The translations under genes and the position numbers were made by a program. A model generated the notes under the pieces. The model had not been told where the DNA came from and did not search any database. It saw only the letters and a program-made list of their open reading frames with translations. From assembly GCA_965242865.1 (NCBI GenBank), contig CBDETK010000013.1:3584001-3648000 (forward strand): a stretch of 64,000 nucleotides of DNA, read 5' to 3'. This document shows positions 1 through 64,000 of the stretch, piece after piece. Within the stretch, counting starts at the first letter, position 1. The number at the start of each line of letters is the position of its first letter. The DNA comes from Candidatus Latescibacterota bacterium. Its GTDB lineage: Bacteria; Latescibacterota; UBA2968; UBA8231.

Positions 1-240
1 GATCACCTCGCTTCCAAAGCAGACCTTGCTGAGTTGAGAGCGATCCTAAAGGACGATATTGCGCGAATTGAGAGCGAGTTCAAAGATGACATTGCGCGTG
101 TCGAGAGCAATGTCAAGAATGATATTGCGCGATTACAGGCCGAGATTGCCGAACTCAAGGGCAGTATCAAGGTGCTGCTCGTAGTGATGACTTCCGGTTT
201 AGCTCTACTCAATATCGTTTTGCGGTTCTGGCCCACCTAA
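1..240 (+). CDS. C-terminal part of coiled-coil repeat membrane-anchored protein (DUF1640/Bdr-like), 5' truncated
   Basis: Frame open from base 1 (DHLASKADLAEL...). Three 11-aa repeats K[DN]DIAR followed by a C-terminal hydrophobic helix. Confidence 0.6.
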   Translation, partial: DHLASKADLAELRAILKDDIARIESEFKDDIARVESNVKNDIARLQAEIAELKGSIKVLLVVMTSGLALLNIVLRFWPT

Positions 241-264
241 CGGAAGCGGGACGCTAGGCATGAG

Positions 265-302
265 AAGGCCCCACCGAGCGCAGCTTATCGGTGGGGCTTT
301 TT
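265..302 (+). terminator. Rho-independent terminator
   Basis: Stem AAGGCCCCACCGA / TCGGTGGGGCTTT followed by a T-run, between convergent genes. Confidence 0.7.
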
Positions 303-364
303 ATGACGCGGCCGCCGGTTGAGCAGTTCGCGCTGACGGCATCCACACTCCTGCCGCTCACCTG

Positions 365-1516
365 TTAGACCGCGTCTTGACGCCCCCAAAAAAGGGGCAG
401 CGGACACCACTGTTCGAGGGGAGCCGCGGCCGCAGGCAAGGGCATCACGAGCGTCGGTGGCAGGGAGCCGCAGAGCAGGCGCATGGCGGTGAAGGCGTCG
501 AGCTGCAGCGCGGGCGCGGCGTCGGTGCGCACGCACTGGGCGGCACCGCCTCGCACCGCCAGCTCGACCCGGCCGTATCCCGCAATCTCTACGACGACTG
601 CGCCGTCCAGCAGGGGCGCCAGCGCGGCGCGCGTCTTGAGCAAGGCGTTGAGCGTCGTCTCCCAATCAAAAATCTGCCAGTTGCCCGAACACGATGCGCT
701 CGCGCCTTCGCAGAGCTGGGCCAGCTTGGGCAAGAGGCGACTCCAAGGCGGCAGCTCAAAGCAGGTACTCCCGTGCTGCTGCACCCAAGCAGCGGCCAGA
801 GCCAATTCGGGCTCGCCCTCGTGGACCGCCAACAGTTCGGTGACGCACGTCCGGTCGGCTTGGGCCACGAGATAGCCGATCATGCGGCCGTCGCGCGACT
901 GGGCCACGTAGGGCCGGTGCCCCCAACTCAGGAGCAGGTCGTAGAAGCGGGGCGGGGCGCGCACTCCGCGAAACGGCTGGCCGTCGTGGAGGCCAATCGC
1001 CCCTTGCAGGTGCGTGCGGTCCGCGCGCCTGAGTGGGCGAAAGTCAATGCCGCGGTCGGCCGCCCCCAAGGCGTGGCGCACATTCGCCGGGTCCAGCGTG
1101 AGCCGATAATAAACGCCGCATCTTTCGTAGCCGAAGTAGCCGTAGCGCTGGCGCTGGCCCCCCAGCCAAGACAGGTGAAAACCCTCGGCGCGGGCCGCTT
1201 GGACGCAATGGACCATGAGCTTTTGCATGTAGCCGCGGCCGCGCGCATGCGGATGGCAGGAAACGCCGCCAATGCCAGCCACGCGCAACGTGACGCCGCC
1301 CCAGCGGCAGGCGAGGGGGAACAGCCCGACGATGGTGCGGATGCGACCGCCTTCGCACAAGGCAAAGTTCCAGCGCATCTCCTCTTCCCCGCGTCGGTAC
1401 AGGGCCGGCAAAATGGTCTCAAAGTCCCGGGGCGGTGCTTTGCCAAAGGCGAGGTTGAGGACGTCGAGGGCTTCCTCAAAGTCTGCGGCGCCCAGCTGGC
1501 GGATGGCGATCGTCAC
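365..1516 (-). CDS. GNAT (Eis-like) N-acetyltransferase
   Basis: VAGIGGVSCHPHARGRGYM acetyl-CoA motif, RYGYFGYE, SCP2-like C-terminus. GTG start overlaps the msrA stop (GTGA). Confidence 0.8.
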   Translation of the reverse strand: MTIAIRQLGAADFEEALDVLNLAFGKAPPRDFETILPALYRRGEEEMRWNFALCEGGRIRTIVGLFPLACRWGGVTLRVAGIGGVSCHPHARGRGYMQKLMVHCVQAARAEGFHLSWLGGQRQRYGYFGYERCGVYYRLTLDPANVRHALGAADRGIDFRPLRRADRTHLQGAIGLHDGQPFRGVRAPPRFYDLLLSWGHRPYVAQSRDGRMIGYLVAQADRTCVTELLAVHEGEPELALAAAWVQQHGSTCFELPPWSRLLPKLAQLCEGASASCSGNWQIFDWETTLNALLKTRAALAPLLDGAVVVEIAGYGRVELAVRGGAAQCVRTDAAPALQLDAFTAMRLLCGSLPPTLVMPLPAAAAPLEQWCPLPLFWGRQDAV

Positions 1517-2052
1517 GTCGGCTGGAGTTGCTCGGCAAACTGCCGGCGGAACGCCCGCATCTTGGGATCGATAACCACCGCGCAATAGGGCTGGTTGGGG
1601 TTGCGCCGATAGTAGTTTTGATGGTACGACTCGGCCGGCCAAAAGGGGCGGGCGGGCGCGATCTCGGTCACAATCGGATCGGCCCAAAGGTCGCTCTCGT
1701 CCGCAGCGGCTTTGGAGGCTGTAGCCTGCGCGTGTTGCTCGGGGCTGTGATAGAAAATCACCGAGCGGTACTGGGTGCCGCAGTCCGCGCCTTGGCGGTT
1801 GAGCGTGGTGGGGTCGTGGGTGCGCCAGAATACGTAAAGCAAGTCGGCAAAGCGAATGACCTCCGGGTCGAATTGCAGTTGGACGACCTCGGCGTGGTCG
1901 GTCTGGCCGCTGCAAACGGCTTCGTAGGTGGGATGCTCCAACGCGCCGCCCATATAGCCGGAGACCGCGCTTTCGACTCCTCGCAGGTCTTGGTATATGG
2001 CTTCGACGCACCAGAAACAACCCGCGCCCAAGGTGGCAGTTTCCCAATTCAT
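1513..2052 (-). CDS. msrA: Peptide-methionine (S)-S-oxide reductase
   Basis: GCFWC, HDPTTLNRQG, QYRSVIFY, AESYHQNYY. ATG at 2052. Confidence 0.95.
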   Translation of the reverse strand: MNWETATLGAGCFWCVEAIYQDLRGVESAVSGYMGGALEHPTYEAVCSGQTDHAEVVQLQFDPEVIRFADLLYVFWRTHDPTTLNRQGADCGTQYRSVIFYHSPEQHAQATASKAAADESDLWADPIVTEIAPARPFWPAESYHQNYYRRNPNQPYCAVVIDPKMRAFRRQFAEQLQPT

Positions 2053-2163
2053 CTGGCGTCCTCCATCCACCCTGTAAGGTAGGAATCCCGGCGGCCTCCG
2101 GCAACGCGCCCGCTTGACCGGCGCGGGCAGTCGCTTACCTTGAAGCGCAGAAAGGAGACTAAC

Positions 2164-3087
2164 ATGTTGTGCAGAGCATTTGGCCGGACGGGCTGGCAGG
2201 TCTCGGCCATCGGTTTGGGAACTTGGAACATCGGCAACCAATGGGGCGCCGTTGACGAAGCCACCGCTTGGAGCACCGTGCGCACGGCCTTTGACTGCGG
2301 CGTCAATCTCTTCGACGCGGCCGAGTCCTACGGCACGCCCAACGGGCTGTCTGAGGAGCGGTTGGGGCGCGCCTTGGCCGGCATCCGGCACCAAGTTCTC
2401 GTAGTCAGCAAAATCGGCAATTGGGGCGCTCGCACCGGGCAGGGCGTACCCAAAACCACGGTCGACATGATCCGCCTGTGTGCCCACGCCTCCCTGCACC
2501 GGCTGCGCACGGACTGGCACGACGTGCTGTTGTGTCACGAAGGCCACATCGCCGACCCGTCGATCTACTTGGACGCCTTTGCCGCGCTGGTCGAGGAAGG
2601 GCGGTTGCGGGCCTTCGGCATCTCGACCGACAGCCTAGCCGTGCTCCAGCGCTTCAACGCGCACGGCGACTGCTCGGTGGTGGAGGTGGATTACTCGTTG
2701 ATCAACCGCCAGCCCGAAGCCGAGTTTTTGCCCTATTGCCAAGAGCAGGGCATTGCCGTGCTGGTGAGGGGGCCGCTGGCCAAGGGGCTTTTGTCTGGGC
2801 ACTACACCAAGGAGTCGGTTTTTACCGACGAAGTGCGGCAACCCTTCAACGCGGGCGCGGCGCAACGCCCCGAATTCGAGGCCAATTTGGCGCAAGTCGA
2901 GCGTCTGGCCGAGGTCGTCGCGCCCGGAGCGGCCATGGTCGAGAAGGCCCTCCAGTACGTCATTTCCCATCCGGCCGCGCCCGTGGCCATCCCCGGCGCC
3001 AAGTCGGCCGCCCAAGCCCGCGCCAACGCCGCGGCTGGCACCCAGCTGTTGCCCGCCGACGAGTTGGAGCGGCTGCGAGGCGATTGA
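2164..3087 (+). CDS. Aldo/keto reductase
   Basis: VSAIGLGTW, FDAAESYG, SEERLG, VSKIG, AIPGAKS. RBS AAGGAG. Confidence 0.9.
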   Translation: MLCRAFGRTGWQVSAIGLGTWNIGNQWGAVDEATAWSTVRTAFDCGVNLFDAAESYGTPNGLSEERLGRALAGIRHQVLVVSKIGNWGARTGQGVPKTTVDMIRLCAHASLHRLRTDWHDVLLCHEGHIADPSIYLDAFAALVEEGRLRAFGISTDSLAVLQRFNAHGDCSVVEVDYSLINRQPEAEFLPYCQEQGIAVLVRGPLAKGLLSGHYTKESVFTDEVRQPFNAGAAQRPEFEANLAQVERLAEVVAPGAAMVEKALQYVISHPAAPVAIPGAKSAAQARANAAAGTQLLPADELERLRGD

Positions 3088-3112
3088 TCCCTAAATGAAA
3101 GAGGAGAGTCCC

Positions 3113-3973
3113 ATGACCTTAGTAGGCAGCGGAGCATTCACTTATGCAGTGCAGCAGGATTGGTTTGAGTTGCCGGAGGGCTGGTGCTTTGGCTGGGTTC
3201 CGGCCGTGGCCTGCGACTCCGAGGATCGGGTCTATGTGTACAGCCGCAGCGAGCATCCCATGGTCGTCTTCGACCGCGACGGGCACTTTGTCGCCTCCTG
3301 GGGCGACGAGGTGCTAAAGGACGCCCACGGCATCTTTATCGACGACCGCGACCAAGTCTGGTGCGTCGAGCGCGAAACCCACTGCGTGCGCCAGTTCACC
3401 CGCGATGGCGAGCTGCTGATGACCTTGGGGACGCCCGGCCAAGAAGGCGCCGACGGCCAGCCCTTCCGGCTGCCGACCGACTTGGCGCTCGATGCCGACG
3501 GCTGCATCTACGTATCCGACGGCTACGGCAACGCCTGCATCCACAAGTATTCACCCGCCGGCGACTGGATCAAGACCTGGGGCCGCCCGGGCACCGGCCC
3601 GGGGGAGTTCGATTTGCCCCACTGCGTGCGCGTAGATAGGCGCGGGCGGCTGATGGTGGCCGACCGCGCCAACAATCGCATCCAGTTCTTCGACCTCGAC
3701 GGCAACTACCTAGCCGAGTGGGGCGGTTTTCACCACCCCGATACGATCTTCCTCAACGGGGACACAGTCTATGTCGCCGAGCTCGACCAACGGGTGAGCA
3801 TCCTCAATCTCGACGGCGACTGGCTCGCCCAGTGGGGCTCGGGCGAGCGCAACGACCGCCCTGGGGAATTCCTCGGCTGCCCCCACGGGATATGGATGGA
3901 CTCCCGCGGCGACCTCTACGTCGGCGAAGTGCAGGCCGACCACCGCATCCAGAAGTTCGTGCGGCAGCCCTAG
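3113..3973 (+). CDS. NHL-repeat beta-propeller (peptidyl-alpha-hydroxyglycine amidating lyase-like)
   Basis: Repeats FRLPTDLALD, YVSDGYGN, GEFDLPH, VADRANNRIQFF, PHGIWMDSRGDLYVGE. Confidence 0.85.
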   Translation: MTLVGSGAFTYAVQQDWFELPEGWCFGWVPAVACDSEDRVYVYSRSEHPMVVFDRDGHFVASWGDEVLKDAHGIFIDDRDQVWCVERETHCVRQFTRDGELLMTLGTPGQEGADGQPFRLPTDLALDADGCIYVSDGYGNACIHKYSPAGDWIKTWGRPGTGPGEFDLPHCVRVDRRGRLMVADRANNRIQFFDLDGNYLAEWGGFHHPDTIFLNGDTVYVAELDQRVSILNLDGDWLAQWGSGERNDRPGEFLGCPHGIWMDSRGDLYVGEVQADHRIQKFVRQP

Positions 3974-4042
3974 CAGCGGTTGAGCCGCCGAGCTTCCACA
4001 CTTTACTTTGATTGCTTTCTGATATTCCCGACGCGTCTAGTG

Positions 4043-4065
4043 TCGAGGACGGGACGCCCTCGATA
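4043..4065. repeat. REP-like palindrome, family A (ATCGAGGGCGTCCCGYCCTC)
   Basis: Similar copies at 28418-28467 and 31324-31349, all intergenic. Confidence 0.6.
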
Positions 4066-4115
4066 CTTGGAAGGCGGGTCGCCGGGGTCGTATAGAAGGG
4101 GGAACAGACTAATCA

Positions 4116-5516
4116 CTATCCTCGATCTACGAACTGTTTACCGTCTATCTCGTATTGCTTGAGCTTCCGCTGTAGATTTCTGCGGGTCAATTGTATCGCC
4201 GTCGCGGTCTGGCTTACGTTGCCGTTGCCCCTTTCTAAGGCGCGGCGGATAAAGATCCGCTCAAACTGCTCGCGCGCCTCGTGGAAGTGCTGCTGCGGAA
4301 TATCGTAGTGCGAATCCTCGTCGCCATAGAGCTGTGCCGCGTCACCGGCCAAGGATGGGGGCAGATATTCGAGTTTGATCGCGTCGCCTTTGGCCACGGT
4401 CATCGCCCGCATGATCGCGTTTTCCAATTCGCGCACATTGCCGGGCCAGTTGTGTTCCTCCAAACGCTGCATGGCCTCGCTGGTAAACCCCTCAATGCGC
4501 TTGCCCAGCACTCCGTTGTAGCGGTTGACGAAGAAGGCGCACAAGAGCGGCAGGTCGCTCGTGCGATCCCGCAGCGGCGGGATTTCAATGGTCAGCGCGT
4601 TGATGCGGAAGTAGAGATCTTCGCGGAAAAGGCCCTCCGCAATGCGGGCTTCGAGGTTTTGGTGGGTGGCGGTGATCAGGCGCACATCCACTTGCCGGGT
4701 CTGTGTCGATCCCACCGGCTCAAACTCCCCTTCTTGGAGCACGCGCAAGAGCCGAATCTGCATATTGGTTTCGAGGTCGCCGATCTCGTCGAGGAGCAAG
4801 GTGCCGCCGTCGGCCTCGGCAAAACGACCGGCGCGGCCGCGGACCGCTCCGGTAAAGGCTCCCTTGACGTGGCCGAAAAGTTCGCTCTCCAGCACGCCCG
4901 GCGACAAGGCGGCGCAGTTGCAGCGCACAAAAGGCTTGTCCGCCCGGTCGCTGGTGCTGTGGATGGCGTTGGCAACCAGCTCCTTGCCGGTCCCGCTCTC
5001 GCCCCGGAGCAGGACAGTGACCGGCGTGGGTGCCACGTCCCGGATGAGCTGGTAGAGCTGTCTCATGCTCTCGCTCCGGCCCACTAAATTGCCGAACTCG
5101 CCCCGTTGCCCCTGCCGCAGGGCCTCGTTTTCGCGGCGCAGCACCTGCAACTCCAAGATGCGATCGAGATGCGCCAGCACTTCCCCGATGTCAAAGGGCT
5201 TGGACAGATAGCCGTAGGCCCCGAGCTTGACGGCTTTTACCGCGCTTTCCACGTCGGCATAGGCCGTCAAGATGACGACCTCTTCGCGGCGTTGCTGCTT
5301 TTTGAAGATCTCCAAGAAGCCGAGCCCATCCATGCCCGGCATCCTCAAATCGAGGAGGATGAGATCGAATTCCTCGTTGTTCAGTAGCGTTAGGGCCGCC
5401 TTTCCACTGACGCAGGTAGCAACCTCCAAGCCCTCGCGGCGCAACAGAATGGCCGATAAATCCAGCAAGTCCCGCTCGTCGTCTATCATGAGTATCCTGC
5501 CCTTGCGTTTGCCCAT
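4116..5516 (-). CDS. Sigma54-dependent response regulator (NtrC family bEBP)
   Basis: Receiver domain (LLDLRMP), GESGTGKE, GAFTGA, LDEIG, WPGNVRELEN, Fis-type HTH. Confidence 0.95.
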   Translation of the reverse strand: MGKRKGRILMIDDERDLLDLSAILLRREGLEVATCVSGKAALTLLNNEEFDLILLDLRMPGMDGLGFLEIFKKQQRREEVVILTAYADVESAVKAVKLGAYGYLSKPFDIGEVLAHLDRILELQVLRRENEALRQGQRGEFGNLVGRSESMRQLYQLIRDVAPTPVTVLLRGESGTGKELVANAIHSTSDRADKPFVRCNCAALSPGVLESELFGHVKGAFTGAVRGRAGRFAEADGGTLLLDEIGDLETNMQIRLLRVLQEGEFEPVGSTQTRQVDVRLITATHQNLEARIAEGLFREDLYFRINALTIEIPPLRDRTSDLPLLCAFFVNRYNGVLGKRIEGFTSEAMQRLEEHNWPGNVRELENAIMRAMTVAKGDAIKLEYLPPSLAGDAAQLYGDEDSHYDIPQQHFHEAREQFERIFIRRALERGNGNVSQTATAIQLTRRNLQRKLKQYEIDGKQFVDRG

Positions 5517-5517
5517 G

Positions 5518-7662
5518 TCAATCGTTCCTCTCAGAGTTCGTGGTTAGTGGCCGCTGGCCGCTGCTTATTGTCGTAGGTAGATGGAGCGAAAAGTGCGTAC
5601 CTCGACCGGGGACGCTTTCGACCTCAATCCGACCGCCGATTTCCCGTATTTGCCGGTGGGCGATGGCCAACCCCAGTCCGGTGCCCTGCCCCGGCGGTTT
5701 GGTCGAGTAAAACGGCTCAAATATGTGCCGGATATGCGCTTGGGGAATGCCCGTACCGGTATCGTCGATCCCCACCACCACCCAATCATCCCGCTGCTCG
5801 GCCAAAATTAGCAGCTTGCCGCCCTCGGGCATGGCCGCAAAGGCATTGCTGATCAGGTTGAGAAACACATCCTTGAGCATGTCCCGATTCACCCACACTT
5901 GCGGCACCTCGTGCAGCCGGGCCTCAATGGCTATGCCGAGGTGATCGGCGTGTTTTTGTTCGAGGTCGATCAGTTGCCGTAGGATGCCCGCGGGGTCAAC
6001 CCACTCCTGCGTCTGCTGGGCGGGTCGGGCAAAGTCGAGCAGATTGACTACTCGTTCGTCGATCCGGCCGATAGCCGCGCCGAGGGGCCGGAGCGCTTGG
6101 TCCCGCCCCTCCACTTCCGCCGGGACAATCTGCGCCAACAACTCGTAGGCGTGCCGGATGATCGCCAGCGGGTTCTTGATCTCGTGCGCCACGCCCGCGG
6201 CCATCTCGCCGAGGGAGGCCAGCTTCTCGGACTGGACGTAGTGGAGCTCCAGCAGCTTGTGCTGGGTCTGGTCGTCGATCACCAGCAATAGATGCCCCGG
6301 CAAGGCCCCGGCCAAGTCCACGACCTTCAGGTTCCAAAACCGGGTGCCGCCTTGGGGGGACTTGATCTCCAAGTTGTCGATCGGCCGCGCCTTGGGGTTG
6401 CTTTTGATCCAGTCCCAAAGCTGCTGGCCCTCGGCCGTGTGTTCCCAAGAGCCAGCCTCGTCTTCGCCAAAGAGTTGGTGCCAAGCCTTGTTCACCCGCA
6501 CGGTTCGCCACGGCTGGGCCACCACCGCGAGGGCGAGGGGATTGTCCTCAATCAGCCGGTCGTTGAAGTTCAACTCGGCTTCCAGCGCGGCCTTGCGGGT
6601 TTCGAGGGCTTGGTTCATTTCGGTGAACGCCTGCCCCAGCTCCCACAGTTCGTCCTTTATGGCCGGCAGCTCCAGTGCAAACTCCTCGCCGGCCTGCGCG
6701 GCTCGCACCGCCTGCATCAGGCGATTGATGGGCCGAGTGATCGACCGCAGCAACAACAAGCCTAGCAAAATGGCCCCCGCGACCGAGGCGACCGTGATCC
6801 AGTTGGCACGGTGCTGCATCATCGCCACCAGCCCGAACGCCTCGCGTGCCTCCTGCTGTACCACCACGGTCCAGCCCCAGTCCGCAATGTACGCAAAGCC
6901 CGCTACCCACTCGCGTCCGTCTATGTCGCGCCATTGCCGGGTGCCATTGCCGCTTAGACGGGGCACGAATTGCGGATGGGTGGCGTCGAGATACACGTCT
7001 TGGCGCGCGGGAAAGGCGATATAGTGGCCCCGTGCGTCCAACAGCACCCCGCGGCCGGTATCGCCCAGCCGAATTTGGTCCACCTGCTGCCAGATTTCGT
7101 ACAGGGCAAACCGGGTGATCAAGGCACCGACCACTTGGTCGCCCTCTTTGACCGCCAAGCCAATAAACAGGCTCGGTTGCCCTTCGCGCTGGACCACTTC
7201 CGAAGCGTAGAATTTCTCTCGCTTCACCTGCGCCCACAGCACCCGGGCATGGGGCAGGTAATTGGGCGGCAGCCGATCGCCGCGCTGGAGTGGGGCTTGG
7301 ACATCGAGCACATTGGTGGCTTGGATTGTGCCGGCCGTATCCACGAAGCAGAGTTCGGCTACCGCGCCCAATTCCAACCCGACCTGACTCAACAGGCTCT
7401 GCCGACGCCAAGGGTCGCGGACCACATTCATGCTCTGGGCCAGCACCTTGAGGCTGGCGATGGGCTGGTCGAGAAAATGGTGGACCTCCTTGGCCGCCCG
7501 CTGGGCCACCTGCTGATGGGTGTTGAGCACGGCCTGCTCTAGCGCACTGCGCGCCGTGTACACGAGTACGCCGGCCACCAACAGCACGGGCACCAGCCCG
7601 ACGATCAGGTGATTGCCCAGCAGCCGCACCCACAGGCGATGTATGTTGGCGATGAATGTCAT
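5518..7662 (-). CDS. Sensor histidine kinase (Cache, HAMP, PAS-like, HisKA, HATPase)
   Basis: Two TM helices, AHEIKNPL H-box, NLISNA, DTGTGIP, FEPFYSTK, GTGLGL. Confidence 0.93.
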   Translation of the reverse strand: MTFIANIHRLWVRLLGNHLIVGLVPVLLVAGVLVYTARSALEQAVLNTHQQVAQRAAKEVHHFLDQPIASLKVLAQSMNVVRDPWRRQSLLSQVGLELGAVAELCFVDTAGTIQATNVLDVQAPLQRGDRLPPNYLPHARVLWAQVKREKFYASEVVQREGQPSLFIGLAVKEGDQVVGALITRFALYEIWQQVDQIRLGDTGRGVLLDARGHYIAFPARQDVYLDATHPQFVPRLSGNGTRQWRDIDGREWVAGFAYIADWGWTVVVQQEAREAFGLVAMMQHRANWITVASVAGAILLGLLLLRSITRPINRLMQAVRAAQAGEEFALELPAIKDELWELGQAFTEMNQALETRKAALEAELNFNDRLIEDNPLALAVVAQPWRTVRVNKAWHQLFGEDEAGSWEHTAEGQQLWDWIKSNPKARPIDNLEIKSPQGGTRFWNLKVVDLAGALPGHLLLVIDDQTQHKLLELHYVQSEKLASLGEMAAGVAHEIKNPLAIIRHAYELLAQIVPAEVEGRDQALRPLGAAIGRIDERVVNLLDFARPAQQTQEWVDPAGILRQLIDLEQKHADHLGIAIEARLHEVPQVWVNRDMLKDVFLNLISNAFAAMPEGGKLLILAEQRDDWVVVGIDDTGTGIPQAHIRHIFEPFYSTKPPGQGTGLGLAIAHRQIREIGGRIEVESVPGRGTHFSLHLPTTISSGQRPLTTNSERND

Positions 7663-7704
7663 CCTTTTATGATTTCAAAGGGCAACCACGTCATTGATTC
7701 CAAA

Positions 7705-7729
7705 GGGCAACCACGAGGGTTGCCCCTAC
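7705..7729 (-). repeat. GTAG-type REP palindrome (family B) supplying the SBP stop codon
   Basis: GTAGGGGCAACCCTCGTGGTTGCCC, with a partial tandem duplicate at 7670-7690. Confidence 0.6.
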
Positions 7730-9306
7730 GGTGCCCAGTACCATGCGGGCAAACTGCGGAAAATTCCCATTGGCACGACCGATTCCAGGCCCCGCAGCGG
7801 CTGCCGCACCGCGTACATGACCGGCTCTCGACAAATAAAAATGGTGGGATGATCCGTTAGCAGATGGCGATGGATACTCCGGTAGATCGCTATGGACGCG
7901 GCCTCGTCGTAGGCCACCCGACCGGCTTCGATCAGCCGATCCACTTCGGCATTGACATAACCCGACTCATTGCGGGCGTCCTGCGAATGCCATTCAGACG
8001 CGGCTACATCGGGATCGAGGACATTGTATCCTCTCTCCAATACCATGTCGAACCGCGACCTCACGGAAGAGAGCACCTGCAGCGGCGCGGTCTGCATGAG
8101 CAGGTGAATCCCTACTTCTTCCAAGTCTTTCCGCAACTGGGCCGCGATGTCGTGCCGATGCGGCATCTCCTTGGCCATGACCAAGGTCAATTCCAACGCA
8201 TCCCGCTCGCGCAACCCATCCCCGGCCCCATCCACCCAGCCGGCCGCTTGCAGGATGGCCCGGGCGCGCCGCTGGTCTTTGACCGGCGTGGGCACCTGCG
8301 GATCGCCATAGACCGAGCCGGGCGGAAAAGGCCCGGCCACAAAGACCGAGTCCGCCGTTGCTTCCCCGCCGAGTAGGTGCCATATCGCTCGGCGATCAAT
8401 CGCGTAATGGAGCACCGCTCGCACGCGCGGATCGCTCAACACCGATTCCGAGCGACAGTTTAATTTTAAGGCTGCATAGGCCGGACTCGCCCCTTTGAGC
8501 ACCTTGAAGGCCGAGTTGTCGGCGATGCTTTTCAGATCGTCGAGCGCGGCGGACGGGGCCACATCGCTTTCGCCGCGCATAAACGCGGCCCATGCGTAGC
8601 GCGTGTCTGGGTAATCGCCGCGCACCTCCACGGTGTCTAGGTACGGACGCCCCCCGTAATAGCCCTCAAAGGCTACCAACCGCACGTGATCCTCGCCGAC
8701 CCAATTGGCAAAGCGGAACGGCCCCGACCCGATGGGATGCCGATTGAAGGGCAACTCGTCTAGCCCATAGCCGGCCGCCAACTGCGGCTCGACGAGGTGC
8801 TTGGGCAGAATGTGCAACCGCAAGGGCACTAGTGCCGACCCTTGCGGTGGAGCGGCGTAGTGCAGCCGCACAATGTCGTGGCTGAGTGCCTCAATCCGAT
8901 CAAAGCGCAAATCCTCCCCGCGCCGCTGCTCCTTCATCAACTGGAGCGTAAAGACCACGTCCGCAGCCGTCACTGGCCGACCATCGTGGAACTGGGCATC
9001 AGATCGCAGCAAGATGTCCCAAAACTTTTTCCTAGGGCTGAATGGCCAAGCTACGGCCAGGGCCGGGGTAAGCTGACCGGTGGGCTCTTCCGTGAATAGG
9101 CGTTCAAAGAGCAGGTCCAATACCTCCGTGCTCACGGTGTGAGAGGCCGTGAGTGGATTGATCGGCTCCATGCCCCCGGTTGCCCCAATTCGCACCCGGC
9201 CCCCATAGAAAGGCCCATCGCGGTCAGGCGCGCTGCACCCGAGGACGAGCAAAAACGCCCATATCGCGGTTGTGCCTGTGCTTGGGGGCCGGGCTGGCCG
9301 GACCAT
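7726..9306 (-). CDS. ABC transporter substrate-binding lipoprotein, family 5 (oligopeptide/OppA-like)
   Basis: LGC lipobox, FHDGRPVTAADVVFT, PIGSGPFRF, DPRVRAVLHYAIDR. No permease genes adjacent. Confidence 0.88.
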   Translation of the reverse strand: MVRPARPPSTGTTAIWAFLLVLGCSAPDRDGPFYGGRVRIGATGGMEPINPLTASHTVSTEVLDLLFERLFTEEPTGQLTPALAVAWPFSPRKKFWDILLRSDAQFHDGRPVTAADVVFTLQLMKEQRRGEDLRFDRIEALSHDIVRLHYAAPPQGSALVPLRLHILPKHLVEPQLAAGYGLDELPFNRHPIGSGPFRFANWVGEDHVRLVAFEGYYGGRPYLDTVEVRGDYPDTRYAWAAFMRGESDVAPSAALDDLKSIADNSAFKVLKGASPAYAALKLNCRSESVLSDPRVRAVLHYAIDRRAIWHLLGGEATADSVFVAGPFPPGSVYGDPQVPTPVKDQRRARAILQAAGWVDGAGDGLRERDALELTLVMAKEMPHRHDIAAQLRKDLEEVGIHLLMQTAPLQVLSSVRSRFDMVLERGYNVLDPDVAASEWHSQDARNESGYVNAEVDRLIEAGRVAYDEAASIAIYRSIHRHLLTDHPTIFICREPVMYAVRQPLRGLESVVPMGIFRSLPAWYWAP

Positions 9307-9425
9307 TATGCCTCATTTCTGTGACGAGATATACTGAATACCGTCAGATAATAAGGCGCGTCGCTTTAGGACAAAAGCACCGTCTATAAGGCATGGCCCT
9401 TGCTACACGACACTACCCGGCCTTT

Positions 9426-11345
9426 TTAAGCATCTTCGGCCACCGGCCGGCTCTCCGCGGCAAAATGGTTGACAACGACATCAACCATTCGCTGCTGCCC
9501 CTCCACGGCAACAATCGCCACGGCCGGCAAGCCGAACGAAGCCTCCAAGCGCTCCAAGTGCGCCTTTATCTCATCCTCGCTCATTTGGCGAGAAGAAACC
9601 CAAGTTTTGCCATAGACCGAGCGAGCGTGTTTCTCCTTGTCGCTCATCGCCAGTAATATAACCGGGGCTTTGCCCAATATGCGGATGCCATCAAGGGTGT
9701 CTTGGATATACGCATCCGAATCCGTGCTGTTGACCACCAGAATGCAGGCGTCCGGTTTGGTCCCCAACAAGAAGTGGATCGACGGCTCGGTATGGGAGTT
9801 GTGGTTGGCGACATCGTAGGGTATGGTGCCCGACTGGCAGCCGACCATCATGATATCCGGTTTTTTCGCCGCGTTAATCTCGCGCATCTTGTGGTCTAGG
9901 TACGGGCCGTAGTATTGCAACGGCAGGTCTCTGGGCACGGCGTAGCCCATGGGAAAGGAAAAATCCATCCCGAACAGGGCCGAATGATGCTCCGTACCAA
10001 GCTGACCAACCTTGTATCCTTGCTCAATCAGCTTCTGCCGCAATGCGAGTTGCAAGGTGAACTTGCCCTGTTGAGAGCTCGTGCCAAACACCCCGACCAC
10101 CGGCACATCCACGGCGCGCTCGGAACCTTGGGCCGCAAGGCACCGTTGGACATCGGCAAAATCGAAATCCGGGAACTCCAAGTGCAACCCCTTGCTCCGC
10201 GCCAAGTCGTACAGGTCGGCGTAGGTCTCTAAATCAACCGCTAAGAAGCTGAACACGTTGAGCCCCCGTTCCAACGCCGTTTGTATCGCCTCGCGCAGCA
10301 AGTCCTTTTTGCCCAACCGGGATAGCTGATCTACGTACCCCAACACGAGGGTATCGGCCCCTTCGAGAGCGTCCCCGAGTTTGGGGACAATGCGCACACC
10401 TAACGGTTCGACGCCAATGGCCGCGCCAGCGTCCTTGCCCACCAAGCCTTTGCCGACCGGGTCGGCAATGCCAGCGATGGTGAAACGCAAATGCTTCGCG
10501 TGGCGCACCAGCGCATGCATTTCCTTGTTGTACGGATACAGGGCCGCCCGGCCAATCCACTCGTAGCTGGGAAAACCCGGCCGCTCGACCGTGACCGGCC
10601 CAGGATCCTCCGACTCTAAGGCGTTTGCCGCCAAAATCTCCCGCACTGGAGTCAGCCCTGCTTTGGGAAAGTGCTGGCGGATCAGGGCGACAATCGCCGA
10701 TACGTGGGGCGCGGCAAAACTGGTTCCGCCGGTGATCGTCTCCCCTCCGTTTAGCCAGCACAGACGCTGCGGATCGCCCCGGGCCACGCACTCAATGGCC
10801 TGCCCGGGTCGGTAGTAGTACCCGTAGCGGTCGTAGATTTTTCCCCAAGTGACGCCTATTACGTCGGCCAACTCGGCTGGGTAGCTCTCCAAGCCCTCGT
10901 TGTGCTGGGAACCGACCAAGATCAGATTGGCTGCAACGGCCTTGCGGCAGATCTCGGCCAAGGGCCTCTTAGACGCGGGGTCAATCGTCCCCAAGCTGAG
11001 ATTGACCACGTCCATGCCTTCTTCTATGGCCCAAGCGATGGCCGCGACCAGCGACTGTCCATCCGTAGTCAGCGACTCGTCGAAAATGCGGATCCCGTAG
11101 AGTTCGGCTTCCGGGGCTAGTTTGCGGATAATGCCGGCGCAGGCCGTACCGTGACCGGCCTGGTCGGAAAAGTCTCCCTCGCGTTGGATACCGCCGTCGG
11201 CAAGCGCACACAACCCAACTCCGCCGGCAATAGTGCCGATCTTGGGGTGATTGGGTTCAATACCGCTATCGACTACCGCGACCTTGACTCCGCGTCCGGT
11301 CAATCGGGTAAAGTCGAGCGTCTGCAACTGCTCATTGGTTCTCAT
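9426..11345 (-). CDS. S8 (subtilisin-like) peptidase fused to DUF1611-like P-loop domain
   Basis: VAVVDSG, HGTACAG and GTSFAAP catalytic triad. C-terminal VGVFGTSSQQGKFTLQL. Confidence 0.85.
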   Translation of the reverse strand: MRTNEQLQTLDFTRLTGRGVKVAVVDSGIEPNHPKIGTIAGGVGLCALADGGIQREGDFSDQAGHGTACAGIIRKLAPEAELYGIRIFDESLTTDGQSLVAAIAWAIEEGMDVVNLSLGTIDPASKRPLAEICRKAVAANLILVGSQHNEGLESYPAELADVIGVTWGKIYDRYGYYYRPGQAIECVARGDPQRLCWLNGGETITGGTSFAAPHVSAIVALIRQHFPKAGLTPVREILAANALESEDPGPVTVERPGFPSYEWIGRAALYPYNKEMHALVRHAKHLRFTIAGIADPVGKGLVGKDAGAAIGVEPLGVRIVPKLGDALEGADTLVLGYVDQLSRLGKKDLLREAIQTALERGLNVFSFLAVDLETYADLYDLARSKGLHLEFPDFDFADVQRCLAAQGSERAVDVPVVGVFGTSSQQGKFTLQLALRQKLIEQGYKVGQLGTEHHSALFGMDFSFPMGYAVPRDLPLQYYGPYLDHKMREINAAKKPDIMMVGCQSGTIPYDVANHNSHTEPSIHFLLGTKPDACILVVNSTDSDAYIQDTLDGIRILGKAPVILLAMSDKEKHARSVYGKTWVSSRQMSEDEIKAHLERLEASFGLPAVAIVAVEGQQRMVDVVVNHFAAESRPVAEDA

Positions 11346-11360
11346 CTGGGTCGTCCTTTT

Positions 11361-13091
11361 TTAAGTATCCGCAAGCTGAGTTTTGAACAACTCCCAGTAG
11401 TGGCCTTTTTTCTCGATCAATTCGGCATGGGTGCCTTTCTCGACAATTTTTCCCTCGTCCATGCAGACGATCTCATCAACTTCTCGGATGGCACTGAGCC
11501 GGTGGCTAACGATGATGACCGTCTTGTCGTCGGCTTGGCCCTTGAGCCGGCGCAACAGCTTCTCCTCGCTCTCCGAGTCAAGGGCTGAGGTCGCCTCGTC
11601 CAGCACTACAATCTCAGGGTTTTTCAGCATCGCCCTCGCTAGTGCTATCCGCTGTTTCTGCCCACCCGACAGGTTGGCTTTAGAGTCGCATACCGTCGCC
11701 AAGGAGTCTTCGGGCGCGTGGATATCCGCGCCTTTGATCTCAAGTTCCGCCGCCGTGCGTTCAACCTCTTCTTTAGAACTATCCAACCGACCATAGCGTA
11801 TGTTTTCGAGCACCGAATCGCGAAAGAGCGGTGCTTCTTGCGACACCAAGCCGATGCGGTCCCGGTACTTGCCCAGACCAAAGGCCCTGCACGGCGCGTC
11901 GTCTATGGCGATCTCGCCTTTTTGCGGTTGGTAAAAACGACACAACAGATCGACGACCGTGCTTTTGCCGCAACCGCTCGCGCCGACGAGCGCGTACGTC
12001 TTGCCCTTTTCAATCTCTAAGTCAAAATGGCTGAGTACGGGGTGACCGTTGTAGGCAAACTCCACATCTTTGAACGCTATCTTCTCTTTGAACGAGAAGG
12101 GTTTGGCCTGCTTTGGCTCTACGTCAACCTCGGCTGGTACATCCATGAATTCCACAATCCGCCGCAGGGAAACCGACGCCCGTACGCAGTCTATGTACAG
12201 TTGGTTCAGGCTCTCTAAGGGGGCGAAGATGCGCATGAAGTACTGGAAAAAGGCGATGAGTGCCCCCAAACCGATCTCGCCCTGCATGACTTGATGCCCT
12301 CCCCAACCGAGGATGACGACAGGGGCCAAGGACATGATAAAGGACGCGATGGAACCAGCGGAAAGATTCAACGCGGTGCTGTGCATCTCCAGCTCGAACA
12401 ACTTCCCTTGTCGGCTGCCCAATTTGTCGCTCTCGTGCCTGTACGTGTTGTACGACTGGACGAGTTTGATGTTGTCGAATCGCTCAATAAAAAAACCTAG
12501 TATATCCGAAGTCGTGCGCTGGGTTGTCTCGGCCACCTTGCCTATTTTCGGCTGGAAGTACTTGAGATTCACGATGAAGCAGGGCACGAGCAGGCTCAGG
12601 CCGAGGAAGAGGGGAGCGTCCAGCCATATCAGCACCGCCCCCAAGCTGACCAGCGTCAGCACGCTGTTGACGAGCCTCAGTACGCTGGAGGTGAGCGTTT
12701 TCTGGACGACCTGCACATCGTTGTTGAGCCGATGGGCAATATCCCCGGTCTTGTTGCGTTTGAAGAAATTGAGCGGCAGGCGCAACAGGTGGCTGAACAA
12801 CTCGCTCCGCATCTCGAACACGACGCGATTGCCGACCCAGAGGTAGAGATAATTGGCGATGAAAGCACTGATGATGTTCAGGGCCATCATACCGAATAGG
12901 GTAGCCAGCAGGATGCCCAGCAGATAGTAATCTTCGTCGGGCAGCACTTCGTCAATGAGGATCATCAGGATATAGGGGAAGGCGAGTGAACTGGCTATCG
13001 CTAAAACCATGAAGACGAATACGATTGAACTTTGCCACCAGTACGGTTTGATGTACCGGGCGAAGCGCATTGCAAATTCTTTGAATACCAT
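11361..13091 (-). CDS. ABC exporter, fused permease/ATPase
   Basis: TM domain, GASGCGKST, LSGGQKQR, LDEATSALD. Confidence 0.93.
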   Translation of the reverse strand: MVFKEFAMRFARYIKPYWWQSSIVFVFMVLAIASSLAFPYILMILIDEVLPDEDYYLLGILLATLFGMMALNIISAFIANYLYLWVGNRVVFEMRSELFSHLLRLPLNFFKRNKTGDIAHRLNNDVQVVQKTLTSSVLRLVNSVLTLVSLGAVLIWLDAPLFLGLSLLVPCFIVNLKYFQPKIGKVAETTQRTTSDILGFFIERFDNIKLVQSYNTYRHESDKLGSRQGKLFELEMHSTALNLSAGSIASFIMSLAPVVILGWGGHQVMQGEIGLGALIAFFQYFMRIFAPLESLNQLYIDCVRASVSLRRIVEFMDVPAEVDVEPKQAKPFSFKEKIAFKDVEFAYNGHPVLSHFDLEIEKGKTYALVGASGCGKSTVVDLLCRFYQPQKGEIAIDDAPCRAFGLGKYRDRIGLVSQEAPLFRDSVLENIRYGRLDSSKEEVERTAAELEIKGADIHAPEDSLATVCDSKANLSGGQKQRIALARAMLKNPEIVVLDEATSALDSESEEKLLRRLKGQADDKTVIIVSHRLSAIREVDEIVCMDEGKIVEKGTHAELIEKKGHYWELFKTQLADT

Positions 13092-13118
13092 TTTGCCCTC
13101 CCTTGCGCTAGGGGCCGA

Positions 13119-13463
13119 TCAGTAGAGTAGGTGCTTGACCGAACTCAAATCGGCCTTGTTGGTGATGACATCGTAGTACTTCACGCCTTTGAAGTTGAAA
13201 GCGAGCGGCTCGACCAAGTCGAACCAAGGCTTCAACTCGTTGTAGAAGATGACCGAAAGATGCGGCTTCTCCTGCACGGGAATATGGACGTTGACGACCG
13301 TGTTGTTCTCATCAATTACAAACACGGCTGGGGTCGGTTCGCCAAAGGGCGTCTCGTTGAAGTATCCGGTCGTGTCCGACGCCACCGGAAACGCAATCTG
13401 AAAAGTCCGCACATAGTCCGAGAACTTCCGCTTGCTCATCCTCGCGATGCAGTAGATGGGCAT
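13119..13463 (-). pseudogene. C-terminal fragment of redoxin/thioredoxin-fold protein
   Basis: FPVASD...TPAVFVID pattern with no N-terminal part and no RBS. Confidence 0.45.
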
Positions 13464-13568
13464 CGGCTGATGACGGCAACCTGCGCGACGCGTACGATGC
13501 TGTGGGGTGCTGTCGATGGGAACGGTGGACGATGCGGGAAACTAATCTGCGAGTTGCGGAACCGCCGT

Positions 13569-14216
13569 TTACGAAGTGAAGTACCGATCCAGCCAGTCTC
13601 GGATACCCTGCTCCGTCGCCTCTTCGTCGTCTTGGTCGCTATAGTGCCAGTTGAGCACCTCAAAGGCGTCATCTACTACAAACCAGACCGGCACGGACGA
13701 CCGGGCGTCCGACTGGAACAGCAGGGCTTCGAGTTGCTGCTCGGCCACGAAGGTGAAGGCGAAGGGCACGATACCCACCTTGTTCTTGATGGCGATCTGC
13801 TGCTTGATGTGTTCGTTGGCGTCGCCTACGACCAACAGCAATTTGCCGTGAGAGACGCCCTGCTGCGCCATGGCCTGCTTCCACTGGTCGAGTTGGGCAA
13901 ACAGGCAGGCTCCACAGGTCCGGCTCGTCGATACAACTACGACAAAAGGCTGGCCGTCCTCGGCGGCCGACTCGTCGAACTGGGCGAAGCGGCCCAAGTC
14001 CACCGATTCGAGCAGCTTGCGGTGTAGTTTGTTCTTGAGGGCGGCGTTGACCTCGTAGTTCCACTGGACGGTTTCCAAGTGTTTTAGCCGCTCGTTGAGG
14101 GTCTCCAACTCGTCGAGTCTGTCGGTATTGTCTCGGTGCAGGGCCAAGGCGACTGAGCCGAGGCCGAGAGACAACAGTAGCAGGGCTTTGGTTAGCTGAG
14201 TGGCATTCATGGTCAT
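13569..14216 (-). CDS. Membrane-anchored thioredoxin-like protein (CxxC)
   Basis: N-terminal TM/signal, TCGAC motif, PVWFVVD. RBS AAGGAG. Confidence 0.6.
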   Translation of the reverse strand: MTMNATQLTKALLLLSLGLGSVALALHRDNTDRLDELETLNERLKHLETVQWNYEVNAALKNKLHRKLLESVDLGRFAQFDESAAEDGQPFVVVVSTSRTCGACLFAQLDQWKQAMAQQGVSHGKLLLVVGDANEHIKQQIAIKNKVGIVPFAFTFVAEQQLEALLFQSDARSSVPVWFVVDDAFEVLNWHYSDQDDEEATEQGIRDWLDRYFTS

Positions 14217-14228
14217 GGTCTCCTTATT

Positions 14229-15404
14229 CTACTGGCCGCCCCGCGAGCGGCTGAACGCACTCTTGCCAGCTCCCGTGCGATCGTTGATTCGATAGATGGC
14301 TACGTATGGATCGCTCGTCTCGCCGGTCGCTTCGTCGAGGGCATCCTCAACCACAAAATACAGTTCCATACCGTCAACCGTCAGCAGTCTATGGCTGGCG
14401 GGTAATCTGATGCCGTCGGCAACCGAATGGCCGTCCTTGTAAAAGAGATTTAGATAGTATTCCGGCTTACCGTTAACCACACGCCGGTATTGTGTAAGCA
14501 CCAGCAGGTCGGGACCGAATTCATAGAGTCGGGAACGGACAATGTGCTCGGCAAACCATTCGTTGTGCCGAGCGGTCCAATTGACCGGATCCAAGTCGGC
14601 GGGAAAAGGCTTGATCCGGTCCCGGTGCTTAGACTGGTACTCGCTAAACCAAGTCCGTTCCAACTGGCCCTGCTCGCTGTATTGGTGGATCTCGTAGGTC
14701 GTCGGGTAGATGAAGTAGAAGCCGCCTCCCCGCTTGGGAGTGAGCACGGTGTTATGATAGCGATTCAACGCCCGTCCGGTTCGTTTGTCTTCGACCGGAT
14801 ACAGGCCGGCAACTTTATTGAGGTTGTCGTCGAAGCGGAACAGCGCGTATTGGCCTTCCGCTCGCACCCCGGCCGAGCCGGCGTCAATGACGTCCACTTG
14901 TGCGCCATAAATATGGCCACCCGTGGTGAGCACAATATGGTCAATGAACTCAGGGTTGGGATCTGGCACCTGCCGCTTGAATTTATATGAATCGCCAGAG
15001 AAGAAGAGATATTTCCTACTTTCTCCCAAGCTGTAGAAATAGAAGTCTCCGTTAGGGGCCAACCGTGGTCTTAATGGATTGAAGTATTCGTCCTCGGCTC
15101 CTCCACGCACTCCAATTTGCCGCAGGTAATGGCCCTCGGCATCGGTCTGAAAAATCATATTCTGGATACCATCTAAAACAATGAGGTTGCCCTTAGCATC
15201 AACGAAGACGTAGCTAATCTGGCCCACAATGACATGCTCAGGCATTTGCAAATGGATGTCCCGATCCTTGACGAATGCCTCGTCAAACGTAAGGTCGGCT
15301 GCCGGTGGGGTGATTTCTATCCGGCCAGCAGGCTGGTCATCACCGCATCCGACCAGAGGCACCATAGTACCGACGATTGCGATGAACTGTATCCGATTTT
15401 TCAT
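14229..15404 (-). CDS. 6-bladed beta-propeller lipoprotein
   Basis: LVGC lipobox. GHYLRQIGVRGGAEDEY resembles the G-x-G-P-x-E-Y motif of this family. Confidence 0.7.
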   Translation of the reverse strand: MKNRIQFIAIVGTMVPLVGCGDDQPAGRIEITPPAADLTFDEAFVKDRDIHLQMPEHVIVGQISYVFVDAKGNLIVLDGIQNMIFQTDAEGHYLRQIGVRGGAEDEYFNPLRPRLAPNGDFYFYSLGESRKYLFFSGDSYKFKRQVPDPNPEFIDHIVLTTGGHIYGAQVDVIDAGSAGVRAEGQYALFRFDDNLNKVAGLYPVEDKRTGRALNRYHNTVLTPKRGGGFYFIYPTTYEIHQYSEQGQLERTWFSEYQSKHRDRIKPFPADLDPVNWTARHNEWFAEHIVRSRLYEFGPDLLVLTQYRRVVNGKPEYYLNLFYKDGHSVADGIRLPASHRLLTVDGMELYFVVEDALDEATGETSDPYVAIYRINDRTGAGKSAFSRSRGGQ

Positions 15405-15476
15405 AACATTTTCCTTGTGGATGGTTGGTGTTGAGCCACTATGTATTCATAAGGCTCAGTACCCGAAGATTCAGAG

Positions 15477-15512
15477 GAGTGGACCGGGGATCACTTTGAC
15501 CCCGGTCCACTC
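15477..15512. terminator. Strong hairpin downstream of peptide cassette 1
   Basis: GAGTGGACCGGGG / CCCCGGTCCACTC perfect arms. Near-identical copy at 20217-20248. Confidence 0.65.
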
Positions 15513-15598
15513 GCTCGTCAACGGCTCGGTGGTTGTTTAGCTACCCCTCCAGTGGCGATTCTATCGAATCAAGCAGGGCGGAAGGGCCTGCTGACTGA

Positions 15599-15742
15599 CT
15601 AGCCGCAGCAGCAGCAGAGGCGGCCCTCTCCAGAGCAATCAGCTTTCGGAGGACTGCTTTCGCAGATGGAGAGGGCGAATTCCAGCTGCGCCTCGACGGC
15701 CTGGCCGTAGGTGGCGCGTTGGGGTTTGTGCAGAGCGATCAT
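15599..15742 (-). CDS. Cys-rich RiPP-like precursor peptide (47 aa)
   Basis: RBS AAGGAG then MIALHKPQRATYGQAVEAQLEFALSICESSPPKADCSGEGRLCCCCG. Confidence 0.7.
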   Translation of the reverse strand: MIALHKPQRATYGQAVEAQLEFALSICESSPPKADCSGEGRLCCCCG

Positions 15743-15938
15743 GATTATGCTCCTTGAGTAAGTGAATGGTTCTATTGAACCAAAGGGGGACGCCAAGGGC
15801 GTCGCGAAAGGGCCTCCTTATGAGAACCCTTGATAGGGCTGATACAGGCAGCGTCATGTTACGAGAAGGAACGGCAGATGCCTGCGTGGCTTCAATGGCC
15901 GAGCCGTAGCTTGTATTTACGGATGGATGCAGGGACAT
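15639..15938 (-). CDS. Precursor-like ORF sharing the leader motif (probably degenerate at the 3' end)
   Basis: RBS GAGGAGG then MSLHPSVNTSYGSAIEATQ. The 3' part overlaps the next peptide out of frame. Confidence 0.4.
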   Translation of the reverse strand: MSLHPSVNTSYGSAIEATQASAVPSRNMTLPVSALSRVLIRRPFRDALGVPLWFNRTIHLLKEHNHDRSAQTPTRHLRPGRRGAAGIRPLHLRKQSSES

Positions 15939-15971
15939 GGCTTCAGACCTCCTCGACTGTGAACGCTAGCT

Positions 15972-16052
15972 TTACCAGCGCGCCCCGAAAAAGGGCCACT
16001 GCACAGACCGCCGAAAGCGGCGGCGGTAACGGCGGTTGATAACGCGGTTCAT
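15972..16052 (-). CDS. Short Arg-rich ORF (26 aa), first after the sigma54 promoter
   Basis: RBS GAGGAGG then MNRVINRRYRRRFRRSVQWPFFGARW. Confidence 0.35.
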   Translation of the reverse strand: MNRVINRRYRRRFRRSVQWPFFGARW

Positions 16053-16149
16053 TGTTCCCTCCTCTTATGGGGTGGATGGAAAGCCTGCCCGTCGGCCCCT
16101 ATTCCTTAGTGGCCAACAACAGCTTGCTTTCGTGTTCACTTACTATATA

Positions 16150-16165
16150 AGCATATTCCGTGCCA
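16150..16165 (-). promoter_or_regulatory. Sigma54 -24/-12 promoter (module 1)
   Basis: TGGCACGGAATATGCT with GG-N10-GC spacing. Confidence 0.8.
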
Positions 16166-16256
16166 AACTGATTCTTGATAAAAGATAAACTACTAATAAA
16201 CATATACTTATAAAAAATTAAGGCACTTCATGCCAAACGCTGAATCGCGCTTCAAT

Positions 16257-16344
16257 TGCACCCTTTCGACGCACCTAACCCCCCATTTGCTCTCTATTTC
16301 TATTTTTTACAACAGTTTAGAGCAAGTGCGTTAAAAAGGACGCA
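16257..16344. promoter_or_regulatory. Putative bEBP enhancer sites (module 1)
   Basis: TGCACCCTTTCGACGCA and TGCGTTAAAAAGGACGCA start 70 bp apart. Same arrangement in module 2. Confidence 0.65.
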
Positions 16345-16603
16345 GTGCGTCAAGGTCGACTTGGTCCACGACGAGTAGCGGAGTTAGAAACCAATCCTTT
16401 TTTAATGCGCTAACACCCATTCTCGCCTACTGCGTTCTGGCCGAGGCGTCCCCCTTAGTGTGCGTCTAAGACGGGAGGAGAATGGGGAGTGGAGGAATTG
16501 AAATTGAAACCGGACAACTTTACAGGTGAATGGACCGGACTGCGGATCTGGGCCTTAGAGCCTCTTTTCGTCCTCGCAATTTACGAGGTGGAGTAGCACC
16601 CTT

Positions 16604-17644
16604 TTATCTTAGAGATGAGAGATGCGAAAGCACCTCACCCAAGAGCGCGAACTCATCCTTTCTCAGGCGGCATAGTTCATCTTGGGCAAACGTTCGACCT
16701 TCCTTGGCCTTTTTGCCTCTCATCTGGTTTCTCAACACAACCATGCGGATCTGATTTGCGCGGCTGGCGATATCCGAGTATCTCCGGGCAAAACCGACCT
16801 CTTCGGGCAGGATCCCTTGGCCCTCCATGTACTCCAGCCGAGCGACCATGCACTTTTTGTGCTCCCAGAAAATACGCAAGGAGATAAGCAGCTCGTCCTC
16901 GGTCGCCTCCGGCTCATCAAGCAGCCCTGCGAGGAACTGGTAAGTATCCATCCCCCACAGGTCGCCGCGGTTTCTCGGTTCGGCGAGTATCCGCAACCGC
17001 GTTGAGGTGTTGCGAGACAGGTAGAGGTCGGTCAATTCCTCCCGGGCCTGCACTAAGTCAAAAGCACACTCAGCAGACGACCGGTAGTAGTAGAGCACAA
17101 CTTGAGGATTCTCAACCTTGTCCTGTAGCCAATCAGGGCCACCCTCCGGCCTAAACGCCGTGGATAACGCCCGCTCAAACTCGGCGAACCCCACGGCGAA
17201 ACGGCCGTAGCTCCCATCGCGGCCGTAGCCCGACGCAGTAAAAGTGCCTTGTCGCCAGTCAAAGCCGCTCAAAAGCAGTTCGTGAAGAAAATGAACCCGT
17301 TGGTAATACACGCCCTGTGGAATGTAAAAGTAGTCCACATCCAACTGCACGTAGTAATCCCTTTCGAGGCACTCCAAGACGAATTTTGTGACTTCATCCG
17401 GCTTGTCCCCGGCCAGTCGCCGGTCAACCCTATTGGATTCGAGCAAAGGGCAGGTGGAGAACTCTCGATAAAACGGATGGAGGTAGAAATTCAGCCCCCG
17501 TCCCTCAAACTGTCGCAACTGGATATAGTGACAATAGAACCACGGCCGGTACGCTGTGTCGCGGGCGAGGATCGAAAGCGGGTATAGATGGTGCATATAC
17601 CCGGTGATGGGCGGTTTGCCGATGGGCAAACACTTTTTCGTCAC
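16604..17644 (-). CDS. Hypothetical protein, possible BtrH-N/C39-like fold
   Basis: DYFYIP...HFLHELLLSGFD His/Asp motif. Translationally coupled to the glycosyltransferase. Confidence 0.5.
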   Translation of the reverse strand: MTKKCLPIGKPPITGYMHHLYPLSILARDTAYRPWFYCHYIQLRQFEGRGLNFYLHPFYREFSTCPLLESNRVDRRLAGDKPDEVTKFVLECLERDYYVQLDVDYFYIPQGVYYQRVHFLHELLLSGFDWRQGTFTASGYGRDGSYGRFAVGFAEFERALSTAFRPEGGPDWLQDKVENPQVVLYYYRSSAECAFDLVQAREELTDLYLSRNTSTRLRILAEPRNRGDLWGMDTYQFLAGLLDEPEATEDELLISLRIFWEHKKCMVARLEYMEGQGILPEEVGFARRYSDIASRANQIRMVVLRNQMRGKKAKEGRTFAQDELCRLRKDEFALLGEVLSHLSSLR

Positions 17645-18900
17645 GACGCGATCCTCGCTTTCGCGTCCGTGGTTCCTTGGAGGAGACGCATTAGCCGCCG
17701 TGCGGAAGCAGACCAGCTAAATCGAGGTCGATCCGGGGGGATTTGGGGCGGAAAACCAACCGTATAGGCTTGAGCCAATAGCCTCACCAGCGAATCAGCA
17801 TCGTCGAGTCCGTAATACCGCCCCTGCTTGCCTACCACCTCGTTCATTATCGGAATGTCGGGAACAATGACTTCCGTCCCGCAGGCCAACGCCTCCACCG
17901 CTGGCAGGCAAAAGCCCTCATCTACCGACGAGATCACCAGTGCTGCGGCACTGTGGTATAGAGCAGCCAGTTCGTCGTCGTCAACCCGACCGAGGAACCG
18001 GACTTGCTCCCCCAAGGCATTGGCTGCGACGGACCGTTCCAATTCGCTTTGGTACGCCCCGTAATCCCCCACCATCACCAACGGAGGACACAGCCCCCGC
18101 TCGGCCTTGAGCTCGGCCAACACCGAAAAGAGCCAGTCCAACCTTTTGCGCTTGTGTGCTAGCCCTACAAAGAGGAAGAACGGGGATTTTAGGCCGTGCT
18201 GGACCAGTACTCGGGCGATGGTTTCGCCATCCCGCTGGCCGCTGAAAATGCGCTCGTCAGCCGCCCCCGACACCACATCAATCTTCTCGTTGGAGATGCC
18301 GAGTATCTGTACAATGTCTTGCTTGACCGTATTGGAAACAGTGATCACCCCTTCGCATTGGGTCGCTAAACGTCTGTTCATAGCCCAGAAATAGTGGTGG
18401 AACACTTCTTTGCCTTCGGGCACATCCCCAAATCCAACTGTGTTGTGTCCAAGACGCTCACACGCCATCCTCATTTGCTCAAACTCCGACCGGCCGAATT
18501 TGGCTTGGAACGCCGCATCCGTATAGGTCGATAGATCGGGGTGCTTGAGCCGGATTAGGTCGTGGATAGTGAATATGTAGGGAACGGGCAGCAACGGATC
18601 AACGATATAATGGATTGAGTAGTACAAATTGACCCCTTCCCGGATAAGCCAATTCCGCAACCACGACGAATCGCGCACAAATCCACCGTCGTCCGGCACT
18701 TCCACGAAGCGGAGCCGACGAGTCAAACGCGGATTTTTCAGATCGGCTGCGATTTCACCACTGCGTCCCGGCCAAGCGATCACGGTCAGGCGGTAATCTC
18801 CATCGATTTCGTCGGCATCCAGCGCGTGCAACAGGGAAGTGCCATAGCGATAGATGCCGCTATAGTGGGTCGTGCGTAGGTCAAAGGCTAAATGGGTCAT
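17641..18900 (-). CDS. Glycosyltransferase family 4
   Basis: FTIHDLI, VITVSNTVKQDI, EGFCLPAVEALACG. Confidence 0.9.
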   Translation of the reverse strand: MTHLAFDLRTTHYSGIYRYGTSLLHALDADEIDGDYRLTVIAWPGRSGEIAADLKNPRLTRRLRFVEVPDDGGFVRDSSWLRNWLIREGVNLYYSIHYIVDPLLPVPYIFTIHDLIRLKHPDLSTYTDAAFQAKFGRSEFEQMRMACERLGHNTVGFGDVPEGKEVFHHYFWAMNRRLATQCEGVITVSNTVKQDIVQILGISNEKIDVVSGAADERIFSGQRDGETIARVLVQHGLKSPFFLFVGLAHKRKRLDWLFSVLAELKAERGLCPPLVMVGDYGAYQSELERSVAANALGEQVRFLGRVDDDELAALYHSAAALVISSVDEGFCLPAVEALACGTEVIVPDIPIMNEVVGKQGRYYGLDDADSLVRLLAQAYTVGFPPQIPPDRPRFSWSASARRLMRLLQGTTDAKARIAS

Positions 18901-18954
18901 GGTATCTCACTCCTTAGCAACGGGAATAGGGAAGCCTAGCAAGTTCTCATGTTG

Positions 18955-19392
18955 TTAGCGGTCGGCTGGAATTTCCCGCTCCTTCTGCACCAACAGCGTT
19001 GCAGCACCCCCAGCCAACAACAAACCGCGCAACAGTGCCCAACCCAGCGAAGCACCCTCGTCGCCACCAAAACAACCGCACGTCACCTCGTTGCCGCGGT
19101 ACATATTGATGCCGAGCGCCGCACTAAAAACCACCAGTAGCCCCAAGATGACCAAGGCGTTACTGCGCGACCAGATGCCCAAGAGCAGAAGGCCGCCGGC
19201 AATCAGTTCAACCCAGACGACCGACAGCGCAAACGGCGCAGCCCAATCCACCGGGAGCATATCAAAGGCCGCGACCGTCTCGACGAAAGACGGTATTTGC
19301 ACGAGCTTTGCACTCCCCGCCCAAACAAAGACACCGCCCAACACCAGCCGGACCGTCAGAGCCAGATAGGGCCTGAGTGCAAGTCTGTCCAT
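18955..19392 (-). CDS. MauE/DoxX family redox membrane protein
   Basis: RLVLGGVFVWAGSAK, ELIAGGLLLLG, TCGCFG. ATG overlaps the rhodanese stop. Confidence 0.85.
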   Translation of the reverse strand: MDRLALRPYLALTVRLVLGGVFVWAGSAKLVQIPSFVETVAAFDMLPVDWAAPFALSVVWVELIAGGLLLLGIWSRSNALVILGLLVVFSAALGINMYRGNEVTCGCFGGDEGASLGWALLRGLLLAGGAATLLVQKEREIPADR

Positions 19393-19868
19393 TAGAAAGG
19401 ACCCTCCGATTCCACGGGATAACCCGCTTCTTCCCATTGGGGAAATCCGCCCGCGAAGACGTAGATCTGCGTAAAATCCATCTCCGTTGCGAGCTTTTGC
19501 GCCAGTTTGGAGCCCAAGTTACACGTCGTCCCTGAACAGTAAACGACCAGCGCGGTATCCTTGGACAAGTCGGCCAATTCCGCGCCAAAAGCGGCGAGAA
19601 TCTCCGACGGTGGGACATTAAGAGCCCCGGGCACATGCCCCAACTGGTAGGGCCAAGAAGACCGAGCGTCCACGAACACAGCCGCCCTTTGGTCCAAGAG
19701 CCGTTTGGCCGTTGCTAAATCAATCAGATGCACACCATTTTCGGGCCGCTGGACCTCTTCTATTGCCAAGCTATGCAGTCCGCCGCTGGAGACGCCGATC
19801 GCCACTACCAGCAATGCCTTTCCAACAATTCGCTTCATCACAGCGAATCCCCTTTCTCCGGTAGTCAA
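19392..19868 (-). CDS. Rhodanese-like protein with N-terminal signal/TM
   Basis: FVDAR, GHVPGALN, VVYCSGTTC, FAGGFPQW. Confidence 0.85.
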   Translation of the reverse strand: MTTGERGFAVMKRIVGKALLVVAIGVSSGGLHSLAIEEVQRPENGVHLIDLATAKRLLDQRAAVFVDARSSWPYQLGHVPGALNVPPSEILAAFGAELADLSKDTALVVYCSGTTCNLGSKLAQKLATEMDFTQIYVFAGGFPQWEEAGYPVESEGPF

Positions 19869-20137
19869 ACCCCTATTGGCGGTACTTTGCCGCGCACGAA
19901 TTCGGCGATGGAACGCACCGACACAAACCGTTCCGCCCGCAGTTCCTCGTCTTCCACATCAATGGCAAAGTGCGTTTCCAAGGCCATGACGAGCTGTAGC
20001 ATGACTATTGAATCAGCCCCCAGACCATCACCCAACAGCAACTCGTCGTCCGCGATAGCCTCCGGTTCGATCTCCAGTTCAAGAGCTTGGACGATAACCT
20101 GTTTGATCTGTGCTTCGAGTTTCATCTCGATGTCCAT
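19865..20137 (-). CDS. Acyl carrier protein
   Basis: Acidic 90 aa protein with LGADSI phosphopantetheine motif. Confidence 0.85.
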   Translation of the reverse strand: MDIEMKLEAQIKQVIVQALELEIEPEAIADDELLLGDGLGADSIVMLQLVMALETHFAIDVEDEELRAERFVSVRSIAEFVRGKVPPIGV

Positions 20138-20216
20138 GATCGCCTATTCTTCCGTTTGCGGCGCACGAAACATGCTTCGTGAGGGCATGCTTTAGAAATA
20201 CCCGAAGATCAGCGGA

Positions 20217-20248
20217 GTGGACCGGGGATCACTTTGACCCCGGTCCAC
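20217..20248. terminator. Hairpin downstream of peptide cassette 2
   Basis: GTGGACCGGGG / CCCCGGTCCAC, duplicate of 15477-15512. Confidence 0.65.
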
Positions 20249-20269
20249 GCGCTCATCAACGGCTCCGTT

Positions 20270-20375
20270 CTACCGAACTAAGTCGTGCCAGCAAGACCGA
20301 CAAGGAACGATGGCGCCCTACGTGTCAACACAGGCCGGACCGTAGCTTGTATTTACGGATTGGATGCAGAATCAT
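20270..20375 (-). pseudogene. Degenerate precursor paralog
   Basis: Near-identical to the 5' end of the 15938 ORF. Removing one base gives MILHPSVNTSYGPACVDT*GAIVPCRSC (frameshift plus TAG). Confidence 0.55.
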
Positions 20376-20409
20376 GGCTTCAGACCTCCTCTACCTTGGC
20401 TACCCAGGG

Positions 20410-20475
20410 CTAGGCCAGCGGGGACTGTTCGTCGAGCCGACGATACCTGATTTCGGCTAAGGGGTGCAGAGTCAT
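20410..20475 (-). CDS. Short leader-motif ORF (21 aa)
   Basis: RBS GAGGAGG then MTLHPLAEIRYRRLDEQSPLA. Confidence 0.4.
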   Translation of the reverse strand: MTLHPLAEIRYRRLDEQSPLA

Positions 20476-20565
20476 GGCGGACCTCCTCTTTATAGGGTGG
20501 ATGGAAAGCCGGCCCTTCAGCAGGTGCGGCCAAACGGCTTGCTTTCGCGCTCACCTATACACCAT

Positions 20566-20581
20566 AGCACATTCCGTGCCA
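20566..20581 (-). promoter_or_regulatory. Sigma54 -24/-12 promoter (module 2)
   Basis: TGGCACGGAATGTGCT with GG-N10-GC spacing. Confidence 0.8.
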
Positions 20582-20670
20582 AACGGAGCCGCAAAGCCGT
20601 AATTGATTGTTATACAAAGGGTTATAGAAAATGGGGGCCTTTCGTCCAAGTCGCCGAGTCGCGCTTCCAT

Positions 20671-20758
20671 TGCACCCTTTTGACGCACCTAACGACCTGT
20701 TTTATTTGTATCTCACGTCTTTACAATGGCTTAGAGCAAGTGCGTCAAAAGAGCCGCA
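20671..20758. promoter_or_regulatory. Putative bEBP enhancer sites (module 2)
   Basis: TGCACCCTTTTGACGCA and TGCGTCAAAAGAGCCGCA start 70 bp apart. Confidence 0.65.
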
Positions 20759-20845
20759 GTGCGCTAAAAGTGACCGCGGGGGCCGTTGCGTGAGTTGCTC
20801 TCAATCGTTACGCTCAGGTTTATCCTTCGTTTGAGGAGTCGCGCC

Positions 20846-22582
20846 ATGCTTGGATCCTACCCCCGCATTCCCTACGGTTGGGCCGATTTCCGGGCCATCC
20901 GCTTGGAAAAGCGTCTCTACGTGGATAAGACGCGCTTTGTCCACGCCTTGGAAGAGGAGCGCTACGTCTTTTTCATTCGGCCGCGTCGCTTTGGCAAGTC
21001 CTGCTGGGTGTCCCTGCTGGCCAACTACTACGACCGCACCCGCGCCGACGACTTTGATGCCGTCTTCGGCGGCACGGACCTCGGCAATAATCCCACCGCC
21101 AACCGCCATCGCTACGTCGTCCTGCGCTTCAACTTTTCGACGTTCAAAAACGCCTTGGAAACCCTCGAACACTACTTTGGAGAGTATTGTCAACTGGTGG
21201 TTCGGCACGCGCTGGAGCGCAACCGAGATTTGTTTCCCGAGGCGGCACGGCGGCACATTCGCTCGTCGAGTTCGGTCAATGGCCAGCTCAACGAGCTATT
21301 CTTGTACGCCGGCGATCACGGCATTCGGCTGTACGTGCTCATTGACGAGTACGACAACTTTGCCAACACGGTGCTGGCGCACCACGGCGAGGCGGCCTAT
21401 CAGTCGTTCACGCACGGCGGCGGCTTCTACCGCAACTTTTTTGCCACGCTCAAGGGCGGCACGGAACAAAGTCGCGGCGGCTTGGAGCGGCTGTTCATCA
21501 CCGGGGTGTCGCCGATTACCATGGACGACGTCACCAGCGGCTTCAACATCGGCCGCAACATCAGCCTGCGGCCGGAGTTCAACGACCTGCTCGGCTTCAC
21601 CGAGGAGGAGGTGCGAAGCCTGCTGGAGCTGTACCTCGACCACGGCGTGTTCAATCAGGATGTCGAAGGCGCGCTGGCGGTGATGCGCGAGTGGTACAAC
21701 GGCTATCGGTTCGCCAAGAGTGCCCAAGGCGACCTCTACAACACCGACATGGTGCTCTATTTCCTCGCTGAATCCATTCCGAACAAACCCATGCCGGACG
21801 AATTGATCGACACCAATGTCCGCATCGACTACGGCAAGTTGCGCCACTTGCTGACGGTCAACCGCCAACTCAACGGCAACTTCGACCTGCTACGCCACAT
21901 CATCGGCGAGCAACAGGTAGATACCCCCCTCCAACTCAGCTTCCCCCTCGACCGACTCGACCGGCGCGAAAACTTCCTGTCCCTGCTGCATTACTTCGGT
22001 CTGCTCAGCATTCGGGGGGTGTCGCAGGGGGTGCCGCGGTTAGGCATTCCCAACCAAACGGTCAAGCGGCTGATGTACGGCTACCTGCGCGATGGATACG
22101 ATGATGTGGGGGTGTTTTCCGTCGATGGGTACACCTTCTCCCGCTTGGTGCGCGAGATGGCCTACGAAGGAGCTTGGCGACCGGTATTGGACTTTCTGCG
22201 CGACGCCCTCGCCGAACAAACCGGCATCCGCGACTACATGGACGGCGAAAAGGTCATCCACGGCTTTGTCGCCGCGCACTTGAGCATGGTCGCTCAGTTT
22301 CTGCTCCACTCCGAGTACGAACTGAACAAGGGCTATGCGGACCTGTACTTGGAGCCGTTCCTCGCCCGATACCCCGATATGCGGTTCGGCTATGTGCTCG
22401 AACTCAAGTATGTGAAACGAAGCGATCCCCTCGGCGAATCCGTCGCCGCGGCCAAGGTGCAGGAAGCCGTGCTTCAGTTGCGCGGCTACTTGGCGGACCC
22501 GTCCCTGCGCCGCGGCCACCCGGCGGTGCGGCACATTGGCTTGGCGGCGGTGTTTCACGGCTGGGAGTTGGTTGCCTACTAA
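20846..22582 (+). CDS. AAA-ATPase-like protein with PD-(D/E)XK nuclease domain
   Basis: YVDKT, RPRRFGKS, LIDEYD, WYNGYRF, GYADL...ELKY. Confidence 0.9.
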   Translation: MLGSYPRIPYGWADFRAIRLEKRLYVDKTRFVHALEEERYVFFIRPRRFGKSCWVSLLANYYDRTRADDFDAVFGGTDLGNNPTANRHRYVVLRFNFSTFKNALETLEHYFGEYCQLVVRHALERNRDLFPEAARRHIRSSSSVNGQLNELFLYAGDHGIRLYVLIDEYDNFANTVLAHHGEAAYQSFTHGGGFYRNFFATLKGGTEQSRGGLERLFITGVSPITMDDVTSGFNIGRNISLRPEFNDLLGFTEEEVRSLLELYLDHGVFNQDVEGALAVMREWYNGYRFAKSAQGDLYNTDMVLYFLAESIPNKPMPDELIDTNVRIDYGKLRHLLTVNRQLNGNFDLLRHIIGEQQVDTPLQLSFPLDRLDRRENFLSLLHYFGLLSIRGVSQGVPRLGIPNQTVKRLMYGYLRDGYDDVGVFSVDGYTFSRLVREMAYEGAWRPVLDFLRDALAEQTGIRDYMDGEKVIHGFVAAHLSMVAQFLLHSEYELNKGYADLYLEPFLARYPDMRFGYVLELKYVKRSDPLGESVAAAKVQEAVLQLRGYLADPSLRRGHPAVRHIGLAAVFHGWELVAY

Positions 22583-22617
22583 GCCGTAGAAGAGGCCTAG
22601 CCGCACGGAGAATCCCA

Positions 22618-22941
22618 ATGGCCAAAAATAGCCAGCTCGTGTATTCCTCGGATACCGGCCGCGTACCCCAGCAAAAAAAGCAGGCCGCGGCCCCCACTGG
22701 CGACGGCATCGCCCGCGTGCGCCGCGAGAAAAAGGGCCGCCGCGGCAAGACCGCGACCACGATCTCGGGCCTGCGGCTATCCCCAACCGAGCTCAAGGCC
22801 CTCGCCTCCGCACTCAAGCGCCACTGCGGCAGCGGCGGGTCGGTCGTCGATCGCGTAATAGAAATTCAGGGGGATAAGGTAGAAGTCGTGCTCGCCGAAC
22901 TGGCCAAGCGCGGCTATCGGGCCAAGCGCGCTGGCGGCTGA
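22618..22941 (+). CDS. yciH: SUI1/eIF1-like translation initiation inhibitor
   Basis: LVYSSDTG, EKKGRRGK, LKRHCGSGGSV, IEIQGD. Confidence 0.9.
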   Translation: MAKNSQLVYSSDTGRVPQQKKQAAAPTGDGIARVRREKKGRRGKTATTISGLRLSPTELKALASALKRHCGSGGSVVDRVIEIQGDKVEVVLAELAKRGYRAKRAGG

Positions 22942-22950
22942 TGAGGCCCT

Positions 22951-24228
22951 TCAATTTGAGGGCGGGATTTGCTTGCCCTGCGGGTCTTGCTCGTCGCTGA
23001 TTTGCGCGCCCAACTCGGCGGCCAGCTCGCCGCCAATAAAGTGTTCAATCGCGTCGGCCGGGGCGTGGACGTGGTCTTTGGGGAGGCCCAACTGGCTCAT
23101 ATAGGTCTCCCAAAGCCGGTGATTGCGCAGCAGGCGCAGCGCGGCTTGTTGGCCCTTGGCAGACAAGCCGACGAGGCCATTGGCCTCGCTCAGCAGGTGC
23201 CGCCGCCGCAGGTTGCCAACCGCCAGCCGCGCCAGCAGGCCCCAAACAGCCGCGACCGCCACGAGCTCGGCCGGCCGCAGCCCCGCGCGCTCAGCCCCGC
23301 TTTCCTCGCGTCGCACCAAGGCGAGCAGTATGTGGTCTTGCGCCACTTGCAGGGATAGCCGCACGCGCTGGTAGATCCGCGCCAGCACGCCCTGATTGGG
23401 CGAAAAAAGCAGGGAAAAGACAAAGACCGCGCCGATGACCACCACCATGGCCCCGGCGATGGAGCTATTCCACAGGCTGGCCAAAAAGTAGCCCGCCACC
23501 GCCGAGACCACGCCAAAGAACGCGGCCAACCCCAGCACCGCGATGAGCCGGTCGCTCCACAGGTACGCGGCAGCCCCGGGCACGATCAGCATGGCCACGA
23601 CTAAGATCGCGCCGACCGCCTCAAACGACGCCACCGTCGTCAGGGCGACCAACCCCATCAAGAGATAGTGCATCAGGGTGGCGTTGATCCCCACCGACAT
23701 GGCCATGGCCGGATCAAACGCGGAAATTTTGAATTCCTTGTACAAAAGCGCGACCACCGTCAGATTGATCGCGAGCACCGCGCCCAATATCCACACCGGG
23801 CGCGGCCCCAGCGACGTATCGCCCCACAGCAGCAGGTCCCAAGGGGTATAGGCGATTTCGCCGTAGAGCACGCACTCCTGATCGAGATCGACTTGGCCGG
23901 CATACGCGGTAATGATCACCACGCCCAGCGCGAACAGCGCGGTAAACACAATGCCGATGGCCGCGTCCTCCTGCACGCGCCACCGCCGGTGAAACGCCTC
24001 GACCAACAGCGCGGTCACCAAGCCTAAGACGGCCGCGCCCAAAAACATCGGCAGCACCGCCCGGCTGCCCGACAGCAGGAAGGCCACGGCGATCCCGGGC
24101 AGCACCGAGTGGCTCAACGCGTCGCCCAACAGTGCCATCTTGCGCAGCACCAAGAAGGTGCCCAACAAGCCACAAGACGCGGTGACCAACGCGCCAGTGA
24201 GCACGATCCAGAAAGCCCCTTCGCTCAT
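22951..24228 (-). CDS. Mn/Zn ABC permease with C-terminal DtxR-like domain
   Basis: GDALSHSVLPG. C-terminal RNHRLWETY...ADAIEH...DPQGKQIP. Confidence 0.9.
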   Translation of the reverse strand: MSEGAFWIVLTGALVTASCGLLGTFLVLRKMALLGDALSHSVLPGIAVAFLLSGSRAVLPMFLGAAVLGLVTALLVEAFHRRWRVQEDAAIGIVFTALFALGVVIITAYAGQVDLDQECVLYGEIAYTPWDLLLWGDTSLGPRPVWILGAVLAINLTVVALLYKEFKISAFDPAMAMSVGINATLMHYLLMGLVALTTVASFEAVGAILVVAMLIVPGAAAYLWSDRLIAVLGLAAFFGVVSAVAGYFLASLWNSSIAGAMVVVIGAVFVFSLLFSPNQGVLARIYQRVRLSLQVAQDHILLALVRREESGAERAGLRPAELVAVAAVWGLLARLAVGNLRRRHLLSEANGLVGLSAKGQQAALRLLRNHRLWETYMSQLGLPKDHVHAPADAIEHFIGGELAAELGAQISDEQDPQGKQIPPSN

Positions 24229-24419
24229 TCGCCCCCCCCCGGCGGCAGTGGCTCCATCCCCGTACCCGTGGGGGCGTCCCCCTGTGGACGCCCTCCCTTC
24301 CCTCGCTCATTCGCCCCCCCCCGGCAGTAATGGCTCCATCCCCGTACCCGTGGGGGCGTCCCCCTGTGGACGCCCTCCCTTCCCTCGCTCATTCGCGCCC
24401 TCCCCGGCGGTAGTGGCTG
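24221..24419. repeat. 82-bp tandem repeat (2 full copies + partial) containing a REP-like hairpin
   Basis: TCGCTCATTC recurs at 24221, 24303 and 24385. Each full unit holds GTGGGGGCGTCCCCCTGTGGACGCCC. Confidence 0.9.
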
Positions 24420-25723
24420 CCGGTGCCGTGGATATTGACGATCCGGGCCGGGTCCAACCCTTGCTCGCGCTTGAGGATGTCCTCTAGCTCGGCAATGATT
24501 TCCGGCGTCAGCAAGTGCTCCACCTCGTCGGCCGGCCGATCCACGTGATCCGCGTCGAGTATATCCCGATAATACAAGTAGTGTTCCCACAAGCGGTGCG
24601 ATTTAACCACGAACAGCCCTTCCTCCGCGCCGGTGGCCGTTAGGACGAAACGCCCGTCTCGGGGCGCGACCAGCCCCTTTTCGGCGAGCTGCCGCCCGAG
24701 GCGTTTGACCCGGTCGGGCGACAGGCCCATCTCAATGGCCAGTTCCTCCACGGCCCAGGGGCGGCTCGTTCTTAGCTTCTCTTGCAGCTCGACGCAGGCG
24801 CGCAAAAAGTGCTGCTGGCTCTCGCGGCGGCTGTTGTGCCGCTGCCGCCGCCACCGCGCCAACACCCCGCGCCGGGGCGCGAAAAGAGCCGAAACCACAA
24901 AGCACCAAGTGGCGATGAGCACCATCACCGGGCCGGTGGGAACCCGCGGCACCAAGGAGCTGATGAAGGTGCCGACCACGCCAGCCAACCCCCCGAACGC
25001 AGCCGCGAGCAGGACCATCTCGTGCAACCGCTCGGTCCAAAAGCGCGCTGCCACGGCCGGCGTGATGAGCATGGCCGCAATCAGCACCACGCCGACGGCC
25101 TGCAAGCCGACGATCACCGTCAGGGCAATAAGCCCCATGAGCAGGGCGTCGATCCAGCGGGATGAGTACCCGAGTGTCTGCAAGAAGTCCGCGTCGAAAA
25201 TCAGGGCCTTGAACTCCTTAAAAAACAGGGCCACTGCGAGGAGGATGAGGACCGCCAGTGCGCTCATGACGCGCAGGTCGTCTTCTACCAGCGAGGCCGC
25301 TTGCCCAAAGAGGAATTTGTCCAAGCCGCTCTGATTGCCCGTGCCGACCCGCTGAACGTGGGTCAACAGCACGATGCCCACGCCAAAAAACACGGACAGG
25401 ACAATGCCGATGGCTGAATCGGCCTTGACGCGGGTAAAGTTGATGATGAACTGCATCACCAACACCCCGAGCACCCCGGAAATCGCCGCGCCCGCCAGCA
25501 GCACCGGCAGGGCCTTGCTCCCAGTCCACAAGTAGGCCAACGCCACGCCCGGCAGGGCCGCGTGCGCCAGCGCGTCGCCGACGAGGCTCCGCCGCCGCAA
25601 CACGGCAAACGACCCCAGCAACCCGCCAGTCGCGCCGATCAGCAGGGCGCCGAAGAGCACGAAGCGCACGTTGGCGTCGGCCAAGCTCAAAAAGCGCAGG
25701 GCGTTTTCGGCGATCACGGTCAA
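24389..25723 (-). CDS. Mn/Zn ABC permease with C-terminal DtxR-like domain
   Basis: [18 protein letters not shown]...ADEVEH. TTG start overlaps the ATPase stop. Confidence 0.88.
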
Positions 25724-26490
25724 CTCTCGCGCCGCTGCTCCGCCATGGCTTGGGCGGCCTGCGAGAGCACGGTCAGCCGACCGCCGTAGGTCTTTTGCAG
25801 GTTGTCGTCGGTAAAGACTTCGCGGGTTGGGCCGGATGCCACGACCCGCATGTTGAGCATGATGACCCAGTCGAAGTATTCGGTCACCGTCTGCAAGTCG
25901 TGGTGAACCACTAAGATGGTTTTGCCCTGCTGGCGCAGGGCCACCAAGCTGGCGATGATCGCGCGCTCGGTGGCCGCATCCACCCCGGCAAAAGGCTCGT
26001 CCATGATGTAAATGCGGGCCTCTTGGGCCAAGGCGCGGGCGAGAAAGACTCGCTGCTGCTGGCCGCCCGACAGCTGGCTGATCTGCCGCTCGGCAAACGG
26101 GGCCATATCGACCTCGTCGAGGGCCGCCCAAGCGAGGCGGCGATCTTCCTTGCGCGGCCGCCGCAGCCATCCCACATGGCCATAGCGGCCCATGAGCACC
26201 ACGTCGAGCGCGCTGACCGGGAAGTCCCAATCCACGGATTCGCGCTGCGGCACATAGCCGATGATCTTGCGCATCTGGCTGTAGTCCTCGCCGTAGATTT
26301 TGACCCAGCCCGACGCCTTGGGCACGAGATCCATAATGGCCTTGATCATGGTGCTCTTGCCCGAGCCGTTGGGACCGATGATGCCGACGAGCTGCCCTTC
26401 GGGCACATCGAGGTCCACGTCCCACAGCACCGGCTTCTTGTGGTAGGCAATGGTCATGTCGTGGATTTGGATGGGATGGAGCGCGCTCAC
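25720..26490 (-). CDS. Mn/Zn ABC ATP-binding protein (MntB/TroB-like)
   Basis: [31 protein letters not shown]. Confidence 0.93.
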
Positions 26491-27389
26491 CGCAAGGCTC
26501 CCACCAGGGTATTGACGTTGCTTTCGACCATGCCCACGTACGTGTCGGCGCCGCTGCCGGCCACCCCCATTGCGTCCGAGTATAGGGTGCCGCCGATTTC
26601 CACTTGGAAGCCGCGCTCCAAGCACCCTTCGCGCACCGCCTCAATCGAGCGCGCCGGCACGCTGCTCTCGACGAATATGGCCTTGACCTCGCGCTCCACG
26701 ATCAGATCGACGAGCCGAGTGACGTCGTTGACCCCGTACTCGGCCACCGTGGAAATGCCTTGCAGGCCGACGACCTCCACGCCGTAAGCCCGACCAAAAT
26801 AGCCAAAGGCATCGTGGGCCGTAATCAGCACCCGGCGGGCCTCCGGCAGCAGCGCGACCTGCTCGACGACCCATTGGTGCAGCGAGTCGAGGCGCGCTCG
26901 GTAGCGGGCGCCGTTCTGGCGATAGACCGCGGCCCCGTCCGGGTCCAGCGCGCTCAGGCGGGCCACGACCGGCTCAATCGTCTGCGCCCACAGCGATACG
27001 TCGAACCAGATGTGGGGATCAAAGTGGCCCTCAAACTCCGGGGGACGCAGCAAGCGCTCTTTCGGTAGGTGCTCGGCCACGGCCAACACCTGCTTGCGGC
27101 GGGCCATTTTGGCGAACACATCTTCGAGCTTGCCTTCGAGGAAAAGGCCGTTGAAGAGAATCAAATTCGCGGCCGTTAGCTTGGCCAAATCGCCCTGCGA
27201 TGCCTTGTAGTAATGCGGATCAACGCCCGGGCCCATCATCCCGACAACCGCGATGCGATCGCCGCCGATGTTCCGAGCGAGGTCGGCCACCATTCCCGTG
27301 GTACACACCACCTCGATCTGTTGGTCGCCGCGCTCGGGTGCGCCGCACCCCAACGCGCACGACAAAATGAAAATGAAAATCCAGCGCAT
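26487..27389 (-). CDS. Mn/Zn ABC substrate-binding lipoprotein (TroA/MntA-like)
   Basis: [29 protein letters not shown]. Confidence 0.93.
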
Positions 27390-27425
27390 AGTTCCTTACT
27401 CGTTTAACCGCCGCTCCGCCTCGTC

Positions 27426-27464
27426 GCTTGAAGATGCAGCTTGAAGATGCAGCTTGAAGATGCA
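27426..27464. repeat. 13-bp tandem repeat x3 (GCTTGAAGATGCA)
   Basis: Three perfect copies upstream of the metal-uptake operon. Confidence 0.9.
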
Positions 27465-27552
27465 GAGCGCAGTATGCAGTTGATTGGTGATATAGCCGTC
27501 CTAAATGACTTGAAAGCATGAAATGTTCATCGGCCCTGTTTTTTGCGTAGAG

Positions 27553-27782
27553 AGGTCATTTGTATGTTGCAGTCGGGTTTCCGATTGGCCACTCTGAAAG
27601 GGCGGGGTGAGGGGCGCGTCGTGCGTCACTGGGTGCGCGGCCTGGTTTGGGCGGCGGCACCGTGCGGGAGTACGACCACCCCTCACCCACCTATCTCGTT
27701 GTCGCTCCGAACGGATACAGGGGCCCAAGGCCCGCATTACAAGTGTGGAGGACAGCATCATTATAACCAGGAGGCTATTCGT
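27553..27782 (+). ncRNA. Candidate IS110 left-end non-coding (bridge) RNA region
   Basis: ~230-nt segment with pairing arms (GGGGTGAGGGG / CCCCTCACCC; GGGCCC / GGGCCC) directly upstream of the IS110 ORF. Boundaries approximate. Confidence 0.4.
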
Positions 27783-28410
27783 ATGAAAGTCATTGCCGGT
27801 ATGGACGTAGGCAAGACGAGTTTGGACGTGTCGGTGTCGGCGGGTCCGGTGCGTCGGTTTGAGAACACCCCGGCGGGCTTTGCGGTCTTGGGGGCGTGGT
27901 TGACCCGTCAGGGGGCAACCGAGGTCGTGTGCGAACCGACGGGGGGCTATGAGCGGGCGGCGGTGCGGTGGTTGCAGCGCACGGGGGTGTCGGTCCACGT
28001 AGCGCACCCCAACCGCGTGCGAAGCTTCGTGCGGGCAGCTAGGCACCAGGCCAAGACCGACGCTTTGGACGCCCAGATGCTGGCGCGGTATGGGGCGGTC
28101 TTCCCGATGCCGCGCTGGCTGGCCAAGGAAGCCGATCGGGAGGAACTACAGGACCTGCTGCGCCGGCGTAAGCCGTTGGTTCAACAGCGGGTGCAGGAAA
28201 GCCAGCGGCTGGACAAAGGGCTGACCGAAGGGGCTACACCTCCATTGAGCGCCATCTCCAGTGGCTCGACGAAGAGATTGCACAGGTGGAGGAAGCCCAC
28301 CGGGCGGCGGTGAAAAACAACGCCTCGCTGGAGTGTACCGGGCGTCGGGGAACGGACCGCCGCGACACTGGTGGGGTATCTGCCGGAGTTAGGGCAATGG
28401 GGTACTTTAC
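27783..28410 (+). mobile_element. IS110-family transposase pseudogene (frameshifted, truncated)
   Basis: AGMDVGK, VCEPTGGYE and AKTDALDA DEDD motifs. A shifted frame continues PGVGERTAATLVGYLPELG, then the similarity ends. Confidence 0.85.
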
Positions 28411-28417
28411 TACACAA

Positions 28418-28467
28418 GGGTCGAGGGCATCTTGCCCTCGTCGAAGGCGGGACGCCCTCGATCCCGG
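28418..28467. repeat. Inverted dimer of REP-like family A
   Basis: TCGAGGGCATCTTGCCCTCG followed by TCGAAGGCGGGACGCCCTCGATCCCGG. Confidence 0.65.
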
Positions 28468-28610
28468 CCGCAACGGCAACGTTTCCAAGCTCTTGATCTG
28501 TATATCGCCTCCATGTCTAAGTATATTTGACGCACAACTCACTCATCTCCAGATCGAATACGGCCCGTCTATACTGGGCGGGCAATTCCACTCATTTTAA
28601 GGAGGTCGAA

Positions 28611-31184
28611 ATGACACTGCACACGCTCGCTATGCTACGGTGGCCGACAGCCCTCGCGCTCGGCATCGCCGTGGCCCTTTCCCTCGACGCCGTGGCCCAA
28701 GAGGATAAGACCGCAGCAGAGGAGAGCCCTGCCGACGCGGAAATGCTCGAAGGGGTCGTAGAGCTCGAAGAGCAGGTGGTGACCGGGGCGCGGCAACCGC
28801 GCTCGGTAACGGATTCGGCCGTGCCGGTCGACGTCGTCCGCGGCGAAGATTTCGTCAAGCAAGGGGGCACAGACCTGCCTGACCTGCTGAGAAACGTCGT
28901 CCCCTCGTACAACGTCTCGTTCCAGCCGATCAGCGATGCGGCCACAGTCGTCCGTCCTCCCAATCTGCGGGGGCTGGCACCGGACCATGCGCTCGTGCTG
29001 GTCAACGGCAAGCGTCGCCACCGCGCCTCGGTGATCTACTGGCTGGGCAATGGCTACTCTGATGCGGCGCAGGGGCCGGACATTTCCCCGATCCCGGCCA
29101 TCGCGCTCAAGCGGGTAGAAGTGCTGCGCGACGGGGCCTCGGCTCAGTACGGGTCCGACGCCATTGCCGGGGTGCTGAACTTTCAACTCAAGGACAGGTA
29201 CCAAGGCGGGTCTCTCGAGATCAAGCCCGGCATTTTCCAAGAAGGCGATGGGTTCACGTACAGTGCTGCGGGCAATATCGGCTTGGGCAGCGAGCGGGCT
29301 TGGGCCAACCTCAGCCTAGAGTACGGCAACGCCGATGAGACCGACCGATCGGTGCAACGAGCGGATGCTACGGCCCTGAGAGAGGTCGGCAATACCGATG
29401 TGGCCGACCCGGCCCAACCTTGGGGTCAACCCATCATCAGGAACGACCTAAAGTTCTTTGCCAACTACGGCGCGAATCTCAACGACAACCTCGGGCTGTA
29501 TGGTCACGCCAACTATGCCAGCAAGGAGGTCGAAGGCGGATTCTACTTCCGCAACCCCAATACGCGGCCGGCCGTATTTAGCATCGACGAAGGGGCGACC
29601 TTGCTCGTGGGCGATCTGGACGGTTTGGACGACGAGGGCAATAGCGATTGTCCCACGGTGCCCATAACCGACAACGTGCCAGAATCCGGTGCCCTGCAGC
29701 AGGTTTTTGACGACGACAATTGCTTCACCTTCCAAGAGGTTTATCCGGGTGGGTTCACGCCCCGCTTTGGCGGCAACACCACCGATCGCGCCGTTTTGCT
29801 GGGCATAAAAGGCACGGTTCCCAACCCGACGGTTACTTGGGATCTAAGTGCCTCCTATGGCCGCCATCACTCCGACTTCTTCATTTTCAACACCGTAAAC
29901 GCCTCGCTGGGGCCTGACTCGCCGACATCGTTTGAGCCGGGCGACTACATCCAGACCGATACCAACGTCAACTTTGACGTTACTCTTCCGGTCAACCAGC
30001 AGCTATTCCTCGCGGCGGGCCTTGAATACCGCACGGAAGCCTTTGAAATCGTGCAGGGACAAGAAGAATCTTTTGCCGTCGGCCCCTTAGCGTCTCAAGG
30101 CTTTAGCTCCGGTTCCAATGGTTTTCCGGGTTTCGGGGAGATTGCGGCCGGCCGCTGGGATCGGTCCAACGTTGCTGCATACCTAGAAGCGGAAGTTAGC
30201 CCGCTCGAAAACTGGTTGCTGGCCGGTGCGGTGCGCTACGAAAACTTCGACGACTTTGGCAGCACCACCAACTACAAGCTGGCGACCAACTACGGCTTTA
30301 CCGACCAGCTAAAAGTGCGCGGCAGCTACAGCACCGGGTTCAGAGCACCGACCCCCGGCCAGCAAAACGCCTTCAACGTGACGACCGAATTCGGCCAAGA
30401 CAGCGAAGGCAATTTCATCCTGATCAATAAGGGCACGATTCCTTCTACGCATTCAGCGGCCGAACTGGTCGGCGGCAAGGGACTCGAGCCTGAAAGGTCG
30501 AAGAATTTCACGATGGGTGCTGTTGTTGGTAATGATGCGCTGAGCCTGACGATCGACTACTTCAACATCGAAGTGGAGGATCGCATGACGGTCTCCAGCG
30601 ACAAGCAGCTTACGCCCGAGCAGATCGAGCAGTTGGAGGCTACGGGCATAAACGCACGCAACCTACAGGAGTTTCGCTTTTTTACCAATGACTTTGCAAC
30701 GAAAACCCAAGGCATCGACTTGGTCGTCACGGCGCCCGTGGCTGCGGGTGAACTGAGCTACACGTATAACTTCACGAGCACCGAAGTTACCCAGTACGAC
30801 ACGCTCCTGCTCGACGACCAACGCATCACCTTGTTGGAGAAGGGGCTTCCCAGACACCGCTGGAATTTGACCCTGACCCAAGCCCTGAGCGATAATTTGG
30901 CTGCCCTCGGGCGCGTCAGTTATTACGAGTCTTGGAATGAGTGGGCCTTTGGGCCTGCGGCCCAAGTCTTTGGTCACGCCTTCTTGCTCGACCTAGAGGC
31001 CAGTCTCTCGCTAGCTCCTCGCTCAACGGTCGCTGTTGGCGTCCACAACCTCCTCAACGTCGAGCCGGATAATCGCACCGCTGGGCCGGACTGGGGGCCG
31101 GCAGTCGGTCGGCCTTTCGGCGAGTACAGCCCTTATGGCTTTGGCGGCGCATTCTGGTACACAAAGTATAGCTACAACTTCTAG
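28611..31184 (+). CDS. TonB-dependent outer membrane receptor
   Basis: Signal peptide, VVTGAR, LVLVNGKR, RVEVLRDGASAQYGSDAIAGVLN, terminal Phe. RBS AAGGAGG. Confidence 0.93.
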   Translation: MTLHTLAMLRWPTALALGIAVALSLDAVAQEDKTAAEESPADAEMLEGVVELEEQVVTGARQPRSVTDSAVPVDVVRGEDFVKQGGTDLPDLLRNVVPSYNVSFQPISDAATVVRPPNLRGLAPDHALVLVNGKRRHRASVIYWLGNGYSDAAQGPDISPIPAIALKRVEVLRDGASAQYGSDAIAGVLNFQLKDRYQGGSLEIKPGIFQEGDGFTYSAAGNIGLGSERAWANLSLEYGNADETDRSVQRADATALREVGNTDVADPAQPWGQPIIRNDLKFFANYGANLNDNLGLYGHANYASKEVEGGFYFRNPNTRPAVFSIDEGATLLVGDLDGLDDEGNSDCPTVPITDNVPESGALQQVFDDDNCFTFQEVYPGGFTPRFGGNTTDRAVLLGIKGTVPNPTVTWDLSASYGRHHSDFFIFNTVNASLGPDSPTSFEPGDYIQTDTNVNFDVTLPVNQQLFLAAGLEYRTEAFEIVQGQEESFAVGPLASQGFSSGSNGFPGFGEIAAGRWDRSNVAAYLEAEVSPLENWLLAGAVRYENFDDFGSTTNYKLATNYGFTDQLKVRGSYSTGFRAPTPGQQNAFNVTTEFGQDSEGNFILINKGTIPSTHSAAELVGGKGLEPERSKNFTMGAVVGNDALSLTIDYFNIEVEDRMTVSSDKQLTPEQIEQLEATGINARNLQEFRFFTNDFATKTQGIDLVVTAPVAAGELSYTYNFTSTEVTQYDTLLLDDQRITLLEKGLPRHRWNLTLTQALSDNLAALGRVSYYESWNEWAFGPAAQVFGHAFLLDLEASLSLAPRSTVAVGVHNLLNVEPDNRTAGPDWGPAVGRPFGEYSPYGFGGAFWYTKYSYNF

Positions 31185-31207
31185 GAACGGCTGTCCGAGG
31201 AGTCCAT

Positions 31208-31246
31208 GCAAAAGGCTGAGTACCCAAGTGGTACTCAGCCTTTTGC
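31208..31246. terminator. Bidirectional terminator
   Basis: GCAAAAGGCTGAGTACC / GGTACTCAGCCTTTTGC perfect stem. Confidence 0.85.
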
Positions 31247-31323
31247 GGTTTCTGATTTAGACACTAACCTCTAAGTACGCGATACTTGCTTTGCGTCCGC
31301 CTTTTCTGGTGTTCCCGTTGCAT

Positions 31324-31349
31324 CCGGGATCGAGGGCGTCCCGCCCTCA
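31324..31349. repeat. REP-like palindrome family A
   Basis: CCGGGATCGAGGGCGTCCCGCCCTC. Confidence 0.6.
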
Positions 31350-31372
31350 ACGTTTGTTCAGTTTAAAAAATG

Positions 31373-31561
31373 CTATCGAGCACTATCAGCCACAACACGC
31401 AAGAAAGGATGATTGGCTTTATTATGTCCCGTCTCTTCTTCCCTCCTTTTGGATTTTCCAATACATATATTGATCGCTTCCATTTTGTCAAGAACTTCGG
31501 CAACCTTTTCGTATCCATCAGGTTGGTTCTTGATCTTGATATGAGATTTATTCGTTGTCAT
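31373..31561 (-). CDS. Small hypothetical protein (62 aa)
   Basis: RBS AAGGAG. Lies directly downstream of the SDH protease gene. Confidence 0.5.
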   Translation of the reverse strand: MTTNKSHIKIKNQPDGYEKVAEVLDKMEAINICIGKSKRREEETGHNKANHPFLRVVADSAR

Positions 31562-31580
31562 AACTAGTCTCCTTTTTCAA

Positions 31581-32474
31581 TTAAATTAGATTCTTACTCT
31601 GAATAAAACTGCGAAACCCGTTACGATTACAATAGTCCATCAAAAACCAGAAATGATCCCGAATAAGCTGCCATTGCTTTGGGTCCTGTTCTAGGTCTTC
31701 TATCTTCAACTCCAGTTCATCCCTTAAAACTTTACTACTAATTCCTCTTCCATGAGACCCCCATCGCTGCTGGTCGTTTAAAGCCTCTGCAATCTTATTT
31801 GCCCGTTCTTCACGCATCTTATCACTCACTGCAATTTTTTGATCCTCTGTCTCTTTCCAATTCCGAAATTTATACTGAACAAGCCATTTCTTTAGTAGAT
31901 CTATAGTAAGATCCTTCGCTAAACGATACATATCTAGCTCTGCAAGATCCAATTTCTGAAGTAGTATCATCTCGGCTGGCGTTATTCCAGGACCTTTCTT
32001 TTTTAACTCTTCATACTGATTTAAATAAGATAGTCCAGAAATATAGCGAGAACTATCAGGAGAAAGTATCTGCGGATCAATAGGGCCTAGTCTCGAAAAA
32101 GAATCCATGAGAATACTATCTCCTGATAATACCAAGACAGTACCCGCAGACATTGCCTTATCTGGAACAGCAAAATGGACCTCTTTATATCTATTACGCA
32201 GAACATCAACTATTCGTTCAACAACCTCTACACTACCACCCCCAGTATCCACAATAAATAAAGCTGTATCTCTATGGTTCTCTATCCGTTCTACGGCCTC
32301 ACGAATCCCAACATCAACTCCTTCCTGGATTGGGCCATAAAGAACAATCACATCTTTATCTACATGCTCCTCAATAGCTTTTAACTTCTCCCCAAGAAGA
32401 TCACGAGCAACAGTATCTACACTAGACGGTGGAGTAAATCTAAGAGCTGATTTATCGCTGGATTCATTCGTCAT
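31581..32474 (-). CDS. SDH-family ClpP-fold serine protease
   Basis: DTGGGSV, AMSAGT, LGPIDPQI, WGSHGRGI. AT-rich gene. Confidence 0.85.
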   Translation of the reverse strand: MTNESSDKSALRFTPPSSVDTVARDLLGEKLKAIEEHVDKDVIVLYGPIQEGVDVGIREAVERIENHRDTALFIVDTGGGSVEVVERIVDVLRNRYKEVHFAVPDKAMSAGTVLVLSGDSILMDSFSRLGPIDPQILSPDSSRYISGLSYLNQYEELKKKGPGITPAEMILLQKLDLAELDMYRLAKDLTIDLLKKWLVQYKFRNWKETEDQKIAVSDKMREERANKIAEALNDQQRWGSHGRGISSKVLRDELELKIEDLEQDPKQWQLIRDHFWFLMDYCNRNGFRSFIQSKNLI

Positions 32475-32820
32475 CTCTATCGTTGTACTTTCTTTTAATG
32501 ATTATACGATACGCACATTGTACGCGCAAAAACTACGGTCAGAGGTCATATCTGTCAACCGTTTTTCATTTTACGTCTTGTTTTACTAGAAGGAATTTCC
32601 CTATCTTTTAGGCGATCCAACGTCTTGTGCAGATCCCGCTTAGTCGGGTCATCTGCTGAATAAAACAGCCAGACCCGGCGAAGGGTAGCTCCCTTCTGCC
32701 TTGGCAAATAGGTAGAGCGTACGATGCAGATGGACAACCAACTGCGCCTACTGCACGAGACGTTGGACTGGCCCGGCCCTTTCGAGGGCTTTCCCATTTC
32801 TCCCGTCCAAGGAGAACGTC

Positions 32821-33177
32821 ATGTCTCGTCTCGTCGCTTTCGCAGGGAGTCTGCTTTTTTGTCTGTCCTGCTCTAATCATCAAGCTCCGCTAGCTCCCCA
32901 AGAAGTTTCTACGGAGTCAGGCCCCGCCATACGGTTGTCGTATGTAGCCAAGCCCGCGACCAATGGTACACGCTGCATGTACGACCGGCCTAGACTGCTC
33001 TATTGGTCGTCTCAAGGACTGACGGCGACAGTGCTGTCAAAAGGCCAATGGGTGTACCACACCTATACTTGGGATTACATCGGCATTGAGCCGGCTGCTG
33101 GCGAAGTCTTCTACGGCATCAATAATGGTCGCCTGATCTTTCCCGGAGACCTTCGCGCCATCTGGACACCTCAATAG
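32821..33177 (+). CDS. Hypothetical lipoprotein
   Basis: RBS AAGGAG and LSC lipobox. Confidence 0.55.
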   Translation: MSRLVAFAGSLLFCLSCSNHQAPLAPQEVSTESGPAIRLSYVAKPATNGTRCMYDRPRLLYWSSQGLTATVLSKGQWVYHTYTWDYIGIEPAAGEVFYGINNGRLIFPGDLRAIWTPQ

Positions 33178-33482
33178 GCGGGTGAAGGGTAGGTCGCCAG
33201 ATGGAAAGGACTTAGGTTGAAGGCGAGAGACTATAACCTGCTGCGCGACCTACCCTTCTAAAAAATGAGAGTGCTTCTCTGCCTAAAAATTTCAAAATGA
33301 AAGTGATATTCGCCCAAGAGGAACAAGCCGCTTGAGGCATCCCATGCGTACGAGCCGCCCACAAGGGCCTTGAGCACCGCCGCACCCCCTGCGAATGTGC
33401 CCGTAGAGCCGCCAAGCGAATCATTTGCGCCCAACCGCAGCACGGGCCATTATTCAATCGTCTGCTCAACCAAGGAGATGCC

Positions 33483-34655
33483 ATGATCATCCGACCCAAA
33501 GTTCGCGGCTTTATATGCACTACGGCCCATCCCGACGGCTGCGCTCGCGCTGTCCAAGACCAGATCGACTGGGTCAAACGCCAGCCCCCCTTCAACGGCC
33601 CCAAGAAAGTCCTCGTCGTCGGTGCTTCTACCGGCTACGGGCTAGCGTCGCGCATCGCCACCTGCTTTGGCGCGGGTGCGGCCACGCTCGGGGTCTTTTT
33701 CGAGCGGCCAGCGGCCGGCAACCGCACGGCAACGGCCGGGTGGTACAATAGCGCGGCCTTTCACGAGGCCGCACGCAACGCTGGCCACTACGCCCGCAGC
33801 ATCAACGGCGATGCCTTCTCCAGCGCGATCAAGGCCGAGACAATCGCCGCCATCCGCGAGGACCTGCAAGCCGTTGATTTGGTCGTTTACAGCCTAGCGT
33901 CGCCGCGGCGGACTCATCCGCGCACCGGCGAAAACTTCAGCTCCGTCCTCAAGCCCATCGGCCGCTCCTATACCAGCAAGACCGTCCACGTCCAAACCGG
34001 CGAGGTTTCCGACATCGCCATCAGCCCGGCGAGCGAAGAAGAGATCGCCCATACCACCGCGGTGATGGGGGGGGAAGACTGGCAGATGTGGATCGAAGCC
34101 CTCGACGAGGCGGGGGTGCTCGCCGACGGCGTTCGCACGGTCGCTTATACCTATATCGGCCCGGCAATGACCCACCCGGTCTATCGCGACGGGACCATCG
34201 GCCAAGCCAAGAATCACCTAGAAAAGACAGCCAAAACGCTCGACAAGTATCTACAAGCTAAAAGCGGCAGTGCCCACATCTCCGTCAACAAGGCCATGGT
34301 GACCCAATCGAGCGCGGCTATCCCGGTCGTGCCGCTCTATATCTCGCTGCTGTACAAGGTGATGAAAGGAAAAGGCTGCCACGAAAGCTGCATCGAGCAG
34401 ATGCACCGCCTCTTCGCCGATGGCCTCTATGCAGACGCCTCCACCGACGCCGAGGGGCGCATCCGCATGGACGACCGAGAAATGCGCGAGGATGTGCAGG
34501 GGGAAGTCGCGGTGCTGTGGGAGCAAGTCAACACCGACAACCTCGCGGCACTGTCGGATATCGAGAGTTATCGCACGGAGTTTCTGGGGCTTTTCGGCTT
34601 TGGCCTTGCGGGCATCAACTACGCGGCAGAGGTCGATCCCGACAGGCCGCTATAA
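33483..34655 (+). CDS. fabV: Enoyl-ACP reductase / trans-2-enoyl-CoA reductase
   Basis: RGFICTTAHP, GASTGYGLASR, TAGWYN, YSLASP, YRDGTIGQAK, LFGFG. Confidence 0.95.
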   Translation: MIIRPKVRGFICTTAHPDGCARAVQDQIDWVKRQPPFNGPKKVLVVGASTGYGLASRIATCFGAGAATLGVFFERPAAGNRTATAGWYNSAAFHEAARNAGHYARSINGDAFSSAIKAETIAAIREDLQAVDLVVYSLASPRRTHPRTGENFSSVLKPIGRSYTSKTVHVQTGEVSDIAISPASEEEIAHTTAVMGGEDWQMWIEALDEAGVLADGVRTVAYTYIGPAMTHPVYRDGTIGQAKNHLEKTAKTLDKYLQAKSGSAHISVNKAMVTQSSAAIPVVPLYISLLYKVMKGKGCHESCIEQMHRLFADGLYADASTDAEGRIRMDDREMREDVQGEVAVLWEQVNTDNLAALSDIESYRTEFLGLFGFGLAGINYAAEVDPDRPL

Positions 34656-34667
34656 GAAGCGTCAGCA

Positions 34668-37637
34668 ATGGTTTTGCTGGTGCTGATGCTGGCGGCATGG
34701 ACGCCCGGGCACGCGAGCGAGTGGCTGCAATTGCGCGGCGACCGCCAGATGAGCGGCCGGGCCTCGGGGATCGGTCAAATGCGCCACGGCCCGCCGCAAG
34801 AACGCTGGCGTTACGACATCGCCGCTTGGGAGGGCTATGTGGAAGTAGCCCAGCAGGAGGGCGACGCCTCGGTGGCCTTGCCCTTTGCCGCCCCAGTAGC
34901 TCCCAATTACATCGGCACCCAAGGGCGAGCTTGGGGGGTCGGGCCACCGATTTTTGACCTCGGCGGCGTCGAGGTCGCCATGCCGCTGGACAATGGCTTC
35001 AAAGTGGCCCAGATACTGCCCGGGGAGGCGGGCTTGCAGCGCTTTGAGATGGGAAATTCTTTCAGCGATGGCGGGGCCGCGCCCAAGCAGGGCCGACTGC
35101 TCGCGTACGACCACGGCGAGCCCTGGGTCGTGTGGGAGACCGAGTTCTTTGCCAACACTTGGGATCCCAATGTCTTGGTGGTGGACGTCGATGCAGACGG
35201 CCAACTCGACATCGTCGTGGCCACCCACTACCGCATCCTCGTCTTCGACGGGGCCACCGGAGAAACCAAAATGCAGTTGCAGTACCACGGGTATCGCAAC
35301 TACGGCTGGTTCGGGGCCGCCAACATCGACGACGATCCGTATCCCGAGTTCGGGGTGGTGGCCGATTTTAGCATGCACACCGAGGTCATTGACAACGACG
35401 GGACGGAATTGACCCTGCGCTGGCTGCGCGACATTCAGCCCGACCCAGCGCAATCAACCAAGGTCGTGCGGCCCAAACCGCAGGCCCTAGTGGATGTGGA
35501 CGGCGATGGTCGCTTTGAGCTGGTGTACAGCATCTACAACGATCAAGGCGATGGGCAGTGGCACGTGGTCGGCGTCGATGCGCTCAGCGGCGAGACCCGT
35601 TTTGATTTCCCGCAGCACCATTTGCACGGTATGGCCGATGTGGATGGCGACGGGCGTTTGGAGCTGTTCGTCTCGGCTACGACTGGCGAAGCCCTGCCAA
35701 CGTATGCGCCGCTGGCGGTCTGGTCCTTGACGGCGGGAGCGGCAACCGTGCGCTGGAGCCACGAGCGAGGCCGCTTCAGTACGGTACTGCTGAACCAATT
35801 GCCCCTAGCGGTGAGCACCGGCGCGGCCGACGGACTGCGCACGGTGTCAACCGGCGACGTAGATGGCGATGGCCGGCGCGATTTCTTCGCGCTCGCGCCG
35901 GACGGGGCCGGCGAAGTGTTAGCCGCTTGGGGCAGCGATCACACGGGACGCATCGGACCGCGCTGGTCGGTGCGCGGTCCGGCCGGGATGGCCCTAGAAG
36001 CAGCGGCGGTGGCGGACAACGGGGCGGCCCTGCTGTATCTCAAGGGACGGGGGCTTCCCAGTCAGACGCTGATGCTGGAGCAGGCCTCGGGCGAGTTGCA
36101 CCAGTGGAGCCGCCAAGCATTTACCCCGGCCGGCACACCCGTAGTAGCTGATTTGGAGGGCGATGGCCGGGTGGAGGTGGTCGTGCAGACCGCGACCCAA
36201 GAAGTGCTGTGTCTGCAAGACTGGGGCGAGGGCGAGCCTCAACGGCGGTGGCAGGTGTCAGGTTACGGCCAGACCAACAACGCGCCCCACCACTGGGGCG
36301 TGGTCGCCGCCGATGTAGATGGCGATGGGCACCGGGAAGTACTGGCGGCGCGGGAGGCGGCCAGCGGCAACGCCAGCTTGGTGGCACTCGCGGCCGATGG
36401 CTCCATCCGCTGGCAGACCGAGTTCGTTGGCTTTGACGGCAGCATGCCGATATGGAATTTCAGCGGCCTGTCCTACTGGAGTGCTGGGTACTTTCGCAGC
36501 AACGAGTACATGGATGTATTCGCCAGTCTGCGGCGCGGCAAGTTGGGCAGCGAAGTGGGCTTTTTGCTCGACGGGCGCAGCGGTGAAATCGTCTGGGAAT
36601 CCAATGGTTTCGTCCTGCCCGAGGACGGCAGCGGTCGCAGTCTGGGGGGCCATCCCAGCGCGGCCGGGGATGTGGACGGCGACGGCTTAGACGAGATCGT
36701 GGTGATGTGGCCCGACCGACTACACATCGTCGACGGAGTCACGGGCACGGCGCAGGTGGTGCGCCAAGCTTATGGGTATTCCAACGGCCTCAATCCGCTG
36801 TTTGAGAGCGATTCCTTTGTCGGCTATGCCTTCCCAGCGGTGGTCGATTTATTTGGCGACAGCCGGCCCGAGCTCCTCTGGGGGCACTGCGGCTATTTGA
36901 ACGCCGTTTTGGACAGCCATGGCCAGCGCATCTGGCAGACCCCGTACCGCAACAATACCGAAGTGCAATCGCTGATGGGAGTGGGCGACAGCGATGGCGA
37001 TGGGGCCGCGGAACTACTCGCTTCCACCGCCGAGGGCGTCCGTCTTTTCCAAGCGGCGGATGGCGCGGTTTTGCTGGAGTTCGACGATGGGGTGCGGGCC
37101 TATACAGACGTGGTCTCCGGCGATGTGGACGGCGATGGGCGCGACGAGTTCCTGTTTGGCAGCGGCACCCAGTTGATCTGCGTGGAACAGGCCGAAGGCA
37201 CCCTGCGCCGGGCTTGGACGCTCGAGGTGGAGGGTCGCAGCAGCGACATTGCCTTGGCCGATGTGGATAGGGACGGTTTTCTGGACATCGTGGTGACGAC
37301 CGCGGATGGCTATGTAAAGGTGTATGTGGGGGAAGAGGACGCCACCGCGGTACAGGCTGCGGAGCGGACGCCGCAGAAAACCGATTTACATTTGCCCTAT
37401 CCCAACCCCTTCAACAGTCAAGTGCATATCGATTTCAGCGTGGGACGAGCCGGGATGGTGCGGCTGGAGGTTTTCGGCCCAACGGGACAGCGGGTGAAAA
37501 CGCTCGTGGCGGCGTGGCGCAAACGCGGGGCTTACCGGGTGCGTTGGGACGCGGGCGAACTCGCCAGTGGGGTGTATGTCGTGCGCTTGCAAGCGGGCGA
37601 TACCGTGCAGGAACGCAAGGTGTCGTTGGTCAAGTGA
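34668..37637 (+). CDS. Secreted FG-GAP/VCBS repeat protein with T9SS/FlgD-like C-terminal domain
   Basis: Many DVDGDG repeats. C-terminal YPNPFN...LASGVYVVRL. Confidence 0.85.
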   Translation: MVLLVLMLAAWTPGHASEWLQLRGDRQMSGRASGIGQMRHGPPQERWRYDIAAWEGYVEVAQQEGDASVALPFAAPVAPNYIGTQGRAWGVGPPIFDLGGVEVAMPLDNGFKVAQILPGEAGLQRFEMGNSFSDGGAAPKQGRLLAYDHGEPWVVWETEFFANTWDPNVLVVDVDADGQLDIVVATHYRILVFDGATGETKMQLQYHGYRNYGWFGAANIDDDPYPEFGVVADFSMHTEVIDNDGTELTLRWLRDIQPDPAQSTKVVRPKPQALVDVDGDGRFELVYSIYNDQGDGQWHVVGVDALSGETRFDFPQHHLHGMADVDGDGRLELFVSATTGEALPTYAPLAVWSLTAGAATVRWSHERGRFSTVLLNQLPLAVSTGAADGLRTVSTGDVDGDGRRDFFALAPDGAGEVLAAWGSDHTGRIGPRWSVRGPAGMALEAAAVADNGAALLYLKGRGLPSQTLMLEQASGELHQWSRQAFTPAGTPVVADLEGDGRVEVVVQTATQEVLCLQDWGEGEPQRRWQVSGYGQTNNAPHHWGVVAADVDGDGHREVLAAREAASGNASLVALAADGSIRWQTEFVGFDGSMPIWNFSGLSYWSAGYFRSNEYMDVFASLRRGKLGSEVGFLLDGRSGEIVWESNGFVLPEDGSGRSLGGHPSAAGDVDGDGLDEIVVMWPDRLHIVDGVTGTAQVVRQAYGYSNGLNPLFESDSFVGYAFPAVVDLFGDSRPELLWGHCGYLNAVLDSHGQRIWQTPYRNNTEVQSLMGVGDSDGDGAAELLASTAEGVRLFQAADGAVLLEFDDGVRAYTDVVSGDVDGDGRDEFLFGSGTQLICVEQAEGTLRRAWTLEVEGRSSDIALADVDRDGFLDIVVTTADGYVKVYVGEEDATAVQAAERTPQKTDLHLPYPNPFNSQVHIDFSVGRAGMVRLEVFGPTGQRVKTLVAAWRKRGAYRVRWDAGELASGVYVVRLQAGDTVQERKVSLVK

Positions 37638-37770
37638 GCCGGCGCGGAGCAGAGATCCCAAAGACCCGTCTGAAACCGATAGCAAGCGGCGCATTGACAA
37701 CTCAGATGGAGGAAATGTGTGGCCCCGTATCTTATGAAGGGACACGACAGGCGAGTGGGGGCAACGGGGC

Positions 37771-37799
37771 TTGACCCGATGCGAGGGATACGATACACT
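37771..37799 (+). promoter_or_regulatory. Sigma70-like promoter of the PT-like operon
   Basis: TTGACC-N17-TACACT. Confidence 0.5.
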
Positions 37800-37916
37800 G
37801 AGTCTAACAGCTTACTTGGATGAGACGGCATCGGTTTCCTTGGTTGGTAAGCCATGCCTCCTTTACTAAGGGCCTGTCTTTATTTAGCCGCTTTACGGAA
37901 AAACGATCTCCGACTC

Positions 37917-39146
37917 ATGTATCCCGTTTATTTGGACTATGCCGCAACGACGCCTGTCGACCCGCAGGTCATCGCGGTGATGACCCAGTACCTAGGGCTG
38001 GATGGGACGTTCGGCAACGCAGCGTCGCGTTCACATCGCTTTGGACAAGAAGCCGGGGCGGCAGTGGAGAAGGCACGGAATCAGGTGGCCCAACTCATCA
38101 ACGCTGACCCGTCCGAGATCGTTTGGACATCGGGAGCCACCGAATCCGTCAATTTAGCTATCAAGGGCGTAGCGCATGGATATGCCCATCGAGGCAAACA
38201 TATCGTAACCTCAAGTCTGGAGCACAAAGCGGTTCTGGCTTCATGCGATAAACTAGCTCGTGAAGGATTCAAAATTACCTATATCAGCCCTAATCAGGAC
38301 GGTCTAATCTCCCCAGAACTCGTGAAGGAAGCGATGAGAGACGACACCATCCTCGTCTCCCTTATACACGTGAACAACGAAGTCGGGACCATCACCGACG
38401 TCAATGCGATCAGCGAAATAACTCGCACTCAGGGGATACCACTCCATGTGGACGCTGCTCAAAGCGTCGCTCGTTTATCGCTTGATACACGCTCTGTGAA
38501 AGCGGATCTTATTTCACTTAGCGGCCACAAGATGTACGGGCCAAAGGGCGTCGGAGCACTCTACGTGCGACGCTGCTGGCCCCGTGTCCAAATCGAACCT
38601 CAAATACATGGCGGCGGCCAAGAACAGGGCATCCGCTCGGGGACATTGGCAACACATCAACTAGTCGGCATGGGCGAGGCCGCACAATTGATATGTGAAC
38701 GTCGAAACCGCGATGTTGAAGCTATCGCCGAACTCGATCGCCGCTTGCTTGATCGTCTTGCAGATATTGAGCATACCTTCATAAACGGCAACAGTGCGAA
38801 CCGCGTTTCAGGAATCGTGAACGTAGGATTCGCTTGTGTCGAGAGTGAGTCCCTGATGATGTCGTTGAAGGACGTTGCTATCTCATCCGGCTCGGCCTGT
38901 ACGTCATCCCGCGTTGAGCCTTCCCATGTATTGCGGTCTTTAGGCTTGCCCGAGGATCTCGCAAGCTGCTCAGTCCGCTTCAGTCTCGGACGATTCACGA
39001 CTGAAGAAGAAGTCGACTTTGCTGTGTCATGCGTCCGGAACTCCGTTGACGCCTTGCGCCAATTGTCCCCCCAATGGCGAGCACTTCGCCGAAGGGACCA
39101 TGGCACCAACCCGTACTCTCTGGTACGGCCGGCAGTGATGACATGA
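37917..39146 (+). CDS. dndA: Cysteine desulfurase (IscS/DndA-like)
   Basis: YLDYAATTP, SGHKMYGPKG, SSGSACTS. ATGA overlap with dndC. Confidence 0.85.
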   Translation: MYPVYLDYAATTPVDPQVIAVMTQYLGLDGTFGNAASRSHRFGQEAGAAVEKARNQVAQLINADPSEIVWTSGATESVNLAIKGVAHGYAHRGKHIVTSSLEHKAVLASCDKLAREGFKITYISPNQDGLISPELVKEAMRDDTILVSLIHVNNEVGTITDVNAISEITRTQGIPLHVDAAQSVARLSLDTRSVKADLISLSGHKMYGPKGVGALYVRRCWPRVQIEPQIHGGGQEQGIRSGTLATHQLVGMGEAAQLICERRNRDVEAIAELDRRLLDRLADIEHTFINGNSANRVSGIVNVGFACVESESLMMSLKDVAISSGSACTSSRVEPSHVLRSLGLPEDLASCSVRFSLGRFTTEEEVDFAVSCVRNSVDALRQLSPQWRALRRRDHGTNPYSLVRPAVMT

Positions 39147-40333
39147 ACGAGCACACCCAACAGAGATCCGGCGCAAGCGATAGCCATAGTGTCGTCGAGC
39201 GGCTCGACGACACTATGGACATCATTCGGAGGGAGTACTTGCGTAAGCATCTCGACCCGTGGGTAGTGGCCTATTCTGGTGGAAAAGATTCGACCTTGCT
39301 TCTCCAACTGATATGGGAGGTGTTGGCACCGCTTCCTGCCCATTCGCGGCGGCGCAAGGTCTATATAGTAGGCAATGATACGCTAGTCGAGTCGCCGCTG
39401 GTCATCCGACATCTCAAAACTACCATATCGACGATCAGCACCGCTGCCGCCGCGAACGAACTGCCGATCGAGACGCAGATCACGAGGCCGCATATCGATC
39501 AAACTTTCTGGGTCAACGTGATTGGACGTGGCTACATTCCCCCGACACGAAATTTCCGATGGTGTACCGATCGAATGAAAATTGTCCCAACTAGCCAATT
39601 ACTCGAAAATCTTGTTCGTACGCACAAGCGTACTGTGCTATTGGTGGGAACGCGCAAGAGTGAGTCCGAGAACCGCCGCCGCAACATGGCAAAGCACGGC
39701 GTTTCGGCAACCAAGATGAATCCTCACAGTTCTGTCGAGGGGTGCCGTATCTTCGCACCGCTCGCCGAATTCAAAGACGAGGATGTGTGGCTGATCCTAA
39801 TGCAACGAAGGCCACCATGGGGAGGCTCGCATCGCGATCTAATCACTCTGTATCGGAACGCTGGTGGAGGGGAATGCCCGCTGGTACTGACCAAGGACGA
39901 TGCACCCTCATGTGGAACAACCTCACCTAGGTTCGGTTGCTGGACATGTACCGTCGTCAGTAAAGATCGGAGCTTGCGCGGCTTAATCGATTCTGGCCAC
40001 GAAGATGCAGAGGTTTTCACACGTCTCTTCGACTTCCGTGAGCGGCTGGTCCAACTCCGCGAAGACGATGCAAACCGTCAGCGCGTACGGCGAGATGGAA
40101 ACTTGAAATCCCGTGCCGACGGAACTCCTGTCATGGGACCTTTCAAACTCGATGTCCGCAAGCGTATTCTGAGTGAATTGCAGGCTTTGCAACAAGAAAT
40201 AGCACAACAGCTAATTACCGAATCAGAACTCGACGTCATCGAGGACATCTGGCGTCGAGACCAAATTCGCCAAGACTGTCGTTCGGCCCTAGACGAAGCG
40301 ATTACTCCTAATCCTGAAGGAGCTTCGGCTTGA
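39143..40333 (+). CDS. dndC: DNA phosphorothioation sulfurtransferase (PAPS-reductase fold)
   Basis: AYSGGKDST, RWCTDRMKI, GTRKSES, GECPLV, SCG...RFGCWTCTVV. Confidence 0.9.
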   Translation: MNEHTQQRSGASDSHSVVERLDDTMDIIRREYLRKHLDPWVVAYSGGKDSTLLLQLIWEVLAPLPAHSRRRKVYIVGNDTLVESPLVIRHLKTTISTISTAAAANELPIETQITRPHIDQTFWVNVIGRGYIPPTRNFRWCTDRMKIVPTSQLLENLVRTHKRTVLLVGTRKSESENRRRNMAKHGVSATKMNPHSSVEGCRIFAPLAEFKDEDVWLILMQRRPPWGGSHRDLITLYRNAGGGECPLVLTKDDAPSCGTTSPRFGCWTCTVVSKDRSLRGLIDSGHEDAEVFTRLFDFRERLVQLREDDANRQRVRRDGNLKSRADGTPVMGPFKLDVRKRILSELQALQQEIAQQLITESELDVIEDIWRRDQIRQDCRSALDEAITPNPEGASA

Positions 40334-42126
40334 CAAAGCAATCTCAGACTGTTATCGGGGCAGAAGCGATGTTGTTTTCGGATCTGTTCCAACAGGGCCG
40401 TTTCGATGTCCCGTGGCATCAGCGCTATTACGATTGGCAGCAGAGCGATGTCCATGCACTACTCCACGACATCAATGATGCGATCAAGGAAAGCCGCGAC
40501 TGCTACTTCCTAGGTGCCATCATGCTCGTAACGGTTGGACAACGACGGTGGGAGATAAACGATGGCCAACAACGAATGGTAACGATATCGTTGATTTGCG
40601 CCGCGCTTTGCCGCCGGTTCGTACATAAAGCAAAGGGTTCGCAACGGGAAGGACTCGCGTTAAGGATGCTGTTCGACCTTGATGCCCAAAGGACATGGAT
40701 CATAGACAACACAGATCGTTACACCCCTCGGATTTTTCCGGCGAAGAATGACGCTATGCCATATCGCCAAATGATTCGTGGGAACCCGATTAGGGCCAAC
40801 GGTCCACTCACTGCCGCATGGACAGAGATCGAGAGCTTCTTCTCTCCCATGAGTTACGAGGAATCAGAACGGTATTTCGACTTTCTTCTTGAGAAGCTCG
40901 AAGTAGCATGTCTGCGGGTTCCACCGCACATCGATCCGAACGCCGTATATGAGACAATCAACTGTAGAGGTAAGCAACTAGACGACTTGGACCTCATCCG
41001 CAATTATCTATATTCGCATTTTAACTCGGAAAGCGATTCCGAGAGAAAAAATTCGGTGCATGAAAATCTAGAGAAAATCCGAACAATTATTCCTAGCTCT
41101 AAGAAAGCATCCGAATACATGCGGTGCCACCTACAGTGCAAATTCGGCTTTCTACGCAAGGATCACTTCTACCGCGACGCACGGGACGCTATCCGTACCC
41201 AGAGGGACAGAAGACACGGAACGACTGAGCTTTTAGCGGATTATACGTTCAACTTGATTGAACAAATCACCTCTCCCGAGTCTTTGGAACTCTTCCGAAC
41301 GCTAGCGGCGGCGACTCCCGACCCTGACTTTATCCGCGAATTCAGAGTGGCTTCAGGCACAACTAACTCTCCTAGGAATTTGGCGGTTTTTCTTCGAGAA
41401 TTGCGCAGATATACAATTACTCAGCCCTTGATATTTGCCATGTTGACTCGGTGGGTTCAAGAATCGGATGGCCGCAAAAAGAAACGGATTGCGCGAATTG
41501 CCAATAGAAATCTGAGTCGTCTAGCGACTTTCGTCCTCAGAACAGCGTTCATTACACCCAAGTTTGAGCCGTCTCACTTTGAATCTGAGTTCTCGAACTA
41601 TGCAAAGAATATCGCAGCAGCCGACGATATTCCTGATGACGAATTCGCTAATTTCTTACAGAGTTGCGATCGGTCGGCGCATGCACATGGAGTGCTAGAC
41701 GACTCCAAATTTCTGGACGAGATGGTTGAGGCTAGAATGACCGCTCACCCGAAAATCAAGCAGCTCCTACTCGGGATCAACGGTGCCATACAGGGCGACG
41801 CACAGCTATTCATTGAACGAGATTGCAATGTGGAGCACATACTTCCAAAGTCTCCGCAGCATTGGAGTGGCTGGAGTAGCTTCAATGACGTCGATAGATC
41901 CGAATGGGTCCACCGGATCGGAAACTTGACACTAATGGGACCGGCGGACAATAGGCCCGGGGAGAAATATAACGGTAATTTCGCGAAGAAACGTGAGAGC
42001 TATCAAGACAGTAGTATCATGCTTACACGTAGCCTAAGCCAATATGATGACTGGAGTCCGGCTAATATCGAAATCAGGCAGCGAGAAATGGCAAAACTGG
42101 CAGTTCGTGTATGGAAGTTTGTTTGA
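40330..42126 (+). CDS. DUF262-DUF1524 (GmrSD/SspE-like) nuclease
   Basis: QRYYDW, DGQQR, ETINCRG; HNH-type VEHILP...IGNLTL...N. Confidence 0.88.
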   Translation: MTKQSQTVIGAEAMLFSDLFQQGRFDVPWHQRYYDWQQSDVHALLHDINDAIKESRDCYFLGAIMLVTVGQRRWEINDGQQRMVTISLICAALCRRFVHKAKGSQREGLALRMLFDLDAQRTWIIDNTDRYTPRIFPAKNDAMPYRQMIRGNPIRANGPLTAAWTEIESFFSPMSYEESERYFDFLLEKLEVACLRVPPHIDPNAVYETINCRGKQLDDLDLIRNYLYSHFNSESDSERKNSVHENLEKIRTIIPSSKKASEYMRCHLQCKFGFLRKDHFYRDARDAIRTQRDRRHGTTELLADYTFNLIEQITSPESLELFRTLAAATPDPDFIREFRVASGTTNSPRNLAVFLRELRRYTITQPLIFAMLTRWVQESDGRKKKRIARIANRNLSRLATFVLRTAFITPKFEPSHFESEFSNYAKNIAAADDIPDDEFANFLQSCDRSAHAHGVLDDSKFLDEMVEARMTAHPKIKQLLLGINGAIQGDAQLFIERDCNVEHILPKSPQHWSGWSSFNDVDRSEWVHRIGNLTLMGPADNRPGEKYNGNFAKKRESYQDSSIMLTRSLSQYDDWSPANIEIRQREMAKLAVRVWKFV

Positions 42127-43526
42127 CGTCTGACTTGCGATACCTTCGCCGTTTCGCAGAAAGCCAACTCGGCGTTCCCGCGACGCTCCACAATTACCAG
42201 TGGGAGGGTATCGCGTTTTTGTATCGATCTCGCTCTGCCCTCCTCGCTGACGAGATGGGGCTGGGGAAAACTGTCCAGACTGCGGTAGCACTAGCACTTC
42301 TCTTGAACGGACAGAGCGAGGTACGCCGGGCCTTGATCGTCGCACCCGCATCGCTGACGACGAACTGGATGATGGAGATCTCGACTTGGGCACCATCAGT
42401 GGCGACGCGGCGCGTACAGGGTACTGTACGCGACCGTAAAGCGTTTTACCTACTGCCAATCCCTGTCCTCGTGAGTTCTTACGAGCAAATTCGATTCGAT
42501 GGCTTGGACCGGATTCCCTCGGATACCTTCGATCTCGTGATTCTTGATGAGGCCCAACGAATCAAAAACAGGGATTCCACTACTGCATTAGCCTGCCGGC
42601 TCCTGCCGCGCAAACGTGCTTGGGCGTTGTCTGCTACACCTCTCGAAAACGACGAAAATGATATTGTATCTATTCTCCGTTTCCTCGACCCGTCGGTTGG
42701 ACGAGAGCTTTCTAAATCGTACTTGGTCAAAAAATTGGAGTCGATGATGCTTCGCCGGCGAAAGTCTGGCGTTCGTACTGAACTGCCGCCAGTTATATTC
42801 CAAGACTTGAAAATCGAACTCTCAGTACCGCAGAGAACAAGGTACGACGAACTATGGGTAAATCGCACCCAGACCATCATTAAAAACTCATCTGACGGAG
42901 ATCGCAGCACCGCGTTGCTTGGGCTCATCACACGACTGAAGATTATCTGTAATTTCGATGCACCCGCGAACGCCTCGTCAAAATTGGACGCTCTGAAGAC
43001 GATTAGCGAAGGGGTCGGAAATTCTGCTCGCATTCTTGTATTCTCGCAGTTCGTCGAAACTCTACGATGGATTTCGGATAGGATTGAACTTCCGCACGAC
43101 CTCTTGACAGGATCAATGTCGCTTGCCGAGAGGCAGATTGCCATAAACCGGTTTAGGACCGGGGCTACGCCTCGGGGACTTATGGTATCTCTTCGGGCAG
43201 GAGGCGTGGGCTTGAACTTGGGAGAGGCGACGCACGTCGTGCTCTTCGACAGGTGGTGGAATCCCGCAGTCGAGGTCCAAGCGATCTATCGAGCTCATCG
43301 CTTTGACCGAGAGGAGCCATTACACGTTATTCGTTTCCTCGTAGCCGATTCGATCGAGGAGCGCATCGAAACGATACTTGAACAAAAGAAATGTCTGTTC
43401 GATGAAGTAATCGAATCCGCGGAAACACCTACTCATCGCTTCACAAAGGAGGAACTGATGCAGATTTTGGAACTTACAACCGGAGACATCTTTCTGGCGC
43501 ACACACACAAAAAAGAGGAGATCTAA
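42111..43526 (+). CDS. Stand-alone SNF2-family helicase/ATPase
   Basis: LADEMGLGKT, DEAQRIKN, SATPLEN, AGGVGLNL, WWNPAVEVQA. Confidence 0.92.
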   Translation: MEVCLTSDLRYLRRFAESQLGVPATLHNYQWEGIAFLYRSRSALLADEMGLGKTVQTAVALALLLNGQSEVRRALIVAPASLTTNWMMEISTWAPSVATRRVQGTVRDRKAFYLLPIPVLVSSYEQIRFDGLDRIPSDTFDLVILDEAQRIKNRDSTTALACRLLPRKRAWALSATPLENDENDIVSILRFLDPSVGRELSKSYLVKKLESMMLRRRKSGVRTELPPVIFQDLKIELSVPQRTRYDELWVNRTQTIIKNSSDGDRSTALLGLITRLKIICNFDAPANASSKLDALKTISEGVGNSARILVFSQFVETLRWISDRIELPHDLLTGSMSLAERQIAINRFRTGATPRGLMVSLRAGGVGLNLGEATHVVLFDRWWNPAVEVQAIYRAHRFDREEPLHVIRFLVADSIEERIETILEQKKCLFDEVIESAETPTHRFTKEELMQILELTTGDIFLAHTHKKEEI

Positions 43527-43530
43527 AGTC

Positions 43531-44355
43531 ATGGCAAAGATCGTTGAGTATAAAGATATTCCGCTCGATAACCTGACCATTGGAAAAGGGCAGGCACGGG
43601 TCCAAGACGTCGGCAAGGAAATTGAAGACTTGGCCGAAAGCATCAAAGTGCAAGGACTGCTACAGCCGATTGTAGTCTGTCCAGCGAGGGATGCGGGTAA
43701 GTGGGAGATTCTCACAGGCCAGCGGCGGTTCTTGGCACATAAGGATCTGAGCCGGGAAAGCATCACGGCAGCCATTCTTGACGAACGAGTTGAAGAGCAC
43801 GAAGCCAAGGCCATCTCGATTACCGAGAATCTTATTCGGCGAAAGCTCTCCGGAAAAGATCTTATCGACGGAGTCACTTACCTGTACAACGCCTATGGAG
43901 GAAATGCAAAGGCTGTAACGGAAGCTACGGGCTTGTCCTACAAAAACGTGCGGGATTACGTGAAGTACCCGCGGTTGGCATCCAAGTTGAAAGAGATGGT
44001 TGATGAAGGGCAAATCGGTGTCAATGTCGCCCTAAAGGCGCAAGATGCTGCCACTAAGGACGACGGAGAGACAGACATTGATGTCGCTACTAAATTAGCC
44101 CAAGAAATGGAACAAATGACGGGCCCCCAACGCACAAAATTTTCTGAGGAATTTAAGAAAAACCCTGCCAAACCAATTGACGACAAAATTGAGGATGCGA
44201 GAACTGGGGCTAGAGTAACGCAGGTAACGGTGACCCACGACACACACAGGGCTATCCGAAGGTTTGCACAAGAAGAAGGTACCAACCAAGACGAGGCGAT
44301 TTCTGCCCTCATCGAAGAAGCACTGATTGGGCGCGGCCTCTTAGAGGAGGAGTAG
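43531..44355 (+). CDS. ParB/Spo0J-family protein
   Basis: LAESIKVQGLLQPIVV, TGQRRFLA, ENLIR, followed by an HTH. Confidence 0.88.
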   Translation: MAKIVEYKDIPLDNLTIGKGQARVQDVGKEIEDLAESIKVQGLLQPIVVCPARDAGKWEILTGQRRFLAHKDLSRESITAAILDERVEEHEAKAISITENLIRRKLSGKDLIDGVTYLYNAYGGNAKAVTEATGLSYKNVRDYVKYPRLASKLKEMVDEGQIGVNVALKAQDAATKDDGETDIDVATKLAQEMEQMTGPQRTKFSEEFKKNPAKPIDDKIEDARTGARVTQVTVTHDTHRAIRRFAQEEGTNQDEAISALIEEALIGRGLLEEE

Positions 44356-44360
44356 AGTCG

Positions 44361-45083
44361 ATGCTGGCCGGGTTGAGCACCTTGGAACTTGCACGCCTTC
44401 GGATGTCCGTGGGTTACGGGACACACAAGAAGGGGCGCCCGTACTCTCCCATAGAGGTGGGATCACTTTTCCGCAAAGCTCGCGACTCAGGTGCATCTCT
44501 CAGGGACTGTGCAACCGAGGCCCGCATCGACGGAACAGGCGTCGGTCGTTTTTTACGAATTCTCGACCTACCGCACGATCTTCGACATCTAGTTGATTGG
44601 GGATCTGGCAAGGACGCTATCGGCTTTTCGTCCGCTATTGAGTTGGTACGGCTTCAGGATCTTGACGATCAGCGTATCGTCGCTAGTTCGATCCTCGCAG
44701 ATGGCCTCAATGGAAAAGAGGTCCGACAGGTCGTACAACTTAGAATGCGTTCGGAGCGTCCTATTTGCACATGCCTAAAGGAAATCTTAGGTATGCGTCC
44801 AGTAATCGAAAGACGCTACGTCTTCATCGGTTCGGTTGTTGATCAGAATGTCGAGGACGCTCTCATAGAACTCACGCAGACGGAGAGAGATTCGATTCTT
44901 GAGTCGGGTATCAAACTTCTCAACATCCGAGGAGCGTCTGGTCGGCTCGGAAAGCGATTCTTCACACTAGTCGGAAACGAGGGCTTTGATGCGTCAATGA
45001 AGAGCATTGGCAAGGAGAGCATTGAGGCGCGGCTTCGAACCCACATCTCGGAGACTGTTGAGAATGCCCGACCCCATTGTTGA
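44361..45083 (+). CDS. Hypothetical protein (possible HTH, ParB C-terminal-like)
   Basis: RBS GAGGAG. SPIEVG...CATEARIDGTGVGRFLRILDLP helix-turn-helix-like segment. Confidence 0.6.
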   Translation: MLAGLSTLELARLRMSVGYGTHKKGRPYSPIEVGSLFRKARDSGASLRDCATEARIDGTGVGRFLRILDLPHDLRHLVDWGSGKDAIGFSSAIELVRLQDLDDQRIVASSILADGLNGKEVRQVVQLRMRSERPICTCLKEILGMRPVIERRYVFIGSVVDQNVEDALIELTQTERDSILESGIKLLNIRGASGRLGKRFFTLVGNEGFDASMKSIGKESIEARLRTHISETVENARPHC

Positions 45084-46095
45084 CGTTCTTGAGAGTGGTG
45101 CCGTCTGCCTCGGGTCAAAAGTAGTGTGTGATGGTTTCGCCGAAGGATACCCTTTCCGCGTCCAGACACATATCCACGATGACCACATGGGCGAGTTCGA
45201 CAAGAGCAAGGGCTTTCAGGATTTTCTGATGAGTCCAGAAACGTATGCACTTCTGGTAGAGGAACGCAATGCAGACCTTGAGTTCCGTGACAATATTCAC
45301 CGAGTAAATCGAGGCGACGAGCGTGTGCTCGACGACGGCTCGAAGCTATCCCTTCTTCCCTCCAACCACATGCTCGGCTCATGTCAAGTCGCACTGGAAT
45401 TACCCGACGGCCTCCGAGTCGGCTATTCAAGTGACTTCGGCTGGCCCCTCAATGAGGTTATTCAAGTCGACGAGCTCGTTGTGGACAGCACCTATGGGAG
45501 TCCCAGAAGCGTACGCCGCTACACCCAAGCGGAAGCGGAGGAGTGTCTGTTAAACCTCGTATGCGAGCGATTGCGACATGGTTCTGTGCATGTCAAAGCT
45601 CACAGAGGAACTATCGAGCGCGTGTTGCATGTACTCGGGGTCAACGTAGGGGTTCCGATTTTGGCCAGCGAACGACTCATTGGGGAAGTGAAGGTCTATC
45701 AGAATCACGGATCCGCTATCGGGGACCTATACGCACTCGACTCGGACGCAGGTCAATCTGCCATGAGGGAACGAGCCTATATTCGACTGTATTCAAAGGG
45801 AGATGGTTTAGGCAACGAACCAATCGGCGAAACGAGCGTCACATGCAGCGCGTACATGGCCAATGCCGATGATCCGCTGGTGACATATTCTGATCGGGCT
45901 TATAGGGTGGCGTTATCTAATCATGCGGACTTCAATGAAACGCTTGAGTACGTTAAGGCGACGAGGGCCAAGAAAATTGTCACGGATAACACACGAAACC
46001 ACGGAGTGGATTTGGCCACCGCCATCAATGAGCGTCTCCCGGGCGTACAGGCTCATCCATCAACGAATAACCCCGGACATAATCCATATCGTTGA
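45064..46095 (+). CDS. Metallo-beta-lactamase-fold (beta-CASP-like) nuclease
   Basis: THIHDDH, NHMLGS, YSSDF, VDSTYG, SNHADF. Confidence 0.8.
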   Translation: MPDPIVDVLESGAVCLGSKVVCDGFAEGYPFRVQTHIHDDHMGEFDKSKGFQDFLMSPETYALLVEERNADLEFRDNIHRVNRGDERVLDDGSKLSLLPSNHMLGSCQVALELPDGLRVGYSSDFGWPLNEVIQVDELVVDSTYGSPRSVRRYTQAEAEECLLNLVCERLRHGSVHVKAHRGTIERVLHVLGVNVGVPILASERLIGEVKVYQNHGSAIGDLYALDSDAGQSAMRERAYIRLYSKGDGLGNEPIGETSVTCSAYMANADDPLVTYSDRAYRVALSNHADFNETLEYVKATRAKKIVTDNTRNHGVDLATAINERLPGVQAHPSTNNPGHNPYR

Positions 46096-46177
46096 AGACC
46101 GAAGGTAATTAAGACGCGGACATGGCCTACAGCAATTCACATGGCCCGTCTATGTACCTTCCTCAAAGGAGCGATGC

Positions 46178-49126
46178 CTAGTCCGCATCCGCCGGTCCTA
46201 CGGCGGCCTCATGGTGCTCTCTGAGCAGTTCGTCAAGGGCCTTGGAGGTATCCAAGTAATTGGACCATTCGTACGGCGTGATGCCAAAGCGCAGATCCCC
46301 TACCAATGGGTTCGCGCCCCGCGCCAAGAGCAGGCGAGCCATCGCTAGCTGATCGGCCATGACGGTTTTGTGCAGCGGCGTACTGCCGCGATCGTACCGG
46401 CTAAACCCACCGGCCAACCCGTTAATATCCGCGCCGCGATCCAACAAAAACTCCGCCGCTTCCAACGCGCCACTATAAGCCGCAAAATTGAGTGCTTCCA
46501 CCATAATCTGATCGGCGGTGAGCACGGTGTCCGGGTCCGGGTGGTAGAGGTGTCCGGTTCCTTCTTTCAACTTGTCCTCTGGGTCGAAGAACTCGGCCAT
46601 CAGGTCAATGCGGTTGACGCCCGCGGCAAAGCGCAAATCCACGGTCGCTCCCTCGGCTACCAACATGTGCGCCAAATCTAGGTCCCTCTCCCTAAGCGCG
46701 TTCCATAACATTCGGCCCCGGTTGCGGTTCACATCCACGCCGTTGGACACTAGGAGCTGGATCATTTCGGGCTTGCTCTCGGCCCATTCGAGCTGATCGC
46801 TTTCTACGAACAGATCCAGCACGGCGACCGAGTCGTACGTGGCGGCGTTGGGGTCGGCTCCTGCTGCGAGTAACGCCGCGGCGAGTTCAACCGCGTTTGC
46901 CGGCAACGGCACTCGCTGTGGCTCGCCGGCTAGGTGGTGCAAGAGCGTGGCCCCGCGAAAGTGCGGGTATTCGTAATACTCGTCGAAATAGCCGCGGGCT
47001 GTCGTTAGCTTGGGGTGTTCTGCCAGCAACTTTTGCAGGGCCTCGGCGTCGCCGGCATCAATGGCTGCTACCGCCTCGTAATAGGCGTTGTAGTTGGCAT
47101 CGCCGCGGTCTCGGCCTTGGGGCGGCAGTCTTTCTCCCTCGCGGGGAATGGCCAAGGCGACCAATTCGGGCGGACGCCTTCGGTTGCCCAGCGGCACGAC
47201 CACGAACTGACGACCGCCAGCCGTGTAGCTCATCGGCGCACCGTAGGCGTTGCTAGGCAATTCGACGCGGCCAATCTGTTCGCCGGACGCCAAATCGTAT
47301 CCCCGCAGTGACGCATCGCGATCGACGAAGTAATCCTCGCCCGCGTCGGCTAGGCCGTGGGGGTCTTCGGAAGTGGCCAACAGAAGGTTCGGCGTGGCCA
47401 AGACGAAGGTGCGGTTGGCCCAGCCCATATACGGCAGGTCGAGGTCCTTGAGAGCCGGATGATCGACCGGACCTTTGCCCACCGTCGTCCGCCAGATATG
47501 CTCGCCGCTGTTGAGGTCAATCGCCGTGATGCTGCCGTAGGGCGGCTTGACCAGCGGCAGACCCCGAGGGCCAGCGACATACTCGTCAACGCGAGCAGAA
47601 AACGCCGAGTGTGCTTCTGGGTTCTCTACCGGGCGCAACTCCACGGTGGTGATGGCCTTATGCGACGGCACGTACAGGACGCCGGTGCGCGGATCGGCCG
47701 CACCGCCCGCCCAGTCCGCACCACCCCTTTGACCGGGGACTGACAAGACGCCCTTCTCGGTCGGCGGCGTGTAGAGCGGACCGTAGTCATACTCAGCGAG
47801 AATGGCCTTAGCCTCCTCCCGCAACTCCGGCGTGAAGTCAATCAGATCGTCCTCGCTGATGCCTTGATGTTCAAAGGCCGCCGGTTTGGTCGGAAAGGGC
47901 TGCGTCGGCGCGGTCTGTTCGCTTGGCACCTGCGACTGCGGCACCGGCTTTTCGACAATCGGCCAAATCGGTTCGCCGGTGACGCGGTCAAAGACGAAGC
48001 AGAAAGCCTGTTTAGTCAGTTGGACGACGACCTTGCGCGCTTGACCATCGACGACCACGTCCAACAGAAGGGGCGCAGCCGGCGGGTCGTAATCCCACAG
48101 GCCGTGGTGAACCAACTGATAGTGCCACACCCGCTCGCCGGTCGCGGCCTTGAGACAGACCACCGACTCGCTGAATAGGTTGTCGCCGGGGCGCTCGCCG
48201 CCGTAGTAGTCGTGGCTGGCCGTGCTCACCGGCAGGTAGAAGTAGCCCAATTCCTCGTCGGCGGTCATCGTCGCCCATACATTGGCCGCACCGTATTTCT
48301 TCCACGCCTCGTTTTCCCACGTTTCGTTGCCGTATTCGCCCTCTAACGGAATCGTGTGAAACTCCCACACCTTCGCGCCGGTCCGCACGTCAAACGCTTG
48401 CACATCGCCGGGAGGCGTGTACTCGGCCGGCGGCCGACCACGCACATCTAAGATCGCCGAGCCAACAGCCACCACATCGCGACACACCACGGGCGGTGCC
48501 GTAACTCCGTAGCCTCTGCGCTCTCTTTCGCCCAGCGGCCGACGCAGCAAGGCACCCAAATCGACGCGCCCGCCCTCGCCAAAATTCGGATCTGGGACGC
48601 CGGTCTTGGCGTCGATGGAATACAGATGGGCGGTCGAAGTGGCCAGAAACACCCGCTCAACCTCGCCATCGGTCCAATAGCTCACCCCGCGCGAATTGCC
48701 CAAGAAAAAGGAACCAGCCTTCCAAGCCTCTGGGTCGAAAGCCCATAGCTCCTCGCCACTTTGGCCGTCAATGGCCGAGAGGATGTTGAAGGGCGAGCCA
48801 TAGTAGAGCACGCCGTTCACGGCCAGCGGCGTGGCGCGGTGATTGTCGAAACGGAGGCGGGAACGACCGCGCCGCCGACCACCCCGGCCCCGATCCCGGC
48901 TTCGGCTAGCATTGGCCGCCTCATAGATCTGCTGATCGCGGGGGCGATAACGCCAGATTACGCGCAACTGATCGAAGTTGTCGCGATTGATCTGATCGGC
49001 CGGAGTGTAGCGGGTGCCGCCTCGGTCAGCAGCGTAGTACGGCCAATCAACCTCACCGGCAAACGCCGCGAGTGCGAACGACAGCGACAACAAGATCGAC
49101 GAGGTCCTACAGGCGCGTTTATTCAT
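46178..49126 (-). CDS. PQQ-dependent (glucose/quinate-type) dehydrogenase fused to ankyrin repeats
   Basis: RYTPADQIN, HHGLWDYD, PPYGSITAIDL; C-terminal GADPNA, GADIN, TPLHK, GANP. Confidence 0.85.
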   Translation of the reverse strand: MNKRACRTSSILLSLSFALAAFAGEVDWPYYAADRGGTRYTPADQINRDNFDQLRVIWRYRPRDQQIYEAANASRSRDRGRGGRRRGRSRLRFDNHRATPLAVNGVLYYGSPFNILSAIDGQSGEELWAFDPEAWKAGSFFLGNSRGVSYWTDGEVERVFLATSTAHLYSIDAKTGVPDPNFGEGGRVDLGALLRRPLGERERRGYGVTAPPVVCRDVVAVGSAILDVRGRPPAEYTPPGDVQAFDVRTGAKVWEFHTIPLEGEYGNETWENEAWKKYGAANVWATMTADEELGYFYLPVSTASHDYYGGERPGDNLFSESVVCLKAATGERVWHYQLVHHGLWDYDPPAAPLLLDVVVDGQARKVVVQLTKQAFCFVFDRVTGEPIWPIVEKPVPQSQVPSEQTAPTQPFPTKPAAFEHQGISEDDLIDFTPELREEAKAILAEYDYGPLYTPPTEKGVLSVPGQRGGADWAGGAADPRTGVLYVPSHKAITTVELRPVENPEAHSAFSARVDEYVAGPRGLPLVKPPYGSITAIDLNSGEHIWRTTVGKGPVDHPALKDLDLPYMGWANRTFVLATPNLLLATSEDPHGLADAGEDYFVDRDASLRGYDLASGEQIGRVELPSNAYGAPMSYTAGGRQFVVVPLGNRRRPPELVALAIPREGERLPPQGRDRGDANYNAYYEAVAAIDAGDAEALQKLLAEHPKLTTARGYFDEYYEYPHFRGATLLHHLAGEPQRVPLPANAVELAAALLAAGADPNAATYDSVAVLDLFVESDQLEWAESKPEMIQLLVSNGVDVNRNRGRMLWNALRERDLDLAHMLVAEGATVDLRFAAGVNRIDLMAEFFDPEDKLKEGTGHLYHPDPDTVLTADQIMVEALNFAAYSGALEAAEFLLDRGADINGLAGGFSRYDRGSTPLHKTVMADQLAMARLLLARGANPLVGDLRFGITPYEWSNYLDTSKALDELLREHHEAAVGPADAD

Positions 49127-49274
49127 CGGATTTTCCTTTTCCGTGCTGGGTGCCGCTTCAAGGCTTCGCGCAGTTACCGTAGGGCGTGAGGCGTCTCGCC
49201 CCAGCGCACGGTGCCGATCAAGGAGCCGCGCTCCGACGGTCAAGTAGCGGCATCCTAGCGGGTGCCCGCCTTCT

Positions 49275-49905
49275 CTACTGCGGCCTTCATGGTGCGCTCT
49301 AAGCAACTCGTCGAGGGCCTTAGAGGTATCTCAACTGGGCCATCTCTAGCTGATTGGCCATGAAGGTTTTGTGCAGGGGTTTAGTAACTAATGGTGCTAG
49401 TATGTTGACCGTGGTCAAAGTAGTTCCTACGCTGAGGGTATCTCACCTTTCAGCCAAGGAGCGTCCTGATGACCACGGCCGAGTTTATAATAGCCCTGTT
49501 TTACCGAATCGACAATCAGATGCTTGCCGTGCCCAAACACCCGCAAGCGTCCTTATATCCGAGTGAGGTAGTCACTTTAGGGGTGTTGTATGCGCTCAAA
49601 GGCGGGGGTAAACGGGCATTTTACCACGGGCTGGTGCGGGACTGGCAGGCTTGGTTCCCGCGCCTGCCGTCGCGCACCCGCTTGTTCCGCCTCTTCGCCG
49701 CTCATGCCGATTGGACCGACCGCTTCCGAGCGGAGCCGACGACATTGGGAGTGGTCGACAGCTATGGCATTGAGTTGCGCCATCCGGTGCGTCAAGGCCG
49801 GGCGCAGCACGCCATTGGGAAGAAAGGGCTATCCAATCACCGTTGGATCAAAACACTAGCACCATTAGTTAGTACAGTGGTCGAAGCGGTGGAACCCAGT
49901 AGCAA
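49275..49905 (-). pseudogene. Relic 3' end of a paralog of the PQQ-ankyrin gene, interrupted by an IS
   Basis: With the IS removed it reads FATGFHRFDHCTKPLHKTFMANQLEMA, versus LAGGFSRYDRGSTPLHKTVMADQLAMA in the intact gene. Confidence 0.7.
49387..49869 (+). mobile_element. Internally deleted IS (IS982/IS5-like DDE) with 15-bp TIRs and 5-bp TSD
   Basis: TIRs ACTAATGGTGCTAGT / ACTAGCACCATTAGT. TAGTA at 49382-86 and 49870-74. Transposase N-terminus starts at 49469. Confidence 0.85.
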
Positions 49906-50097
49906 AGAGGGCTCGACGTCCAAAACTTCGATGCAGCCGGCCGAGGACATCTGCGGCCAGAACAGGCCTTTGAGGGATCCCTTTGGCTTGGATCATTTGG
50001 GGAGACTTTATACGGTTTAAACAGGTTACTCACTTTGATGATCGATGTTTCCCTCTCCTTTCTGGAAGTGGAAAATTTGAAAAGCAAGTAGCGCGGC

Positions 50098-52287
50098 TCA
50101 AAAGTTTGACATATAGCTAATTTTCGTCAGCAACACGCGCTCCACGGCCTCGTCCTTGGCCCGGTGTTCGTTATACGCGATGTAGAACCGGCTGTCGTTG
50201 ACGCCGAACCTGTAGCTCAAAAGGAGATTGAGATCGAGGGTGTCCTCGTGGAAGCTGCGCTGAAAAAAGCTGCGGACGAACACGTCGCGCTGGAAGAAGT
50301 ACGTCGTCCGCAGCAACAGGACGCGCTTGACTTCGTCCAACTCCCCGGAAGGGAAATACTCCCACACGGATTCGGTGCTAGAATCAAAAAAGAACCCCTT
50401 CCCCAAGTTGAATCGCAGTACGCCCGCTACGCGACGTATGTTGCCCAAATACTCGTCTTGAAAATCATATTGGTCTCGTAGTTGGCCGAAGACCTGGATC
50501 CGGTATCTGCGCCCGTTGCCGGTGTCAAAGCTAGCTTCAAACGAGTCGCCCTTGTACGTGTTTCGCTGCCACCGCATTTGCCAGTTCTTGTGATTGAACC
50601 ACGCGGACGAGTCATCCCATCGCCGCACAGACAGATCGACGTTGGTCCACTGCCATTCCCAGCCCTCTTCGTTGGTCCGCTGCTCGGCGACAAGCTCTTG
50701 GCCCAAGTAGATTTTTTGGATGCCGAGAAAATCGGGACGGAAGCTGTAGCTGCCATCAATGCCGAACTCTCGCTCGCCGACATCGGCGTCGTGCGGGATA
50801 AAGCCGATTTGATCGACGTTGAACCCCGGGTCAATCCAAGACGCCCAAGCCCGGAAGGGCCAGCGGTCGGAATTTCGCGTCAGGCGGCCGGTGTGCATTT
50901 TGTTTTGCTCGCCGACGTCCGCGCCAAAGCTCATGGCCGAACCGAGGAAGAGCTTGGCGTTTTCAGTCAGGCTCAACACGAGGTCGCTGCCGATGGCCTG
51001 CTGCCCTAGACTGTCATCCCTGCCGACCGCCAACGCGCCGATAGAGGAGTTGACCCCGAGGTCGCGCTTGAGGCGCAAGACGCCAAAATGCGGCTTGGTG
51101 CCATCCTCTTGGCGGTTGCGCGCCGCGATCAGGCCGAGGCTGTTCTTGCCGATCTTACCCGTTATTTTGCTGCCGACATCTGGGTCGCTAATCCGGCGAC
51201 TGTAAAAGAGATCCATCGGCGTAAAGAGCGTTTGCCCTTCGAGGAAGAAGGGCCGCTTCTCTCTAAGGTAGAGTTCAAACCGCGTCAGGTTGATTTGGCT
51301 TTCGTCGGCTTCGATGTGGGCAAAGTCTGGGTTGAGGGTGGCGTCGAGGGTGAGGTTGGAGGCGATGCCGTACTTCAGGTCGAGTCCCAAGTCGCCGGTC
51401 CACCCTTCGGTGGGCTGATCGCGCCGCTTTTCGTAACGCCCGGTCACATAAGGCCGGGTCTCTAAATGCAGCCCCTGTTTGATGCGGCCAATGCCGTGGA
51501 GGTGGCCGGCCTTGGACACCGTTAAGAGGTAGCGGACGTCTCTGGAGATAAACGCCCAGTTGCTGTTCTCGGTCCCGGTCCGGGCGATGCGTTGGACGTT
51601 GAGCCCCCACGTGTGCTGTTCGGATTCGGGGAAGCGCAGGGTCTTGAACGGGATGGCGAGCTCGGCACTCCAGCCGCGGTCGTGAAGGTGGGTCTCGGCC
51701 TGCCAGACGCCGTCCCAGTTCTGGTCGATGCCGCCCCAGCCGCCCGCCCCGTCGTCTTGGACGCGAAAATCGTTTTGGATGCCATAAGCGTTTATGTAGA
51801 AGCCGTAGGCGTTTTGGTGATCGTGATAGGTGTCTAGCACGAGGCCGACTAAGTCCAGCGGCGCGAACCGGCCATCTCGCTCCACCATGCGTCCTTCTAT
51901 GTTACTGGGTTCCTCGTCTAGCATGTCGAGGCCGATGTACAGGTAATCGGCGTCGTATAAGACGCGGATGAAGGTTTGGTTGGTGGCGGCGACGCCCTCA
52001 TGGGGGTCGATCAAAATGAAGCCGGTCGAAGGGGTGGCGATCTTCCAGCATTCGTCGTTTAGGGCACCATCTACTTTCGGTGGGATGTGCGTCTTGAAGG
52101 CGTCCATCTCTTTGTCGCTCTCGTGAGCCGGTGCGGACGGTGCGACGACGAGCATGGCCCAAGAGAGTAGAACCGCGAGGATGCGCTTGGTTGCATAAGC
52201 TGGGTTCGCTGTCATACTGGCCCTAATGCCGGGTGGCAGCCCTGAGCCATCCGTGGTGCTAAGCAGACATCCACTGTTCACAACCAT
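50098..52287 (-). CDS. CBM9-like + DUF5916 outer membrane protein
   Basis: VDGALND, WSAELAIPFKTLRF, LNPDFAHIEAD, EKRPFFLEG, terminal Phe. Confidence 0.85.
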   Translation of the reverse strand: MVVNSGCLLSTTDGSGLPPGIRASMTANPAYATKRILAVLLSWAMLVVAPSAPAHESDKEMDAFKTHIPPKVDGALNDECWKIATPSTGFILIDPHEGVAATNQTFIRVLYDADYLYIGLDMLDEEPSNIEGRMVERDGRFAPLDLVGLVLDTYHDHQNAYGFYINAYGIQNDFRVQDDGAGGWGGIDQNWDGVWQAETHLHDRGWSAELAIPFKTLRFPESEQHTWGLNVQRIARTGTENSNWAFISRDVRYLLTVSKAGHLHGIGRIKQGLHLETRPYVTGRYEKRRDQPTEGWTGDLGLDLKYGIASNLTLDATLNPDFAHIEADESQINLTRFELYLREKRPFFLEGQTLFTPMDLFYSRRISDPDVGSKITGKIGKNSLGLIAARNRQEDGTKPHFGVLRLKRDLGVNSSIGALAVGRDDSLGQQAIGSDLVLSLTENAKLFLGSAMSFGADVGEQNKMHTGRLTRNSDRWPFRAWASWIDPGFNVDQIGFIPHDADVGEREFGIDGSYSFRPDFLGIQKIYLGQELVAEQRTNEEGWEWQWTNVDLSVRRWDDSSAWFNHKNWQMRWQRNTYKGDSFEASFDTGNGRRYRIQVFGQLRDQYDFQDEYLGNIRRVAGVLRFNLGKGFFFDSSTESVWEYFPSGELDEVKRVLLLRTTYFFQRDVFVRSFFQRSFHEDTLDLNLLLSYRFGVNDSRFYIAYNEHRAKDEAVERVLLTKISYMSNF

Positions 52288-52382
52288 TGTGTTTCTCCTC
52301 TTACCTTATTGTCCACCACTGGGAAACCCGTACGAGCCGCCCAGATCAAGACCCTTGTCTCCGTGTAGGTACCTTCCCCGTT

Positions 52383-54206
52383 CTATTTATATCTATCGGC
52401 CTGCATTTTGAACATTGAAGCGTACTTCCCATCCGCCGCCATGAGTTCCGCGTGACTGCCGTCTTCGGCAATACTCCCTTTGTCCAGAACGATAATGCGA
52501 TCGGCCATTTTGACGGTGGAAAGCCGGTGGGATATGAGCAATGTTATCTTGCCCTGCGTCAGTCCTTTGAACCGAAGATACATAGAATACTCTGCCTCGG
52601 CATCTAAGGCAGATGTAGGTTCATCGAGAATGAGTAAACCCGCATCGCTTCTGACGAAGGCTCTCGCCATCGCAACTTTCTGCCATTCTCCTTCAGATAG
52701 GTCAACGCCGCCAGCAAACTGTCTGCCTAATAGGGTGGAGTAGCCGTTAGCTAGCTTGGCAATAAGAGGGGTAGCCATACCCTTCTCGGCAGCTTCCTTT
52801 ATTAAGGCCAGATCGTCCACATTTTCTACTTTTCCGATTCCTATATTCTCGCGTACCGTCAGACTGAAACGCGAGAAGTCTTGAAAAATAGCTGAAATAT
52901 TGTTCCTCCAAGAATCGACTTCGTATTGTCTCAAATCAACTCCATTGATAAGGATACATCCGCTCGTCGGATCGTAGAAGCGACACAACAATTTGACAAT
53001 AGTGCTCTTTCCGGCTCCGTTGTCGCCTATCAAGGCGACAGTCTCGCCGGCGTTTATGGTGAAAGATACCCCTCCTAAAATTTCAGTCGCGCTTTCGGGA
53101 TAAGAGAAGTGGACATTCCTAAATTCAATAGTGGCCAGAGGTTTTTGGTGCTCGTGTGCTTCCAGTTCAGCCTTGGTCAATACAGGTTTGAGATTCAAAA
53201 ATTTCATAAAATCTCTATACTGAAAAGCCACCTCGGATAATTGGCCGCTCATCAAGGTGAACATCCAAAGAGTTTCCTGAACGGTTGTAACTGCTGAAAA
53301 ATAAAGCGCGATATCACCCGGTGTTATATCTCCTCTGGTGACGAGGTAGGTCACATAGACATACATACTAGCTAGCCCAATTCCACTCAACAAGGCAAAT
53401 TTTGACGTTAAGTGAGCGTGATCTATTTTTACAACCTTTACTGTTTTTAGGATTTTGTCGAACCCCGTGCTATATCGGTTTATGAAATACTTTCCGATAT
53501 TTAATGTCTTTATTTCTTTGATGGTCTTGGGATCGACCATTATCTGGAAGTAATAGTCGAGCTTACGAGATTCCGGCACATTGCTCCACATGACATCGTA
53601 CGATTTTTTATAATGGCGAAGCTGGACAATCAGGTGAGGGATAGAAACAATCACTAGTACCAAAGGTATAACCCAGTCTATTTTGAATAAGAGAAACAAA
53701 ATAAAAATCAGTGTGACGAAATTGCGAATTGAGGCTGAGATGAGCCAGAGCATAGTTTCAGGTAGAAACGTATGACGTTGCAGATATTGAAGGCGGTCGT
53801 AGAATTTAGGGGTTTCAAAGTAAAAAAGTCCGGGTAAAGAGGCTGAAGTCTCCATAATCATTTGATCGACTTTTCTTTGCAAACGATCGCACAGAGTTGT
53901 TCTAATCGCTTCACTTGCCGGGTTTATAATGAAATAGGCTACTTGAGAAAAAATAAAAATACCTCCCCAAAAAATGTGGCGATACGTAGCACCATCTTCC
54001 TGCGCTTGGTTGGTATCTATAATCGAGTACGAGATTTGATCGACGACGTACTTGACGACTAAAGCCGATAGCCCCGGTAGGATGCTTGCTAAAGTAAGCA
54101 AAAGAATAAACGCGATTGTCAGAAAGGCATCAGCTTTCCATGCTAAGTAAATAATACTACCACTAGCTCTTACCAGTTGTTTCGTTTGACTGATTAGCCG
54201 GTTCAT
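52383..54206 (-). CDS. ABC exporter (lasso cluster)
   Basis: GDNGAGKST, LSEGEWQK, LDEPTSALD. Confidence 0.9.
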   Translation of the reverse strand: MNRLISQTKQLVRASGSIIYLAWKADAFLTIAFILLLTLASILPGLSALVVKYVVDQISYSIIDTNQAQEDGATYRHIFWGGIFIFSQVAYFIINPASEAIRTTLCDRLQRKVDQMIMETSASLPGLFYFETPKFYDRLQYLQRHTFLPETMLWLISASIRNFVTLIFILFLLFKIDWVIPLVLVIVSIPHLIVQLRHYKKSYDVMWSNVPESRKLDYYFQIMVDPKTIKEIKTLNIGKYFINRYSTGFDKILKTVKVVKIDHAHLTSKFALLSGIGLASMYVYVTYLVTRGDITPGDIALYFSAVTTVQETLWMFTLMSGQLSEVAFQYRDFMKFLNLKPVLTKAELEAHEHQKPLATIEFRNVHFSYPESATEILGGVSFTINAGETVALIGDNGAGKSTIVKLLCRFYDPTSGCILINGVDLRQYEVDSWRNNISAIFQDFSRFSLTVRENIGIGKVENVDDLALIKEAAEKGMATPLIAKLANGYSTLLGRQFAGGVDLSEGEWQKVAMARAFVRSDAGLLILDEPTSALDAEAEYSMYLRFKGLTQGKITLLISHRLSTVKMADRIIVLDKGSIAEDGSHAELMAADGKYASMFKMQADRYK

Positions 54207-56044
54207 CTTTTATATTGCTTCGCTTGCATATTATACAATTCTGAGTAAACTCCTCGGAGATTGATCAGGGCACTATGGTTGCCTTCTTCTACGATACGGC
54301 CCCCTTCCAAGACTATGATTCTATCCACTACATGGGCTGTGGATAGCCGGTGGGATATGATCAGCGTGACCTTGTTCTTCGTTAAATCGCGAAAGTGGAG
54401 ATACGTTTCGTATTCGCTTTGCACATCTAGTGCTGCCGTGGGTTCATCCAGAATCAAAATCCGTGCATCTCTAAAAAAAGCACGGGCGATAGCCAGTTTT
54501 TGCCATTGGCCAATGGACAATTCAGTGCCTCCCTCAAACTGTTTTCCGAGGAGGGTGGCAAATTTATTTGGAAGTTTTTTAATAAAATCAGCTCCTGCTT
54601 GGTCTGCGGCCTCTTTTATCTTCTTCTTTTTTATAAGGCTTAGATTCCCCAACCCTATGTTTTCTTCGACCGTCAATTGATATCGGTTATAGTCTTGAAA
54701 AACAATTCCTATATTCTTTCGCAGTTCATCGAGGTCAAAGTGGCTGATTGGAATCCCATTGATCAGAATCTGTCCGCTGTGCGGATCGTACAAACGGACC
54801 AAGAGTTTGACAATAGTGGTCTTGCCAGCACCGTTTCTTCCCACTAGGGAAACTGATTCGTTGAAACTGATCGAAAAGGATACCTGATTTAATATCAGAC
54901 GGTCTGTTCTAGGGTATCTAAAACTCACCTCCTTAAAGTCAACGCGCTCGATAAAATCTGGGAAGGATCTCATTTTTTGATTGGAAATTATTTTAATAGC
55001 AGGTTTGGCTTGCAGAAGTGCAAAAAGATGAGAGAGCAACCTACCTCTTTGGAAAAGCATAGCAACGCCGAACATGCACTCGTTTGAATACATCCACAAC
55101 TGTATCGCTGCCGTTAGATAAGCGACTAAAGATCCGACAGTTAGCAATCCTTCCGTGGCTTGATGGACTAGATGGCTATAGACTGCATATAGGCCCACGC
55201 TACCAAATACGGTACACAAGGACAGCCAGAGAAACTCTCTGAAACGGACATTCCACAGAGTCGCCGTTATCTTCTTGAAAGTCTCATCGTACCGCAATAA
55301 AAAGAAACGGTACAGTCCCAGTAATTTTACATCCTTAGCGACTTCATACGAAAGCATCTGATTGCGGTAATAATCGAGCTTCCTCGCTTCAGGAGCCTGA
55401 TGTTGTATAGCAATGCCGGCCCTATTGGTGAAGACGTAATTCACTAAAGCATACGGTATTATTGTTAAAAGAAAAAAACCAGCAAAAATAAAATCGAGGG
55501 TGCTTAAAAACATGGCAATAAATACTATTTGCAATACATATTTACATGTATCAAAACCAAATATAACCACATCCGCAACGTTGGGCTGAATCCTTTGAAT
55601 TTGCCGTAATTGGTCGTGAAATTTCGGGTTTTCAAAATGCACCAGATCGGGCAACCCATCAACCGCATCCATCGTCAAGGTCGCGATATAACCTTTCATT
55701 TTATCCGCTAAAATACTTTGAAGGGCTAACGCTATAGGGGAAGTAATCGCGGTTAAGACAATGATGCACACCAATGCTATAAGATATAATAAAATGGAGT
55801 CGATGTCTCTATTTTCCATCTTGGATATTTTGATAGCATCATCGATCACAAATTTCATCAAATAAAGTTTCAAGGCCGGTAATATACTTTGTATGAGGGT
55901 CAGAGTGGCCATGCCAGACAATAAAGACAGTGGTGCCACCTGCCATATCATTACCGCAGTTTTACCTATCGCCGTACTAGCACTTTTTAACTCTTTGATA
56001 GAAGGCCACCAAGATTCGAGTTCTATTTTTTTATTTTTGTCCAT
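54203..56044 (-). CDS. ABC exporter (lasso cluster)
   Basis: GRNGAGKTT, LSIGQWQK. ATG overlaps the methyltransferase stop (TAATG). Confidence 0.9.
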   Translation of the reverse strand: MDKNKKIELESWWPSIKELKSASTAIGKTAVMIWQVAPLSLLSGMATLTLIQSILPALKLYLMKFVIDDAIKISKMENRDIDSILLYLIALVCIIVLTAITSPIALALQSILADKMKGYIATLTMDAVDGLPDLVHFENPKFHDQLRQIQRIQPNVADVVIFGFDTCKYVLQIVFIAMFLSTLDFIFAGFFLLTIIPYALVNYVFTNRAGIAIQHQAPEARKLDYYRNQMLSYEVAKDVKLLGLYRFFLLRYDETFKKITATLWNVRFREFLWLSLCTVFGSVGLYAVYSHLVHQATEGLLTVGSLVAYLTAAIQLWMYSNECMFGVAMLFQRGRLLSHLFALLQAKPAIKIISNQKMRSFPDFIERVDFKEVSFRYPRTDRLILNQVSFSISFNESVSLVGRNGAGKTTIVKLLVRLYDPHSGQILINGIPISHFDLDELRKNIGIVFQDYNRYQLTVEENIGLGNLSLIKKKKIKEAADQAGADFIKKLPNKFATLLGKQFEGGTELSIGQWQKLAIARAFFRDARILILDEPTAALDVQSEYETYLHFRDLTKNKVTLIISHRLSTAHVVDRIIVLEGGRIVEEGNHSALINLRGVYSELYNMQAKQYKR

Positions 56045-57003
56045 TACCTTGGAATCCATTGCCAAAGGGTCGAGTGGTTGAACTTAGTTATCTGCTTAGT
56101 CCCCAATTCAAATCCTTTGTAGAGAACTTCGACATCCCACTTCCAAATACAACCAGATGCTCCCGGACTAGCAATTAACCGGACGTCAACTCTGTCGTTT
56201 TCGTTGATGGGTAATGGCTTATAAATGGGTAAAAATATATTGTCCCAAGATGCCGTCTTTGAAGGAGGTGCATTAGTAATATATATGTCGTCAAATAGAC
56301 ACGCTCTAAACCATCCGCAAAGCCCTTGAAGTGTACCTTCTCTTTTTATTTTAAATGAAAATTTTGGACTTGCAAATCCAGATTTCTTTTTAGTATGGAA
56401 ATTGATCTGATGCACTGTTTGAGGTTCACTTAAGAAGTAAGACGGTTTTGCTCTAGTGCTATACACTTCATTCAGAGCCATTTCTCTTACACAAGAAAAA
56501 TCTATTCCGTACACATCTATACTCCATATATCTACTTCGCCATATAGTTGGTCATCTTCGACAGGTACGAGTATCATTTGTAAGCTAGTTGGTACTATCT
56601 TGCCGTTCTTCTTTAGAAATCTGTCACGGGCATCTGATATTGTCTCCACCACATTTTGGCCGAGCCCAAATTTTGAAATTAATTCAGAGATTATGACATC
56701 TGCCTTTTGTGGAATTTCGACATTTTGAGATTCGTCATTAATAAAAGTGATCTGTCTTGTGAAATTATTGCATTTAGCAATCTTTTCCGCCACTTTTACC
56801 ATTGCTGTCCTTTCAATCGCGTAAACTCGCTTTGCGCCAGCTTGGCACGCGAAGAAGGCCAATAATCCACTGCCCGTCCCAATATCGACAACAACGTCTC
56901 CTGGATTAACGCTACGCATTATTGCTTCTCTGTATAGCTGGTTGCGTAATGTATCTCCGACTAATAGTCGATGAAACGAGACACTGCTGAAATCTTCTGA
57001 CAT
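56044..57003 (-). CDS. PRMT-like SAM-dependent methyltransferase
   Basis: DTLRNQLYREAI, VVDIGTGSGLL, DVIISE, ARDRFLK, GLCGWF, TASW. Confidence 0.8.
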   Translation of the reverse strand: MSEDFSSVSFHRLLVGDTLRNQLYREAIMRSVNPGDVVVDIGTGSGLLAFFACQAGAKRVYAIERTAMVKVAEKIAKCNNFTRQITFINDESQNVEIPQKADVIISELISKFGLGQNVVETISDARDRFLKKNGKIVPTSLQMILVPVEDDQLYGEVDIWSIDVYGIDFSCVREMALNEVYSTRAKPSYFLSEPQTVHQINFHTKKKSGFASPKFSFKIKREGTLQGLCGWFRACLFDDIYITNAPPSKTASWDNIFLPIYKPLPINENDRVDVRLIASPGASGCIWKWDVEVLYKGFELGTKQITKFNHSTLWQWIPR

Positions 57004-57176
57004 TTTGTACCCTCGTTAATCTTAATCTCTTAAAAATAACAAATCTGCCTCAAATCAGGCTATGCTTCTACCTCGATAGGAGAGTTTTGGATAATATGCT
57101 CTTTTCCCGCGAAAACGGGAATCCAGCCGGTATCGTTTAGACGCAAAGGACAACCATCAGAGTTTTCAGACAGCTT

Positions 57177-57288
57177 TGCTCTGTTGAAAAGGCTTATTTA
57201 TTAGCTTGGTTCGCTCCATTATTCTATAATAACATCGTAGGAGCAAGCTATACAAGAAGCCTCCTTAACTCTGCTTTTCAACAGAGCA
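57177..57288. mobile_element. MITE with 15-bp TIRs and 9-bp TSD
   Basis: TGCTCTGTTGAAAAG / CTTTTCAACAGAGCA, flanked on both sides by AGACAGCTT. Confidence 0.8.
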
Positions 57289-57297
57289 AGACAGCTT

Positions 57298-57464
57298 CTA
57301 AGAAGCGTTCTTAAATAGGTATTCGGGGTCTCCGGGGTCTCAATCGGCTCAGGCTATTTAGGGCCGCGGCCATCTTCGCCCTATGAAAAACGCTGGACGC
57401 CAAGGCCGCTCGACAGCCTCGCCAAGCACCAAGCGTCCAACAGGGATTTTAAAAAGGCTTCTTA
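57298..57464. mobile_element. Second MITE-like element
   Basis: Imperfect IRs CTAAGAAGCGTTCTTAAA / TTTAAAAAGGCTTCTTAG with a GC-rich interior. Confidence 0.55.
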
Positions 57465-58517
57465 GTTTTCTATTTTTAAAACTTCCAATTTTCTAGTTCC
57501 GCTCATAGCGGCCGATTTAACGCCAGCATAAATCTCACCTTGGCTACCTTCTACTAAGCGGTATATTTCTCCATATTCTCTGTCTTTCTCCAGTTCGATC
57601 CAAACCTCTCTACATTTCCCATTCTCTCTCATCAACAGGAGTTTTACTCCACCTTTTCTCTGGAAATATGGAAGAGATATCAACATATCGCTGTCCCTTT
57701 GTAAAATCGATTGAGTAAAGCTTTTTCCAGCTTTAAGGTACTCGTCATCTATCTTACCATAAGTTACAACTCTATCTTCTCGAGTAAACAAGTGTATTGT
57801 ACCTGTAGCATCCCGGATAATGCGGCTTCCATCTTTCATAATTCCGACACACCTGCCCTCAGACTCTGTAGGCAAGCGGGCAACTTCGATTTCTTTTTTT
57901 TCTTCCAAAGTATAGATGGTCCCTTCTCTTCCCAACCATAAAATCTTACTATTTTGCCACCAGATGCTGTAAGGAGGCTTTGTACAGCCCCATACCTCAG
58001 CAACGCATTCTGATTCATTTGTACTGACATCAACTCGGTAGACTTGGTCATGTGGATATGCTATAGCGTAGAAGATAGGCTCTCTTGGCACCTTCGCCAG
58101 AGATCTAATCCCTTGTCTTTCTGCTACAAATCCCAATCTTCGGGGTTTCCACTCAGGGGATGAGCAGCTAAAAATGTACCCACCTTTATACTCATAACTA
58201 GGATCTTGGGTGATATTGGGCGTGGGACCATGGTGGGTAGCTCCGTATAAAATGCCATCTTCTCGCAGCAGAGACATATACACTTTAGAGTGAAATCTGG
58301 GTTCTGAAGCCAGATCTAGATCCGATGCGAGCATGACTCTCTTACTAATGTGGGATAGCGTATTGATTGCATACATCTGACAAGCCCGTTGTTTAAAACC
58401 CCACGTCGACAATGGAACAAAAAGAGTCTCATCAATGCATTCCATGTCCCAGATAACGGCTAACTGATTTTCTTTATCCACATACGAAGCGATTATATTT
58501 GCCTTCCAACGTTCCAT
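57462..58517 (-). CDS. Hypothetical protein, probable beta-propeller
   Basis: Beta-rich segments (GILYGATH, GIRSLA, GEIYAG). In the operon. Confidence 0.6.
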   Translation of the reverse strand: MERWKANIIASYVDKENQLAVIWDMECIDETLFVPLSTWGFKQRACQMYAINTLSHISKRVMLASDLDLASEPRFHSKVYMSLLREDGILYGATHHGPTPNITQDPSYEYKGGYIFSCSSPEWKPRRLGFVAERQGIRSLAKVPREPIFYAIAYPHDQVYRVDVSTNESECVAEVWGCTKPPYSIWWQNSKILWLGREGTIYTLEEKKEIEVARLPTESEGRCVGIMKDGSRIIRDATGTIHLFTREDRVVTYGKIDDEYLKAGKSFTQSILQRDSDMLISLPYFQRKGGVKLLLMRENGKCREVWIELEKDREYGEIYRLVEGSQGEIYAGVKSAAMSGTRKLEVLKIEN

Positions 58518-58526
58518 TTTTTCCTC

Positions 58527-59795
58527 TTAAGATGGGTGTAGGTCACGTGGGGACTTTATTTTTACTTTTTCTTTTTTCTCTTTAGCACTCGCTACTTTAG
58601 CGGCGATTATCTGACCGATCTCTCCATTTCTTATAACTACCCCGTTTGCCGTTAATAGATGCACTCCATTCAACCATCTGTTCGGATTGCACAGTCGGCC
58701 TGATATGTCTTGATGAGGTATTCTTATCTCTCTTTTCCCAGGTACAATCTGACCCTCGGAATTTACGTCCAATACTAATATATCATCTTTGCTGTCGCTC
58801 TCAGAAGTTCCAATTACTCTTATCAGGGCATCCAAGCTATCGCCTTGGAAAAGAGCATTCATCTTTCTAAAAAAATAGCCCATCGGGACCTGTAACTGAT
58901 GTTCGAATATTCTTTCTGCTATAATTTCTATACCTTCTTCGCTACTCACTACCTGATCTAACAGGATGTTGAGATTAGCGAAACGCCCCAGTTCCAAGTC
59001 GCTACCTATGATAGAAGCCGTCAAGCTCTGCATGAACACGGCTGCTTCATTCGCCAAGAGGAGGAAAGAATCGATAAGGTCTGGAACCCGGAGAGGTAAG
59101 CCCAATAAATCTGTTGTTATGGCGCGGTCATTCGCGCTTTTCCAAAGACCCATGGGTTGGGGGCCATTATCTTTATACGGCCTAATCGTCATTAGTGGTC
59201 TCGAGCCATCAGTCGAAAGAGACTGCGCCATTCGCTGAATAAAAGGATAAAGTCTATCAATAACTGGATCGGCTAAATCACTATATGGATCGTCGAAACT
59301 TTTAAATAGGTTCAAGCGCGGTAAAGAGAAAAGCTTGTATTCTGTGGCTAGTATATCTTTAACCTCGTCTACTGCTTTTTCGTTGACTAAGATTTCTACC
59401 GAACGGGAGCGCCCAAAGGAATCCTCGCCATAAATCCTTCGTCCCAACCCCATAGTCGGCCATATGGTAAAATCAACTCCTCGTTTCAGCAACATGCTGC
59501 CAAACTGGCGTAGCAGCGCGAGTTGATATCTCTCCAGATTGGCCAGTTCCGCACGAAAAAACAGACACTCTGGATCTATCGGATTCAAAGTTTCCTCCGG
59601 GGGCCGCATAGTGTACTGGAACCGGTATCTCAGCATATGGGGCAACACACGCTGTTGCAGCAGCACAGATAGTAGCGGCCTATTTTCGCTCTGGAGTATA
59701 TCGGGCGGTTTGAGGGAGTCTATATAAGCCAGATCGAATTTGGGTTTAGCCAATTCAACCATTATCTCCCATACATCTTCTTTCAATTCTTCCAT
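58527..59795 (-). CDS. Divergent nucleotidyltransferase-family protein
   Basis: IYGEDSFGRSRSVEILV resembles the R..D.D.LV motif. Lasso-cluster context. Confidence 0.5.
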   Translation of the reverse strand: MEELKEDVWEIMVELAKPKFDLAYIDSLKPPDILQSENRPLLSVLLQQRVLPHMLRYRFQYTMRPPEETLNPIDPECLFFRAELANLERYQLALLRQFGSMLLKRGVDFTIWPTMGLGRRIYGEDSFGRSRSVEILVNEKAVDEVKDILATEYKLFSLPRLNLFKSFDDPYSDLADPVIDRLYPFIQRMAQSLSTDGSRPLMTIRPYKDNGPQPMGLWKSANDRAITTDLLGLPLRVPDLIDSFLLLANEAAVFMQSLTASIIGSDLELGRFANLNILLDQVVSSEEGIEIIAERIFEHQLQVPMGYFFRKMNALFQGDSLDALIRVIGTSESDSKDDILVLDVNSEGQIVPGKREIRIPHQDISGRLCNPNRWLNGVHLLTANGVVIRNGEIGQIIAAKVASAKEKKEKVKIKSPRDLHPS

Positions 59796-59810
59796 TTCCA
59801 GTCACTTCTA

Positions 59811-60464
59811 TCAATTGTGGTTCTGTTTTTTGTCTTGAATTAGTTTCGCTCCGACCTCCAAAAGTGCTTGGGGGCCATTTCGTCGCAATCCTTTAATGTA
59901 CATCTCAGGCTTATTAGCTCGATATTGGACTTCTTCAGCGAAGAAATAGGCAATGTCGGTGTTGGCCTTGATCCACCTTTCTTTTTGAACTAGATTTTGG
60001 ATAGCTCTTCGGATAGCGAGTGGGTCAGTCCAGTTTGCTTTGAAAACCACCTTACCCTCTTTGTCAATTATCCAACTCATATTGGGTCGGGACCCGTAAA
60101 GCTTGTGAGCTTTTTCATCAAACCTATCGACCCATATATCGCGCTTTACACCATATAATCTCTTGAATGCCCATGCGTGATCTATTTTCTGTTCAATTGA
60201 GCGGTGTTCAGGCCAGTATTCTCCTGGATGTGCCTCGGATGTATATACAAAAACTAGTTCAAAACCAAATTCTGAAAACTCTACATTTAAATATTCCATC
60301 GCTGGAATGACATCGACACAGTAGGGACAAGTAATACTTCCAAATTCGAGGACCACATGTTGTCGGCCGATATAGTCCGATAAGTTGGCTTCTCCCTTTC
60401 CCAGATTAATAGCGCAGAAATCTGGAGCTTGCTCAAGCAGTTTTATCCTGTCTGTGAAACTCAT
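59811..60464 (-). CDS. Deiodinase-like/AhpC-TSA thioredoxin-fold protein
   Basis: VLEFGSITCPYC, VYTSEAHP, YGSRPN. Confidence 0.8.
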   Translation of the reverse strand: MSFTDRIKLLEQAPDFCAINLGKGEANLSDYIGRQHVVLEFGSITCPYCVDVIPAMEYLNVEFSEFGFELVFVYTSEAHPGEYWPEHRSIEQKIDHAWAFKRLYGVKRDIWVDRFDEKAHKLYGSRPNMSWIIDKEGKVVFKANWTDPLAIRRAIQNLVQKERWIKANTDIAYFFAEEVQYRANKPEMYIKGLRRNGPQALLEVGAKLIQDKKQNHN

Positions 60465-60511
60465 AACAGCGATCTTAAGTTTAACTGTAGGTCTACTAGT
60501 CTTACCGAAAA

Positions 60512-60552
60512 GTGCAATGAGCCTTAATTTTCATCATTAAGGCTCATTGCAC
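60512..60552. terminator. Hairpin after the lasso precursor genes
   Basis: GTGCAATGAGCCTTAAT / ATTAAGGCTCATTGCAC perfect 17-bp stem. Confidence 0.75.
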
Positions 60553-60610
60553 AGACTCAGGAGGGGTGTCTCAAACCTTAACCATCAGGTTATTTGGTTT
60601 GGATTGAGGG

Positions 60611-60754
60611 TTAGCAATTGACTTTCCGAGTACAATTGGCATCATAGGCCTGGCTACCGCCAGCAGTGACTAGCCCCACGGCATTGCCGAACCTAACCAC
60701 GACGGGAATGACATATTCCTTTTTCGCGGTCTTTGCCTGTTCTTCCTTACTCAT
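60611..60754 (-). CDS. Lasso peptide precursor A2 (47 aa; not in ORF track)
   Basis: RBS AAGGAGG then MSKEEQAKTAKKEYVIPVVVRFGNAVGLVT-AGGSQAYDANCTRKVNC. Confidence 0.85.
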   Translation of the reverse strand: MSKEEQAKTAKKEYVIPVVVRFGNAVGLVTAGGSQAYDANCTRKVNC

Positions 60755-60792
60755 GATTTATCACCTCCTTCCTTCTAGGTTTCATCTTGTGT

Positions 60793-60954
60793 CTAACCGC
60801 AGTGTTGACGGGTCCCTCCTGTTTCGAACTGGCAGTTGCCATTACCAGCGGCGAGCGTGGCAACATTGCCGAAATTGACTAGTACAGGGGACTGATAGTT
60901 CTTCTTTTTTGGAGGAACCTGTCCCTGCTCGTGAGGTTGGTGCTTCTTGTGCAT
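60793..60954 (-). CDS. Lasso peptide precursor A1 (53 aa)
   Basis: RBS AAGGAG; YQSPVLVNFG leader motif; core GNGNCQFETGGTRQHCG. Confidence 0.88.
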   Translation of the reverse strand: MHKKHQPHEQGQVPPKKKNYQSPVLVNFGNVATLAAGNGNCQFETGGTRQHCG

Positions 60955-61012
60955 TTTCAGTCTCCTTTCACTCCAGTGGCTAAAGTTGTATTGACACCGA
61001 CTCCTGAGTCGA

Positions 61013-62974
61013 TTAGATGCCATATTTTCTATGCATTCTATCGAGCCATAGCTCGATAGAAAGAGCATTTAGAAGATTCCCCAGATGTGTCCAATTACCT
61101 TGCATCCAATGAGATAGACTTCGTGTAAATTTATCGTGATCTAAATAGCCTCTCCTAACCGTTTCAAATCCTCTCGTCTGGCCCTTCTCTATGAGACGGG
61201 GCAATTCTTGCTGTAAGCCTCTAAGAGCTGGACGACCGAAATCAGGGCCTCTTCGACGCGTCCTCACTTCTTCAGGTAGTATATCTTTTAGTGCCTCCCG
61301 CATAATTACTTTTCTATGACGTCTACCTGAAGGCACTTCAATATAGGTCTTCAAGCCCATAGGTACACCTAGCATATATTCAAGAAGACGCTTATCATAG
61401 TATGGCATACGTATTTCGATAGATTGAGGCGACGCGACATATTCATCCATCCAACAGTATCCTGTGTCTTCATATAACGACCGATACTCAATCCGCATAG
61501 ACTGAACTGGGAAATGACGATCTGGAAGTAATTCTCGGAGTCTTTTACGGGCACCCATTTTTTTGGCAAAATCGGGATTCACCCAGTCTACCATAACAGG
61601 GCCTCCAAAGGAATCGAAATAATGCCAGTATTCAGGCTTGACGTGTAAAATAGGACTCAAGATAGTTTGCCAAAACTCGGGAACGAGGGGTTTAATAGCA
61701 AAATTTATTAAAGCATGTAGGTACGTCTGGTTCCTTGCATATGACCACATTTTAAGCTCACGCGTTAGCTCTTTGAACCTTCCCTTACGTAATAGATCGG
61801 CTAGATATAAGGGATTACCTTGTAGAATGGCATCTCCACCATCCCCCCTAAGCCAAACTCGTGCGCCAAATCTATATACAGCCGAAACAGTACGTAATAC
61901 CTGATCATAAGCTGAGAATCCACCACTCGGCTCATCTGTAAGGGGAGCATGTTGAAGCTGATTCTGAAAAAGGAAAAAGTCGTCCGACGGAATTTCAATG
62001 GTATTTTTGATTTGGTATTTATCTACTACTTGCCGTTGAAAATACCGCTCATCTGACTCAGGAAAGTCATCAAAGACCATTGAGCAGGTTGTAAAGCCGT
62101 TAGAAGGAATCTCGCCTTGATTATATATCTCTTGTGCCATAGACACAATCGAGGACGAGTCCAAACCACCGCTGAGGTCTGAGACCACGGGTTTCATACA
62201 ACGCAACCGGCACCTAACCGCCTCGCGAAAAAGTTCCCGTAGCCGTTCTTGATAGTCTTCGGTTTTCTGATAGCGAACCTCAGAAACTTCACGCGGGTCC
62301 CAATAAGCAATAGGGTCACTTACCCCATGCCGATCTACTTTTATATAATGAGCCGGTGGTAATCTCAATATATCCTCAAATACAGTAGTTGGAGTAGATA
62401 GCGGTCCAACTGCACAATATAACAGATAGTCAAGGATATAGTTATCATTTATTTTCATCGGAAAGGATGGTTCCTGAAAAATCTGTCTAATCGAAGACCC
62501 CCATATCAAAGTATTCTTGAACTTAGTATAATAAAACGGACGGATCCCCATAAAATCACGTGCACAGAGCAGTGTTTCCGTTTTCGCATCCCAGATGGAA
62601 AATGCGAAATCCCCAACTATTTTTTTTAAGCATTCAATATTCCATTTTTCGTAAGACAGCAAAATTAACTCTGCATCTGTCGGGGAAAATTGAGGGGTTT
62701 TATCTTTTTTTAATAGAGAGATCAGCTCATCCCGATTATCTACGCGCCCATCGCAGACTATCCAGATATTGGAACCCCTAATCGACAAGGGCTGGATCTC
62801 CCTGTAGGATTCTTCGGTCGTATGAAATTGGCAATGAGCCATACCTATATGGTATAGTACAGTCTGATTTACCCGTTCAGCACCCCGATGAGAAATTTGC
62901 ATAATCATATTTTTCAGCATATTCTCATCAATCGGTTTTTTGTCTAGGTTTAATATCCCCGCAATACCAGCCAT
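61013..62974 (-). CDS. Lasso cyclase (asparagine synthetase-like, C protein)
   Basis: N-terminus MAGIAG lacks the AsnB Cys; DLSGGLDSS, GDGGD. Adjacent to B1/B2 and the precursors. Confidence 0.9.
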   Translation of the reverse strand: MAGIAGILNLDKKPIDENMLKNMIMQISHRGAERVNQTVLYHIGMAHCQFHTTEESYREIQPLSIRGSNIWIVCDGRVDNRDELISLLKKDKTPQFSPTDAELILLSYEKWNIECLKKIVGDFAFSIWDAKTETLLCARDFMGIRPFYYTKFKNTLIWGSSIRQIFQEPSFPMKINDNYILDYLLYCAVGPLSTPTTVFEDILRLPPAHYIKVDRHGVSDPIAYWDPREVSEVRYQKTEDYQERLRELFREAVRCRLRCMKPVVSDLSGGLDSSSIVSMAQEIYNQGEIPSNGFTTCSMVFDDFPESDERYFQRQVVDKYQIKNTIEIPSDDFFLFQNQLQHAPLTDEPSGGFSAYDQVLRTVSAVYRFGARVWLRGDGGDAILQGNPLYLADLLRKGRFKELTRELKMWSYARNQTYLHALINFAIKPLVPEFWQTILSPILHVKPEYWHYFDSFGGPVMVDWVNPDFAKKMGARKRLRELLPDRHFPVQSMRIEYRSLYEDTGYCWMDEYVASPQSIEIRMPYYDKRLLEYMLGVPMGLKTYIEVPSGRRHRKVIMREALKDILPEEVRTRRRGPDFGRPALRGLQQELPRLIEKGQTRGFETVRRGYLDHDKFTRSLSHWMQGNWTHLGNLLNALSIELWLDRMHRKYGI

Positions 62975-63022
62975 CTTATTTTCCTTAATCGGTCAATCGG
63001 TCGTTTTATCCGTAATCGTGGA

Positions 63023-63463
63023 TCAGCAAACAGATATTACCGAATACCTATCTCTAAGATCCACAGAATCATTTACTACTTTGCCATAGCACTCAACCCA
63101 AGCATGAAAAACTAGCGGAGGGAACTTCGTATATCCGATACACAACTCAGCCGGAAACCTATACTTTCTAAGCAAGGAACAGATAACCAAAGACCTTTCA
63201 AGGCACTTTACGCGCCTTACATAAATTCGTGCGGCCTGCTTACCAATTTCTGAGATAAGGTCTACCAAATCAACTTCAGAAACCATTTGGTTTTCGTTCC
63301 TTGGCTTCGTAATAACGTGCTGCTTCACTAGGCTCTGGGCACATTTTCCAAAGCCGAACAGTCGCAGATATATATCGGTTTTTACATAGAGCGTGTACGC
63401 CTGTAAAAAAATGTAGAAATACTTTAGCCGCTTTTCAGGGGCCATTAAATTGGTGTCAGTCAT
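63023..63463 (-). CDS. Lasso leader peptidase B2
   Basis: KCLERSL...FHAWVE transglutaminase-like motifs. Confidence 0.92.
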   Translation of the reverse strand: MTDTNLMAPEKRLKYFYIFLQAYTLYVKTDIYLRLFGFGKCAQSLVKQHVITKPRNENQMVSEVDLVDLISEIGKQAARIYVRRVKCLERSLVICSLLRKYRFPAELCIGYTKFPPLVFHAWVECYGKVVNDSVDLRDRYSVISVC

Positions 63464-63746
63464 TTCGTATATCTAACACTCCGTTTTTATTTAACTCAGT
63501 TATCAGAGCTAATATATCTCCCCGTAACTGATCTTCGCCGACATCGTATTCCTCCATTAAATCTCTCAATATCTGCTCTATGGCTATACCGTCTTTTTTA
63601 TGATTCGCCAGTTCCCAGAAACTTTTACCGACAGCTACCAACCCATAGAACTCGCCGCTTTCAAAATTCAGGATCACCACATTTTCGCCATCTATTGTCG
63701 ATTCAACATGGTCTGGAATCGAAATCTTAGTTGAGGGATCTATCAT
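63456..63746 (-). CDS. Lasso RRE protein B1 (PqqD family)
   Basis: VILNFESGEFYGL, FWEL, EYDV...DILALITEL..GVL. Confidence 0.92.
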   Translation of the reverse strand: MIDPSTKISIPDHVESTIDGENVVILNFESGEFYGLVAVGKSFWELANHKKDGIAIEQILRDLMEEYDVGEDQLRGDILALITELNKNGVLDIRND

Positions 63747-64000
63747 TATTTCTTTTTTTAAAGTAACGTTAAGTAAGGTTAGGTATAGTGTGAAGGCTCC
63801 TGAGCATAAATGGCTTGGGTTCTCACCCCGAACTTTGCTGTTATACCGCTATAGGAGATAGAGATATCGATCGTATGTTTTGGACTTGGGACTTGGATAT
63901 ATTTAGTATAGTATTAGATATTTGTCAAGCGAAAAATGGACTTGTCTCAAGTATTACCGGCAGGCCAACCCCGACGGGAGCGGCAATGTCCGTCTTGACG

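Follow-up and report, generated by a model that had tools for sequence, protein, structure and literature searches.

The 64,000-nucleotide window analyzed here contains a low-GC island (~52,300 to 64,000) in which all genes lie on the minus strand (Table 1). The ORF listing gives the minus-strand order B1, B2, C, A1, A2, a hairpin, a thioredoxin-fold gene, ORFs of 422 and 351 aa, a methyltransferase gene, and two ABC transporter genes; together with Pfam and NCBIfam matches, it bears out gene for gene the inventory and same-strand order of the original prediction. The AT-rich character described there was also evident. GC content is 0.384 to 0.478 in 500-bp windows across positions 52500 to 63999, compared to 0.55 to 0.64 in the left flank (46000 to 52499) and 0.59 to 0.67 past window position 64000, where the next 14 kb is native high-GC DNA. 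GC3 is 0.36 to 0.47 in the nine enzyme genes and 0.73 to 0.76 in two flanking genes. The common foreign composition of all nine enzyme genes indicates arrival as one unit, and the island is a self-contained, horizontally acquired lasso peptide gene cluster of ~11.6 kb. As had been noted earlier, the island has no kinase, and none lies beside it. A diverged copy of the island is present in a sequencing run of another study, with contigs that differ by 2.6 to 6% and span the same left junction. Among 12 of 16 indel entries, those of this run all fall outside ORFs, a pattern suggestive of selection to keep the frames open. Gene identities and order, composition, and precursor features are directly established.

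Table 1. Genes and other features of the island, in minus-strand order
Feature	Positions	Strand	Basis
B1, PqqD-like RiPP recognition element (RRE), 96 aa, first island gene	63456..63746	-	PF05402
B2, lasso leader peptidase, transglutaminase-like Cys protease, 146 aa	63023..63463	-	NF033537
C, Asn-synthetase-like lasso macrolactam synthetase (cyclase), 653 aa	61013..62974	-	PF00733
A1 precursor, 53 aa	60793..60954	-	ORF reading, upstream Shine-Dalgarno, leader alignment
A2 precursor, 47 aa	60611..60754	-	ORF reading, upstream GGAAGGAGGTG, tblastn
Terminator-like hairpin directly 3' of A2	60512..60552	-	Folding
Deiodinase-family thioredoxin-fold protein, 217 aa, FGSITCPYC	59811..60464	-	PF00837, PF00578, PF08534
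422-aa near-orphan, possible degenerate PF14907-like nucleotidyltransferase fold	58527..59795	-	Language-model features, synteny
351-aa near-orphan, possibly all-beta propeller	57462..58517	-	Atlas neighbours, low-confidence model
Second hairpin, then T-run, just 3' of the 351-aa gene	57391..57442	-	Folding
Copy of ~72-bp dispersed host repeat, in the gap between the 351-aa and methyltransferase genes	57104..57176	.	Own-genome search
PRMT-fold SAM-dependent methyltransferase, 319 aa, without fused RRE	56044..57003	-	PF22528, PF17286
ABC half-transporter 1 (ABC1), TMD-NBD, 620 aa	54203..56065	-	PF00005, E 2e-32
ABC half-transporter 2 (ABC2), 607 aa, last island gene	52383..54206	-	PF00005, E 1e-30

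B1, B2, and C reach or approach their family models and form one operon of overlapping or tightly spaced genes with the two precursor ORFs, each preceded by a Shine-Dalgarno-like sequence. B1 matches PF05402 (E 1.7e-13; 51 bits, cut-off 23.4) and, below cut-off, the lasso PqqD models of NCBIfam; it overlaps B2 by 8 nt. B2 matches NF033537 (lasso_biosyn_B2; 78.2 bits, cut-off 33) and PF13471 (E 4e-21). C matches PF00733 (E 2e-42) and GATase_7, and its top NCBIfam match is the cyanobacterial-type lasso cyclase NF033535 (404 bits, under the cut-off of 525). Its translation contains SGGLDSS; it begins MAG... and lacks the Cys2 present in glutamine-hydrolysing AsnB. By analogy with established lasso biosynthesis, B1 would bind the YxxPxL-type leader of A1 and A2, B2 would remove the leader, and C would activate Glu8 (A1) or Asp7/8 (A2) with ATP and close the ring onto the new N terminus, around the tail.

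Both leaders align with 11 precursor-like ORFs beside other lasso cyclases, and that of A1, which follows the Shine-Dalgarno-like GAAAGGAGA, fits their KxYxxPxLxx(Y/F)G...L motif without the usual Thr at -2. A1 also matches NF033528 (lasso_cyano) at E 1.7e-4 and 21.5 bits, under the cut-off of 33. Its predicted core has 17 aa, with Gly1, Glu8 as the ring acceptor, Cys5, Cys16, and T-R-Q in the tail. A2, preceded by the Shine-Dalgarno-like GGAAGGAGGTG, matches no Pfam or NCBIfam family model and is 38% identical over 44 aa to the precursor-like ORF of another lasso locus (L077; tblastn). The alignment leaves its cleavage site ambiguous between two candidate core starts, so that the predicted core has either 16 aa, with a Gly1-Asp7 ring and Thr at -2, or 17 aa (Ala1-Asp8); its tail holds two Cys and a T-R-K motif. 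Each predicted core contains exactly two Cys, one of them last or penultimate, and ends in Gly (A1) or Cys (A2). Cys aside, the only tail side chain common to both cores is the Arg of T-R. The cluster is complete and is predicted to code for two cysteine-containing lasso peptides. Directly 3' of A2, the first hairpin has a 17-bp stem and a 7-nt loop followed by TTTTCGG, with a dG of -31.7 kcal/mol (z -7.7; none of 200 shuffled sequences folds as well).

The gene that follows encodes a deiodinase-like oxidoreductase, as originally proposed: PF00837 is matched over cut-off (E 4e-10; 39.7 bits, cut-off 27), along with PF00578 (E 2e-10) and PF08534. Among solved structures, its nearest relatives are deiodinases 2 and 3, followed by ResA. 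Both deiodinases align with it at the active-site motif and at EAHP..W, and its CPYC takes the place of the deiodinase/thioredoxin active site. Only two other relatives were found in a search of 5.8 billion proteins, and no N-terminal hydrophobic signal is visible in the translation. The presence of two Cys in each predicted core makes this protein a candidate disulfide catalyst. As a cytoplasmic CPYC protein, it would form or proof-read one disulfide per peptide. In A1 this bond would link ring and tail (Cys5-Cys16); in A2 it would lie inside the tail (Cys10-Cys16 or Cys11-Cys17).

A similar arrangement is known from the class I SviE/SviF clusters (sviceucin, MS-271, and aborycin), which share with the island the split B1/B2, C, Cys-containing cores, and ABC exporters and which encode a thioredoxin-type CXXC protein (SviF) proposed for disulfides (PMC9266682). 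However, the island cores have Cys for one disulfide each rather than two, the PF00837 deiodinase/peroxiredoxin-like protein is set apart from SviF by family assignment, and the island lacks a DoxX partner and carries a methyltransferase and two orphan proteins in addition. The Cys positions predict a class III pattern for A1 (one ring and one tail Cys, as in BI-32169 and 9401-LP1) and a class IV pattern for A2 (two tail Cys, as in LP2006, pandonodin, and felipeptins; classes according to PMC13352647). Unlike the island, class III and IV clusters are reported with A-D genes only or with a flavin oxidoreductase (PMC9266682). One cluster combining both patterns with a thioredoxin-fold gene is undescribed in the available parts of PMC9266682 and PMC13352647. 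Since SviF-type proteins, including those of the sviceucin and MS-271 clusters, are reported to be dispensable for disulfide formation (PMC9266682), the island protein may be non-essential or have another role.

The two proteins encoded next are near-orphans. For the 422-aa protein, there was no Pfam match even at E 10 and no NCBIfam match; a word-indexed search returned only the protein itself, and a search of 60 relatives did not detect it. Its proposed identity as a divergent nucleotidyltransferase is suggested only by language-model features (28 of 30 Atlas matches are PF14907 clusters, score 0.95) and by the synteny of other clusters, as 16 of 80 species-representative loci combine a PRMT-fold gene with a PF14907 nucleotidyltransferase. 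Against it, besides the missing Pfam match, hhalign to 12 PF14907 proteins gave a probability of 5.4% (E 0.007), and S-V-E replaces the invariant D-x-D. The single-sequence structure model is unusable (pLDDT 35), and the assignment is only a lead. The island may resemble clusters of the paeninodin/pseudomycoidin type, with an HPr-kinase-like PsmK and a nucleotidyltransferase PsmN, in having a PF14907-like gene that follows the precursor, and in other lasso loci HPr-kinase-like and PF14907 genes are found together with those of PRMT-fold enzymes. In contrast to that type, the island has no kinase-like gene, its cores do not end in Ser, and its 422-aa protein fails the PF14907 model. The 351-aa protein likewise matches no Pfam or NCBIfam family (WDR55 at E 0.12 only), and an exhaustive search of 1.84 billion representatives gave five matches including itself, the others weak and repeat-type. 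The predicted propeller is consistent with its Atlas neighbours (SMP-30, Reg_prop, SSL_N, and WD40-type clusters, 0.94 to 0.96, below the usual recognition level) and with a low-confidence model (pLDDT 42) of 24 strands and no long helix; this, too, is a lead only. Position and composition alone tie the two orphan proteins to the peptides; they may act as accessory or scaffold proteins.

It is unlikely that these two and the redox protein are passengers, with disulfides formed spontaneously or by host factors and methylation as the most that is added. None of the three has a demonstrated RiPP link, several class III and IV clusters contain no oxidoreductase (PMC9266682), and the 422-aa protein lacks the invariant motif of the family that it faintly resembles. 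However, the three genes are spaced by only 15 and 9 nt, directly follow the precursors in the same orientation, and share the foreign composition of the island. Their frames are intact, diverged-copy contigs cover parts of all three, and the PF14907/PRMT-fold association also argues for function.

The original prediction of a PRMT-like methyltransferase held for the fold. PF22528 (PRMT_C; 52 bits, cut-off 27) and PF17286 (PRMT5_C; 55 bits, cut-off 30.3) are both matched, as are the structures of the eukaryotic type I enzymes PRMT6, CARM1, PRMT3, and PRMT1 (E 2e-31 to 1e-29), which share its two-domain architecture and SAM motifs over ~260 to 280 aligned residues. PRMT6 and CARM1 are the best matches among them, at E about 1e-31. 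Motif I, the post-I acid, the first loop Glu (E107), and the PRMT barrel are retained. In contrast to the eukaryotic enzymes, it has a short N terminus and a bacterial, RiPP-associated setting; its double-E loop carries Gln (Q116) in place of the second Glu, and the THW loop reads Ala-Ser-Trp, with S252 for His. Of the five nearest relatives, four share the Gln and Ser, and in the remaining one Ala replaces the His. In canonical PRMTs, the second loop Glu and the THW His hold or activate the guanidinium, so that Arg may not be the acceptor here; arginine methylation is plausible but not secure.

The enzyme has 336 relatives (E<=1e-3; closest non-self 50 to 51% identity). Of 80 species-representative loci, 18 have a PRMT-fold gene next to lasso genes and 16 have one with a lasso cyclase, usually adjoining the cyclase or precursor. 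Others lie beside RRE/radical-SAM RiPP genes, so peptide tailoring is a recurrent context. The window's enzyme groups with the radical-SAM RiPP-associated set. Lasso clusters with a SAM-dependent methyltransferase that modifies the peptide are known: StspM (lassomycin-like, C-terminal O-methylation; PMC9266682) and the PIMT homologue of lihuanodin and cellulonodin-2 (aspartimide; PMC13352647). The island enzyme, a PRMT fold with a barrel domain, belongs to another family than either, and the conserved site Asp6 of the PIMT group is absent from both island cores. We propose that it uses SAM to methylate the peptide once or twice, most likely at the T-R-(Q/K) Arg common to both tails.

Tailoring at a residue other than Arg, near the C terminus (Cys thiol, terminal carboxylate, Lys, or His), is possible though doubtful. 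The Q116 and S252 substitutions characterize the small clade of the window's enzyme, and loops are altered even more in the main-clade lasso-associated enzymes. Of the 11 precursor-like ORFs, which sit beside PRMT-fold enzymes of other clades than the window's, several have cores without any Arg and six end in Cys-Leu. Cys near the end of both window cores would fit such a site, and C-terminal O-methylation of lasso peptides is known, by an unrelated enzyme (PMC9266682). Nevertheless, the window's enzyme retains the first loop Glu and the PRMT pocket as a whole, its sister group has the canonical Glu-Glu-His, the C-terminal residues of A1 and A2 are unlike, and Cys would not be free for a methyl if both are in the disulfide.

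The methyltransferase gene is separated from the 351-aa gene by 458 nt without a convincing ORF. This gap includes the second hairpin (dG -32.4 kcal/mol, z -2.8; 5 of 200 shuffled sequences fold as well) and the host repeat, which has 22 own-genome matches, 13 of them 59 to 73 nt long at 79 to 93% identity. At the repeat copy, sequencing runs show spikes of contig depth and loose contig ends. Downstream, the methyltransferase stop overlaps the start of ABC1, which gave MsbA- and bacteriocin-exporter-type NCBIfam matches, all under cut-off. ABC2 overlaps ABC1 by 4 nt and is paralogous to it (35% identity, full length). The paralogous half-transporters would form a heterodimer for product export and producer protection. 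The translational coupling to the ABC genes, the gap that sets the trio off, and the lack of the RRE domain that many relatives have fused could also fit an export/immunity module, in which the methyltransferase acts on a host target protein or inactivates the peptide inside the producer; self-resistance by Lys acetylation of the lasso peptide is documented for triculamin and lariocidin (PMC13352647). We consider this highly improbable, as it has no known target, B1 can serve as the RRE in trans, and the usual position of PRMT-fold genes next to the cyclase or precursor fits tailoring.

We therefore favor, at a probability of about 60%, an acquired lasso cluster with disulfide formation, PRMT-fold methylation, accessory orphan proteins, and export by an ABC heterodimer. 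The new post-translational chemistry suggested at the outset is plausible, although we infer every modification step from genes; in the literature searched, it is absent, and lasso peptides are not linked to PRMT-type enzymes. The PRMT-fold enzyme, the deiodinase-like protein, and the two near-orphans would represent a tailoring set that is undescribed for lasso peptides in that literature.

The lasso gene cluster described in the original prediction is confirmed. B1, B2, C, two precursor ORFs, a hairpin, the tailoring genes, and two ABC half-transporters were found on a single strand, and all long ORFs between 52383 and 63746 lie on the minus strand. B1 is the first gene of this island and ABC2 the last. 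The top NCBIfam match of the C protein was a cyanobacterial-type lasso cyclase model (404 bits, under the model's own cut-off of 525), and its translation contains SGGLDSS but is missing Cys2. The genes are tightly spaced, with overlaps of 8 nt between B1 and B2 and 4 nt between ABC1 and ABC2, an overlap of the methyltransferase gene with ABC1, and separations of 15 and 9 nt between the three genes 3' of the A2 hairpin; this tight packing is broken by a 458-nt gap ahead of the methyltransferase gene. Three transcription units are suggested because hairpins follow A2 and the gene for the 351-aa protein. Terminator-like sites in the region showed no excess (11 versus 10.3 ± 3.5 in shuffles), and only the A2 hairpin stands out. 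A scan with Rfam gave chance matches only, all below threshold.

Predicted features of the lasso island, its surroundings, and related loci (window positions, except where an L number marks a locus of another genome bearing a PRMT-fold methyltransferase relative)
Feature	Position or locus	Size	Strand	Remarks
B1		96 aa	minus	PqqD-like RRE; PF05402 E 1.7e-13, exceeding the cut-off
B2		146 aa	minus	transglutaminase-like leader peptidase; NF033537 (lasso B2) 78.2 bits versus cut-off 33
C		653 aa	minus	Asn-synthetase-like macrolactam synthetase; PF00733 (Asn_synthase) E 2e-42
A1 and A2		53 and 47 aa	minus	small ORFs, strong Shine-Dalgarno sequence ahead of each
A2 hairpin		17-bp stem	minus	directly after A2
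Redox protein	59811-60464	217 aa	minus	thioredoxin fold; after the A2 hairpin
422-aa protein	58527-59795	422 aa	minus	no family matches
351-aa protein	57462-58517	351 aa	minus	no family matches
Dispersed host repeat copy	57104-57176	~72 bp		in the 458-nt gap after the 351-aa gene, ahead of the methyltransferase gene
Methyltransferase	56044-57003	319 aa	minus	PRMT_C and PRMT5_C domains
ABC1 and ABC2			minus	half-transporters; paralogues, 35% identity over full length
Defence-island-like genes	40330-44355			upstream of the island
Propeller-ankyrin fusion	46178-49306	1042 aa		
Cyclase-less RiPP-like clusters	L002 133-5520; L003 6354-12742; L084-L086, L090, L118			PRMT-fold enzyme with C-terminal RRE-like extension
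Small ORFs	L003 5009-5185 and 6246-6353			
Arenicellales methyltransferase	L063 9992-10981			
Cys-Leu-ending precursor-like ORFs	L008, L028, L037, L054, L058, L060			other phyla, beside PRMT-fold genes in lasso loci

In both A1 and A2 the leader motif is followed by a predicted core that opens with a small residue and has Asp or Glu within positions 7 to 9. The motif, K-x-Y-x-x-P-x-(L/V)-x-x-F-G, aligns with 11 precursor-like ORFs adjoining other lasso cyclases; the match to the lasso precursor model NF033528 was below threshold (21.5 bits versus a cut-off of 33). By alignment, the predicted A1 core has 17 aa with Gly1 and Glu8, and position -2 is Ala, not Thr. The A2 core would have 16 aa with Gly1 and Asp7 by the Thr(-2) rule, or 17 aa with Ala1 and Asp8 by alignment instead. 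Each predicted core holds exactly two Cys residues, which are divided between ring and tail in A1 and lie together in the tail in A2, and T-R-(Q/K) is common to the two tails. Calculated monoisotopic neutral masses for the predicted A1 core are 1764.706 (linear), 1746.695 (lasso), and 1744.679 (lasso with a disulfide); for A2 they are 1685.725, 1667.714, and 1665.699 with a 16-aa core, or 1756.762, 1738.752, and 1736.736 with a 17-aa core, and each methyl group would add 14.016.

Given the Cys pair in each core, the redox protein is assigned a putative role in disulfide formation or isomerisation in the lasso cores. This protein exceeded the Pfam cut-offs for AhpC-TSA, T4_deiodinase (PF00837, 39.7 bits versus 27), and Redoxin, and scored 56.6 bits against NCBIfam NF038285, under the cut-off of 250. 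Its nearest solved structures are deiodinases 2 and 3, followed by ResA-type thiol-disulfide oxidoreductases, and two motifs align, FGSITCPYC with the FGSATCPPF active site and SEAHPGEYW with DEAHPSDGW of deiodinase 2, deiodinase 3 being similar; the earlier label "deiodinase-like" was therefore right at the family level. The CPYC sequence provides a second Cys at thioredoxin/glutaredoxin spacing. Only two other relatives were found among 5.8 billion clusters. The nearest precedent is SviF of class I clusters, a CXXC thioredoxin protein reported as dispensable in available excerpts of PMC9266682.

The island differs in composition from its surroundings. GC content across the block was 0.38 to 0.48, compared to 0.55 to 0.64 in the left flank and 0.59 to 0.67 just past the window end in the host's own genome. 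The GC3 of nine enzyme genes was 0.36 to 0.47 versus 0.73 to 0.76 in two native neighbours, and judged by this composition the whole cluster is contained in about 11.6 kb and is of foreign origin in this host. No att-like repeats were found flanking the island, the longest common word being 10 nt. Among 60 relatives, 30 of them of the same genus, the 422-aa protein was not found, the methyltransferase gave three weak partial matches only (E ~1e-6), and the lasso B2 family was present in three. Since a dispersed host repeat sits in the gap ahead of the methyltransferase gene, the island has been resident long enough for colonisation by a repeat of its host. This repeat has 22 matches in the host chromosome, 13 of them 59 to 73 nt long at 79 to 93% identity, and it causes depth spikes among the aligned contigs of sequencing runs. 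Contigs from a run of another study, labelled as sponge metagenome, span most of the island and run across the same left junction, differing by 2.6 to 6%. Every indel among those listed for that run (12 rows) falls outside the ORFs, which hints that the reading frames are under selection. Coverage by two other runs extended to 16 of 30 bins (X10) or was patchy (X5). Upstream of the island are defence-island-like genes for a GmrSD-type restriction endonuclease (598 aa), an SNF2-family helicase (471 aa), and a ParB_N-domain protein (274 aa), and near them, at 44 to 46 kb, the GC content is about 0.51 to 0.54. Another gene encodes a fusion of a PQQ-dependent dehydrogenase propeller (E 7e-181) with C-terminal ankyrin repeats.

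The methyltransferase had been called PRMT-like, and its fold, SAM motifs, and PRMT_C domain agree with that description, but two residues of the acceptor pocket do not. The barrel domain scored 52.2 bits with PF22528 (cut-off 27) and 55.2 bits with PF17286 (cut-off 30.3), and the structure matches were PRMT6, CARM1, PRMT3, and PRMT1 (E 2e-31 to 1e-29). The alignment shows no variation in the VVDIGTGSG sequence of the SAM domain or in the post-I Glu of AIE, and both can be aligned with PRMT6 and CARM1. In PRMTs, the second Glu of the double-E loop and the His of the THW loop bind and activate the guanidinium group. In the window's enzyme the first Glu is kept (E107), but the second, by comparison with PRMT6 and CARM1 and across a six-member clade, is Gln (Q116), and Ala-Ser-Trp stands at the position of Thr-His-Trp, the His being missing. 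Arginine as the methyl acceptor is plausible but insecure because of these replacements of the second Glu by Gln and of the THW His by Ser. Among 85 aligned sequences, the Glu/Gln/Ser combination was found only in the window's enzyme and four relatives, with one further relative having Glu/Gln/Ala; of the 62 non-lasso rows that lie outside the clade of the window's enzyme, 55 keep both Glu residues. At E ≤ 1e-3 the enzyme has 336 relatives, the nearest of them 50 to 51% identical, and no relative above 42% identity was found in JGI metagenome contigs scanned with a clade-specific alignment. An Arenicellales MAG was the only species-representative genome with the Glu/Gln/Ser variant. There the gene is flanked by housekeeping genes (AlgH-like, RuvX, and pyrimidine genes) and transposases, and no RiPP genes were detected.

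We additionally examined 80 loci from species-representative genomes, retrieved with the methyltransferase alignment, using tblastn of the window's B1, B2, and C within each locus. A match to B1, B2, or C was found in 18 of the 80 loci, from many phyla, and C was matched in 16, usually directly adjoining the PRMT-fold gene. A PF14907 nucleotidyltransferase was present in 16 loci and an HPr-kinase-like match in 13, with examples verified by Pfam. For JGI metagenome loci, many on short contigs, a lasso cyclase adjoined the PRMT-fold gene in 3 of 80. In a quick maximum-likelihood tree with SH-aLRT supports, 12 lasso-linked enzymes formed one clade (support 99) and three formed another. The window's enzyme fell outside these, in an 11-row clade (support 99) where it groups with enzymes that have a fused RRE-like C-terminal domain and lie in clusters with PqqD, radical SAM, HPr-kinase-like, PF14907, and ABC-2 genes. 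In the main lasso-linked clade the double-E and THW loops are strongly altered, and the precursors are often without Arg, 6 of the 11 found ending in Cys-Leu. PRMT-fold enzymes thus seem to be a recurring element of RiPP tailoring and to have entered lasso clusters on more than one occasion; their acceptors may differ. The cyclase-less clusters, whose methyltransferases are the nearest relatives of the window's enzyme from named genomes, have the order PqqD, one or two radical SAM genes, HPr-kinase-like, PRMT-fold methyltransferase, a small unknown gene, PF14907, and ABC-2 permease. At one such locus (L003), two small ORFs, one immediately upstream of the PqqD gene, both contain ...VTPMGP.GLESRAFAGFSAVMLLLAIAL... 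and could serve the L003 cluster as precursors or membrane peptides.

The proteins of 422 and 351 aa have few recognisable features, but their ORFs can be taken as real genes, since both frames stay open over a long stretch of AT-rich DNA and are packed into the operon. For the 422-aa protein, hmmscan against Pfam and NCBIfam gave nothing at E ≤ 10, a six-frame PF14907 family search of the genome did not report the gene, and a word-indexed search returned only the protein itself. The earlier designation as a divergent nucleotidyltransferase agrees with language-model features, for which 28 of 30 Atlas matches were PF14907 clusters (score 0.95), but not with the family model. Alignment by hhalign to a 12-member PF14907 profile from related loci was colinear over 202 columns, with a probability of 5.4% and E 0.0072; if this weak alignment is right, the family's invariant D-x-D is replaced by S-V-E and its invariant K-G by P-T. 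"Nucleotidyltransferase" is therefore kept as a lead, and if homologous to PF14907, the protein is unlikely to be a conventional nucleotidyltransferase. The 351-aa protein had been read as a propeller. Language-model features place it near propeller-type families, with recognition under the usual level, and its low-confidence model is all-beta with 24 strands. An exhaustive search found no true relatives, only weak repeat-type matches (cadherin-repeat, Reg_prop, and similar). Single-sequence structure models had a pLDDT of 35 for the 422-aa protein and 42 for the 351-aa protein.

The absence of a kinase from the island, as originally stated, holds up. No island protein matched the Pfam Hpr_kinase family, tblastn with two HPr-kinase-like proteins of related loci gave only a 23-aa match (E 6.8) inside the island, and no kinase was found upstream of the island in the DNA past the window end, which has native composition. 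The 351-aa protein was also considered as a diverged HPr-kinase-like protein, but this reading was given up, since tblastn showed nothing beyond that 23-aa segment and the model of the protein is all-beta. In contrast, paeninodin-type clusters have an HPr-kinase-like gene, and their cores have a C-terminal Ser as the phosphorylation site, whereas the predicted cores here end in Gly (A1) and Cys (A2).

No paper linking lasso peptides or RiPPs to arginine methyltransferase, PRMT, methylarginine, or L11 methyltransferase was found in a search of the open-access literature. Among the papers listed on lasso tailoring, methyltransferases, and genome mining, none named a PRMT-type enzyme in title or abstract. 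Available excerpts of a June 2026 review (PMC13352647) enumerate C-terminal methylation, hydroxylation, epimerisation, a second isopeptide bond, citrulline, aromatic cross-links, Trp chlorination and prenylation, glycosylation, phosphorylation, Lys acetylation, Tyr acylation, and aspartimide, and its reference list includes dehydroalanine. Arg or PRMT-type methylation is absent from the modifications enumerated in those excerpts, yet PRMT-fold genes adjoin lasso genes in 18 of 80 loci. The tailoring enzyme family of this cluster seems undescribed for lasso peptides in the literature found. Two of the gene assignments in the cluster are weak.

The original interpretation of the cluster is partly supported, and new post-translational chemistry is plausible. 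The core steps catalysed by B1, B2, and C would follow established lasso biosynthesis, and disulfide formation, methylation, and export are proposed from family, context, and precursor sequences. We tentatively propose, with a probability of roughly one in three, that PRMT-fold enzymes constitute a family of methyltransferases for RiPP tailoring, as yet uncharacterised, and that recruitment has occurred repeatedly, both to lasso peptides (at least two separate clades) and to radical-SAM/RRE peptides. In that case the enzyme of the window, with its re-modelled Gln/Ser pocket, would install a methylation new to lasso peptides, either side-chain N-methylation of a plug-region Arg or modification of a non-Arg acceptor, and lasso disulfide formation would have a dedicated cytoplasmic catalyst in the deiodinase-family CPYC protein.

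As stable scaffolds, lasso peptides show antibiotic and receptor-binding activities, and the range of them that can be made grows with every new tailoring enzyme. Because the cluster is small (11.6 kb) and, by its composition, complete, it can be reconstituted. Its two differently patterned two-Cys cores and single CXXC protein provide a convenient, tractable test case for lasso disulfide formation. The mechanism of this step is called unknown in the excerpts of the 2026 review (PMC13352647), and a dedicated CPYC catalyst, if true, would bear on it.

Follow-up and report, generated by a model that had tools for sequence, protein, structure and literature searches.

In this study, we asked what a methyltransferase that carries the fold of the eukaryotic PRMTs, but an altered version of their catalytic pocket, does in a bacterial lasso-peptide gene cluster. 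The gene lies in a stretch of 64,000 nucleotides from a Candidatus Latescibacterota bacterium (the window), and a preliminary description of that sequence had put it forward as a eukaryote-type, PRMT-like enzyme and a candidate methyltransferase for Arg13 of the lasso peptides. Our analysis makes it likely that the gene encodes a dedicated tailoring enzyme for the cluster's two lasso peptides, and the enzyme probably adds a methyl mark undescribed for such peptides. We tentatively favour an active type I PRMT-fold SAM methyltransferase that would tailor both lassos at basic core residue 13, a reading that we hold with some reserve.

The lasso-peptide gene cluster was horizontally acquired. GC content drops to 0.36-0.50 between about 52.3 kb and the end of the window, compared with about 0.6 on either side, and the resulting island of 11.7 kb holds the lasso genes and ORF 56044-57003 only. 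The cluster consists of the B1, B2 and C genes, a pair of precursor genes, three accessory genes and two genes for ABC exporters, arranged as follows:

52383..54206, minus strand: ABC exporter half-transporter 2, sharing 4 nt with ABC1, at the 3' edge of the low-GC island
54203..56065, minus strand: ABC exporter half-transporter 1 (ABC1), likely start ATG 56044-56042
56044..57003, minus strand: PRMT-fold SAM methyltransferase, 319 aa, 'Q-type' (E107, K111, Q116, S252, W253, D254, N255), without C-terminal tail
57004..57461, no strand: gap of 458 bp upstream of the methyltransferase gene
57462..58517, minus strand: 351-aa protein of unknown family, beta-propeller-like lead only
58527..59795, minus strand: 422-aa protein, no Pfam match
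59811..60464, minus strand: thioredoxin-fold protein with a CPYC motif, AhpC-TSA/deiodinase-like
60611..60754, minus strand: precursor A2, 47 aa, inferred core AGGSQAYDANCTRKVNC with A1-D8 ring, R13, C11 and C17
60793..60954, minus strand: precursor A1, 53 aa, inferred core GNGNCQFETGGTRQHCG with G1-E8 ring, R13, C5 and C16
61013..62974, minus strand: lasso cyclase C, Asn_synthase and GATase domains, NCBIfam lass_lactam_cya at 404.5 bits, below the cut-off of 525
63023..63463, minus strand: lasso leader peptidase B2, lasso_biosyn_B2 at 78.2 bits (cut-off 33)
63456..63746, minus strand: stand-alone PqqD-type RRE protein B1, Pfam PqqD at 1.7e-13

The methyltransferase gene, present in a single genomic copy, shares its strand and island with B1, B2, C and the precursors, and a TAATG overlap couples its stop codon (TAA 56046-56044) to the likely ABC1 start; together with the relatives on four other contigs described below, this bears out its assignment to the lasso cluster. 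Upstream, the 458-bp gap contains a repeat of about 70 nt (about 57103-57176) that recurs elsewhere in the host genome, and sequence scans of the gap found no promoter on the coding (minus) strand, no terminator and no inverted repeat. An Rfam scan returned no family except one chance-level miRNA match elsewhere in the island. For the 422-aa protein, language-model features indicate NTP_transf_5 (PF14907), a lead only; Pfam gave no match at E<=10, and hhalign against a two-sequence profile returned a probability of 0.2%.

The methyltransferase ORF opens with ATG, 7 nt downstream of a Shine-Dalgarno-like GAGGG. Its translation contains every PRMT-like motif listed in the preliminary description: the helix D17..R20...Y24..A27-I28, motif I VVVDIGTGSG at 37-46, DVIISE at 102-107, ARDRFLK at 125-131, GWF at 230-232 and TASW at 250-253. 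Judged from the translated protein, this motif set is far beyond chance, and family searches agree. Pfam matched PRMT5_C (1.1e-14; 55.2 bits, cut-off 30.3), PRMT_C (8.6e-14; 52.2 bits, cut-off 27) and PrmA (6e-11), while phmmer against the PDB found 73 distinct sequences at E<=1e-3, with PRMT6 the best (2e-31) and all 60 among the matches listed being PRMTs. The class I SAM-binding Rossmann features are present as motif I and the post-I acidic residue E64; G42, G44 and G46 are invariant across the family alignments, and E64, R20 and D17 are conserved.

Comparison of a predicted structure with PRMTs, as the preliminary description had suggested, strengthens this assignment. The AF2 model (pLDDT 90.8, pTM 0.88) has the complete type I PRMT fold. 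Foldseek matched it to PRMT2/6/8/1/CARM1/Hmt1 with E down to 6e-31 and TM 0.77-0.87, and VIA-align gave Z 35.3 to CARM1 with an rmsd of 2.2 A over 302 residues. The C-terminal PRMT beta-barrel and dimerisation arm are both there: model residues 2-313 align at Z 35, and helices 151-161 and 170-177 sit at the position of the arm. The whole fold is therefore common to the window enzyme and the eukaryotic type I PRMTs (PRMT1, CARM1/PRMT4, PRMT6, PRMT8, PRMT2 and yeast Hmt1), with Rossmann domain, barrel and arm matching at Z 33-35, rmsd 2.0-3.0 A, about 300 residues and 22-25% identity. The window enzyme and these PRMTs also agree in motif I with the post-I Glu, in the alpha-Y helix H/D/R/Y, in the first Glu of the double-E loop and in the Trp of the THW loop. 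Unlike these enzymes, the window protein is bacterial, is encoded in a lasso-peptide cluster and has no N-terminal extension. The label 'eukaryote-type' holds for the fold but not for the distribution, as the family is widespread in bacteria (336 protein matches; 223 loci).

The pocket departs from that of eukaryotic PRMTs. The first double-E Glu is present (E107), and alignments to PRMT6 and CARM1 place Q116 opposite the second, confirming the suspected replacement by Gln. In the THW loop (T250-A251-S252-W253), the Trp is kept and S252 lies opposite the His, and K111, D254 and N255 are newly conserved. Across 212 family sequences, the second double-E position is Q in 37 and E in 149. The Q sequences form a coherent bacterial clade with the signatures SELISK..GQ and [S/A]WDN, in which E107, the first guanidinium-binding Glu, and Q116 are kept in 100% and K111, D254 and N255 in 95%. 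The SAM site is also preserved in these 37 sequences (G42/G44/G46 100%, R20 100%, D102 100%, E64 84%).

Laboratory mutants of PRMT1 argue against arginine as substrate. PMC11681865 reports little or no catalytic activity of PRMT1-E153Q on Arg peptides, and activity near background for the double mutant H293G/E153Q; the natural Q116/S252 pair occupies the same two positions. Unlike the mutants, however, the window changes are fixed in a clade and come with added compensating or retargeting changes, and therefore activity may be kept or redirected. If Arg13 is methylated, an alternative guanidino catalysis by E107 with D254/K111 would be implied.

What points to residue 13 is the precursors. The core register was set by leader spacing (Tyr at -17), with cleavage sites inferred, and in that register both cores share Arg13, as had been proposed; whatever the register, the Arg in A1 and A2 lies five residues after the ring Glu/Asp. 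A word-index search with the window precursors found only P0242 besides A1 and A2, and in these three, R49 (core R13) alone is invariant within the core. Of 11 related precursors, 7 have R and 2 have K at position 13, and the remaining 2 have K14. The most likely target, on such sequence comparisons, would be the side-chain nitrogen of this basic residue: Arg13 is conserved, E107 is strictly kept, and sister lineages have kept E/E/THW in full, together with a PqqD-like tail. The product, a lasso peptide with mono- or dimethyl-arginine, would then be exported by the two ABC half-transporters that are co-translated with the enzyme. Residue 13 may act as the steric plug that keeps the tail threaded through the ring.

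The timing of methylation would depend on how the enzyme meets its peptide. The window methyltransferase ends at the barrel, and we found no RRE/PqqD-like domain of its own; it may therefore modify the mature lasso or rely on the stand-alone B1. Many of its relatives are built differently, with a tail of at least 30 residues in 15 of the 37 Q-type sequences. In hhalign this tail matches the helical half of PqqD weakly (67%, E 5e-5), and Pfam PqqD did not match the Q-type relatives P0024 or P0026.

Linkage of the enzyme to lasso biosynthesis recurs in other genomes. The closest relatives of the window enzyme (P0002-P0004) share 50% identity with it, and in four further assemblies the closest PRMT homologues lie on the same contigs as the nearest cyclases and precursors, as inferred from identical contig sizes, which are evidence for the same contig and not for adjacency:

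contig of 22725: PRMT homologue P0002 with P0122
contig of 2150480: P0003 with P0124 and P0244
contig of 94429: P0004 with P0255 and P0246
contig of 38069: P0254 with P0125 and P0252
additional contig of 10800: Q-type P0040 with cyclase fragment P0218

The tie to lasso biosynthesis thus has good support, and for the subclade of the window enzyme, the possibility that homologues would be unlinked to RiPP clusters, which was to count against the original proposal, did not materialise. The same contigs bear both ways on residue 13 as the methylated site. In favour, P0246, on the contig of P0004, has R13; against, P0244 has Lys13, even though the loops of P0003, on whose contig it lies, are identical to those of P0004 and the window enzyme. 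A clade-gained K111 in the substrate loop would, from the alignments, be unexpected with a cationic substrate. Moreover, the precursor family as a whole has a basic residue at position 13, and 7 contigs of the closest cyclase clade have no size-matched PRMT among the best 120 of the 336 matches, so that conservation of R13 need not reflect methylation.

The alternative that survives best, though on balance we think it unlikely, is that the enzyme tailors the lasso at another atom: the thiol or carboxylate of a C-terminal or penultimate Cys would lead, with His15 or Lys14 also possible, on a scaffold retooled for a non-guanidino nucleophile. The preliminary description had named His or Lys as a shifted substrate, but had left the C-terminal Cys or carboxyl out of its candidates. 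All PRMT-linked cores have a Cys as the last or second-last residue (A1 ..HCG, A2 ..VNC, P0246 and P0252 ..TNC, P0244 ..NNC). P0246 and P0244 contain a single Cys each, and therefore no intramolecular disulfide is possible in them. The resemblance of Q116/S252 to a PRMT1 mutant reported as inactive (PMC11681865) would also fit, as would anion binding by the new K111. A separate clade adds to this: in a kinase-linked lasso family (loci L011, L026, L031, L034, L044, L092 and others), PRMT-fold enzymes with PqqD-like tails adjoin lasso B1/B2/C and precursors that have the leader motif Y..P.L...G, the fold, the adjoining genes and the motif all being common to the window. The L011 core SGTASLGDGGPMMMACL has no Arg, Lys or His and ends Cys-Leu, indicating that the PRMT fold can serve non-Arg targets. 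The kinase-linked enzymes differ, however, from the window enzyme and its E107/Q116/W253: Asp replaces the first Glu, Ser/Ala/Gly/Asp the second, and the Trp of the THW loop is missing; they have a tail of about 32 aa where the window enzyme has none, and a conserved P-loop protein of about 320-340 aa and NTP_transf_5 adjoin them. No homologue of this P-loop kinase-like protein was detected among the window cluster proteins (blastp, nothing below E 0.038). Against a Cys target, the Cys residues of A1 and A2 are paired (C5/C16 and C11/C17) and the cluster encodes the CPYC thioredoxin-fold protein, so disulfides fit better than S-methylation. E107 is strictly kept, and the related precursors P0249, P0250 and P0251, whose clusters may or may not encode the enzyme, have no Cys.

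PRMT-fold enzymes normally methylate folded proteins, and a second, improbable alternative is that the substrate is a cellular protein, for example the producer's copy of the peptide target, methylated as self-protection alongside the co-translated exporter. Coupling of the gene to the ABC exporters, its lack of an RRE tail and the 458-bp gap from the precursor and maturation genes would suit such a role; the same gap, with its host repeat, splits the gene from the upstream tailoring genes and so also counts against methylation at residue 13. The L036 locus counts in the same two ways. Among the Q-type loci it alone comes with 10 kb of flanking DNA at either end, in which tblastn found no cyclase, B1 or B2 match; its neighbours look housekeeping in a reading of ORF translations, which is not a family search. 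On the other side, the gene accompanies lasso genes in four or more other assemblies, the PqqD-like tails of 15 of 37 relatives indicate peptide-leader binding in the clade, and no candidate target is known.

Apart from the window's own, L036 was also the sole Q-type loop that genome searches recovered (there as L110). Of 168 genomes searched in the window's phylum, 9 matched at E<=1e-30, a count that includes G000; the best other match scored 254 bits against 614 for self, and no match at that threshold came from 30 same-genus genomes. Samples of 401 genomes each gave 7 matches at E<=1e-40 in the phylum of L041 and 19 at E<=1e-55 in that of L026; no close relative was among the matches. A metagenome scan with the single window protein found nothing, and one with an alignment recovered 11 loci, all at <=38% identity.

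Least probable of all is that the protein has no catalytic role and acts as a PRMT-fold scaffold or chaperone, binding either the peptide or a partner enzyme, much like the inactive 'prozymes' of certain PRMTs: the T. brucei PRMT1 enzyme-prozyme complex (6dnz) is among the structural matches and the two substitutions are those of a near-dead PRMT1 double mutant (PMC11681865), but the SAM-binding residues are intact and conserved throughout the Q-type sequences, and the strict conservation of the changed residues themselves points to a working pocket under selection, not decay.

A methylated side-chain nitrogen at residue 13, which we tentatively prefer to these alternatives, would be new chemistry for lasso peptides. 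In the portions available of three reviews (PMC9266682, PMC11285071, PMC13352647), the lasso methylations are O-methylations only, at the C-terminus or Asp: LasF/StspM methylate the C-terminal carboxyl, and TceM/LihM are PIMT-type enzymes whose Asp O-methylation leads to aspartimide. These are, like the window enzyme, SAM-dependent tailoring enzymes encoded inside lasso clusters, as far as those portions describe them, but they belong to families unrelated to it and its PRMT beta-barrel. The window protein's sole PIMT signal (19.2 bits, E 6.9e-4) covers residues 31-76, the motif I region, and Pfam at E<=0.01 gave no PCMT or Methyltransf_2 match. A bacterial parallel, by description only, is SznE of the streptozotocin pathway, which according to PMC12637814 makes omega-N-methylarginine in a natural-product pathway; its substrate is free arginine and not a peptide. 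A literature search, with most subscription journals outside its scope, returned no PRMT-fold RiPP methyltransferase and no arginine side-chain methylation of a lasso.

Should Arg13 be the target, lasso peptides would gain their first reported arginine methylation, and the accepted view of PRMT catalysis would have to be amended; if the target is not Arg, the enzyme shows retargeting of the scaffold. The wider proposal, that Q-type PRMT-fold enzymes constitute a new class of RiPP side-chain N-methyltransferases that here yield omega-N-methyl- or dimethyl-arginine at residue 13, strikes us as rather doubtful; if true, it would assign a first function to a bacterial PRMT-fold enzyme with a natural Gln as second catalytic Glu. 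Lasso decoration by a PRMT-fold enzyme, if true, would extend the known tailoring chemistry and provide a fresh handle for genome mining, along with a tractable bacterial system for studying a PRMT pocket in which the THW His and the second Glu, regarded as 'essential', are replaced. The window cluster suits heterologous expression, because it is compact (11.7 kb) and has its own exporter.

The PRMT-fold methyltransferase gene belongs to a lasso-peptide cluster in which every large ORF, from 52.4 to 63.7 kb, is on the minus strand. In transcription order, with the methyltransferase gene preceding the two ABC half-transporters, the cluster reads:

63456-63746 (-), B1, PqqD-type
63023-63463 (-), B2 peptidase
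61013-62974 (-), lasso cyclase C
60793-60954 (-), precursor A1, good ribosome-binding site
60611-60754 (-), precursor A2, good ribosome-binding site
59811-60464 (-), thioredoxin-fold CPYC protein, matching AhpC-TSA at 2e-10 and scoring 56.6 bits with NCBIfam deiodinase_rel (cut-off 250)
58527-59795 (-), 422-aa protein without a Pfam family
57462-58517 (-), 351-aa protein without a Pfam family
56044-57003 (-), PRMT-fold gene
downstream of the PRMT-fold gene (-), two MsbA-like ABC half-transporters

From about 52.3 kb to the window end, GC content stays at 0.36-0.50, and it is back to about 0.6 just past that end; these limits therefore define an island of about 11.7 kb made up of the lasso cluster alone. 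That the PRMT-fold gene lies inside it bears out the proposed link between enzyme and cluster. The gene is joined to the first exporter gene by a TAATG overlap, in which its stop codon TAA (56046-56044) and the in-frame ATG share one base. It is single-copy in the genome; none of 30 same-genus genomes has a match to the enzyme at E<=1e-30, and in 24 same-genus genomes all matches score 22 bits or less. Between the gene and the 351-aa ORF upstream lies a gap of 458 bp (57004-57461), in which scanning revealed no coding-strand (-) promoter and no terminator. Within the gap, at about 57103-57176, is a repeat of ~70 nt that has many other copies in the host genome, with 18 further part-matches on the same contig (12 of them span at least 59 nt, with 79-93% identity), which suggests insertion of a small host repeat into the foreign island. 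A second stretch of the gap (query 292-458) has a single match elsewhere, at 75%.

The ORF encodes 319 aa from an ATG preceded, 7 nt upstream, by a GAGGG site. All of the PRMT-like motifs listed in the preliminary description are present in its translation: the first-helix residues D17, R20, Y24 and A27-I28, motif I (VVVDIGTGSG, 37-46), DVIISE (102-107), ARDRFLK (125-131), GWF (230-232) and TASW (250-253). Pfam assigns PRMT5_C (1.1e-14; 55.2 bits, cut-off 30.3) and PRMT_C (8.6e-14; 52.2 bits, cut-off 27), with PrmA and PRMT5 also matched, and no NCBIfam model reaches its cut-off. A phmmer search of PDB sequences retrieved, at E<=1e-3, 73 distinct chains; each of the 60 listed is a PRMT, led by PRMT6 (2e-31) and followed by CARM1, PRMT3, PRMT8, PRMT1, PRMT2, PRMT7, PRMT9 and PRMT5. 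In these alignments Gln116 falls at the second Glu of the double-E loop, as had been claimed, and Ser252 at the THW-loop His. The AlphaFold2 model (28-sequence alignment; mean pLDDT 90.8, pTM 0.88) matches type I PRMTs end to end, with Foldseek E-values down to 6e-31 and TM 0.77-0.87, and VIA-align superposes it on CARM1 with Z 35.3 and an rmsd of 2.2 A over 302 residues.

The Gln substitution is shared by a lineage. We compared the window protein with 91 loci and 120 database proteins, 212 family sequences in all; of these, 149 have Glu as the second double-E residue, 37 have Gln and 26 have something else. A FastTree phylogeny of 208 of the 212, leaving out four with >25% gaps, places all Gln forms in one clade together with a few Glu forms; the window protein and the database homologues P0001-P0004 make up a tail-less lineage inside it. 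In the 37 Gln forms, the SAM-site residues G42, G44, G46, R20 and D102 are each conserved at 100% and E64 at 84%. Of the other residues, E107, L108, G115, Q116 and W253 stand at 100%, I109 at 97%, and K111, D254 and N255 at 95%, while the THW His position is Ser or Ala. Judged by these residues, this is the pattern of a working, re-specified pocket. A C-terminal tail of 30 residues or more occurs in 15 of the 37; aligned with hhalign, the tail profile matches PqqD over its helical half (probability 67%, E 5e-5), and two tailed examples receive no PqqD call from Pfam.

Co-location with lasso genes recurs elsewhere. A word-index search returned 336 relatives of the enzyme among 1365 candidates, one of them 98% identical, P0002-P0004 at 50-51% and tail-less, and all others at <=45%. 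The closest cyclase relatives are ten proteins, P0122-P0131, at 43-49% identity, followed by a drop to 36%.

Table. Same-contig sets inferred from identical contig size in protein tables; equal size is taken as the same contig, not as adjacency.
Contig sized 22725: PRMT homologue P0002, cyclase P0122, no precursor found
Contig sized 2150480: PRMT homologue P0003, cyclase P0124, precursor P0244
Contig sized 94429: PRMT homologue P0004, cyclase P0255, precursor P0246
Contig sized 38069: PRMT homologue P0254, cyclase P0125, precursor P0252
Contig sized 10800: more distant Q-type homologue P0040, cyclase fragment P0218, no precursor found

The preliminary description held that homologues lacking RiPP clusters would speak against the proposal; this was not seen for the closest relatives, since P0002-P0004 and P0254 each share a contig with a lasso cyclase. 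Seven contigs of the closest cyclase clade (sized 7002, 129998, 18520, 3677893, 100996, 26824 and 3961) have no equal-size entry among the best 120 methyltransferase matches, which suggests that only some members of this clade carry the enzyme, as an accessory gene. Because the SAM site is intact, the pocket is under selection, the island and exporter coupling tie the gene to the cluster and the co-location is repeated, we consider it quite probable that the enzyme tailors the lasso peptides of its cluster.

Which residue it would modify depends on the cores. The leaders of A1 and A2 both carry the lasso leader motif Y..P.(L/V)...G with its usual spacing. Placing its Tyr at -17 yields the cores GNGNCQFETGGTRQHCG (A1) and AGGSQAYDANCTRKVNC (A2), with 8-residue rings, G1-E8 and A1-D8, respectively, and in this register both have Arg at position 13, in agreement with the earlier claim. 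At position -2, A1 has Ala and A2 has Val, with Thr at -1 in A2; the abstract of PMC10368454 calls Thr at -2 of lasso leaders conserved, and the cleavage sites are therefore inferred.

Arg13 is the candidate target. It is the sole invariant core residue in the alignment of A1, A2 and P0242, a close A1 relative (83% identity) with the core GSHNCQYETGGGRTECG; moreover, the enzyme keeps the first guanidinium-binding Glu, and the forms ancestral to the Q-type clade had the full Arg-binding set. Against this, PMC11681865 calls PRMT1 E153Q catalytically inactive, with very weak activity at most, and H293G/E153Q weaker still, and the same two positions are altered here; K111 also puts an extra positive charge in the substrate loop. 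The precursor co-located with P0003, P0244, has Lys13, yet the loops of P0003, which is 76% identical to P0004, are the same as those of enzymes paired with Arg13 cores. A basic residue at 13 is, in addition, common to the whole precursor family: a profile searched against 1.84 billion representatives found 10 proteins at E<=1e-3, and in an alignment of these (A2 among them) with A1, which was absent from the matches, position 13 is Arg in seven and Lys in two, and in the remaining two it is Thr or Trp, with Lys next at 14. A rival target is the Cys that ends the core or stands one residue before its end; all four linked core types have it, and P0246 and P0244 have no other Cys. The Cys pairs in the window cores (A1 C5/C16; A2 C11/C17) and the nearby CPYC protein instead suggest disulfides; given these pairs, a dedicated disulfide-forming step by that protein is plausible.

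Methylation of Arg13 would be new among the lasso modifications we found described. The relevant passages of PMC9266682 (2022), PMC11285071 (2024) and PMC13352647 (2026) give the same two kinds, C-terminal O-methylation and Asp O-methylation leading to aspartimide, consistent with the statement that known lasso methyltransferases act at the C-terminus or on Asp. Plantazolicin carries alpha-N-dimethylation of its N-terminal Arg, according to a passage of PMC11285071. Our literature search, with most subscription journals outside it, found neither a RiPP methyltransferase of PRMT fold nor a lasso peptide methylated on an arginine side chain.

PRMT-fold enzymes occur in a second lasso setting. 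The 92 loci with DNA comprise 42 E/E with THW, 26 E/E without the His, 14 whose first position is Asp, two Q-type, seven other and one unclassified, and lasso cyclase neighbours accompany the Asp type only (7 loci). This kinase-linked family has the order B1-B2-C, a conserved P-loop protein of ~320-340 aa, a tailed methyltransferase and NTP_transf_5. Its enzymes have lost both double-E Glu and the THW Trp, and its cores, such as SGTASLGDGGPMMMACL, are without Arg, Lys or His; the window enzyme is not a member. One Asp-type gene (L074:8068-12590) is flanked by two JmjC-domain proteins, one PqqD-fused, and an ABC exporter, with a cyclase homologue about 7 kb away, an accessory set unlike that of the kinase-linked clusters.

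For the window's 422-aa protein, which has no Pfam match even at E<=10, language-model features indicate NTP_transf_5 (PF14907; score 0.95, 28/30 hits), the family adjoining the methyltransferase in kinase-linked clusters; hhalign to a two-sequence profile gave no confirmation. The 351-aa protein does not resemble the kinase-like protein found in the sister clusters, and its atlas neighbours, hypothetical proteins with SMP-30/Reg_prop/WD40 leads, suggest a beta-propeller. The CPYC gene sits between the precursors and the remaining accessory genes.

At L036, one of the two Q-type loci with DNA, tblastn for cyclase, B1 and B2 gives no match, and the ORF translations, as we read them, suggest that housekeeping genes surround it. 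The other, L090, encodes a tail-bearing methyltransferase on a 3.2-kb metagenome contig, too short to judge. Directly downstream (L090:2495-2737, +) is a very Lys-rich 80-aa ORF without a Pfam match, which may either encode a candidate substrate or be there by chance.

Follow-up and report, generated by a model that had tools for sequence, protein, structure and literature searches.

A lasso peptide gene cluster with two precursors

The stretch of DNA analysed here (the window, 64,000 nucleotides) carries a lasso peptide gene cluster at its far end, on the minus strand. Three genes encode the core machinery: B1, a PqqD-type leader-binding protein (RRE) of 96 residues (63456..63746; Pfam PqqD, 51.1 bits against a cut-off of 23.4); B2, a transglutaminase-like leader peptidase of 146 residues (63023..63463; lasso_biosyn_B2, 78.2 bits against a cut-off of 33, and Pfam Transglut_core3); and C, an asparagine-synthetase-like lasso cyclase of 653 residues (61013..62974; Asn_synthase, 146 bits, and GATase_7). 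B1 scores 46.6 bits on NCBIfam lasso_PqqD_Bac, under the cut-off of 80, and the cyclase reaches 404.5 bits on its nearest NCBIfam model, lass_lactam_cya, below the cut-off of 525. The SGGLDSSS motif of the cyclase is invariant among 11 relatives. An RRE, a transglutaminase-like peptidase and a cyclase are encoded together here, the combination by which a lasso cluster is recognized. Two precursor genes, A1 and A2, lie directly downstream of B1, B2 and C on the same strand. The far side of the cluster is formed by two ABC exporter subunits, identified by family matches, of 620 residues (54203..56065, minus strand) and 607 residues (52383..54206, minus strand).

The whole cluster lies within a low-GC island (52300..64000) that runs off the window end and has a GC content of 0.429, as compared with 0.584 for bases 1-52300. 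Gene by gene, the nine enzyme and transporter genes range from 0.40 to 0.45 and the two precursors from 0.50 to 0.53. GC content changes sharply where the second ABC gene has its 3' end, near 52300; this edge shows neither an integrase nor a tRNA, the tRNA scan having been empty. Since all 11 cluster genes are low in GC, the cluster, accessory genes included, appears to be one compositional island that was probably acquired horizontally, and jointly.

A preliminary description of this DNA had placed two lasso precursors at 60611-60954, and both minus-strand open reading frames are indeed present next to B1, B2 and C. A1 (60793..60954) encodes 53 residues with the predicted core GNGNCQFETGGTRQHCG, in which G1 and E8 would close the ring and the cysteines are C5 and C16. 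A2 (60611..60754) encodes 47 residues with the predicted core AGGSQAYDANCTRKVNC, in which the ring would run from A1 to D8 (Ala1 to Asp8) and the cysteines are C11 and C17. The alignment on which that description was built was also correct in its particulars, namely Y(-17), P(-14), G(-8), 17-residue cores, an aromatic residue at position 7, an acidic residue at position 8, T12-R13, and Cys at 5/16 and 11/17. Both precursors combine the leader motif with a small first core residue and an Asp/Glu at positions 7-9 (G1 and E8 in A1, Ala1 and D8 in A2). Between the leader Tyr and the C-terminus their alignment needs no gap, and the two peptides are 34% identical; the leaders have Y, P, V, F-G-N and L in common, the cores T-R.

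Strong Shine-Dalgarno sites precede the ATG of A1 and A2 alike by 7-8 nt (AAAGGAGACTGAAA-ATG for A1, where AAAGGAG precedes the ATG; GGAAGGAGGTGATAAATC-ATG for A2). Taken mechanically, the reading frame of A1 continues upstream as far as 61068, within the 3'-terminal part of the cyclase gene; the 53-residue form is the predicted protein in the protein collection, where A2 is also present, and P0002, a relative 83% identical to A1, begins at the same Met. The default cut-off for open reading frames was 60 residues, and A2, with 47, falls under it. NF033528 (lasso_cyano) matches A1 at 21.5 bits, over the leader only and below its cut-off of 33, and A2 has no NCBIfam match, NF033528 included. The pattern [YFW]xxPx[LVIMAT]xxxG followed by a short tail occurs four times in the 64-kb window: A1 and A2 are the only cluster-associated matches, and the remaining two sit in unrelated high-GC frames.

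Directly 3' of A2, on the same strand, lies a 17-bp stem-loop with a GC-containing stem, followed by a T-run (60512..60552). The 118-nt region around this hairpin reaches -44.3 kcal/mol (z -7.45), and none of 200 shuffles was as stable. Its identification as a miRNA, suggested by a sub-threshold model in an Rfam search of 52-64 kb, was rejected as a chance match. Further downstream, a 458-nt non-coding gap with no Rfam match (57004-57461) separates two of the accessory genes, a 351-residue orphan and a methyltransferase. Because the strong hairpin and this gap intervene, co-expression of the accessory genes with the precursors is an assumption, and the accessory genes may be split into separate transcription units.

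The precursors belong to a small peptide family

A word-indexed search with an A1/A2 profile found only A1, A2 and P0002. When an HMM of these three sequences was run exhaustively against 1.84 billion representatives, 10 peptides scored E<=1e-3, of which eight were new, and one further peptide was recovered by cluster look-up, for a family of 12 sequences. That such a model retrieves ten peptides at this threshold shows that the precursor pair is more than a chance resemblance. Moreover, three of the precursors and the cyclases of the clade nearest to the window cyclase (43-49% identity) come from contigs of equal size (2150480, 38069 and 94429), and this agreement suggests that precursors of this family accompany cyclases of that clade. 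The family signature consists of an aromatic residue at position 7 and Asp/Glu at position 8, each in 11 of the 12 sequences, and Arg/Lys at position 13 in 10. The preceding T12 is poorly kept (P0002, P0124 and P0126 have G12); it is the basic residue 13 that is conserved. The core sequences of A1, A2 and P0002 were not found in print, within a coverage that lay outside subscription journals and supplements.

In the register adopted here, the core begins 17 residues after the leader Tyr and the rings of A1 and A2 count 8 residues. This spacing, first read from the two precursors, is backed by the 10 family relatives and by distant systems. We screened every stop-to-stop frame of the 80 distant lasso loci listed (cyclases 25-38% identical to that of the window) for [YFW]xxPx[LVIMAT]xxxG with a remainder of 12-40 residues and an Asp/Glu at 7-9 counted from the aromatic residue+17. 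The resulting 43 motif rows show the proposed Tyr-to-core spacing to be the general one. At Tyr+15, leader position (-2), T occupies 29 of these rows, I occupies 8, V occupies 2, and 4 rows have another residue, the rows being uncurated and some of them plainly false. The 12 family sequences have V in seven, T in three, I in one and A in one; A1 is alone with Ala(-2), and A2, with Val(-2), belongs to the majority. [quoted passage not shown] Under the family register, the core of P0124 would be EKGNSMYETGGGKNNC, which starts with Glu; a lasso ring opening with this residue would be unusual.

Accessory genes of the cluster

The first accessory gene starts 146 nt downstream of A2 and encodes a thioredoxin-fold (AhpC/TSA, deiodinase-like) protein of 217 residues (59811..60464, minus strand) with AhpC-TSA, Redoxin and T4_deiodinase matches. 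It matches ResA and deiodinase structures, and its CPYC motif aligns on the deiodinase active site; by sequence, it has both the thioredoxin fold and a CxxC active site. No hydrophobic N-terminal signal was evident by eye. Only two relatives were found in the protein collection, both N-terminally truncated and without the CPYC region, and there was no orthologue among the 80 lasso loci listed. The gene position suggests that the protein handles peptide thiols. According to PMC9266682, class I lasso peptides can do without such oxidoreductases, and class III and class IV clusters lack them.

The next two genes encode orphans. The 422-residue protein (58527..59795, minus strand) has no Pfam, NCBIfam or PDB match. 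The 351-residue protein (57462..58517, minus strand) has no family, structure or locus match (WDR55 appears at E 0.12 only) and no match among plasmids. When these two and the thioredoxin-fold protein were compared by jackhmmer with all open reading frames of the 80 listed loci, self matches only were obtained. A degenerate NTP_transf_5 domain was considered for the 422-residue orphan after one pairwise BLASTP comparison at E 0.025 and was set aside, Pfam giving nothing even at E 10; it remains a lead.

The last accessory gene encodes a SAM methyltransferase of 319 residues (56044..57003, minus strand) that matches PRMT_C and PRMT5_C. Over residues 3-280 it aligns with PRMT6, CARM1, PRMT3 and PRMT1 at E about 1e-31, and the family profile reaches about 1e-50; the protein arginine methyltransferase (PRMT) catalytic domain and its beta-barrel are both represented. 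Two motifs of PRMTs, the double-E loop with its pair of catalytic Glu and the THW loop, are altered: E107 is kept, the second Glu is replaced by Gln116, and the His of THW by Ser. Homologues at 27-39% identity occur in 11 of the 80 listed loci (L002, L003, L005, L006, L013, L016, L021, L022, L032, L042 and L069), on the same strand and within about 2.5 kb of the cyclase. In six of the seven homologues that were aligned, the two members of an acidic pair stand one residue closer together. All seven count 377-404 residues, owing to a C-terminal extension that is missing from the window enzyme. A reading of this extension, of about 70 residues, as an RRE/PqqD domain was discarded (hhalign E 0.028 at low probability; Pfam PqqD in 0 of 5 extensions). 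A plasmid search with the methyltransferase returned nine records at 25-35% identity, none of which is annotated as lasso-related under the match. In the literature searched, we found no PRMT fold linked to lasso peptides.

Precursors that end in Cys-Leu and have a single Cys were found at six of the ten methyltransferase loci with a detected precursor and at 2 of 23 others (Fisher p 0.004), a figure that omits the L001 and L049 rows, which are obvious false matches, and one doubtful L054 row, and that treats loci which are not independent; with the doubtful rows kept, the others amount to 3 of 25 (Fisher p 0.007). Cys cannot be the universal target of these enzymes, since the precursors of L006, L013, L021 and L042 are Cys-free. 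The case for Arg13 as the target is weakened by several homologue loci with Arg-free cores and by the lack of a second catalytic Glu in the window enzyme. The candidate targets are Arg13, or the C-terminal Cys or carboxylate.

Many of the distant loci encode a Walker-A kinase-like protein of about 330 residues 3' of the precursor (31 open reading frames in 30 of the 80 listed loci, among them L005, L006, L012 and L013), sometimes accompanied by an NTP_transf_5 protein. The kinase-like protein is absent from the window.

Other features of the window

Several features outside the island were recorded in passing. A DNA phosphorothioation-type defence module (37854-46095, GC reduced to about 0.50-0.55) is made up of an SspA/DndA cysteine desulfurase, a DndC-like PAPS reductase, a GmrSD/SspE-like nuclease, an SNF2 helicase (DpdE/ZorD-like), a ParB_N protein and two unknowns. 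An FG-GAP protein and a PQQ dehydrogenase with C-terminal ankyrin repeats are encoded at 34668-37637 and 46178-49306; the FG-GAP protein has a weak match to a T9SS C-terminal sorting domain (E 5.9e-6, 26.9 bits against a cut-off of 27), a hint of a high-GC host resembling Bacteroidota. An IS110-family transposase frame (27543-28313) has a ZnuA/ABC-3 metal uptake operon on one side and a TonB-dependent receptor on the other. At 9426-13091, a subtilase fused to DUF1611 domains adjoins an ABC exporter with unannotated neighbours, and this region may be another secreted-peptide system.

Cysteine layouts and predicted disulfides

The 12 family sequences differ in their cysteines: three have none, four (three distinct cores) have one and five have two. 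Where a Cys stands alone, it is always the last residue (P0124, P0125 and P0126/P0132, that is, three relatives and four sequences). A lone non-terminal Cys was found in none of the 12. The C5 and C16 pair is present in A1, P0002 and P0127, so that C5 is accompanied by C16 in all three carriers, whereas C11 is paired with a last-residue Cys in A2 and P0128. P0002 keeps both cysteines although 6 of the 15 other core positions differ from A1, and P0129 (GNGNANYEKGGSRNTD) is A1-like and lacks C5 and C16 together. Pairing of C5 with C16 would be expected to leave such a pattern, but these co-occurrence counts are small, and A1 and P0002 are not independent. As far as these sequences go, the C-terminal Cys shows itself to be a family trait able to stand alone, and because it does so in three relatives, C16 and C17 may serve another purpose than pairing.

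A ring-tail disulfide defines class III lasso peptides and a tail-tail disulfide class IV (PMC7689547, PMC9266682), and the preliminary description, which had proposed two products of these two classes, agrees with these sources in its definitions. Across 47 solved lasso structures, the loop counts 3-20 residues and the tail at least 2 (LassoPred paper). From this minimum loop, the residue just above the ring would be acceptor+3 or later. In A1, C5 lies within the ring and C16 in the tail; C16 would be positioned below the ring and within reach of C5, an ordinary class III geometry. A lasso with a predicted C5-C16 (class III-like) disulfide is plausible for A1, because C5 always occurs with C16 and both are absent from A1-like P0129, and we give this reading about an even chance. 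For A1, the proposed class gains from this co-occurrence and double loss, the bond itself being a prediction.

The geometry of A2 is different. Both of its cysteines lie after the ring, and C11 is three residues beyond the acceptor D8, so with the minimum solved loop of 3 it would be at or just above the ring at best. For a bridge wholly below the ring, C11 is too near the ring acceptor, and the class IV label given to A2 is therefore superficial; it is doubtful that A2 is a canonical class IV candidate unless its loop is shorter than in any solved lasso. A C11-C17 bond would instead straddle the ring, the macrolactam strand being enclosed in a 7-residue disulfide loop; in P0128, the corresponding Cys-to-Cys loop would count only 6 residues. 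A2 might thus have a loop of 2 residues, which would be without precedent, or a bridge that straddles the ring; its product might also not be threaded, or its cysteines might have another role. So far, tethered catenane-like topologies have come only from engineered cysteine variants of MccJ25, the engineered [2]catenane having rings of 8 and 10 residues (PMC13352647). Of the earlier proposal of two products in two disulfide classes, what stands is the two precursors, their register and a plausible class III-like A1; the class IV assignment of A2 is doubtful.

Alternative readings

Two alternatives concern the processing of A2. Cleavage one residue later, by a Thr(-2) rule, would yield GGSQAYDANCTRKVNC with a 7-residue G1-D7 ring: Thr30-Ala31-Gly32 would then provide a canonical Thr(-2), the commonest state in the motif rows (29 of 43), and a Gly at position 1. 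However, this cut would depart from the Tyr-to-core distance that is constant in the remaining 11 family sequences and lose the common aromatic-7/acidic-8 register, and the Val(-2) of the adopted register is what 7 of the 12 family sequences have; we consider the later cut improbable. A2 might also be a decayed, unprocessed duplicate of A1, to which it is only 34% identical, and it escapes all NCBIfam models. Yet its leader motif, the acceptor at position 8, the strong ribosome-binding site and the open frame are all intact, and the independent relative P0128 has the same layout of C11, R13 and C-terminal Cys, which makes decay extremely unlikely. The reading we prefer for A2 is that of an intact second precursor, cut at the same distance from the leader Tyr as A1.

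Other alternatives concern the cysteines. These need not be intramolecular partners: the near-C-terminal Cys could be a handle (a free thiol, a metal ligand, or an S- or carboxyl-modified group) that a cytoplasmic CPYC protein, without a signal peptide by eye, would keep reduced and that the methyltransferase possibly modifies. The three relatives (four sequences) with a C-terminal Cys only speak in favour of a handle, as do the single-Cys precursors with Cys-Leu ends at 6 of 10 methyltransferase loci with a precursor, as compared with 2 of 23 loci lacking the enzyme. On the other side, A1, A2, P0002, P0127 and P0128 have exactly two cysteines each, the non-terminal Cys is never alone in the family, and some methyltransferase loci (L006, L013, L021 and L042) have Cys-free precursors; on balance, a handle is possible but rather unlikely. 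A disulfide-linked A1-A2 heterodimer, for example through C16-C17 and C5-C11, had also been suggested. It would make use of two cysteines placed differently in the two peptides and would avoid the topologically awkward intramolecular C11-C17 bridge, and single-Cys relatives could homodimerize by the same chemistry. But A1-like P0002 was found without an A2-like partner in the two peptide searches, a weak argument given that small reading frames often go uncalled, and nothing computed here points to A1-A2 pairing; the suggestion lacks support and a heterodimer is very improbable. The cluster could, lastly, make products outside the four disulfide classes, either a catenane-like A2 with a C11-C17 bond or an A1-A2 pair, with tailoring by the PRMT-fold enzyme, for example at Arg13 or the C-terminal Cys. 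We regard this combination as unlikely. The preferred reading of A1 remains the ring-tail disulfide.

A proposed pathway

We propose the following pathway, by analogy with lasso systems that have been characterized. B1 would bind the YxxPx(L/V) leader of both precursors, and B2 would cut 17 residues past the Tyr, after Ala36 in A1 and after Thr30 in A2. The cyclase would then join the freed Gly1 of A1 to Glu8, or Ala1 of A2 to Asp8, so that a ring of 8 residues encircles the tail; the basic residue conserved at position 13 would lie near the threading point. A1 would most likely end as a 17-residue lasso with a C5-C16 ring-tail disulfide. A2 would be processed too; if C11 and C17 pair, their bridge would span the ring plane or the loop would be shorter than any precedent, and otherwise these cysteines would stay free or be modified. 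The predicted monoisotopic masses for A1 are 1764.706 (linear), 1746.695 (lasso) and 1744.679 Da (lasso with one disulfide), and for A2 1756.762, 1738.752 and 1736.736 Da; the 16-residue alternative of A2 would have 1667.714 Da, or 1665.699 Da with a disulfide, and each methyl would add 14.016 Da. The adjoining CPYC thioredoxin-fold protein probably sets the redox state of the peptide cysteines, the PRMT-fold enzyme probably methylates the peptides, and the two ABC proteins would export the products. This explanation as a whole, an apparently functional and probably horizontally acquired cluster with two divergent precursors and the pathway as proposed here, we judge to be an evenly balanced proposition.

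How bridges form in disulfide-bearing lasso peptides is unsettled. With two Cys layouts in one cluster, it may be asked whether the cyclase or the oxidoreductase dictates the bridge, and A2 asks what follows when a tail Cys sits too near the ring. The cluster is otherwise compact and encodes a CxxC protein of its own. The PRMT-fold methyltransferase family is a recurrent lasso-associated enzyme of which we found no description.

Comparison with known lasso peptide systems

The felipeptins A1 and A2 of Amycolatopsis sp. YIM10 are likewise encoded by two precursors in one cluster, which, as described in PMC7689547, also has split B1 and B2, a cyclase gene, a pair of ABC transporter genes and one additional gene for a redox protein. 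The rings are alike as well (8 residues, G1-E8, in products of 17-18 residues), each felipeptin having one disulfide (PMC7689547). The two felipeptins share one class IV bridge, C13-C17, which lies below the ring, with residue 12 at the ring (PMC7689547); the window cores differ, with Cys at 5/16 and 11/17, and C11 is too near the ring. The redox protein of the felipeptin cluster, FilE, is a predicted flavin oxidoreductase, whereas the window has a thioredoxin-fold CxxC protein, and the felipeptin cluster is described without a methyltransferase, whereas the window cluster has one (PMC7689547). Of the known systems, the felipeptin cluster comes closest to a single cluster whose two precursors give disulfide-bearing products.

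In BI-32169, the ring Cys lies three residues before the acceptor and the tail Cys at the C-terminal end, as in A1. BI-32169 and 9401-LP1 are the class III peptides with one ring-tail disulfide, as predicted for A1; both are actinobacterial, and the 9401-LP1 cluster is described as holding A-D genes only (PMC9266682, PMC13352647). The predicted ring of A1 counts 8 residues, and A1 appears unrelated in sequence to either peptide. By the count of PMC7689547 and PMC9266682, the lasso peptides characterized so far include two of class III and three or four of class IV. The preliminary description had called both classes rare; two-Cys cores are not rare in genomes, since they make up 380 of 4749 predicted lasso peptides (LassoPred paper).

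Class I clusters of the sviceucin type (SviE/SviF) also have a thioredoxin-domain CxxC protein next to a Cys-bearing precursor, SviF being reported as dispensable for disulfide formation (PMC9266682); the window protein is deiodinase/AhpC-like with CPYC. BsfA-type precursors share with those of the window the YxxPxL motif, Tyr-17/Pro-14 and a non-Thr aliphatic residue at (-2), but their clusters are all described as carrying a kinase (PMC10368454), and the window cluster has none. SAM methyltransferases are known from lasso clusters in which C-terminal O-methylation (lassomycin, StspM) or PIMT-type aspartimide formation occurs (PMC9266682, PMC8498205); that of the window differs from the StspM and PIMT types in having a protein arginine methyltransferase fold. 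The features that make the present cluster stand out are the mixed Cys layout, the short-loop problem of A2, and the accessory set of a CPYC protein, a methyltransferase and two orphans.
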